Positions 1 to 27,332 of a stretch of 27,332 nt of DNA are shown here, piece by piece (position 1 is the first letter of the stretch; each line of letters begins with the position of its first letter). This stretch comes from Parcubacteria group bacterium. GTDB taxonomy: Bacteria; Patescibacteriota; Minisyncoccia; UBA6257; JACRHY01. The notes under the pieces were generated by a model that worked only from the letters and a program-made list of their open reading frames with translations, was not told the origin of the DNA and searched no databases. The position numbers and the translations under genes are program-made. The stretch is from positions 1 through 27,332 of the forward strand of contig JACRHY010000021.1 of NCBI GenBank assembly GCA_016215765.1, in the 5' to 3' direction.

Positions 1-2
1 AG

Positions 3-809
3 CGTGAGAACGAGGAAGCGTTCACCAAGGATGATCTTATTTTACTTTACGAAATCAACGGAACTATCGAAGGCTTCGGATATCAAAAAGACCCGCGCAT
101 CGACGAGCTCCGACAGGGAAGAAATGCCGAGGAGGATATGCTGGTCATATTTGAATGCACAAGAGAACAAATCGCTCACGTGCCGAGTCAAATAAACGAA
201 AACACCAAAGCCTATGTCGGTCAGCTCGAGCCTGGCATATTCCAGAAACTGCCGGAAAATCTTGAACACATTTATACCTCGTTTCCCGATAAGAAAATTC
301 GCAGAGAAAACGTCGAGATAGGAGGCAAGTCCGCAGAGCAACTTATCTCTGAAATGGAAGCGGCCGGCGACAATATTTCCGACTACGCAAAATCAATGCT
401 CAAAAATAGAGAATTCGTGCCGGGTAAAAATCCGGAGGAAGCGACACTCATCAGACTTACCGTAGCCGATCTTGGATTCAAGAGCAGTGCCACGACCGAT
501 CAAATTTATGAGCGTGCCCAAATTCTCGGACTGGAACTGTGTCCGGCCGATACCGGTCCAAACTATCGTTTAAAGTATAGAAACCAACCTTTGAATGAAT
601 GGATTTACGTGGGCATGAAGCAAATCACCGCGTCTGGCGGCGACCCGCGCGTCTTCGAGCTGGCGCGCCGCGGCGTCGGTTTGTGGCTGCGCGACTTTTG
701 GGCGAGACCCGACGGCGAGTGGAGTCCGGGCTTCGAGTTCGTGTTCCGCCTGCCTGCCGGCGGGCAGGTCTCCGCAAGTCTGAATCTTAAAACCTTTGCC
801 TCTTTATAA
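3..809 (+). CDS. 5'-truncated hypothetical protein with a DGR-variable-region-like C-terminus
   Basis: The frame is open from position 3 (RENEEAFTKDDLILLYEINGTIEGFGYQKDPRIDELR...), so the ATG at 138 is not the true start. The C-terminus (VFELARRGVGLWLRDFWARPDGEWSPGFEFVFRL) is strongly A-depleted at DNA level. Confidence 0.8.
   Translation, partial: RENEEAFTKDDLILLYEINGTIEGFGYQKDPRIDELRQGRNAEEDMLVIFECTREQIAHVPSQINENTKAYVGQLEPGIFQKLPENLEHIYTSFPDKKIRRENVEIGGKSAEQLISEMEAAGDNISDYAKSMLKNREFVPGKNPEEATLIRLTVADLGFKSSATTDQIYERAQILGLELCPADTGPNYRLKYRNQPLNEWIYVGMKQITASGGDPRVFELARRGVGLWLRDFWARPDGEWSPGFEFVFRLPAGGQVSASLNLKTFASL
749..768. repeat. 20-bp GC-rich palindrome, family A, copy 1 (CCTGCCTGCCGGCGGGCAGG)
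   Basis: Self-complementary apart from one T-G pair; 19/20 identical to 14733-14752. Confidence 0.85.
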
Positions 810-812
810 ATT

Positions 813-844
813 TTGACCCTTTGACTCTTGGATTCTTTGATCCT
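813..844 (+). repeat. Four degenerate tandem octamers
   Basis: TTGACCCT TTGACTCT TGGATTCT TTGATCCT, just after the stop of the first gene. Confidence 0.55.
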
Positions 845-965
845 TTTGCATTCGCTTAGCTATCGCTAAGCACTCGCTGGCTTCGTTGAGGATGACGACG
901 TCCTCTTTGTTGAGTGCAAGGGCATGATTTGTTTTTTTCGGTGAGAAGAGTATAAAATTGACGCC

Positions 966-2087
966 ATGAAATCAAAAAACAGACAAAAGGTCTTCGTGGC
1001 GCTTTCGGGCGGCGTTGATTCAAGCGTCGCGGCCTTGTTATTGAAAAATCAGGGATATGATGTCGTCGGCGTTCATATGAGGTGTTACAATTTCAGCGGT
1101 TGCGGCGAAAGAGACGCTTGCGACGCCAAAAGAGCCGCCGATGCTCTGAAGATTCCGTTTTATGTTTTTGACTTTGAAAAAGAATATCGGAAAAAAGTCG
1201 TTGATTACATGATCGGCGGCTATCGTAAAGGAATTACGCCGAATCCCGACGTGATGTGCAATAAGGAAATTAAGTTCGGCTTGTTTTTAAAAAAGGCGCT
1301 CGAGATGGGGGCTGATTTTGTGGCTACAGGGCATTATGTGCGGCTCGCTTCTCGGCATATTTCTGACGGAACCGGCCATCCGCTCCGCGCGAAACATGCC
1401 GAGAAACTCGTTGATAGTTATTCTTTATTCATTGCCAAAGACGAAAACAAAGACCAAAGTTATTTTCTCTGGACTTTGACGCAAAAACAATTAAAGCATT
1501 GTCTGTTTCCCATCGGCGATTATTTGAAAAGCGAAGTGCGGCGGATGGCGCGCCGGGCCGGTTTGCCGACGGCGGATAAAAAGGATTCGCAGGGCGTTTG
1601 TTTTATCGGAAAAATAAGCTTGCCGGAATTTTTAAACTCCGAAATTCCCGCCCAAAAGGGGCCGATTTTGAATTTAAAAGGCGAAAAAATAGGGGAGCAC
1701 GACGGCGTTTATCCTTTTACCGTCGGTCAGCGGCATGGAATAAAAATTTCCGCGAAAAAACCGCTTTATGTCGTTCGTAAAAACATCAAGGCCAATACTC
1801 TGGTGGTGGCGGAAGGGAGCGATAATCCGGCGCTTTATAAAAATGAAATTAACGTTACCAGCGTCAATTTCATCGGCCGGCGACCGAAAATTAACGCCAA
1901 ACTGCCGGTTTTGATCCGGGTGAGATACAGACAGCCGCCGGTAAAAGCCGTCTTGTCGTGCCGCCGGTCACCGATCGCCGGATGTAAATTGATTTTTGAT
2001 AAACCGCAAAAATTCATCGCGGCCGGCCAGTCGGCGGTGTTTTACGCCAAGAACGGAGAATTGCTCGGCGGCGGCATCATTGCTTAG
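966..2087 (+). CDS. mnmA: tRNA 2-thiouridine(34) synthase MnmA
   Basis: SGGVDSS PP-loop, TPNPDVMCN, ATGHY, KDQSYFL, KKDSQGVCF, TVGQRHG, GQSAVFY and LGGGII motifs. Confidence 0.97.
   Translation: MKSKNRQKVFVALSGGVDSSVAALLLKNQGYDVVGVHMRCYNFSGCGERDACDAKRAADALKIPFYVFDFEKEYRKKVVDYMIGGYRKGITPNPDVMCNKEIKFGLFLKKALEMGADFVATGHYVRLASRHISDGTGHPLRAKHAEKLVDSYSLFIAKDENKDQSYFLWTLTQKQLKHCLFPIGDYLKSEVRRMARRAGLPTADKKDSQGVCFIGKISLPEFLNSEIPAQKGPILNLKGEKIGEHDGVYPFTVGQRHGIKISAKKPLYVVRKNIKANTLVVAEGSDNPALYKNEINVTSVNFIGRRPKINAKLPVLIRVRYRQPPVKAVLSCRRSPIAGCKLIFDKPQKFIAAGQSAVFYAKNGELLGGGIIA
1349..1405. repeat. Inverted repeat inside the mnmA variable loop
   Basis: Arms TTCTCGGCATATTTC (1349-1363) and GAAACATGCCGAGAA (1391-1405), 14/15 complementary. 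Confidence 0.65.
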
Positions 2088-2097
2088 GAGAGCAAGA

Positions 2098-3827
2098 TTA
2101 TTTTTTCTTTTCTATTTCTTCGGCGATTTGCCTTACGAATTTTTCAAGTTTAACGGAGCCGATGTCGCCTTTTTCGCGCTTTCTGACGGCGACGTTTTTT
2201 GATTTCATTTCTTTGTCGCCGACGATGAGAAGATAGGGAATTTTCCGGATTTCTCCGTCGCGGATTTTTTTGCCAACGCTTTCGTTTTCGTTTCGCAATT
2301 CGGCGCGGATTCCGTTTTCGTTCAAAACGTCAAAAACTCCTTTGGCGTATTTTAAATGATTTTTTCCGATGGGCAACACCTGAACTTGAACGGGCGCGAG
2401 CCAGAGCGGCAGGTTGCCGGAAAAATGTTCCAAAAGAAGGCCGATAAAGCGCTCAAACGATCCGATGGAAGAGCGGTGGATCATTACCGGTTTTGCTTTT
2501 CTCCTTTTTCGTCAATGAAATACAAATCAAAACGTTGAGGCATTTGAAAATCAAGCTGAATCGTGGCGAGCGTCCATTCGCGATTGAGAGAGTCGGAGAC
2601 GTTGACGTCTATTTTGGGGCCGTAAAACGCGCCGTCGCCTTCGTTTATTTTGTACTCCAGCCGGTTTTTTTTCAGCGCTTCCCGAAGAGCCGCCTCCGCC
2701 GTTTCCCATAATTTAGGATCGCCCATCGCTTTTTCCGGCTTGGTGGAGAGAAAAAAATTAGTTTTCAACCCGAATGTTTTGTGTATTTTCTTGATGAGCG
2801 ACAAAACGCCGCTGATTTCTTTTTGAATTTGATCTTCGCGGCAGTAGATATGGGCGTCGTCTTGCGTGAAGCCGTAGACGCGGAATAATCCCGTCAAGGT
2901 GCCGGAGCGTTCGCGGCGGTGAAGCAGGCCGAATTCCGACAGCCGGACGGGGAGATCTTTGTAACTGCGGAGCTTGCCGGAGAAAATAAACGTTGATTCC
3001 GGACAGTTCATCGCCTTAAGATCAAATTTTTCGCTTTCCACCGTCAATTCAAAAAGATTTTCCTTGTAGTGCGAAAGATGCCCGGATGTCTCGTAGAGTT
3101 TTTCCTTAACCAAAACCGGCGTTGAGGTTTCCTGATAGCCGGCTTCTCGTTGAAGCGCCCCGATGAATTTTTTAAGCTCGTTTACTATCGTCATTCCGTT
3201 TTGATGCCAAAAAGGAGCGCCCGGCGCGATATCGTGGAAGGAAAACAAATCCAGTTTTTCCCCCAACCGGCGGTGGTCGCGTTTTTCAATTTCTTTCTGC
3301 AGTTCAAGATAATCGTCCAGCTCTTTTTTGGAAGCGAAAGCGAGGCCGTAGATTCTCGTCAGCATCGGATTTTTTTCACTCCCGCGCCAGTAAGCGCCGG
3401 CGGTTTTCGCCAGCTTAAAGGCCTCGGGATTTATTTCGGCGGTCGTTTTGACGTGCGGCCCTTTGCAAAGGTCGGCAAACCGTCCGCTTTCGTAAATGGA
3501 GATCGGCTCGTTGGCGGCGGCGATTTCTTTGATCAGTTCCAGTTTGAACGGCTGGTTTTGGAAAACGCGCGCGCTTTCGTCCGCGGAAATTTCCTTTTTC
3601 TTGAAAGCGAAGCCGCTTTTTACGAGTTGCTTCATTGTTTTCTCCAGTCCGGGCAATTCCTCGTTTTTTAGCGGTTCGGGAAGGAGAAAGTCGTAATAAA
3701 AACCGTTCTCAATGACGGGGCCGATGCCGAGTTTAGCGTCGGGAAATTTTTTCAAAACCGCCATTGCCAGAAGATGGGCGAGAGAATGGCGGGCGTCGTT
3801 GATTTTTTCCTGTTTTTTTTCTTTCAT
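2098..3827 (-). CDS. thrS: Threonine--tRNA ligase split into ORFs 2484-3827 and 2098-2484 by a one-base frameshift near 2491-2494
   Basis: Upstream ORF: HSLAHLLA, DLCKGPHV, GAYWRG, RDHRRLG, MNCP, FTQDDAHI, GAFYGPKID, TIQLDF. Downstream ORF: motif 3 (MIHRSSIGSFERFIGLL) and the anticodon-binding domain. One extra A in CAAAACCG restores EKQKPVMIHR. Confidence 0.93.
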
Positions 3828-3845
3828 GGAGAATTATCGGAAAAT

Positions 3846-4193
3846 TTAATGGTCCATTTTTGAGAGCGGTCGGTCTCCGTCCGCGAGGAAATTTTCCTGT
3901 TTATTGATGAATTTTTTCAGCTGTTCGCTTAAAAGCTCTTGATTTTGAGCCAGCGATTTTATTAAATCAAGCTCTTTTTCGCCGCCGCGCACCTGGTCAA
4001 GGTATTCCGCTAATTTGCCGATGAGTTCGGCGTTTTGATAATAAATCAGTTGGCCGTCCGGACTTCTTAGTTCCGCTTCAAAAACGTGGCCGTTTTTTTC
4101 CCGAAAAGTGATGAGGCCGCGCAAAGTTCCTTCCGCGATAATCATTTCGCCGGCGGTTTGATAGCTTTTTATTTTTTCCTGATTGCCTTCCAT
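3846..4193 (-). CDS. Hypothetical protein with possible C-terminal coiled coil
   Basis: 115-aa ORF packed co-directionally between dnaE and thrS with short gaps; no recognised motif. Confidence 0.7.
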   Translation of the reverse strand: MEGNQEKIKSYQTAGEMIIAEGTLRGLITFREKNGHVFEAELRSPDGQLIYYQNAELIGKLAEYLDQVRGGEKELDLIKSLAQNQELLSEQLKKFINKQENFLADGDRPLSKMDH

Positions 4194-4210
4194 TGATGGG
4201 TTAAGTTATT

Positions 4211-7200
4211 TTATCCGCCGATTGCGGTTGCCTCCCTGCAAATAATTTTCGTTTCGCCGTCGCGCAGCGACACCCCTCCTTTTATCATTAAAACGCTGTT
4301 TTCTTGCCAAACGTCGGGATTTTTCGCCAGCGTATCGGAAAAAACGATTATCTCCATCGTTCCGCTCAAGTCCTCAATGCCGGCGAAAATCATCGGTTGG
4401 CCGAGTTTGGTGGTGATGCGCTTTATCCGCGACACGATTCCGGCGATGCTGATTACGGCCCTTGCCGGAATCTCCGCGCCTTTCGCCGCGATTTCTTTTA
4501 TTGATTGTACTTTATTTTCGGCCAGTTTGTTAAGATGGGCGTTGAGCGGGTGATCGGAGATGTAAAGTCCGAGCAATTCTTTTTCCCAGCCGAGTTTTTC
4601 CTGCGTTGACGCCGGCGGCGCCGCTTTCAGGCGGAACACCAGCGCGGAGAGGGAGCCGGCAAAAAGGGAATTTTGGGAACTGGCGCGCGCTTTTTTGCCG
4701 TCGGAGACGAATTTCAGGATATCGTCAATGTTTTTCAGCACGGCGTTTCTTTCGGCGCCCAGCGATTCAAGCGCTCCGCTTTTCGCCAAACTCTCAAGCG
4801 ATTTTTTATTAAGGTCTTTGTGCTGAACGCGGCTTAAAAAATCCCCCAAATCGGCGAAAGGCCCGCCGCGGCGACGCTCCTCTATGATCGCCTCCACGAT
4901 GTTCGCTCCGACATTTTTTATCGCTAAAAGCCCGAAGCGGACACTTGTTCCTTCGGGAGCGAAAAGCGTTGAGCTGGCGTTGATATCCGGGGGGAGAACG
5001 CTGATATCCATTTTTTTCGCTTCGGAAACGAGAACGGAAATCCGCTCAACGTCGCCCGATTCGGCGTTAAACAGGGCGGTCATAAATTCAACCGGAAAAT
5101 ACGCCTTTAAGTAGGCGGTTTGGTATCCGATTAAGGCGTAGCAGGCGGCGTGGCTTCGGTTGAAACCGTAACGCGCGAATGGCGGAAAGAGTTCCCAGAT
5201 CTGCGCCGCCGTTCTTTTGTCTATGCCGTTTTGAATCATTCCTGAAATAAGCTTTTCCTGCTGTTTGTCCAACAAGGATTTGATCTTTTTTCCGATGGCT
5301 TTGCGCAAAGTGTCGGCTTCGGCGAGGGTGAATCCGGCCAGGTCTCTGGCGATTTGCATCATTTGTTCCTGATAAACGCCGATGCCGTAAGTGTTTTTGA
5401 GAATCGGTTCCAGTTTGGGATGAAGATAGGAGATTCGCTCGCGGCCGTGCTTGCGGTTGACGTAAATGGGAATAAGCTCCATCGGACCGGGGCGGTAAAG
5501 CGCGACCATGGCGATAATGTCTTCAAGTTCCGTCGGACGTATTTCTTTGAGGTAGCGTCTCATCCCGGACGATTCCAGCTGAAAAACTCCGGTGGTGTCG
5601 CCGCGTTGGAGAAGTTCAAAGGTTTTTTTGTCGTCAAGGGGAAGGGCGGCGATATCTATCCGGGCGTCGGCAAACTCTTTCGCCAATCGCACCGTTTCTT
5701 CAATGATGGTGAGGTTCTTGAGTCCCAGAAAATCCATTTTCAAAAGGCCGAGATCTTCCACGCTGTGCATTTCCAGCTGGGTGATGACGGAATTTTCGTC
5801 CTGCGGGGAACGCTGAAGGGGGAGGTGTTCAATGAGCGGTTTTTTGGAAATAACGACTCCGCAGGCGTGCGTGGAAGCGTGGCGCGCCACTCCTTCCAGT
5901 TTTTTGGCGGCATCTATGACTTTTTTGGCGTCGGGGTCGTTTTTATACAGGTCGCCGAGTTCGGAAACGGCGGAAACGGCGTCGCTTAATCCGGAATTGA
6001 ACGGGATGAGTTTCGCGATTTTATCGCAGAAGCCGTAACTCAAACCGAGCGCCCGGCCGGCGTCGCGGATGGCGGCGCGGGCGGCCATCGTCCCGAAAGT
6101 GATAATCTGAGCGACGTTGCTTTCCCCGTATTTTTGTTTGACGTAAGCCAGCACTTCGTCGCGGCGGGTGTCGGCAAAATCAATGTCAATATCGGGCATC
6201 TGGATGCGGTCGGGATTGAGAAATCGTTCAAAAAGCAGGTTATATTTCAGCGGGTCAATGTCGGTGATGCCGAGAACGTAGGAAACCAAACTGCCGGCGG
6301 CCGAGCCGCGTCCGGGACCGACGACGATTCCGCGATCTTTCGCCCACTTAATGAGATCGGCGACAATGAGAAAATATTCGGCGAAGCCGGTTTTTTCAAT
6401 CACTCCCAATTCGTACTCAAACCGCTCAAGGACTTTTTGGTCATCGGGGGCGTATCGTTGGGACAGGCGTTCAAGGGCGAGCTCTCTAAGGTGAATGTCC
6501 GGAAAAACGCCCTCGGGAAGGGGATAGGACGGCAACTGCGTTTCGTTCAGTTTTAATTCAAGATTGCAGCGGTCGGCGATGGCGGAGGTGTTGCTTACCG
6601 CTTCGGGAACATCGCGGAAAAATTCCGCCATCTGTTCGGGAGAGGTCATTGAAAAATCGTCGCCTCTTAAAGACAGGCGGTCGTCGTCGGTTACTTTATT
6701 GCCCGTTTGGACGGCCAGCAGAATGTCGTGGTATTCGGCGTCTTCCGGTTTGAGATAGTGGATGTCTTGAGTGGCGACGAGAGGGATGCTTGTTTCGCGT
6801 GACAGCCGGATGAGCGACTCGCGGGCTTTTTGGGAGTCGGGGACGTTCGGGTGATGGCCGATTTCCAGAAAAAAATTGCCCTCGCGGAATATTTCTTCGT
6901 ATTCCCGCGCCGCTTTTTTCGCTTCTTCGTATCGGTCGGCAACGAGCAGTTTGGCGATTTCTCCGGAAACGCAGCCGGAAAGAGCGATAAGCCCTTCGTG
7001 ATGCCGGCGCAGAAGCTCTTTGTCCACTCGCGGCTTGTAGTAGTAGCCGTCAAGGTGCGCTTTCGTGATAAGCCGCACCAGATTTTTCCAGCCGGTTTCG
7101 TTTTCGCAGAGAAGGATTAAGTGGTATCTTTTGTCGTCTATTTTGGGACGCTTGTTTTCGTGGCCGTGAGGGGCGATGTACGTTTCCACTCCCAGAATCG

Positions 7201-7381
7201 GCTTGATTCCGCCCTCCCGGGCTTTTTTATAGAATTCTATCGCGCCGTAAAGAGCGCCGTGATCGGTCAGGGCGAGGGAGCTCATTCCCAGTTCCTTGGC
7301 GCGGGCGACGAGTTCGTCTATTTTGGCGAGGCCGTCAAGAAGCGAGTAGTGGGAGTGGGTATGCAGATGGGCGAATTTCAT
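4211..7381 (-). CDS. dnaE: DNA polymerase III alpha subunit
   Basis: PHP domain HLHTHSHYSLLDG, GPGRGSAAGS, PDIDIDF, GLLKMDFLGL, GVFQLES, YGFNRSHA and a C-terminal OB fold. Confidence 0.98.
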   Translation of the reverse strand: MKFAHLHTHSHYSLLDGLAKIDELVARAKELGMSSLALTDHGALYGAIEFYKKAREGGIKPILGVETYIAPHGHENKRPKIDDKRYHLILLCENETGWKNLVRLITKAHLDGYYYKPRVDKELLRRHHEGLIALSGCVSGEIAKLLVADRYEEAKKAAREYEEIFREGNFFLEIGHHPNVPDSQKARESLIRLSRETSIPLVATQDIHYLKPEDAEYHDILLAVQTGNKVTDDDRLSLRGDDFSMTSPEQMAEFFRDVPEAVSNTSAIADRCNLELKLNETQLPSYPLPEGVFPDIHLRELALERLSQRYAPDDQKVLERFEYELGVIEKTGFAEYFLIVADLIKWAKDRGIVVGPGRGSAAGSLVSYVLGITDIDPLKYNLLFERFLNPDRIQMPDIDIDFADTRRDEVLAYVKQKYGESNVAQIITFGTMAARAAIRDAGRALGLSYGFCDKIAKLIPFNSGLSDAVSAVSELGDLYKNDPDAKKVIDAAKKLEGVARHASTHACGVVISKKPLIEHLPLQRSPQDENSVITQLEMHSVEDLGLLKMDFLGLKNLTIIEETVRLAKEFADARIDIAALPLDDKKTFELLQRGDTTGVFQLESSGMRRYLKEIRPTELEDIIAMVALYRPGPMELIPIYVNRKHGRERISYLHPKLEPILKNTYGIGVYQEQMMQIARDLAGFTLAEADTLRKAIGKKIKSLLDKQQEKLISGMIQNGIDKRTAAQIWELFPPFARYGFNRSHAACYALIGYQTAYLKAYFPVEFMTALFNAESGDVERISVLVSEAKKMDISVLPPDINASSTLFAPEGTSVRFGLLAIKNVGANIVEAIIEERRRGGPFADLGDFLSRVQHKDLNKKSLESLAKSGALESLGAERNAVLKNIDDILKFVSDGKKARASSQNSLFAGSLSALVFRLKAAPPASTQEKLGWEKELLGLYISDHPLNAHLNKLAENKVQSIKEIAAKGAEIPARAVISIAGIVSRIKRITTKLGQPMIFAGIEDLSGTMEIIVFSDTLAKNPDVWQENSVLMIKGGVSLRDGETKIICREATAIGG

Positions 7382-7455
7382 AAAAAACGTTTGACTTTGC
7401 CTACTATGATAATGTATATTTTTTTTTAGTCAAAACCCCAACAAGGAGGAAGGCG

Positions 7456-7743
7456 ATGAGAATGGGAAATCTGATTGAAATGGCGATCAGGGGGTTGAGC
7501 GACCGGGAATACAGGGATCATCGCGAGCATTTATCGCGAGATCTCCAAAAGCTGGACGCGCTCCACGAGATGCTCGCGGCGAATTTTACGGATGACGGCG
7601 AGCGTCGGAGGTCTCTCTACGCCGATTTTGACAAACACTTCTATCTCGCTCTGGACGACTTTGTCCTGCGCGTCACGCATCTGCGCAATGCTTTCAAGAG
7701 CGATCTGACGTTGCTTCAAAGTCAGCGTCAGCGGAATCGGTAA
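7456..7743 (+). CDS. Small helical hypothetical protein
   Basis: AAGGAGG upstream of the ATG, TTGACT...TATATT promoter-like sequence at 7391-7420, and a terminator downstream. Confidence 0.7.
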   Translation: MRMGNLIEMAIRGLSDREYRDHREHLSRDLQKLDALHEMLAANFTDDGERRRSLYADFDKHFYLALDDFVLRVTHLRNAFKSDLTLLQSQRQRNR

Positions 7744-7764
7744 GCGGTTTGGCGGTTTCATTAC

Positions 7765-7790
7765 CCGGCGCTTCAGGCGCCGGTTTTTTT
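7765..7790 (+). terminator. Intrinsic terminator
   Basis: Stem CCGGCGC/GCGCCGG, loop TTCAG, then T7. Confidence 0.75.
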
Positions 7791-7798
7791 ATGCGATA

Positions 7799-8443
7799 AT
7801 GGCCGCTATGGCGGAAAAGTATATTATCGGCATTGACGAAGTCGGTCGCGGCGCTTTAGCGGGGCCGGTAGCGGTCGCGGCCGTTTTGCTGCCCTCGGGA
7901 TTCGGACGCGAAATCGCCAAAGCCGGTCTGCCAATGAGAGATTCCAAAAAATTATCCCCGAAACAACGGGAGAACTGGTTTCGTTTTATAAAAAATCATC
8001 CGAAAATTTTTTACGCGGTCGCGAGCGTTTCGCCGAAAATTATTGACGAAATAAACATTTCTCAGGCCGCTAATTTAGCCGCCACCCGCGCTTTTCATCG
8101 GCTAATTGCGAATCGCAAAGCGCAAAGCAAGCATTATAAGGTTTTTCTTGACGGCGGTTTGTATTTGCAAAAAATTCCATATTCCAAATTTCATATTCTA
8201 AATTCTATTATCAAGGGCGACGAAAAAATTCCGGCGATTTCTCTGGCTTCCGTTGTCGCCAAGGTGACGCGCGACAAAAAAATGAAAAAACTTCACGAAA
8301 AATATCCCCGCTATGATTTTATGAACAACGTCGGCTACGGAACGGAAGGACACATTAAAGCGATTAAAAAATGCGGGCATTCCGCCGTTCACCGTCGCAG
8401 TTTCCGGATTCATTCGTTTGCTGAAGGGAAGTTTTCGGAATAA
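7799..8443 (+). CDS. rnhB: Ribonuclease HII (start may be 7808)
   Basis: GIDEVGRGALAGPV, DSKKLS, FLDGG, KGD, SLASVVAKVTRD, GYGT and HRRSF motifs. Confidence 0.96.
   Translation: MAAMAEKYIIGIDEVGRGALAGPVAVAAVLLPSGFGREIAKAGLPMRDSKKLSPKQRENWFRFIKNHPKIFYAVASVSPKIIDEINISQAANLAATRAFHRLIANRKAQSKHYKVFLDGGLYLQKIPYSKFHILNSIIKGDEKIPAISLASVVAKVTRDKKMKKLHEKYPRYDFMNNVGYGTEGHIKAIKKCGHSAVHRRSFRIHSFAEGKFSE
8173..8207 (+). repeat. Five tandem degenerate heptamers inside rnhB
   Basis: AATTCCA TATTCCA AATTTCA TATTCTA AATTCTA. Confidence 0.7.
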
Positions 8444-8453
8444 AATCAGTTCC

Positions 8454-8981
8454 ATGATCGTCGTATTTACCGGAAACGGGAAGGGAAAAACAACGGCGGC
8501 GCTTGGTCAGGCGATGCGCGCTCTGGGAAGGGGAAGGCGCGTTTTGATGATCCAATTCATCAAGGGCCCGTGGAAAAGCGGGGAAGATTTTTTTGCCGCT
8601 AAATTTAAAATTTCGAATTTCAGATTCCGAATCCGAAAAATGGGACTGGGCTTCGTCGGCATTCTGGGCGACAAACTGCCGCGCTTGGCGCACGTGGCGG
8701 CCGCCGAAAAAGCGCTGAATTATTTCAAGCGGGAATTGAAAAGCGGCAAGTGGGATATGATAATTTTGGATGAAATTAACGTCGCCGCTCGCTTGAAACT
8801 GGTGAAAAGCGGAGACGTTTTGAGGACTCTCAAAAAAGTTCCTCCGGCAAAAATTGTTTTGTTGACCGGCCGATACGCGCCGGCGGCTTTTATCAGGAGA
8901 GCGGATTTGGTCACGGAAATGCGGGAAATAAAACATCCGTTCAAAAAGGGAAAATTAGCGGAAGCGGCGCTGGAATTTTAA
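8454..8981 (+). CDS. cobO: Cob(I)yrinic acid a,c-diamide adenosyltransferase, CobO/BtuR type
   Basis: VFTGNGKGKTTAALG, IQFIKG, IILDEIN, LTGR, ADLVTEM and HPF. Start moved to the ATG at 8454. Confidence 0.92.
   Translation: MIVVFTGNGKGKTTAALGQAMRALGRGRRVLMIQFIKGPWKSGEDFFAAKFKISNFRFRIRKMGLGFVGILGDKLPRLAHVAAAEKALNYFKRELKSGKWDMIILDEINVAARLKLVKSGDVLRTLKKVPPAKIVLLTGRYAPAAFIRRADLVTEMREIKHPFKKGKLAEAALEF
8601..8635 (+). repeat. Five tandem degenerate heptamers inside cobO
   Basis: AAATTTA AAATTTC GAATTTC AGATTCC GAATCCG, encoding KFKISNFRFRIR. Confidence 0.55.
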
Positions 8982-8996
8982 TCTTCCGAAACGCCG

Positions 8997-10502
8997 ATGA
9001 AAATTTACGATTACTTTTTCTGGATAGCCGCTTTTTTTCTGCTGGGCGCGCTGTTCGCTTCTTTTACGAAAAGTTTCGCGCTTGTCGTTTCGGGGGTTTT
9101 GGCGGCATCGCTTGTTTTTTCGGTTTTAAGTTTCATTTACCCCGTTAGAAGTCGCGAGGGCGCGCGGCGCGCCTCTACTTCTGATGGGGTTTACGACAAA
9201 AAGAAACTCTTCGCGTTCGCCTTTTTGATTTTTTCCGTCATAGCCGGATTTTCGTATTATCATTTTTATTCCGCGGCGCAAGGCGGCTATGAAATAACTT
9301 TTGACAAGCGGGCGATTTTTGACGGCGTCGTCGTTTCCGATCCCGACCGCGGCGGCGACTATCAAAAATTCATTTTGCGCCTTGAGGGCGGCCATTCCGG
9401 ACGCGTTTTGGCGGCGATCGGACGGTTTCCGACCGTCCGCTACGGCGACCGCCTGAAGATTGATGGCGTCGCGAGAAAGCCGTCCGACGATTCCTACGCC
9501 GCTTATCTTTTGAAGATCTCCGTTTCCGGAACCTTAAACGCCGCCGGATTTGAAATTACCGCGAAAGATCAGGCGTCAAAAATGCGGCGCGCTCTTTTCG
9601 GAATGAAGGAAAAAGCGGAAGATAATTTCAGGGCGATTTTGCCTTCCGAAGCGGCCGCTTTTTTATCCGGCATCGTTTTGGGCGAACGGGCGGAATTTTC
9701 CGAAAAGTTCAAGGAAAATCTTAATTTAAGCGGCACGACCCATTTAGTGGCGCTTTCCGGCTATAACATAACGATTTTAGCCGATTTGCTCGCCGTCGCG
9801 TTCGCCTTTTTCGTTTCCCGCGCTTACGCTTTTTGGCCGAGCGTCTTGACGATTGTTCTTTTCGTCGTTATGACCGGCGCCGAAGCGTCGGTCGTGCGGG
9901 CGGCGATTATGGGGATCGTCGCCCTTTTGGCTTTAAGAACGGAAAGAATTTACGATTTTCGCAACGCCGTAACTTTCGCGGCGTTTCTGATGGCGATTTT
10001 CAATCCGTTGATTTTACGGTTTGATCTCGGCTTTCAGCTGTCTTTCGCCGCTTTATTGGGGATCGTCTATTTGGGGCCGGCAATCAAAAATTTTTTCCGT
10101 TTAAGCGCGCGAAGCGGCGGATTGATGAATTGGAAAGAAAACGCCCTGACAACCGTCTCCGCTCAACTTGCCGTCCTGCCGATTTTAGTGGTCAATTTTG
10201 GAACTTTTTCGCCGCTTTCCTTTTTGGCCAACGTTTTGATTTTGGGAATGATGCCGGCAACGATGATGCTGGGCTTCGCGGCCGCCCTCGCCGGCTTCGC
10301 GTCCTATCACGTCTCCTTGTTTTTCGGCTGGATCGTTTATCCCTTGCTTTGGTACGAAATGACGGTAATCTCTGTTTTTGGTAATGTGAACGGCCGTTTT
10401 ATGTTGCCGGTTTTCGGATTTTCAGTCGGCGTCGTTTATTATCTTTTGCTTTTCGGCTTTATAATTTATTCCAACCGGAAATTTTATGGAAGAAAAAATT
10501 GA
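8997..10502 (+). CDS. comEC: ComEC/Rec2 competence channel, membrane part
   Basis: GTTHLVALSGYNI, TGAEASVVRAAIM, DLGFQLSFAA and ANVLILGM motifs; many transmembrane segments and an N-terminal OB-like region. Confidence 0.93.
   Translation: MKIYDYFFWIAAFFLLGALFASFTKSFALVVSGVLAASLVFSVLSFIYPVRSREGARRASTSDGVYDKKKLFAFAFLIFSVIAGFSYYHFYSAAQGGYEITFDKRAIFDGVVVSDPDRGGDYQKFILRLEGGHSGRVLAAIGRFPTVRYGDRLKIDGVARKPSDDSYAAYLLKISVSGTLNAAGFEITAKDQASKMRRALFGMKEKAEDNFRAILPSEAAAFLSGIVLGERAEFSEKFKENLNLSGTTHLVALSGYNITILADLLAVAFAFFVSRAYAFWPSVLTIVLFVVMTGAEASVVRAAIMGIVALLALRTERIYDFRNAVTFAAFLMAIFNPLILRFDLGFQLSFAALLGIVYLGPAIKNFFRLSARSGGLMNWKENALTTVSAQLAVLPILVVNFGTFSPLSFLANVLILGMMPATMMLGFAAALAGFASYHVSLFFGWIVYPLLWYEMTVISVFGNVNGRFMLPVFGFSVGVVYYLLLFGFIIYSNRKFYGRKN
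9136..9194. repeat. Palindrome family B, in-frame copy inside comEC
   Basis: Arms ACCCCGTTAGAAGT (9139-9152) and ACTTCTGATGGGGT (9177-9190); both mismatches are G-T wobble. TTTAC direct repeats at 9136 and 9190, 54 bp apart. Confidence 0.85.
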
Positions 10503-11355
10503 CAATCGCCTTTTTTGGATAATCGCCGTTTTGGTTTTTTTAAACGTTTTCGTTTGGGCGGCCTCTTTTGCGACGATCGGGAAAGCAGAAACGGAAATTT
10601 ATTTTCTTGACGTCGGTCAGGGGGACGGAGAAATGATTGTTTTTCCGGGGAGCGTCAAAGTATTGATTGACGGCGGACCGGACGGACGAATCGCTTCGCG
10701 GATCGGCGAAATTCTGCCCGCCGCCGATCGCCGCATTGATATTTTGGCGCTGACTCATCCCCAGCTTGATCACTACGCCGGATTTATTGAAGTCGTCAAA
10801 AGATACGAAATCGGAGCTTTTATCTATAACGGCCGATTGAGCGGCGACGCTCCTTTTCGGGAATTACTGGATGCCCTGAAGAAAAAGGAGATTCCGATGA
10901 TCGTTCTCGGAGAGGGGGATAAGATAAAAATCGGCGATGCTGCTCTTAGTATTCTTTCTCCGTCAGGCGAGTTTCTAAAGAGCGCCGAACTGAATGACAC
11001 GACTTTGGTAATGGAGTTGACGGAAGGCGCCTTTAAGGCCATTTTTACCGGCGATATCGGTTTTAACGTGGAGGAATATCTGGCCGAAAAATACGACGTC
11101 AAAACGGATGTTCTGAAAGTGGCGCATCACGGATCCCGTTATTCTTCCGGCGCGAAGTTTTTGACGGAAGCGAATCCGAAATTGGCCGTTATTGAAGTCG
11201 GCCGGAATTCTTACGGTCATCCGACGAAAGAAGCGCTCGGCCGCCTTGAAGCCGCGGGCGCCGGCATTTACCGCACCGACCGCGACGGAACGATCAGAGT
11301 TGCTGTCGGCAAAGACGGCGTTTTGCGGATCGCCGCCAACGGAAAAACAAAGTAG
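10486..11355 (+). CDS. ComEC-associated metallo-beta-lactamase-fold protein
   Basis: FLDVGQGD, LIDGG, LTHPQLDHYAG, NDTTLV, FTGDIG, LKVAHHGS, NSYGHP and RTDRDG; overlaps the 3' end of comEC. Confidence 0.92.
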   Translation: MEEKIDNRLFWIIAVLVFLNVFVWAASFATIGKAETEIYFLDVGQGDGEMIVFPGSVKVLIDGGPDGRIASRIGEILPAADRRIDILALTHPQLDHYAGFIEVVKRYEIGAFIYNGRLSGDAPFRELLDALKKKEIPMIVLGEGDKIKIGDAALSILSPSGEFLKSAELNDTTLVMELTEGAFKAIFTGDIGFNVEEYLAEKYDVKTDVLKVAHHGSRYSSGAKFLTEANPKLAVIEVGRNSYGHPTKEALGRLEAAGAGIYRTDRDGTIRVAVGKDGVLRIAANGKTK

Positions 11356-11421
11356 TATACGAGTAATTACTCCCACTTAGAGCCGAACTCTCAAATAGGG
11401 GGCAGCGCGGTCAAAGCGTCA

Positions 11422-11465
11422 ACCCAGTTAGAAGCTCACGCGGGACGTTCTGCTTCTAACGGGGT
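11422..11465. repeat. Palindrome family B, intergenic copy
   Basis: ACCCAGTTAGAAGC ... GCTTCTAACGGGGT, 13/14 complementary. Confidence 0.85.
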
Positions 11466-11495
11466 AAAAGCGGGGAGGCCGTCAATGAGAGTGGA

Positions 11496-11786
11496 CTAAT
11501 AAGTTTCAACTCTGTCCGCTCTTTTGGTTGTAGAATACTGGTGAAGAAGCGAGCCGATGAGCGTTTGATAGGGGAGGCCCTTTTTCGCCGCGATTGCCTT
11601 GATTCGCTCAAGATCAGCGTGAGAGACGCGAATGTTGATGTTGCGCGGCTTGCTTAGCGTATATTTCGCATATCGCGTATAGCGCGCTTTTTCTTGGCGC
11701 ACATTCGCGACTTGCTTAAACTCGCCCTTCTCAAATTGTTCAAGCAGTTCTTTTTCTCCCTTATTTATTATTTGCTTTTTTTTCAT
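11496..11786 (-). CDS. CopG/ribbon-helix-helix antitoxin (BrnA-like)
   Basis: INIRVSHADLERIKAIAAKKGLPYQTLI RHH-like segment; ATGA overlap with the upstream toxin gene. Confidence 0.8.
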   Translation of the reverse strand: MKKKQIINKGEKELLEQFEKGEFKQVANVRQEKARYTRYAKYTLSKPRNINIRVSHADLERIKAIAAKKGLPYQTLIGSLLHQYSTTKRADRVETY

Positions 11787-12079
11787 GGCGTTTCTTTATT
11801 ATTATTAATAATATTAATATATTTTTTCGTCGCCTCGCGGCTTGGAATAATTGTTTTTAAGAATATTCGCTCCTCATCTTCCACAAACGGAACAAGGTAC
11901 GCGTATTCTTGAAATCGCACGATCAGCATTTTTTGATTCGGATACTTGCGCGCGTTCGGATGTTCCACGATGTCTAGAATGTTCCCGTCCTCAATGGCGA
12001 CAAGCATTGCCTCAAAACTTATCCCTCGTTCGCGCGCCAGCCGCTCGTTTTTCTCCGGATCCCAATCAACATATTTCAT
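11783..12079 (-). CDS. BrnT-like type II toxin
   Basis: WDPEKNERLARERGISFE, HPNARKYPNQ and FLKTIIPSREATK. Start moved to MKYVDW at 12079. Confidence 0.8.
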   Translation of the reverse strand: MKYVDWDPEKNERLARERGISFEAMLVAIEDGNILDIVEHPNARKYPNQKMLIVRFQEYAYLVPFVEDEERIFLKTIIPSREATKKYINIINNNKETP

Positions 12080-12092
12080 AGTGTGCATACAT

Positions 12093-12120
12093 AGTATATA
12101 TATATTATACACATTGTCAA
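12093..12120 (-). promoter_or_regulatory. Sigma70-like promoter of the TA operon
   Basis: Minus strand TTGACA-16 bp-TATACT, overlapping the palindrome-like GTATA-N7-TATAC. Confidence 0.6.
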
Positions 12121-12293
12121 TGGCATTCCGCTAATCTCCGTGGACAATTCCGCTATTGACAGGCCGCGCGGGGGGGTGCCAAATGGATACCTTTTGCTGT
12201 CACAACTTCCGAATAATTGACGGCGGTAAAAAACGGCGGATTGTCCAGCGCACGGACTTTCGCGCCGTTTTTTTTCGTGTTACAGTAAGGATT

Positions 12294-13685
12294 ATGACAA
12301 GAACTTTGGCGAAAGACGCCGTCCTGAAGGCGGGAGAAAAAGCGGAGCTTTGCGGCTGGGTGGACGCGCGGCGCGATCACGGCAAAATTATTTTTATTGA
12401 TTTGCGCGACCGGAGCGGCGTCGTTCAGGTCGTTTTTCTTTCCAAAATGAAAGAACTTTACGCAACGGCCGATTCTCTGCGGCCGGAATGGGTCGTCCGT
12501 CTTGTCGGAACGGTCAATAAAAGGCCGGCGGGGATGGAAAATTCGGACGCGACAACCGGCGGCGTTGAGATTTTAGCGGAAGAAATTGAAATTTTGAACA
12601 GGGCGGAGACGCCCCCGATCGCCTTGGGCGCCGACGGCTACGAAATCGGCGAAGAAAGCCGCTTGAAATACCGTTATCTTGATTTGCGGCGCCGGCGGTT
12701 GCAAAAAAATATCAGGAATCGGCACAAGTTGACGGAATTTATGCGCGGTTATCTTTCCGAAAACGATTTCGCGGAAATAGAGACCCCGATTCTGACGAAA
12801 TCCACTCCCGAAGGCGCCCGCGACTATCTCGTGCCGTCTCGTCTTCATCGCGGAAAATTTTACGCCTTGCCCCAGTCGCCCCAGCAGTATAAACAGCTTT
12901 TGATGGTCGCCGGTTTTGAGCGTTATTTTCAGGTAGCCAGGTGTTTTCGCGATGAAGACACGCGCGGAGACCGCCAGCCGGAATTCGTCCAGCTTGACAT
13001 GGAGTTGAGTTTCACGGACGAAGAAGAAATTATGGGATTGGTTGAAAATATGCTGACGACGCTGATTGAAAAACTGCTGCCGGAGAAAAAAATCGCCCGA
13101 CTGCCGTTTCCGAGGATTTCTTACGCGGAAGCGATGGAAAAATACGGCAGCGACAAACCGGATATCAGAGACGACAAAAAAGACGAAAATATCCTGTCGT
13201 TTTTGTGGGTGACCGATTTCTCTCTTTTTGAATACAGCGAAACGGAAAAGCGGCTGGTTTCCACGCATCATCCGTTTACGCGGCCGGACGACGAAGCGGT
13301 TTTGGATTCGGCTCCGGAAAAATCAAGGGCGCGGGCTTATGACCTTGTTTTAAACGGCTTTGAGATCGGCGGCGGCAGTTTGCGCGTTTTTCGCCGCGAT
13401 CTGCAGGAAAAAATTTTTTCCGTGTTGGGTCTGTCAAAGGGGGATTATGAGAGCAAATTCGGCCACTTGCTGGAAGCGTTTGATTACGGCGCGCCGCCGC
13501 ATGGCGGCATCGCGCTTGGACTTGATCGCCTGTTCGCGATTTTATTTAATGAGCCGAATATCCGCGAAGTGATGGCTTTTCCCAAAACCGGCGACGGCCG
13601 CGATCTGATGATGGACGCGCCGGCGGAAGCCGATGAAAAGCAGTTAAAAGAATTGGGATTGGAAATAAAAAAGAAGGGTCAATAA
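12294..13685 (+). CDS. aspS: Aspartate--tRNA ligase, short form apparently lacking the GAD insertion; possibly non-discriminating
   Basis: RRDHGKIIFIDLRD, RLKYRYLDLRR, STPEGARDY, LPQSPQQYKQLLM, CFRDEDTRGDRQPEF, HHPFT and GAPPHGGIALGLDR. Start moved to the ATG at 12294. Confidence 0.96.
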   Translation: MTRTLAKDAVLKAGEKAELCGWVDARRDHGKIIFIDLRDRSGVVQVVFLSKMKELYATADSLRPEWVVRLVGTVNKRPAGMENSDATTGGVEILAEEIEILNRAETPPIALGADGYEIGEESRLKYRYLDLRRRRLQKNIRNRHKLTEFMRGYLSENDFAEIETPILTKSTPEGARDYLVPSRLHRGKFYALPQSPQQYKQLLMVAGFERYFQVARCFRDEDTRGDRQPEFVQLDMELSFTDEEEIMGLVENMLTTLIEKLLPEKKIARLPFPRISYAEAMEKYGSDKPDIRDDKKDENILSFLWVTDFSLFEYSETEKRLVSTHHPFTRPDDEAVLDSAPEKSRARAYDLVLNGFEIGGGSLRVFRRDLQEKIFSVLGLSKGDYESKFGHLLEAFDYGAPPHGGIALGLDRLFAILFNEPNIREVMAFPKTGDGRDLMMDAPAEADEKQLKELGLEIKKKGQ

Positions 13686-13722
13686 AGGAAAAATTTCGCA
13701 ATTCATCAAAATATAAAACAAT

Positions 13723-14217
13723 ATGGAAAGAACGCTGATTTTATTAAAGCCGGACGCGATAGAGCGGGGAGTGGTCGGCGAGATTATTCACCGCTTTGAA
13801 AGAGTGGGCGCGAAGATGGTCGGGCTGAAACTCCTGATTTCCGAAAAAGACGCCGCGGCCATGCATTATACGGAGGACTTGGCGCGCCGGCGCGGAGAAA
13901 AGGTGCGGGAGCAGATGATCGGGATGCTAACTTCCGGCCCGATTATAGCCATGGCTCTTGAGGGCGTGGAAATCGTCGAAGTTGTTCGCAAGATGGTCGG
14001 GACAACCGAGCCGAAAGCCGCCCCCCCGGGCACGATAAGGGGCGACTTCGCTCACGTGTCGTTTAAGCACGCGGACGAAAAGGGCATCGCCGTTTTCAAT
14101 TTAATTCACGCATCCGGATCGGTGGAAGAGGCGAAGATTGAAATCGGAGTATGGTTCAAGCCGGAGGAGCTGGTGGAACACGAACCGGCTTACACTAAAT
14201 TTACGATCAAGAAATAG
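13723..14217 (+). CDS. ndk: Nucleoside diphosphate kinase
   Basis: TLILLKPDA, TSGP, VRKMVGTT, PGTIRGDF and NLIHASGS (phospho-His). Confidence 0.95.
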   Translation: MERTLILLKPDAIERGVVGEIIHRFERVGAKMVGLKLLISEKDAAAMHYTEDLARRRGEKVREQMIGMLTSGPIIAMALEGVEIVEVVRKMVGTTEPKAAPPGTIRGDFAHVSFKHADEKGIAVFNLIHASGSVEEAKIEIGVWFKPEELVEHEPAYTKFTIKK

Positions 14218-14308
14218 CGCGCCCGCCGTTTTTCGTTTGATGCCGCGCGGTTCCGCCGCGCGAAGCTTTATCCGCGGATAATCAACGGATTTGAAAAAAA
14301 GTTTAGAA

Positions 14309-14384
14309 TGGTGCGCCCACCAGGATTCGAACCTGGGACCATCTCCTTAAGAGGGAGTTGCTCTACCAGCTGAGCTATGGGCGC
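14309..14384 (-). tRNA. tRNA-Lys(CTT)
   Basis: Cloverleaf GCGCCCA...GCTC/GAGC, anticodon loop CT-CTT-AA, TTCGAAT T-loop, CCA encoded; 76 nt. Confidence 0.95.
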
Positions 14385-14411
14385 TCTCCTACGCTTTGGT
14401 TTGAGCCAAAG

Positions 14412-14458
14412 CTTCGGAAGAGCAAAAGCGATTGCTCGTCACTCTTGTCCTTCCGAAG
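14412..14458. repeat. Nested hairpin element between the two tRNAs
   Basis: CTTCGGAAGAGCAA / TTGTCCTTCCGAAG (12/14), plus an alternative GAGCAA/TTGCTC hairpin sharing the left arm. Confidence 0.5.
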
Positions 14459-14574
14459 ATTAAGCAATGCGCAAGCGAAGGAGGAAGCTACTGGCGCGTT
14501 TCGTGAATTATCTTACTCGCGGCGGCGGGAAAGAGTCAATTTTTCCGGCCACCCAATTTTCGCGGTTTTATCTT

Positions 14575-14649
14575 TGGTGTCCCCGGAGGGATTCGAACCC
14601 CCAATAACAGGTTCGAAGCCTGTCGTGATATCCGTTTCACCACGGGGAC
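14575..14649 (-). tRNA. tRNA-Arg(TCG)
   Basis: Acceptor GTCCCCG/CGGGGAC, anticodon arm ACAGG-CT-TCG-AA-CCTGT, GGATA D-loop (A20), CCA encoded; 75 nt. Confidence 0.93.
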
Positions 14650-14732
14650 GGCGGGATACGAAGAAATTTTAAGACAACTGCGTTCGTGGCGTCAACAAGA
14701 AACGCTTGAAGAAGAACTCAGAACTTAGCGAT

Positions 14733-14752
14733 CCTGCCTGCCGACGGGCAGG
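14733..14752. repeat. 20-bp GC-rich palindrome, family A, copy 2 (CCTGCCTGCCGACGGGCAGG)
   Basis: 19/20 identical to 749-768; intergenic. Confidence 0.85.
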
Positions 14753-14772
14753 AACGAGAAGCGATGCGGGAA

Positions 14773-15483
14773 TTAACGCGAGGGATAATATTGCCCGACG
14801 TTTTTTTCCATCATCTTGGCGTAGATGAAGTAAGCGGCGACGCTACCGATGAAATTAATCGCCAGTCCCGTCAGCCCCAGGAAGGCGACGGCTCCGAGAC
14901 CGAGTAGCGCTCCGATTGCGGCGCCGATAACTTGCGGCCAGAAAAGCAACTTGAATAGCGTATTCAGTTTATTGGCGAGAATCTTGGCCTGAAATCCCAT
15001 TATCGGCTCGTAGAATTTGGCCAGGATAAAACCGCCGATGCCGCCGAAAATTGCTCCATAAACGACGGCCATCACAAGTCCCGATATGTTGATAAAGGAA
15101 CCGCCCAGCGACGCGCTCCCCATCATTCCTCCGATAACGCCAAGGCCCATTATCGCGTTTTGGAAGAAAAAGTAAGCGGAAACGGAAGCGACGAGAGAAG
15201 TGATGGCGCCGGCAACGGCGTTCCAGATCGCGCTCCATTTCATCGTCTCAATCGTTTTTTGGTCAAAAGTGAACAAGTCGCTTTGGCTTGCGGCCGGCTG
15301 TCCGGCGGCCGGCGGCGGAACGGCGGCTCCGGCCGTTGAAGAAGCCGGCGAGGCGCCTCCCAGCGCTTCGTTAATGTCATTTTCCGGCCATTTGGCGTTG
15401 ATTAACGCCGCTCTGATTTGCTCGTCCGTTTTGCCCTCGGTTTTCGCTTTGGCGACAAAATCCGTTAATTGTTGATTTGCCAT
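14773..15483 (-). CDS. Hypothetical multi-pass membrane protein
   Basis: Small helical N-terminal domain (GKTDEQIRAALINAKWPENDINEAL), Pro/Ala linker and several Gly-rich hydrophobic helices. Likely start at 15483; 15534 is possible. Confidence 0.8.
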   Translation of the reverse strand: MANQQLTDFVAKAKTEGKTDEQIRAALINAKWPENDINEALGGASPASSTAGAAVPPPAAGQPAASQSDLFTFDQKTIETMKWSAIWNAVAGAITSLVASVSAYFFFQNAIMGLGVIGGMMGSASLGGSFINISGLVMAVVYGAIFGGIGGFILAKFYEPIMGFQAKILANKLNTLFKLLFWPQVIGAAIGALLGLGAVAFLGLTGLAINFIGSVAAYFIYAKMMEKNVGQYYPSR

Positions 15484-15594
15484 ATTTTCAATTTTAATTG
15501 TATTTTGGCGCGTCCGTCTTTTCGACTTTTTCAATCAAGCGCGTTATTTGATATCATTCTATTACATAATATAGTAGCATAAATCGTTTGAAAA

Positions 15595-17076
15595 ATGGAA
15601 AAGACGAGTAAAAAAACAAACATTCCCGGGAGCGTGGCGGAAATTGCGGGCGTTTTGCGAAAAAACGGCTTTAAGGCCTATTTCGTAGGCGGTTGCGTCC
15701 GCGATCTTTTGCTTGGCCGCGACCCGAAGGACTGGGACATAGCCGCCAATGCCAGGCCGGAAGAAGTGATGAAAATTTTTCCCGATTCTTTTTGCGAGAA
15801 TAAATTCGGAACGGTCGGCGTTAAGGCGAAAATGGAAAATGGAGAAACGGAAATCGTTGAAGTGACAACTTTCCGCAAAGAGGGAAAGTATTCCGATTTT
15901 CGCCGTCCGGACGAAATTAAGTTCGCCGAAACTATTGAGGAAGATCTCGCGAGGCGTGATTTTACGGTAAACGCGCTCGCCCTGAACATTGCCGAAGGAA
16001 TGGCAGAAAAAATCATTGATCCATTTAACGGCCAAAGCGACATTCAAAACAAAATTATCCGCGCCGTCGGCGATCCGCGGGAACGATTCGGAGAAGACGC
16101 CCTGCGGCTGATGCGGGCGGTTCGTTTCGCCTGCCAGCTTAATTTTACCATCGCGGAAGAAACGGCGGCGGCGATTAAGGAAAAGGCGGGACTGCTGGAG
16201 GCGATTTCCAAAGAGAGAATCCGCGACGAACTGCAAAAGACCATAATGAGCCCAAAAGCGGCCGGCGGAATCGCGATGCTTGAGGATTTGGGGTTGCTGC
16301 GTCATATTTTACCGGAACTCCGCGAAGGGCTGGGCGTCGGGCAAAATAAACACCATATTTACGGCGTTTGGGAGCATAATCTGCGCGCGCTTGATTACGC
16401 GGCTTCAAACGGCTATTCCTTTGAAGTAAGGACGGCTTCTCTTCTTCACGATGTCGGCAAACCACGCTCCAAGCGCGGCGAGGGACCGGATTCCACTTTT
16501 TACGCCCACGAAATAATCGGCGGCAAAATGACGGCGCGTCTTTTGGATAATCTGAAATTTTCCAAGGAAACAGTTGAAAAAATCACTCATCTGGTCAGGC
16601 ATCACCTTTTTTATTACAACGTTGACGAGGTGACGGAGGCGGGAGTGAGGAGATTTTTGAGCCGCGTCGGCGTTGAACACATAGACGATCTTTTCAAGGT
16701 GAGGGAAGCGGACCGGATCGGATCCGGCGTGCCGAAAGCGGTGCCTTATAAATTGCGCCATTTGAGATTTATGATTGACAAGGTCCGTCACGATCCCCTT
16801 AGTCCGAAAATGCTGAAGGTGAATGGCGGCGACGTGATGACGATTGCCGGTCTTGAACCCGGCCCGAAAATAGGGCGGATTTTGGCCGTTTTGCTGGAAG
16901 AAGTGCTGGACGACCCCGCGAAAAACGACCGGGAGGACTTAAAGGACAGAGTTTTTGCTCTGGCGAAATTGTCCGATGAAGAGCTGGAAAAGCTGGCTCA
17001 ACGCGCGAAGAAAACGAAAGAAGAATTTGAATCGGGGATCGTTGAGGAGATGAAAAAAAAGCACTATGTGAAATAG
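15595..17076 (+). CDS. cca: CCA tRNA nucleotidyltransferase with HD domain
   Basis: GGCVRD..DWD, EDLARRDFTVNA, EDALRLMRAVRF, RIRDEL and LLHDVGKP. The flexible-loop segment FRKEGKYSDFRRP is present. Confidence 0.9.
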   Translation: MEKTSKKTNIPGSVAEIAGVLRKNGFKAYFVGGCVRDLLLGRDPKDWDIAANARPEEVMKIFPDSFCENKFGTVGVKAKMENGETEIVEVTTFRKEGKYSDFRRPDEIKFAETIEEDLARRDFTVNALALNIAEGMAEKIIDPFNGQSDIQNKIIRAVGDPRERFGEDALRLMRAVRFACQLNFTIAEETAAAIKEKAGLLEAISKERIRDELQKTIMSPKAAGGIAMLEDLGLLRHILPELREGLGVGQNKHHIYGVWEHNLRALDYAASNGYSFEVRTASLLHDVGKPRSKRGEGPDSTFYAHEIIGGKMTARLLDNLKFSKETVEKITHLVRHHLFYYNVDEVTEAGVRRFLSRVGVEHIDDLFKVREADRIGSGVPKAVPYKLRHLRFMIDKVRHDPLSPKMLKVNGGDVMTIAGLEPGPKIGRILAVLLEEVLDDPAKNDREDLKDRVFALAKLSDEELEKLAQRAKKTKEEFESGIVEEMKKKHYVK

Positions 17077-17201
17077 TTCGCACTCGTTGCTTTTATGCGG
17101 CGATTGCTGTATTTTAGAAATGCCGAAAAGTTGAGTATTCACGGCGAAAACCTTTCGGAAAGTGATTAGTTAAAACGGGTTGTAGCCCGTTAGAAATAGA
17201 T

Positions 17202-17272
17202 CGGGCTGTAGTATACCGGTAGTACGTGCGCTTCGGGTGCGTAAAGACCGGGTTCAATTCCCGGCAGCCCGA
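17202..17272 (+). tRNA. tRNA-Pro(CGG), CCA not encoded
   Basis: Acceptor CGGGCTG/CAGCCCG, anticodon arm TGCGC-TT-CGG-GT-GCGTA, T-arm CCGGG-TTCAATT-CCCGG. Confidence 0.92.
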
Positions 17273-17332
17273 CTGAACGAAGTGAAGGAGGGGGGGCGAG
17301 GCGAAACTTGTAGGCAATTCCCGGCAGCCCGA
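17255..17332 (+). repeat. 18-bp direct repeat of the tRNA-Pro 3' end
   Basis: CAATTCCCGGCAGCCCGA at 17255-17272 and at 17315-17332, 60 bp apart. Confidence 0.9.
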
Positions 17333-17352
17333 TTTCGTAAATTAGGCCGGAT

Positions 17353-17388
17353 TTGATTTTTAGGGCGTTGGTGTATATAATACACTCA
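17353..17388 (+). promoter_or_regulatory. nrtR promoter with overlapping NrtR-type operator
   Basis: TTGATT (17353)-17 bp-TATAAT (17376). Operator TTG-GTGT-ATATAAT-ACAC-TCA at 17368-17388. Confidence 0.75.
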
Positions 17389-17390
17389 AT

Positions 17391-18065
17391 ATGTCTAAGT
17401 ATGGACGGAAATATACGCATGCAGTTATAGCCACGGACGTTGTGGTTTTTACGATCAAGGATGAAAAATTGCAGGCACTTTTGATTAAAATGAAAAAGCC
17501 GGAATTTCGCGGATACTGGGCCGTTCCGGGAGGTCTCGTCAAAGGAGAGGAGGGGCTTGAGACGGCCGCTTTCCGGCATCTATCGGAAAAAACTGGTATG
17601 CGAGGGGTGTATATTGAGCAGCTGCAAACATTTGGGGATCCAAAGCGGGATCCGTTTGGGCGGGTCGTTTCGGTCGCATATATCGCCCTTGTTTCCTGGG
17701 ACAAACACGAGTTAAAAACGTCGGAACAGTATGGGGGCGTCGCATGGTTTCCGATTGCCGGTCTCCCGAAACTTGCATATGATCACGAAGAGATCGTGCG
17801 TATGGCCGCTACGCGCCTTAAAGCAAAAATAGAATATACCAATATCGTGCGCGGATTGTTGCCGAGGAGGTTTACTCTTACCGAGCTCCAGCGTGCATAC
17901 GAGATCATTTTGGGGAAGGTGATTGATAAAAGGAATTTCAGGAAAAAAATATTGGAAACGAAAATCATTAAGGAAGTGAAAGGAAAAATTTCAAGCGGGG
18001 CGCACAGACCGGCGCGAATGTATCGATTTGTCGTCGACAAACCGCAGGCCGTTGAAATGCTGTAG
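17391..18065 (+). CDS. nrtR: NrtR family Nudix-wHTH transcriptional regulator
   Basis: WAVPGG, degenerate Nudix box (RHLSEKTG), EQLQTFGDPKRDP, LAYDH, and wHTH FTLTELQRAYE...DKRNFRKK...RPARMY. Confidence 0.93.
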   Translation: MSKYGRKYTHAVIATDVVVFTIKDEKLQALLIKMKKPEFRGYWAVPGGLVKGEEGLETAAFRHLSEKTGMRGVYIEQLQTFGDPKRDPFGRVVSVAYIALVSWDKHELKTSEQYGGVAWFPIAGLPKLAYDHEEIVRMAATRLKAKIEYTNIVRGLLPRRFTLTELQRAYEIILGKVIDKRNFRKKILETKIIKEVKGKISSGAHRPARMYRFVVDKPQAVEML

Positions 18066-18115
18066 AACCTATCTCAAAATATCTCCAGCCGGGATATATT
18101 TTGAGATAGGTTCTA
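18063..18115. repeat. Perfect 20-bp inverted repeat starting at the nrtR stop codon
   Basis: TAGAACCTATCTCAAAATAT (18063-18082) / ATATTTTGAGATAGGTTCTA (18096-18115), 13-nt spacer. Confidence 0.9.
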
Positions 18116-18133
18116 GTGCTAGGGGGAGTAAAT

Positions 18134-18185
18134 TTGACAGATAAACTTTCGGCGTGTTATATAGATAGTGTACACTTGACACGAA
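18134..18185 (+). promoter_or_regulatory. Promoter and NrtR-type operator upstream of the pncA-vWA unit
   Basis: TTGACA at 18134, AT-rich -10-like region at 18157-18163, operator ATA-GTGT-ACACTTG-ACAC-GAA at 18165-18185. Confidence 0.65.
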
Positions 18186-18344
18186 CTGATGGGGGGTGTA
18201 TGCTGGTAATAAATACAGTACGGAACGAAAAAGGAGGGGAGATGTTTGATGCTGTATGCGTCGCGGCATCAGACATCTCCGCTACTTTGCGGGGAGATAT
18301 CGAACAAGGGGTTTGATATCGTTCTTTAAAAATAGATAACCAGC

Positions 18345-18450
18345 TAAATCGACGAAGGGAGGTTTCGGTCATGAAAAAAAGAAAACGAATTACCGGTTAA
18401 ATCGATGAAGGGGCGCTTCTGTTTTGAAAAAAAGAAAACAGTTAACCGGC
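18345..18450 (+). repeat. Two tandem 53-bp degenerate direct repeats in the pncA leader
   Basis: 18345-18397 and 18398-18450 match at 41/53 positions without gaps. Confidence 0.75.
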
Positions 18451-18471
18451 CAAACCAAGGAGGTCTTTGCC

Positions 18472-19299
18472 ATGAAAAAAAATCTCAAGGTTCACCTCGT
18501 CATCATCGATCCGCAGAAGGATTTTATGGACGATCCCGATTCGGCCCTGCCCGTTGCCGGCGCCAACGCCGACATGAAGCGGGTGGCGGTCATGATCGAT
18601 CGCATTGGGCACAAACTCGAGGACATCCACGTGACTCTGGATTCGCATCGCGTCATTGACGTGGGGCATCCGGGAATGTGGCGGAACTCGGACGGCAGGA
18701 CGCCGGGGCCATTCACTATGATCTCGGCTGATGATATCAAAAACGGTATCTGGGCGCCGCGCGATCCCGCGCTCACCAAGCGCATGGTCGCATACGCGAA
18801 CGCTCTTGAAGCCGGCGGAAAATATCCGCTTATGGTCTGGCCGGAGCACTGTATCATCGGCACTCCGGGACACAACGCGCAGACCGACCTTATGGCGGCG
18901 CTCGTGCGGTGGGAGCGGAAGCATTTCGCGAACGTGGATTACGTGGTGAAAGGCACCAACACGTTCACCGAGCACTACGGCGCTTTGATGGCCGAAGTGC
19001 CGGATCCTTCCGATCCCGGTACGGGGCTCAACACCGCCTTTCTTGACGTGCTCGCGGATGCCGACATCGTCGCAGTCGCGGGAGAAGCGCTCTCGCATTG
19101 CGTGAAGTCCACCGTTTCCCAGATAGCCGAAAATATCGGCGCGGACCAGGTCAAGAAGTTTCATATCTTGATTGACGGTTCAAGCCCGGTTTCCAAAGTG
19201 GGGAACGGGCCCGACTTTCCGGCAATCGCGGCGGCGTGGCTTCGGGATATGGAGGCGCAGGGTATGAAACTCGTCAAGTCCGACGAATTTCTCGCCTGA
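18472..19299 (+). CDS. pncA: Nicotinamidase-like cysteine hydrolase (isochorismatase family)
   Basis: IIDPQKDF (Asp), TLDSH, WPEHC, VKG (Lys) and AGEALSHCV (Cys). AAGGAGG at 18457-18463 supports the ATG at 18472. Substrate inferred from gene context. Confidence 0.8.
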   Translation: MKKNLKVHLVIIDPQKDFMDDPDSALPVAGANADMKRVAVMIDRIGHKLEDIHVTLDSHRVIDVGHPGMWRNSDGRTPGPFTMISADDIKNGIWAPRDPALTKRMVAYANALEAGGKYPLMVWPEHCIIGTPGHNAQTDLMAALVRWERKHFANVDYVVKGTNTFTEHYGALMAEVPDPSDPGTGLNTAFLDVLADADIVAVAGEALSHCVKSTVSQIAENIGADQVKKFHILIDGSSPVSKVGNGPDFPAIAAAWLRDMEAQGMKLVKSDEFLA

Positions 19300-19333
19300 C
19301 CACCCCACTCATCAATCATACAGGAGACGCATC

Positions 19334-20083
19334 ATGCCAAAACTTACCGGGAGTACTATGGAAACGCGCAAGATTGGCGCGAGTAATTTCAATTTCACCG
19401 GAGCACGCATCGATAATCTGGGTGCGACGGAATACACTCTGGTGACGGTCGCGATTGACGTGACCGGCTCGGTATCCGGCTTTGAGGGTGATCTGCGGCA
19501 GGCGCTCATCGCTACCGTGGAGGCCTGCAAGAAGTCGCCGCGTTCGGAGAATTTACTCCTTCGGGTCGTTATGTTTTCTACCGCGGTCGGCGGCGTCTCG
19601 GAACTTCACGGCTTCAAGCCGCTTGCCGATATTGACCCGAATGATTACGCCGCGTTTGTTCCCGACGGAGGTACGCCGCTCTACGATGCGATGTACTCCG
19701 CTGTCGGAGCGACGGTGGTCTACGGAAAGGACCTCTGGGACAATGACTATCTCGTGAACGGCATCGTTTTCGTCATCACTGACGGAGCCGATAATGCGTC
19801 GGTTGCGACGCCGGTCATGATCAAGAAGAAAATTGACTCGGTGAAATCGGGCGAGAAACTTGAATCGCTCATCACCATCTTAGTCGGGGTGAATGCGCAG
19901 ATGTATCAGTGCGCTCTCGAGGAGTTTCGTGACAATGCCGGCATCACTCAATATATTGATGCCGGCGATGCGACCAAAGCCAAACTCGCCAAGCTCGCGG
20001 CGTTCGTCTCCCGATCGGTTTCAAGCCAATCACAGGCGCTTGGCACCGGCGGTCCGAGCCAAAATATCCAGGCCGTTATCTGA
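19334..20083 (+). CDS. von Willebrand factor A domain protein (TerY/YegL-like)
   Basis: MIDAS-like DVTGS, GGTPLYDA and FVITDGADN; CAGGAG RBS. Confidence 0.85.
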   Translation: MPKLTGSTMETRKIGASNFNFTGARIDNLGATEYTLVTVAIDVTGSVSGFEGDLRQALIATVEACKKSPRSENLLLRVVMFSTAVGGVSELHGFKPLADIDPNDYAAFVPDGGTPLYDAMYSAVGATVVYGKDLWDNDYLVNGIVFVITDGADNASVATPVMIKKKIDSVKSGEKLESLITILVGVNAQMYQCALEEFRDNAGITQYIDAGDATKAKLAKLAAFVSRSVSSQSQALGTGGPSQNIQAVI

Positions 20084-20094
20084 AGTATAGAGCT

Positions 20095-20124
20095 GGGGCG
20101 GCGACATTTCGCCGCCCCTTTTTT
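20095..20124 (+). terminator. Intrinsic terminator between vWA and PP2C genes
   Basis: Perfect 10-bp stem GGGGCGGCGA/TCGCCGCCCC, loop CATT, then T6. Confidence 0.8.
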
Positions 20125-20156
20125 CTTTCAGATGTTCACGCGCGGAGGGTATCGCA

Positions 20157-21044
20157 ATGAAGATATTTAGCACTGACCACTATTTTCACATCGGGCGTGC
20201 GCATACTCTTTCCGGAAAACCGAACCAGGACTATGCGATGTCGGGCGTGTTAAGAAACGGGGCATATGCAATCGTTTCTGACGGATGTTCGACAGGCGGG
20301 GCAACCGATGTCGGTGCGCGGGTAATCGCCCTCTCTCTTGTGGCGGCGATACGCGAATTACATCTGCCTAGCGCGGCCGTTTCTTCTGATGAAATGTTTG
20401 GTCCGCTCGATATTGTGCGTCGTCAAAACATACGGACCGCTACTGCCATGAAGCATCTCGGGCTTTCGCAGGATGACGCGCTCGCGACGTGCGTGTTCGC
20501 GTATCTTTCGGAGAATGGCGGCTATGTGCATGCGCGGGGAGACGGCGCCGTTGCGCTTGTAAAGAAAGACGGAACACTCATCCTTACGCGCATTGAATGG
20601 GAAGATAATATGCCATTTTATCCGGCGTACGCATATAAGCAGAAAACGCTTGACGATTTTATTGCCGCTCATGGCGGCGACATAAAGAGCGAGCGTGTGA
20701 CGGTTGAGACGTGCATGCTCGGACGCGACGGCTCCTATTCATGCGAAACGGCGCGACATATGCTTTCGGACGGACTTCTCGGGACGATCATCCCGATCGG
20801 TTCCGCGCTCATGGAAGAGCTTTCCTTTGTCGCCGTGTTTTCCGACGGAATTTCTCAATGCGGGGATCTTGATTGGAAAGATGCGGCGCGGTCTCTTGTA
20901 TCGTACAAAAATACGGCGGGAGAATTCGTCAAACGGCGAATGGCGCGATTTGTGAAAGACGAAGGAGCGTCAGGGCGCGATCCGATTGACGATATCGCAT
21001 GCGCCGCAATAAGCATCCGCGACGATGCGAGCGGACTTCCATAG
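20157..21044 (+). CDS. PP2C-family phosphatase (YegK-like)
   Basis: H...KPNQD, AIVSDGCS, AVFSDGI and DDIA metal-binding motifs; GGAGG RBS. Confidence 0.85.
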   Translation: MKIFSTDHYFHIGRAHTLSGKPNQDYAMSGVLRNGAYAIVSDGCSTGGATDVGARVIALSLVAAIRELHLPSAAVSSDEMFGPLDIVRRQNIRTATAMKHLGLSQDDALATCVFAYLSENGGYVHARGDGAVALVKKDGTLILTRIEWEDNMPFYPAYAYKQKTLDDFIAAHGGDIKSERVTVETCMLGRDGSYSCETARHMLSDGLLGTIIPIGSALMEELSFVAVFSDGISQCGDLDWKDAARSLVSYKNTAGEFVKRRMARFVKDEGASGRDPIDDIACAAISIRDDASGLP

Positions 21045-21097
21045 CTGCCGCGTCGCGGGCTTCGGTCCGCGGCGCGGAACGGGGGAGGGCGTATCAC

Positions 21098-22828
21098 ATG
21101 ATACGGAATGGCAATAGAAGGGTTGTCTTAGAAGGACGAGGGGCGCTCACGCTCTATCCCGGGGATTATATTACCTCTGGCGGCGAGGGGGCGATCTATA
21201 GGACGGGAAATACCGTCGTAAAGATCTACGCGGATGCAAAAAAAATGGCGCGTGACGGTATGGCGGACAAAATCGCGCTTCTCTCCGCGCTTTCGCATCC
21301 GTTCATCGTTGCGCCGAAAGGATTGGTACGCGACGAGAGGGGTGTCCCGATCGGGTACTACATGGATTTTGCTGACGGCGAACTGCTTCCGCGGCTTTTC
21401 ACGAATGATTTTCGTACACGCGTCGGATTCTCCGATGCGGGAGCAACGACGCTTGTCGCGGGAATGCGCGAGGCGGTACTCGCGGCGCATGCGCACAAGG
21501 CGATCATGGTTGACGGGAACGAGTTCAACTGGCTCGCGCTGTTACAAGGAAAGCAAAAGCCGGAACCGCGCGTGATTGACGTTGATTCGTGGGCGATAGG
21601 AAGGTGGCCGGCAACTGTCGTAATGCCTTCGATTCTTGACCGGCACATAAAGGGATTCACTGAATTCTCCGATTGGTTTTCATGGGGGGTGGTGAGTTTT
21701 CAGGTCTTTATCGGTATTCATCCGTATAAAGGGAAGCTTGACGGATTTCTCCCGGGAGATCTTGAAGGAAGAATGAAGGCGAATGCCTCGGTGTTCTCCA
21801 AGGATATACGGTTAAACAAAGCGGTGCGGGACTTCTCGGTTATTCCGAGGCCTCTCTATGATTGGTATAGGGGCGTGTTCCAAAACGGAGAGCGGAGCGT
21901 ACCGCCGTCTCCATTCGCGAAAAGCGCGAGTATTATCGCGGGAGCGAAAACGTTTTACGCGACCGCATCCGGATCCGGGCTTTTGGTTCACAGTAAACTA
22001 TTCGGCCAGTCTGGCGAGTGTGCAGTACGCGTGTTTCCGTCAGGGATCGCGCTTCTTGATTCGGGCGGACTTTTTAATCTCTCCGCGAAGAGATATATCG
22101 GGAAAGTCAGTTCGCTTGACTGCGAGGTCGTTTGGATCAAGGACGGATGGCTGGTGGCGGAATCAATAAAAGGCGGCGTTTCGTTTTCTTTTATCGACGC
22201 CACGGCGGGAGGAAGCATCCCGCTTAACGCGACACAACAATACTCCCGCATATTTCGGGCGGATGACAGATTATTCGCGGTTAGCGAAGGATCGCTTGTT
22301 GAACTGGGTGTGCGATTTGGGAAAAGCCCGATGCTTGTTGTAGAAAAAACATGGGGGATTATGAAACAATCGGCGCTTTTTTTCGACGGCGTCGGCGTTC
22401 AGTCCGCGCTTGGGGCGGCGTATCTCATTGTCCCATTCGGAGAGCGGTCGTGCGTATTTATTCGCGCGCGGGAGCTTGACGAGCTTACCGTTCTTTCGGC
22501 GAAAGGAGGCACGCGGTTTGCCGCAATCGTTGCGGTTGACAGGCGGGGAGTATTCTATAAGCTGGAGTTTACGTTTGACGAGGCGTACGCCTCTTACCGG
22601 TTGCGGCGGGGCGGGGTGGATAATCCCGATCTCAACATGGCCATACTGCCGAAGGGCGTATGCGCCACGATCGTTGACGATGGAGAGCTCGTTATATTTG
22701 CCCCGACATTCGGCGCCGTCAATCGCGTTTCGGATAAAAGTATTACGGCCGATGCGCAACTTTTCCGGCATGAGGACCGCGTCGTATACGTACGAAACGG
22801 TGAAGTGTGGCGCGTGCAGTTGAAATAA
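21098..22828 (+). CDS. YegI-like Ser/Thr protein kinase with long C-terminal region of unknown function
   Basis: SGGEGAIY, VKIY, DGNEFN catalytic loop, IDVDSW, SDWF and IHPYKG. GGGAGG RBS supports the ATG at 21098 (576 aa). Confidence 0.85.
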   Translation: MIRNGNRRVVLEGRGALTLYPGDYITSGGEGAIYRTGNTVVKIYADAKKMARDGMADKIALLSALSHPFIVAPKGLVRDERGVPIGYYMDFADGELLPRLFTNDFRTRVGFSDAGATTLVAGMREAVLAAHAHKAIMVDGNEFNWLALLQGKQKPEPRVIDVDSWAIGRWPATVVMPSILDRHIKGFTEFSDWFSWGVVSFQVFIGIHPYKGKLDGFLPGDLEGRMKANASVFSKDIRLNKAVRDFSVIPRPLYDWYRGVFQNGERSVPPSPFAKSASIIAGAKTFYATASGSGLLVHSKLFGQSGECAVRVFPSGIALLDSGGLFNLSAKRYIGKVSSLDCEVVWIKDGWLVAESIKGGVSFSFIDATAGGSIPLNATQQYSRIFRADDRLFAVSEGSLVELGVRFGKSPMLVVEKTWGIMKQSALFFDGVGVQSALGAAYLIVPFGERSCVFIRARELDELTVLSAKGGTRFAAIVAVDRRGVFYKLEFTFDEAYASYRLRRGGVDNPDLNMAILPKGVCATIVDDGELVIFAPTFGAVNRVSDKSITADAQLFRHEDRVVYVRNGEVWRVQLK

Positions 22829-22870
22829 TGCCCCGGATTTGGTTGTTTGTATGCATGTTCTTTGTTTTTG

Positions 22871-22910
22871 GCGGCGGAGGAGAGTATTCTCTCCTCCCGC
22901 CCGCTTTTTT
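22871..22910 (+). terminator. Intrinsic terminator after the kinase gene
   Basis: Stem GGAGGAGAG/CTCTCCTCC, loop TATT, extended GC pairing, then T6. Confidence 0.7.
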
Positions 22911-23018
22911 CAGCATAGTGCCTTGAAGGGAACGCGATTCTCTTTAATGCACCGTCTTGAAAGACGGAGGGTTGTTCTTTGATACGCAGTAATCGTGAAA
23001 TTAATATGGAGGCGTCGC

Positions 23019-24254
23019 GTGGATACGCAGATCATCAAATCGTTGCTTGATATTGATTTTTACAAGCTCACGATGCTCCAGTTCATTCATCGCCACTTCG
23101 GCGGCGTGCCGGTCGTCTTCTCGTTCTTAAACAGGACGAAAGAAGTCGATCTTACGCGCTACATTTCCGAAGCGGTTCTTCGCGAAGAAATCGCGCGAGT
23201 GCGGGATCTTTCGTTTACCGACGAAGAGGTCGCGTATCTCGCAAAGAATTCATTTTTACCACGGGGATTTTTCACGCCAGAGTTTCTCGGGTTTTTGAAA
23301 GAATTTCGCTTGCCCGAGCCTTCTGTCGTGTGGCGAAGAGGGAACTACGCGATCAATGTTTCCGGATCGTGGGCGGAAGCGACGCTCTGGGAGACGCTCA
23401 TACTATCGCTTGTAAACGAGCTCTATTATCGGGGCGTTCTTGCGGGCAAGGGGCTCCGGCTTGAGATCCTTTATCCGGAAGGCGAGGCGCGTCTTCGGAA
23501 AAAAATCGCCATCCTTGAGCAGCGTCCGCATGTGGCGTTCAGCGACTTCGGCACGCGAAGACGGTTTAGCCGGACATGGCAGGAGCATGTGGTTCGCACG
23601 CTCTCCTCCGAACTCCCCAAAAGCCAGATGCTCGGCACGTCAAATGTCCTACTTGCGAAAGAGTTCGACCTTCGTCCGATCGGGACATTTGCCCACGAGC
23701 TCTATATGGTGTTTTCGGGAATTTTCCGCGGGAGCGATGCGGAGATGCGCAATTCGCATAATATGGTGCTTCGGTTGTGGTGGGAGATGTACGGCGAGCC
23801 GCTTTCAATCGCGCTTACCGACACTTACGGAACGGACTTCTTTTTCCGCGATTTCACGGATGAACAGGCGCGGAAGTGGAGAGCGCTTAGGCACGATTCC
23901 GGCGATCCGGTCGCGTTCGGCAAAGGGGCGATTGCGTTTTATCGCGAACGCGGTATTGATCCGAGAGAAAAGACCCTGGTGTTCAGCGACGGTCTTGATA
24001 TTGACGCGATACTCGCCATTCACAAGGAGTTGTCATCTGAGATCGGCGTCGTATTCGGGTGGGGGACGAATCTCACCAACGATCTCGGGCCGCGCGCGCT
24101 TTCGCTCGTGATGAAGGTGGCGATTGCAAACGGTAATCGCGTCGTGAAGTTAAGCGACAACATCGCCAAAGCAACAGGAGACCCGCTTCTCGTCGAACGA
24201 TATAAGCGCGTATTCGGATACGCATCCGCGTTCAACGAATATCCCGTCTATTAA
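23019..24254 (+). CDS. pncB: Nicotinate phosphoribosyltransferase
   Basis: SLLDIDFYKLTM, DFGTRRRFS, GTSNV, GTFAHE, LTDTYGT, RHDSGDP, FSDGLD, FGWGTNLTND and KLSDN. GGAGG at 23008 supports the GTG at 23019. Confidence 0.95.
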   Translation: MDTQIIKSLLDIDFYKLTMLQFIHRHFGGVPVVFSFLNRTKEVDLTRYISEAVLREEIARVRDLSFTDEEVAYLAKNSFLPRGFFTPEFLGFLKEFRLPEPSVVWRRGNYAINVSGSWAEATLWETLILSLVNELYYRGVLAGKGLRLEILYPEGEARLRKKIAILEQRPHVAFSDFGTRRRFSRTWQEHVVRTLSSELPKSQMLGTSNVLLAKEFDLRPIGTFAHELYMVFSGIFRGSDAEMRNSHNMVLRLWWEMYGEPLSIALTDTYGTDFFFRDFTDEQARKWRALRHDSGDPVAFGKGAIAFYRERGIDPREKTLVFSDGLDIDAILAIHKELSSEIGVVFGWGTNLTNDLGPRALSLVMKVAIANGNRVVKLSDNIAKATGDPLLVERYKRVFGYASAFNEYPVY

Positions 24255-24264
24255 GTAATGTATC

Positions 24265-24305
24265 GGCCATGCCGCGCGTAATGCGGCATGGCCTTTTCTT
24301 TTTTT
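24265..24305 (+). terminator. Intrinsic terminator after pncB
   Basis: Perfect 11-bp stem GGCCATGCCGC/GCGGCATGGCC followed by a long T tract. Confidence 0.85.
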
Positions 24306-24335
24306 GCGCGTTCTCCACGCCGCGTTATAAGGGTC

Positions 24336-24394
24336 TTGACAGCGCGGCGCCACATGCGTATATTAGTGTATAATATACACTAATATACGCATGT
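24336..24394 (+). promoter_or_regulatory. nadE promoter with NrtR-type operator inside a 43-bp perfect palindrome
   Basis: TTGACA (24336)-17 bp-TATATT (24359). Operator TTA-GTGT-ATAATAT-ACAC-TAA at 24363-24383. 21-bp perfect arms at 24352-24372 and 24374-24394. Confidence 0.85.
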
Positions 24395-24395
24395 T

Positions 24396-26348
24396 ATGAA
24401 AAAGAGCTTATACGGCAACAATTTCGGATTTATAAGAGTCGCGGCAGCCGTGCCTTTTGTGCGCGTGGGCGATCTCAGATTCAATACTCGCGAGATCATT
24501 GCGGCGGCGCGGCGGGCGTCCGCTGAAACGGCGGCAGTCGTCGTGTTTCCGGAACTTTCTCTCACCGGATACTCTCTTGGAGATCTTTTTCAGCACGAAT
24601 GCGTGCAGATGGAAGCTCTTCGTGCGGCGCAAGAAATCGCGGAGGCCTTGCGTGATAAAAAAATCATCACGGTGATTGGCTTACCCATTCCGGTCGGGGC
24701 CGCTTTATATAATGTTGCGGCTGTCTTATATGGCGGAAATATCGTTGGCGTCGTGCCGAAAACATATCTTCCTGGGTATAAAGAGTTTTACGAAGAGCGA
24801 TGGTTTTCTTCCGGAGTAAGTCTTTCTCAAAAAACTATCTCAATAGCGGGAAAAGAAGTTCCGATCGGAACGGATATTTTGTTTGAATTATCGTTCGATC
24901 CGCGCATCGTGCTTGGCATTGAGATCTGCGAAGACGCGTGGGTGCCCATTCCTCCCTCCGCGCGACAAGCGCTTTCCGGAGCGACCATCATCGCGAATCT
25001 CTCCGCGTCAAACGATCTTATTGGAAAAGCGGCGTATCGAAAGGACTTGATAAAACATCATTCGGCAAGCGGCATATCCGGATATATTTATGCGTCGGCG
25101 GGAGTTTCGGAATCAACGACCGATGTCGTGTACGGCGGGCACGCCATAATCGCCGAGAACGGAACGATATTAAGCGAGTCCGAACGGTTCAGGCGGGAAG
25201 GAACAATCCAATATGCGGATATTGATATTGAGCATCTCGTGTTTGACAGAAAAAAGACGACGAGTTTCGAGGCGGCGCGAGCGCATGTGCGTGGCCCTTC
25301 TTTCAGACGTATTGCGATTGATATGCCGTACGGGCCGCTTAAAAACAGCAAGCGGCGCATAGACCCGCGACCATTTGTTCCGGACGAAAATAATAATGAC
25401 GATGTGCGTGACGTGTTTGCGATACAATCGCACGCATTAGCGCAGAGACTTTCATATGCGGGGCTCGATAATGCTGTCATTGGAGTTTCCGGCGGTTTGG
25501 ACTCCGCGCTTGCGCTTCTTGTCGCGGCCGAGGCCTGCGCTATTCTCCGTATTCCGGCTGCGTGTATTCACGCCATTTCCATGCCAGGACCCGCGACGAG
25601 CGATCGCACGAAAAGAAACGCGCGCATTCTTTCGGATGCGCTCGGCGCGACATTTGAAGAAATATCAATACATGACGGAGTGGCGGTGCAGATCAAAGAT
25701 ATCGCGCACGATGGAAAGACGCAGGACGTCGTGTTTGAGAACGTGCAGGCGCGCTATCGCACCATGATTCTTATGGACAAAGCGAACCAGACCCGCGGCA
25801 TCGTCGTGGGGACGGGGGATCTTTCCGAGATAGCTCTCGGATGGAATACGTTCACCGGCGATCATATTTCGCACTACAATGTGAACGCCGGTGTTCCAAA
25901 AACACTGATTGCGCGCGTGGTCTCATGGGCATGTTCGCAGGAGCGTTTTTCCGCTACGCGCTCGGCGCTTCAAGACATTCTTTCGACTCCCGTATCTCCA
26001 GAATTGACGATGAATAAAAAAGGAGCATTGACGCAGAAAACCGAAGATATATTAGGACCCTACGAACTCCATGATTTTTTTCTCTATCATTTCGTACGAT
26101 GGGGGAGCTCTCCGGCAAAGATCGCATATCTCGCGAGAAACGCCTTTACGGGCATCTACAGTGCGGCGGATATAAGGTTAAGATTAAAAATTTTTCTGAA
26201 ACGGTTTTTCGCGAATCAATGGAAACGTTCGGTAATGCCCGACGGTCCGAAAGTCGGTTCAGTGTCATTATCGCCTCGCGGCGATTGGCGCATGCCGTCG
26301 GATGCGCACGCGTCCTTTTGGGTTGACGGCATCCGCAAGCCCCGTTAG
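24396..26348 (+). CDS. nadE: Glutamine-dependent NAD(+) synthetase
   Basis: Nitrilase-domain triad (FPELSLTGY, VPKTYLP..EFYE.RWF, EICED) plus synthetase SGGLDS, ENVQARYRT, GTGDLSE and PDGPKVG. Confidence 0.96.
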   Translation: MKKSLYGNNFGFIRVAAAVPFVRVGDLRFNTREIIAAARRASAETAAVVVFPELSLTGYSLGDLFQHECVQMEALRAAQEIAEALRDKKIITVIGLPIPVGAALYNVAAVLYGGNIVGVVPKTYLPGYKEFYEERWFSSGVSLSQKTISIAGKEVPIGTDILFELSFDPRIVLGIEICEDAWVPIPPSARQALSGATIIANLSASNDLIGKAAYRKDLIKHHSASGISGYIYASAGVSESTTDVVYGGHAIIAENGTILSESERFRREGTIQYADIDIEHLVFDRKKTTSFEAARAHVRGPSFRRIAIDMPYGPLKNSKRRIDPRPFVPDENNNDDVRDVFAIQSHALAQRLSYAGLDNAVIGVSGGLDSALALLVAAEACAILRIPAACIHAISMPGPATSDRTKRNARILSDALGATFEEISIHDGVAVQIKDIAHDGKTQDVVFENVQARYRTMILMDKANQTRGIVVGTGDLSEIALGWNTFTGDHISHYNVNAGVPKTLIARVVSWACSQERFSATRSALQDILSTPVSPELTMNKKGALTQKTEDILGPYELHDFFLYHFVRWGSSPAKIAYLARNAFTGIYSAADIRLRLKIFLKRFFANQWKRSVMPDGPKVGSVSLSPRGDWRMPSDAHASFWVDGIRKPR

Positions 26349-26368
26349 AAGCTTTGCTTCTAACGGGG
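26340..26368. repeat. Palindrome family B copy containing the nadE stop codon
   Basis: Perfect 13-bp arms CCCCGTTAGAAGC / GCTTCTAACGGGG with TTT loop; the nadE TAG is at 26346-26348. Confidence 0.9.
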
Positions 26369-26486
26369 GAAGCTATGAAAAGCAAAAAAGGAAAAAACGC
26401 TTTGCCTTTTCGCCCCGCCGGAGCTCTTTTCGTGCGGCGATGCGAGTGCGGGATATCACTCGTATTTTTCTATGTTAATATAAATA

Positions 26487-26735
26487 ATGCTTGATTGGGA
26501 AAACAATCCGATGCTTTGGGAGTTCGGATGGCTGTTTTTGTCCTCACTTTGGGGGCTTCTTGTTATTGGAATTATCGCGCTTATCAGGCGGTTGGCGGCT
26601 CGGCCAAAAGGATCGCTCGGCGAACGCAAATACTCCGCTCGTTCGGCGGATGCCTCGCCGCCGGAAATTCCGAAGGATTGATTCGCCGGAAGCGAGATTG
26701 ACAAAAAAGAGTTTGAGGAAAAAAGAGGGGTTTAA
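26487..26735 (+). pseudogene. SHOCT-type small membrane protein interrupted by an in-frame TGA
   Basis: Hydrophobic WEFGWLFL..WGLLVIGIIALIR helix, then EIPKD*FAGSEIDKKEFEEKRGV in the same frame, resembling the SHOCT pattern ILKERFAxGEIxxEEFEE. Confidence 0.6.
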
Positions 26736-27049
26736 GTTGACGGAAAATTCGTCCGCGAATTGGCGGCCTTGAGAGCTTGTGTCGCTGTGGAGATAACGTA
26801 AACGAATGCCGCCATAAGCAGAGCGTAAGAAGGAAATTCGTACGCCTCGCCCATTTTTGTCTTTAAGTCAAAAATGTCATCGGCCAAATGCCAAAGAGTA
26901 AGAACGAATATCAATACGAAAAAAACATATAGCGAACGGAAAAGGCGATGGCTTAATCCGCGTTTTATCAAGCGCTGCACTAAAATAACCGCCGCGAAAG
27001 CGAGCATCGGCTGGGCGATTGCGAGAGCCAAATGAATAGCGCGTATCAT
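26732..27049 (-). CDS. Small hypothetical membrane protein (about 3 TM helices)
   Basis: Alternating hydrophobic stretches. Likely start MIRAIHL at 27049; 27100 is possible. Confidence 0.65.
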   Translation of the reverse strand: MIRAIHLALAIAQPMLAFAAVILVQRLIKRGLSHRLFRSLYVFFVLIFVLTLWHLADDIFDLKTKMGEAYEFPSYALLMAAFVYVISTATQALKAANSRTNFPST

Positions 27050-27157
27050 TGTTGATATATTATACCGTTTTTGACGGACGGGCGATTGCCCTTCCGCCAT
27101 TTTTTAATTATACTGCCTCTGATAGTTTTCTTGTAGTTTCTTGAAAGGGGGGGCGCA

Positions 27158-27332
27158 ATGGAGGAGAGAACCGAATTTTTGCGGGATTTTATTTTTGAAT
27201 CCAACGCGATTGAAAACATCAAAGACGACAAAGGGCGGCTGGAAAAAGAAATAAGAGAGAATAAGCCGGACGGCCATGTCGGCGCGGCGCTTTATTTAGA
27301 ACGGCTGGCGGCGGATAAAAAAAGATTGCTAA
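27158..27332 (+). CDS. 3'-truncated ORF, possibly Fic family
   Basis: G-rich RBS, then MEERTEFLRDFIFESNAIENIKDD... open to the window edge. ESNAIE resembles the N-terminal SNAIE motif of Fic proteins; the catalytic HPF motif is not in the window. Confidence 0.5.
   Translation, partial: MEERTEFLRDFIFESNAIENIKDDKGRLEKEIRENKPDGHVGAALYLERLAADKKRLL

Follow-up and report, generated by a model that had tools for sequence, protein, structure and literature searches.

A window of 27,332 nucleotides from a CPR bacterium carries genes for a vWA protein, a PP2C-type phosphatase and a Ser/Thr kinase among genes for NAD salvage, which raises the question of whether the three proteins serve NAD metabolism, serve another function such as phage defence, or lie there by chance. 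The first-pass annotation had listed seven co-oriented genes at 17391–26348 (nrtR, a pncA-like gene here termed PncAl, vWA, PP2C, kinase, pncB and nadE), and all are present with the strand and span claimed (Table 1). Its proposal of a CPR origin was also borne out, the host being a groundwater CPR bacterium with a genome of 514 kb in an 86%-complete assembly.

Table 1. Features of the NAD island and its left flank.
Feature	Position	Strand	Basis or remark
tRNA-Pro (CGG)	17202..17273	+	ARAGORN + Rfam
Accessory segment (NAD island), 9.5 kb	17293..26782	.	blastn, congener contig L139 vs window
17-nt exact repeat of tRNA-Pro 3' end, island left edge	17316..17332	+	other copy 17256-17272
Promoter-like site TTGATT-17-TATAAT + predicted NrtR operator 1	17353..17385	+	operator core 17371-17385 overlaps site
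nrtR, Nudix-related repressor, winged-helix domain	17391..18065	+	Pfam NrtR_WHD 7e-25, NUDIX 2e-13
Predicted NrtR operator 2 (18168-18182, one arm mismatch) + promoter-like site	18168..18204	+	sequence pattern
PncAl long 5' leader	18205..18471	+	hairpin + tandem repeats
PncAl, probable divergent nicotinamidase, 275 aa, isochorismatase-like fold family	18472..19299	+	family profile, invariant residues
vWA protein, YegL/TerY-like, 249 aa	19334..20083	+	AF2 fold match
Intrinsic-terminator-like hairpin + T-run, vWA/PP2C gap	20095..20118	+	pattern scan
PP2C-type Ser/Thr phosphatase, 295 aa	20157..21044	+	Pfam PP2C_2 5e-15
Ser/Thr kinase, 576 aa	probably 21098..22828 (ORF open from 20999)	+	profile vs PDB, hhalign
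GC-rich imperfect hairpin then TTTTTT, downstream of kinase	22870..22910	+	read from sequence; absent from pattern scan
pncB, nicotinate phosphoribosyltransferase	22995..24254	+	NCBIfam NF003704 1e-132, TIGR01514 1e-104, both over cut-off
Terminator-like hairpin (12 pairs, 9 GC) + T-run, after pncB	24265..24293	+	pattern scan
Promoter-like site TTGACA-17-TATATT (11/12 matches), then predicted NrtR operator 3	24336..24394	+	operator 24366-24380
nadE, glutamine-dependent NAD+ synthetase	24396..26348	+	NCBIfam NF002730 5e-246, over cut-off

The island encodes a salvage route with a probable divergent nicotinamidase

NadE combines CN_hydrolase and NAD_synthase domains (Pfam). NrtR matches NCBIfam NF050029 at 1.8e-49, under that model's cut-off, and its translation has a degenerate Nudix box (RHLSEK vs the consensus REUxEE). 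Neither NadD nor NAD kinase was found in the 86%-complete assembly, where the salvage route is incomplete.

PncAl, whose best start at 18472 has AAGGAGG 8 nt ahead of the ATG, has no Pfam match above threshold. Its family profile, compared with the PDB, matched nicotinamidases only (E 4e-5 to 3e-4, one more at 0.07), and the invariant residues D13, D57, H59, H126, K160 and C210 correspond to the catalytic D/K/C and the metal ligands D/H/H. PncAl was the sole isochorismatase-family gene found in the host genome. These residues and the gene context suggest that PncAl is a nicotinamidase, which would convert nicotinamide to nicotinate, the substrate for PncB, with NadE completing the route. Two residues ahead of the catalytic Cys lies Ser208; this position is Ser or Thr in 123 of 125 PncAl sequences, whereas it is Asp or Glu in three solved nicotinamidases. 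The leader of the gene contains a hairpin with 23-nt arms (18230–18288) and two 53-nt tandem repeats (18329–18434), and matches no Rfam family.

The vWA protein has no Pfam or PADLOC match. Its AF2 model (pLDDT 83) has E. coli YegL as top Swiss-Prot fold match (E 4e-10), followed by over 470 PDB matches to vWA or integrin-I domains; the MIDAS motif is complete (DxTGS, T114, D150), and the Ser-rich C-terminal tail, disordered in the model, shows conservation across sequences ranging from CPR to huge phages (FVSxSVSSQSQALGTGGPS). The translated PP2C protein has the metal-binding Asp motifs NQDY, SDGCSTGG, FSDGIS and IDDIA. The profile of the N-terminal kinase domain matches ePKs in the PDB, and YegI by hhalign (96.8% probability, E 2e-10), while the C-terminal ~290 aa are modelled as a 7-bladed beta-propeller (pLDDT 89). 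The vWA fold match, the hhalign result and the Ser-rich tail, in which YegL also ends, bear out the likeness to TerY-P and YegL-PphC-YegI that had been claimed for the triad.

The conserved unit comprises four genes

The triad had been described as inserted between two salvage enzymes. Its position is as described, but the conserved unit is a tetrad of PncAl, vWA, PP2C and kinase, not the triad. More than 120 independent loci carry this set, and the gene arrangement is far beyond chance. The loci were collected via the vWA protein, and PncAl-type genes without the triad were checked for two proteins. The gene immediately upstream of vWA is PncAl in 81 of 82 cellular loci, and the two genes are adjacent in 30 of 39 viral ones. 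A fixed order of all four genes holds in 77 of the 82 cellular loci; viral contigs show rearrangement, yet 35 of 39, phage genomes of 485–595 kb among them, have the full set. A deeply divergent CPR variant (27–39% identity) has the set reordered as NrtR-PP2C-kinase-PncAl-vWA. No publication describing the four-gene unit was found in a literature search.

Co-occurrence of the triad with a NAD salvage gene elsewhere, which the first-pass annotation had set as a test, recurs in CPR, Proteobacteria and phages. Within 10 kb or the fetched flank, 52 of 82 cellular loci have an NAD gene, as do 22 of the 39 viral ones, and full layouts exist, for example NrtR-PncAl-vWA-PP2C-kinase-NadD/NADK-PncB-Prs-NadE. 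About one third of the cellular loci have no NAD gene in the fetched flank, many on short contigs; the Bradyrhizobium prophages are the exception, with long contigs. The module was found in 2 of 41 relatives and in 5 genomes of an even sample of 301 from the phylum, and NrtR is present in all five of these carriers vs 14 of the 301 overall. The unrooted PncAl tree separates a cellular clade, with 60 CPR rows and intermixed CPR lineages, from a viral clade, and does not give the direction of transfer.

Predicted NrtR operators overlap promoter-like sites

The published NrtR consensus is GT-N7-AC in a 21-bp palindrome (PMC2330246), and the operator core in the window (GTGTA-N5-TACAC in operator 1) fits it; a search with the exact core gave five matches vs 0.08 expected. 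Operator 2 overlaps the -35 box of TTGACA-17-TATGCT (18176–18204), a layout that recurs upstream of PncAl in loci L004, L005, L007 and L013, and operator 3 lies within a perfect 43-nt palindrome (24352–24394), with 21-nt arms on either side of a single base. The overlap of predicted NrtR operators, 21-bp palindromes, with promoter-like sites ahead of nrtR, PncAl-vWA and nadE is well supported by the sequence, in keeping with the NrtR control that had been proposed. Across the loci, operators lie up to 350 nt upstream of PncAl in 37/78, of NrtR in 21/37 and of PncB in 12/36, and upstream of vWA in 0/82 and of the kinase in 0/81, at a background density of 0.11 per kb.

No separate operator was recognisable for pncB or PP2C-kinase in the window, so NrtR would control them via read-through. 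In 64 of 92 loci a terminator-like hairpin, its sequence differing between loci, occupies the vWA/PP2C gap, compared with 7/92 and 1/92 for the neighbouring gaps. NrtR senses ADP-ribose, a product of NADases (PMC2330246), and it had been suggested that this ligand induces both salvage and a phosphorylation switch. For PncAl-vWA this is plausible, but PP2C-kinase sits behind the conserved terminator and its induction would therefore need read-through.

A possible mobile salvage module gated by phosphorylation

Homology with a congener stops at 17292, 19 nt past tRNA-Pro, where the accessory island starts (blastn). The same-genus genome G001 is without 17293–26782 and has 189 bp between identical flanks; the congener contig L139 aligns at 1350–3831 with window positions 14773–17292, and at 4021–4528 with 26783–27327. 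No match for NadE, PncB or vWA was found in G001 (100% complete). The 17-nt tRNA repeat has two matches, a number also reached by 3 of 100 shuffles. No phage genes were found in the island in the window, and its flanks are housekeeping genes. The window sequence was found in the source DNA run alone, and in no RNA run.

We put about even confidence in the reading that the NAD island was horizontally acquired, is under NrtR control and constitutes a mobile salvage module gated by phosphorylation rather than a stand-alone defence system. Following the biochemistry of the NrtR family, ADP-ribose from NAD cleavage would release NrtR, PncAl and the vWA protein would be co-produced as a working pair, and read-through of the conserved terminator would supply kinase and PP2C at a lower level. 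The kinase, with its beta-propeller as input domain, and PP2C would then put phosphate on and take it off the Ser-rich vWA tail, and possibly PncAl too; candidate targets are this tail and the Ser/Thr near the catalytic Cys of PncAl. In this way nicotinamide salvage would be gated at its entry step, post-translationally as well as by transcription.

Relation to known systems

The island resembles NrtR salvage regulons in its Nudix and winged-helix repressor, its 21-bp GT-N7-AC palindromes overlapping promoters, and its pathway gene order of nrtR, pncA position, pncB and nadE (PMC2330246). It differs in that the pncA slot holds a divergent, longer nicotinamidase of 275 aa under the Pfam threshold, followed by vWA, PP2C and kinase as a fixed unit. 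Unlike the Clostridium acetobutylicum regulon, #nrtR-pncA-#pncB-nadD-nadE (Rodionov et al. 2008, PMC2330246), the island has no nadD, which was also not found in the assembly.

With TerY-P and YegL-PphC(YegK)-YegI (bioRxiv 10.1101/819920, 10.1101/303594) the island shares genes for vWA, PP2C and Ser/Thr kinase proteins. However, its kinase is soluble with a beta-propeller, whereas YegI spans the membrane twice (10.1101/819920) and a zinc ribbon or OB-fold is found in other TerY-P kinases (PMC10542128). The island also adds a fourth obligate partner, the nicotinamidase, its PP2C has no significant BLASTP similarity to PphC, none of the four cassette proteins matches the PADLOC TerY-P models, and its context is NAD metabolism under NrtR.

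Archaeal ArnB is a stand-alone vWA protein acting in a Ser/Thr kinase-phosphatase circuit, and ArnA/ArnB regulates archaellum expression. The likeness is limited to the general vWA fold (the solved ArnAB complex stands at fold-match ranks 20 and 38), and the partner of ArnB is an FHA protein, not an enzyme.

Alternative explanations

One reading, possible though unlikely, overlaps with the salvage module preferred here and differs in selective purpose: the module would rebuild NAD after attack, allowing phages to undo NAD-depleting immunity and cells to restore the NAD lost to NADase toxins. Its kinase-phosphatase-vWA part would turn the nicotinamidase on only during NAD destruction, phage use would be a Preiss-Handler counterpart of NARP1–3, and the CPR island would derive from a phage or mobile module by domestication. 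NARP1 reportedly comprises Adps and Namat and NARP2 Nampt and Nmnat, and none of NARP1, NARP2 and NARP3 is known to use a nicotinamidase. The gene set occurs in 39 non-redundant contigs that are viral by IMG/VR's own classification and in the GenBank huge phages LR745208.1 and LR756511.1, often along with pncB, nadE, nadD and nrtR; the copies in Bradyrhizobium are located within predicted prophages of 110–132 kb, beside a phage-type Dam and a HerA-like ATPase. NAD reconstitution is an established phage strategy, with NARP3 composed of PnuC and a NadR-like enzyme (PMC13464706), and jumbo phages are reported to carry a pncB-nadD-nadE cluster (PMC11662467). A term search of the NARP3 paper gave no mention of vWA and NrtR as background only, and in the passages it returned 'kinase' appears twice and 'phosphatase' once, each time for NadR-type and Nudix-like enzyme domains (PMC13464706); the jumbo-phage paper mentions neither kinase, von Willebrand domain nor NrtR (PMC11662467). 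The NARP systems are likewise phage-borne sets of NAD-building enzymes using nicotinamide or related precursors, whereas the window copy is chromosomal, in a CPR bacterium. The sensing of ADP-ribose by NrtR and the position of the window copy, an indel adjoining a tRNA gene, also fit NAD rebuilding. Against it stand the housekeeping flanks and lack of phage genes in the window island, the separate cellular and viral PncAl clades, and a host genome (86%-complete) in which no NADase was found.

Other vWA/MIDAS partners serve metalloenzymes, and the vWA protein might load, sense or stabilise the metal centre of the nicotinamidase, so that phosphorylation would report metal, not NAD, status. The D-H-H metal site of PncAl, the complete MIDAS motif and the PncAl-vWA adjacency, which is the most constant feature of the loci, are consistent with this, as are the solved NorQ-NorD vWA complex among the fold matches and the proposal that TerY-P works as a phospho-switch that senses metal (Anantharaman et al. 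2012, via PMC10542128). However, the loci have no MoxR-type AAA+ partner and canonical nicotinamidases work without such a helper, and we regard this role as rather improbable.

Improbable, too, is a TerY-P-type anti-phage defence with the nicotinamidase as effector, in which infection would lead the kinase switch to activate PncAl and nicotinamide would be destroyed, or NAD otherwise disturbed, such that the phage is starved or its NAD reconstitution blocked. The triad is similar to TerY-P and YegL-PphC-YegI, and TerY-P-like modules are reported to act in defence (Gao et al. 2020, via PMC10542128); its patchy spread, with CPR lineages intermixed in the tree, fits horizontal transfer. The defence function suggested by the first-pass annotation nevertheless found no support: none of the PADLOC models, those for TerY-P among them, hit any cassette protein at E ≤ 0.01, the genes lie within NAD-synthesis operons under an NAD repressor and not in defence islands, and the kinase has the beta-propeller in place of the domains of defence-linked TerY-P kinases. 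Neither SIR2 nor TIR, against which an NAD-depletion response had been envisaged, was found in the 86%-complete host genome. Since huge phages themselves bear the set beside NAD-synthesis genes, NAD rebuilding fits better than abortive defence.

Finally, a chance landing of an unrelated mobile signalling cassette beside pncA, with no functional tie to NAD, draws slight support from the Bradyrhizobium, Methylococcaceae and Thermosynechococcus loci with no NAD gene within 10 kb, but is very improbable, as the comparative data argue strongly against it: PncAl remains attached to the triad even in loci without an NAD gene, the set persists through rearrangement and divergence down to 25–40% identity, and roughly half of the cellular loci have NrtR operators ahead of PncAl.

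A four-gene unit is shared by bacterial and phage genomes

The first-pass annotation had singled out three genes, encoding a vWA protein, a PP2C protein and a kinase, as a triad nested in an NAD salvage locus. The vWA protein and its alignment served as queries to gather related loci from genome collections, and these loci were scored by tblastn with the proteins of the window. The gene for the divergent nicotinamidase-like protein, PncAl, lies directly upstream of the vWA gene in 81 of 82 non-redundant cellular loci, and the order PncAl-vWA-PP2C-kinase is complete in 77 of the 82, the remainder being at contig edges or too divergent to score. As a check in the opposite direction, two PncAl proteins encoded on long contigs were taken as starting points, and they led to the same operon. 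The conserved unit is a tetrad of genes, not a triad.

Many CPR lineages are among the cellular hosts, together with contigs labelled Micavibrio, Bdellovibrionales, Rickettsiales, Methylococcaceae, Thiodictyon, Desulfobacterales, Thermosynechococcus and Bradyrhizobium, some of which may be MAG binning errors; in Bradyrhizobium, the copies lie in predicted prophages. PncAl and vWA were also found together in 39/39 non-redundant viral contigs of IMG/VR, many of them 100-620 kb long, with all four genes present in 35/39. These viral copies are 25-60% identical and have other genes interspersed. In GenBank, matches covering at least 96% of the vWA protein were found in two huge phages, LR745208.1 (485 kb) and LR756511.1 (595 kb); at the LR745208.1 locus, tblastn detects all four genes. 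A second CPR variant, with 27-39% identity, has the order NrtR-PP2C-kinase-(gap)-PncAl-vWA and is found in other CPR families (loci L133-L136, in genomes G224, G188, G126 and G284). The survival of the set through such divergence and rearrangement speaks for the four proteins being functionally coupled.

In a midpoint-rooted tree of PncAl, sequences from different CPR lineages are interleaved, with short branches. One clade is mostly viral (36 viral rows and 6 cellular), and a separate, mostly cellular clade holds 60 CPR sequences, 12 from other bacteria and 5 that are viral or from prophages. Midpoint rooting gives no direction of transfer between phage and cell.

The NAD genes lie on an accessory segment next to tRNA-Pro

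The window is contig C8 of a 514 kb genome in 45 contigs (G000, 86% complete), and its 5' part carries housekeeping genes (MnmA, ThrRS, DnaE, RNase HII, ComEC, LysRS, NDK and the CCA-adding enzyme). A contig from a congener (G001; 100% complete, same genus, CCA-adding enzyme identity 87%) aligns with positions 14773-17292 and then with 26783-27327, with only 189 bp between the two blocks, so that 17293-26782 is an indel just 3' of tRNA-Pro. No NadE, PncB or vWA match was found in the complete G001 genome. The NAD island is an accessory segment. The features of this region are collected in the table.

Genes and other sequence features in and beside the NAD island of the window
Feature	Position	Description
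tRNA-Pro	17202-17273	seven co-oriented ORFs follow 3' of the tRNA
Predicted operator before nrtR	17371-17385	GTGTA-N5-TACAC
nrtR	17391-18065	
Inverted repeat	18063-18115	24-nt arms (96% complementary), 5-nt loop; overlaps the nrtR stop codon
Predicted operator before PncAl	18168-18182	one mismatch; overlaps TTGACA -35 box
PncAl leader	18205-18471	unusually long; hairpin with 23-nt arms at 18230-18288; two 53-nt tandem repeats at 18329-18434
PncAl gene	18472-19299	275 aa
vWA gene	19334-20083	
Hairpin in the vWA/PP2C gap	20095-20118	GC-rich, with T-run; terminator-like
PP2C gene	20157-21044	
Kinase gene	21098-22828	
pncB	22995-24254	
Predicted operator before nadE	24366-24380	inside a perfect 43-nt palindrome
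nadE	24396-26348	

An exact 17-nt repeat of the 3' end of tRNA-Pro (17256-17272) lies 60 bp further 3', at the island's left edge (17316-17332). A search for a copy at the right end found none, so the homology break at 26783 is the only guide to the right boundary. No integrase is encoded in the island, and Rfam at gathering thresholds finds only the three tRNAs in the window. DNA of the window was found in one sequencing run only, a groundwater metagenome that is the probable source of the assembly, and the same search returned no RNA run containing this stretch. In another of the compared genomes, G002, the homologue of the CCA-adding enzyme (C4:6207-7772, L138) is reported with one in-frame TAG.

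PncAl is a predicted nicotinamidase

A profile built from 18 PncA-like sequences was compared with the PDB. Its four best matches are all nicotinamidases (E 4e-5 to 0.07) and include no other isochorismatase-family protein; the sole further match with E no higher than 1, to a beta-galactosidase (0.07), is at chance level. The catalytic triad D13, K160 and C210 is invariant in the 18 sequences, and the motifs are kept across about 125 loci. In solved nicotinamidases, the catalytic Asp and Cys occupy the aligned positions of D13 and C210; K160 is part of a conserved KG motif. An Asp-His-His metal site (DxH, WPxHC) distinguishes nicotinamidases from other isochorismatase-like enzymes, and this site is likewise invariant (D57 and H59 in TLDSH, H126 in WPEHC). 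These features suggest that PncAl is a nicotinamidase, predicted to hydrolyse nicotinamide to nicotinate.

PncAl has no match to the Pfam Isochorismatase family (PF00857) at E <= 0.01, a genome-wide search of G000 with this model was also empty, and a PncAl homologue at locus L003 reaches 21.4 bits against a cut-off of 27. Neither PncAl nor the vWA protein matches any family in Pfam, NCBIfam or PADLOC, and a PHROGs scan returned only unnamed families (phrog_7371, 2e-8; phrog_19305, 8e-5). The PncAl family is large, with 2971 proteins at E <= 0.001 among word-index candidates, and some sources label its members nicotinamidase or isochorismatase.

The PncAl leader matches no Rfam family at gathering thresholds, so there is no known riboswitch there. 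Within it, the region comprising the ribosome-binding site and start is present in three repeated copies, which give short micro-ORFs beginning MKKRK.

The vWA, PP2C and kinase proteins resemble YegL, PphC and YegI

A fold search was needed for the vWA protein, since sequence searches of the PDB gave no vWA structure: the profile had no match there, and the single-sequence search returned only chance-level, unrelated proteins. When the predicted model (pLDDT 83) was used, the best fold match in Swiss-Prot was E. coli YegL (rank 1, E 4e-10, TM 0.65/0.73), and more than 470 vWA or integrin-I domains in the PDB matched at E <= 0.001. Comparison with YegL by hhalign gave an E of 4e-4, but a probability of only 36%. 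The MIDAS residues are conserved (DxT/SGS, T114, D150), and fold match and motif together mark the protein as a TerY/YegL-like vWA protein. Out of 1.84 billion cluster representatives, its profile recovers 529 at E <= 1e-30, and almost all of these are 240-258 aa long.

Beside the vWA gene is encoded a PP2C-type phosphatase with a Pfam PP2C_2 domain (5e-15), which has no significant pairwise similarity to PphC. The kinase gives no significant match in family scans (Pfam Pkinase E 0.005, below the cut-off; NCBIfam E 0.15). Its profile matches eukaryote-type kinases in the PDB and aligns with E. coli YegI by hhalign over 198 columns (probability 96.8%, E 2e-10), and the G-loop, Lys42, the catalytic loop DxxxxN (D139, N144) and a DVD DFG-like motif (D161-V-D163) are invariant. 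The C-terminal ~290 residues are modelled as a 7-bladed beta-propeller (pLDDT 89). In G002, the kinase is encoded by two overlapping ORFs of 233 and 353 aa (L003:5319-7078), split at the junction of kinase domain and propeller, which could reflect a frameshift, an error in sequencing or a real split of the gene.

The vWA fold match to YegL, the PP2C domain and the kinase profile match to YegI make the triad YegL-PphC-YegI-like, and the likeness to TerY-P drawn in the first-pass annotation holds. To our knowledge, the targets of the E. coli YegI/PphC/YegL phospho-switch are not known. The window triad has the same gene set as YegL-PphC-YegI, and differs from it in the tail of the kinase and in lacking a PADLOC TerY-P match: none of the four cassette proteins matched PADLOC-DB v2, TerY-P models included, at E <= 0.01. 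CoCoNuT-linked and defence TerY-P kinases carry a C-terminal zinc ribbon or OB-fold (PMC10542128), whereas the tail here is a beta-propeller.

The module is placed under predicted NrtR operators

The nrtR product combines an N-terminal Nudix-like domain (Pfam NUDIX, 2e-13, residues 16-136) with a C-terminal winged-helix DNA-binding domain (NrtR_WHD, 7e-25, residues 156-213), both above cut-off, and scores 168 bits against the NCBIfam equivalog NF050029, below its 400-bit cut-off. In the NrtR family, DNA binding is relieved by ADP-ribose. The published consensus has a core GT-N7-AC inside a 21-bp palindrome, lying upstream of NAD genes and overlapping promoters (PMC2330246). The predicted operators of the window, GTGTA-N5-TACAC, fit this core, and all three overlap or abut a promoter-like site. 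The motif recurs at orthologous positions in other CPR loci: among cellular loci, the 350 nt before PncAl contain it in 37/78, those before NrtR in 21/37 and those before PncB in 12/36, and it is found upstream of vWA and kinase in 0/82 and 0/81, respectively, against a background density of 0.11 per kb. The viral loci of the module do not use GTGTA-N5-TACAC. The inverted repeat at the end of nrtR has no T-run, and so resembles a small palindromic element more than it does a terminator.

A hairpin equivalent to that between the window's vWA and PP2C genes, of other sequence, occupies this gap in 64/92 loci, and such a hairpin is found between PncAl and vWA in 7/92 and between PP2C and kinase in 1/92. 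Terminator-like elements also lie 3' of the kinase gene (read directly from the sequence) and 3' of pncB. In this arrangement PncAl and the vWA protein would be co-produced as the main products, and PP2C and kinase would be made at a lower level by read-through of the terminator. Gene pairing in phages fits such sub-operons, since PncAl and vWA are adjacent in 30/39 viral loci and PP2C-kinase drift away.

The module is read as regulated nicotinamide salvage

NCBIfam identifies PncB (NF003704, 1e-132) and glutamine-dependent NadE (NF002730, 5e-246) in the island, so that, with PncAl, three members of the Preiss-Handler set of PncA, PncB, NadD and NadE are present in G000. The same genome, at 86% completeness, has no match for NadD (CTP_transf_like, PF01467), NAD kinase (PF01513) or a canonical isochorismatase (PF00857), and without a NadD match the island pathway as assembled lacks the adenylyltransferase step. 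In related loci, NadD or a NadD-NAD kinase fusion lies in the same operon; one such fusion, of 457 aa, was observed inside the module operon in a Niyogibacteria genome (L015:14574-15947; NadD being nicotinate-nucleotide adenylyltransferase). Complete layouts read, for example, NrtR-PncAl-vWA-PP2C-kinase-NadD/NADK fusion-PncB-Prs-NadE. NAD genes (nrtR, pncB, nadE, nadD, NAD kinase, nadA, prs) are present in the retrieved flank of 52/82 cellular and 22/39 viral loci. Among 301 genomes sampled evenly from the phylum, 5 contain the module and 14 contain NrtR; all five module genomes have NrtR, adjacent in four, counts that are descriptive only because related genomes are not independent.

NAD supply is now at the centre of the conflict between bacteria and phages, and it is limiting for ultra-small symbiotic bacteria. 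We read the module as regulated nicotinamide salvage, because the cassette proteins have no PADLOC match, the genes sit in NAD operons under an NAD repressor, huge phages carry the set beside NAD-building enzymes, and searches of the 86%-complete G000 for SIR2 and TIR_2 gave no match; the same four points speak against a stand-alone defence system. The main alternative as to purpose is the rebuilding of NAD after attack. Phage NAD reconstitution is well documented. NARP3 pairs a PnuC-like transporter with a NadR-like enzyme and, as summarised in the NARP3 paper (PMC13464706), NARP1 recycles ADP-ribose and NARP2 proceeds via nicotinamide mononucleotide; a term search of that paper gave no occurrence of nicotinamidase, pncA or vWA. 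That these known phage routes have no nicotinamidase also favours regulated nicotinamide salvage. A paper on jumbo-phage NAD genes describes pncB-nadD-nadE clusters and does not mention kinase or vWA (PMC11662467). A full-text literature search returned nothing joining TerY-P with nicotinamidase, or NrtR with Patescibacteria; Anantharaman et al. 2012, which might mention an isochorismatase-linked triad, was outside this search.

The module ties a eukaryote-like Ser/Thr phospho-switch to a single, defined step of metabolism, and does so in CPR bacteria, in several other phyla and in huge phages. Should the link prove real, a post-translational layer of control is added to NAD salvage. The TerY-P/YegL-type triad gains a concrete candidate substrate that makes its function directly testable. 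The module also suggests that phages possess a regulated Preiss-Handler route alongside NARP1-3.

Candidate phosphorylation sites in the vWA protein and PncAl

In the model of the vWA protein, the C-terminal ~30 residues (FVSxSVSSQSQALGTGGPS...) are disordered; they are conserved from CPR to huge phages, including in proteins that are otherwise only 41-50% identical. YegL has a similar Ser-rich C-terminal stretch. The tail of the vWA protein is our first-choice candidate for a kinase substrate or docking motif. A second, speculative candidate lies in PncAl, two residues ahead of the catalytic Cys: this position holds Ser or Thr in 123/125 sequences (Ser208 in the window) and Asp or Glu in three aligned solved nicotinamidases; phospho-Ser at position 208 could mimic the acidic residue. 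A predicted PncAl-vWA complex scored 0.00, with controls not run, and counts neither for nor against binding.

A fuller scheme, which we consider rather improbable, would have PncAl activated by phosphorylation, with the propeller kinase phosphorylating Ser208, PP2C clearing it and the vWA protein docking, so that entry into NAD salvage is an on/off switch. Were it true, CPR bacteria would ration host-derived nicotinamide, huge phages would rebuild NAD only upon its destruction by host immunity, and a fourth, regulated NAD-reconstitution route would exist.

Neighbours of the module

In Bradyrhizobium embrapense (L064:3000-19000) the cassette lies in a tight co-directional block, classed as prophage in IMG/VR, with a radical-SAM protein, a PRAI-like protein, a phage-type Dam methylase and a HerA-like ATPase, and with an additional 128-aa ORF between PP2C and kinase. 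A protein of ~460 aa recurs beside the module at several loci from CPR (L003:1082-2470, and at L007, L008, L013, L034, L045, L133 and L135). Its N-terminal half has no family match and a class I SAM-methyltransferase domain spans residues ~235-345; our guess is that it acts in pyridine metabolism.
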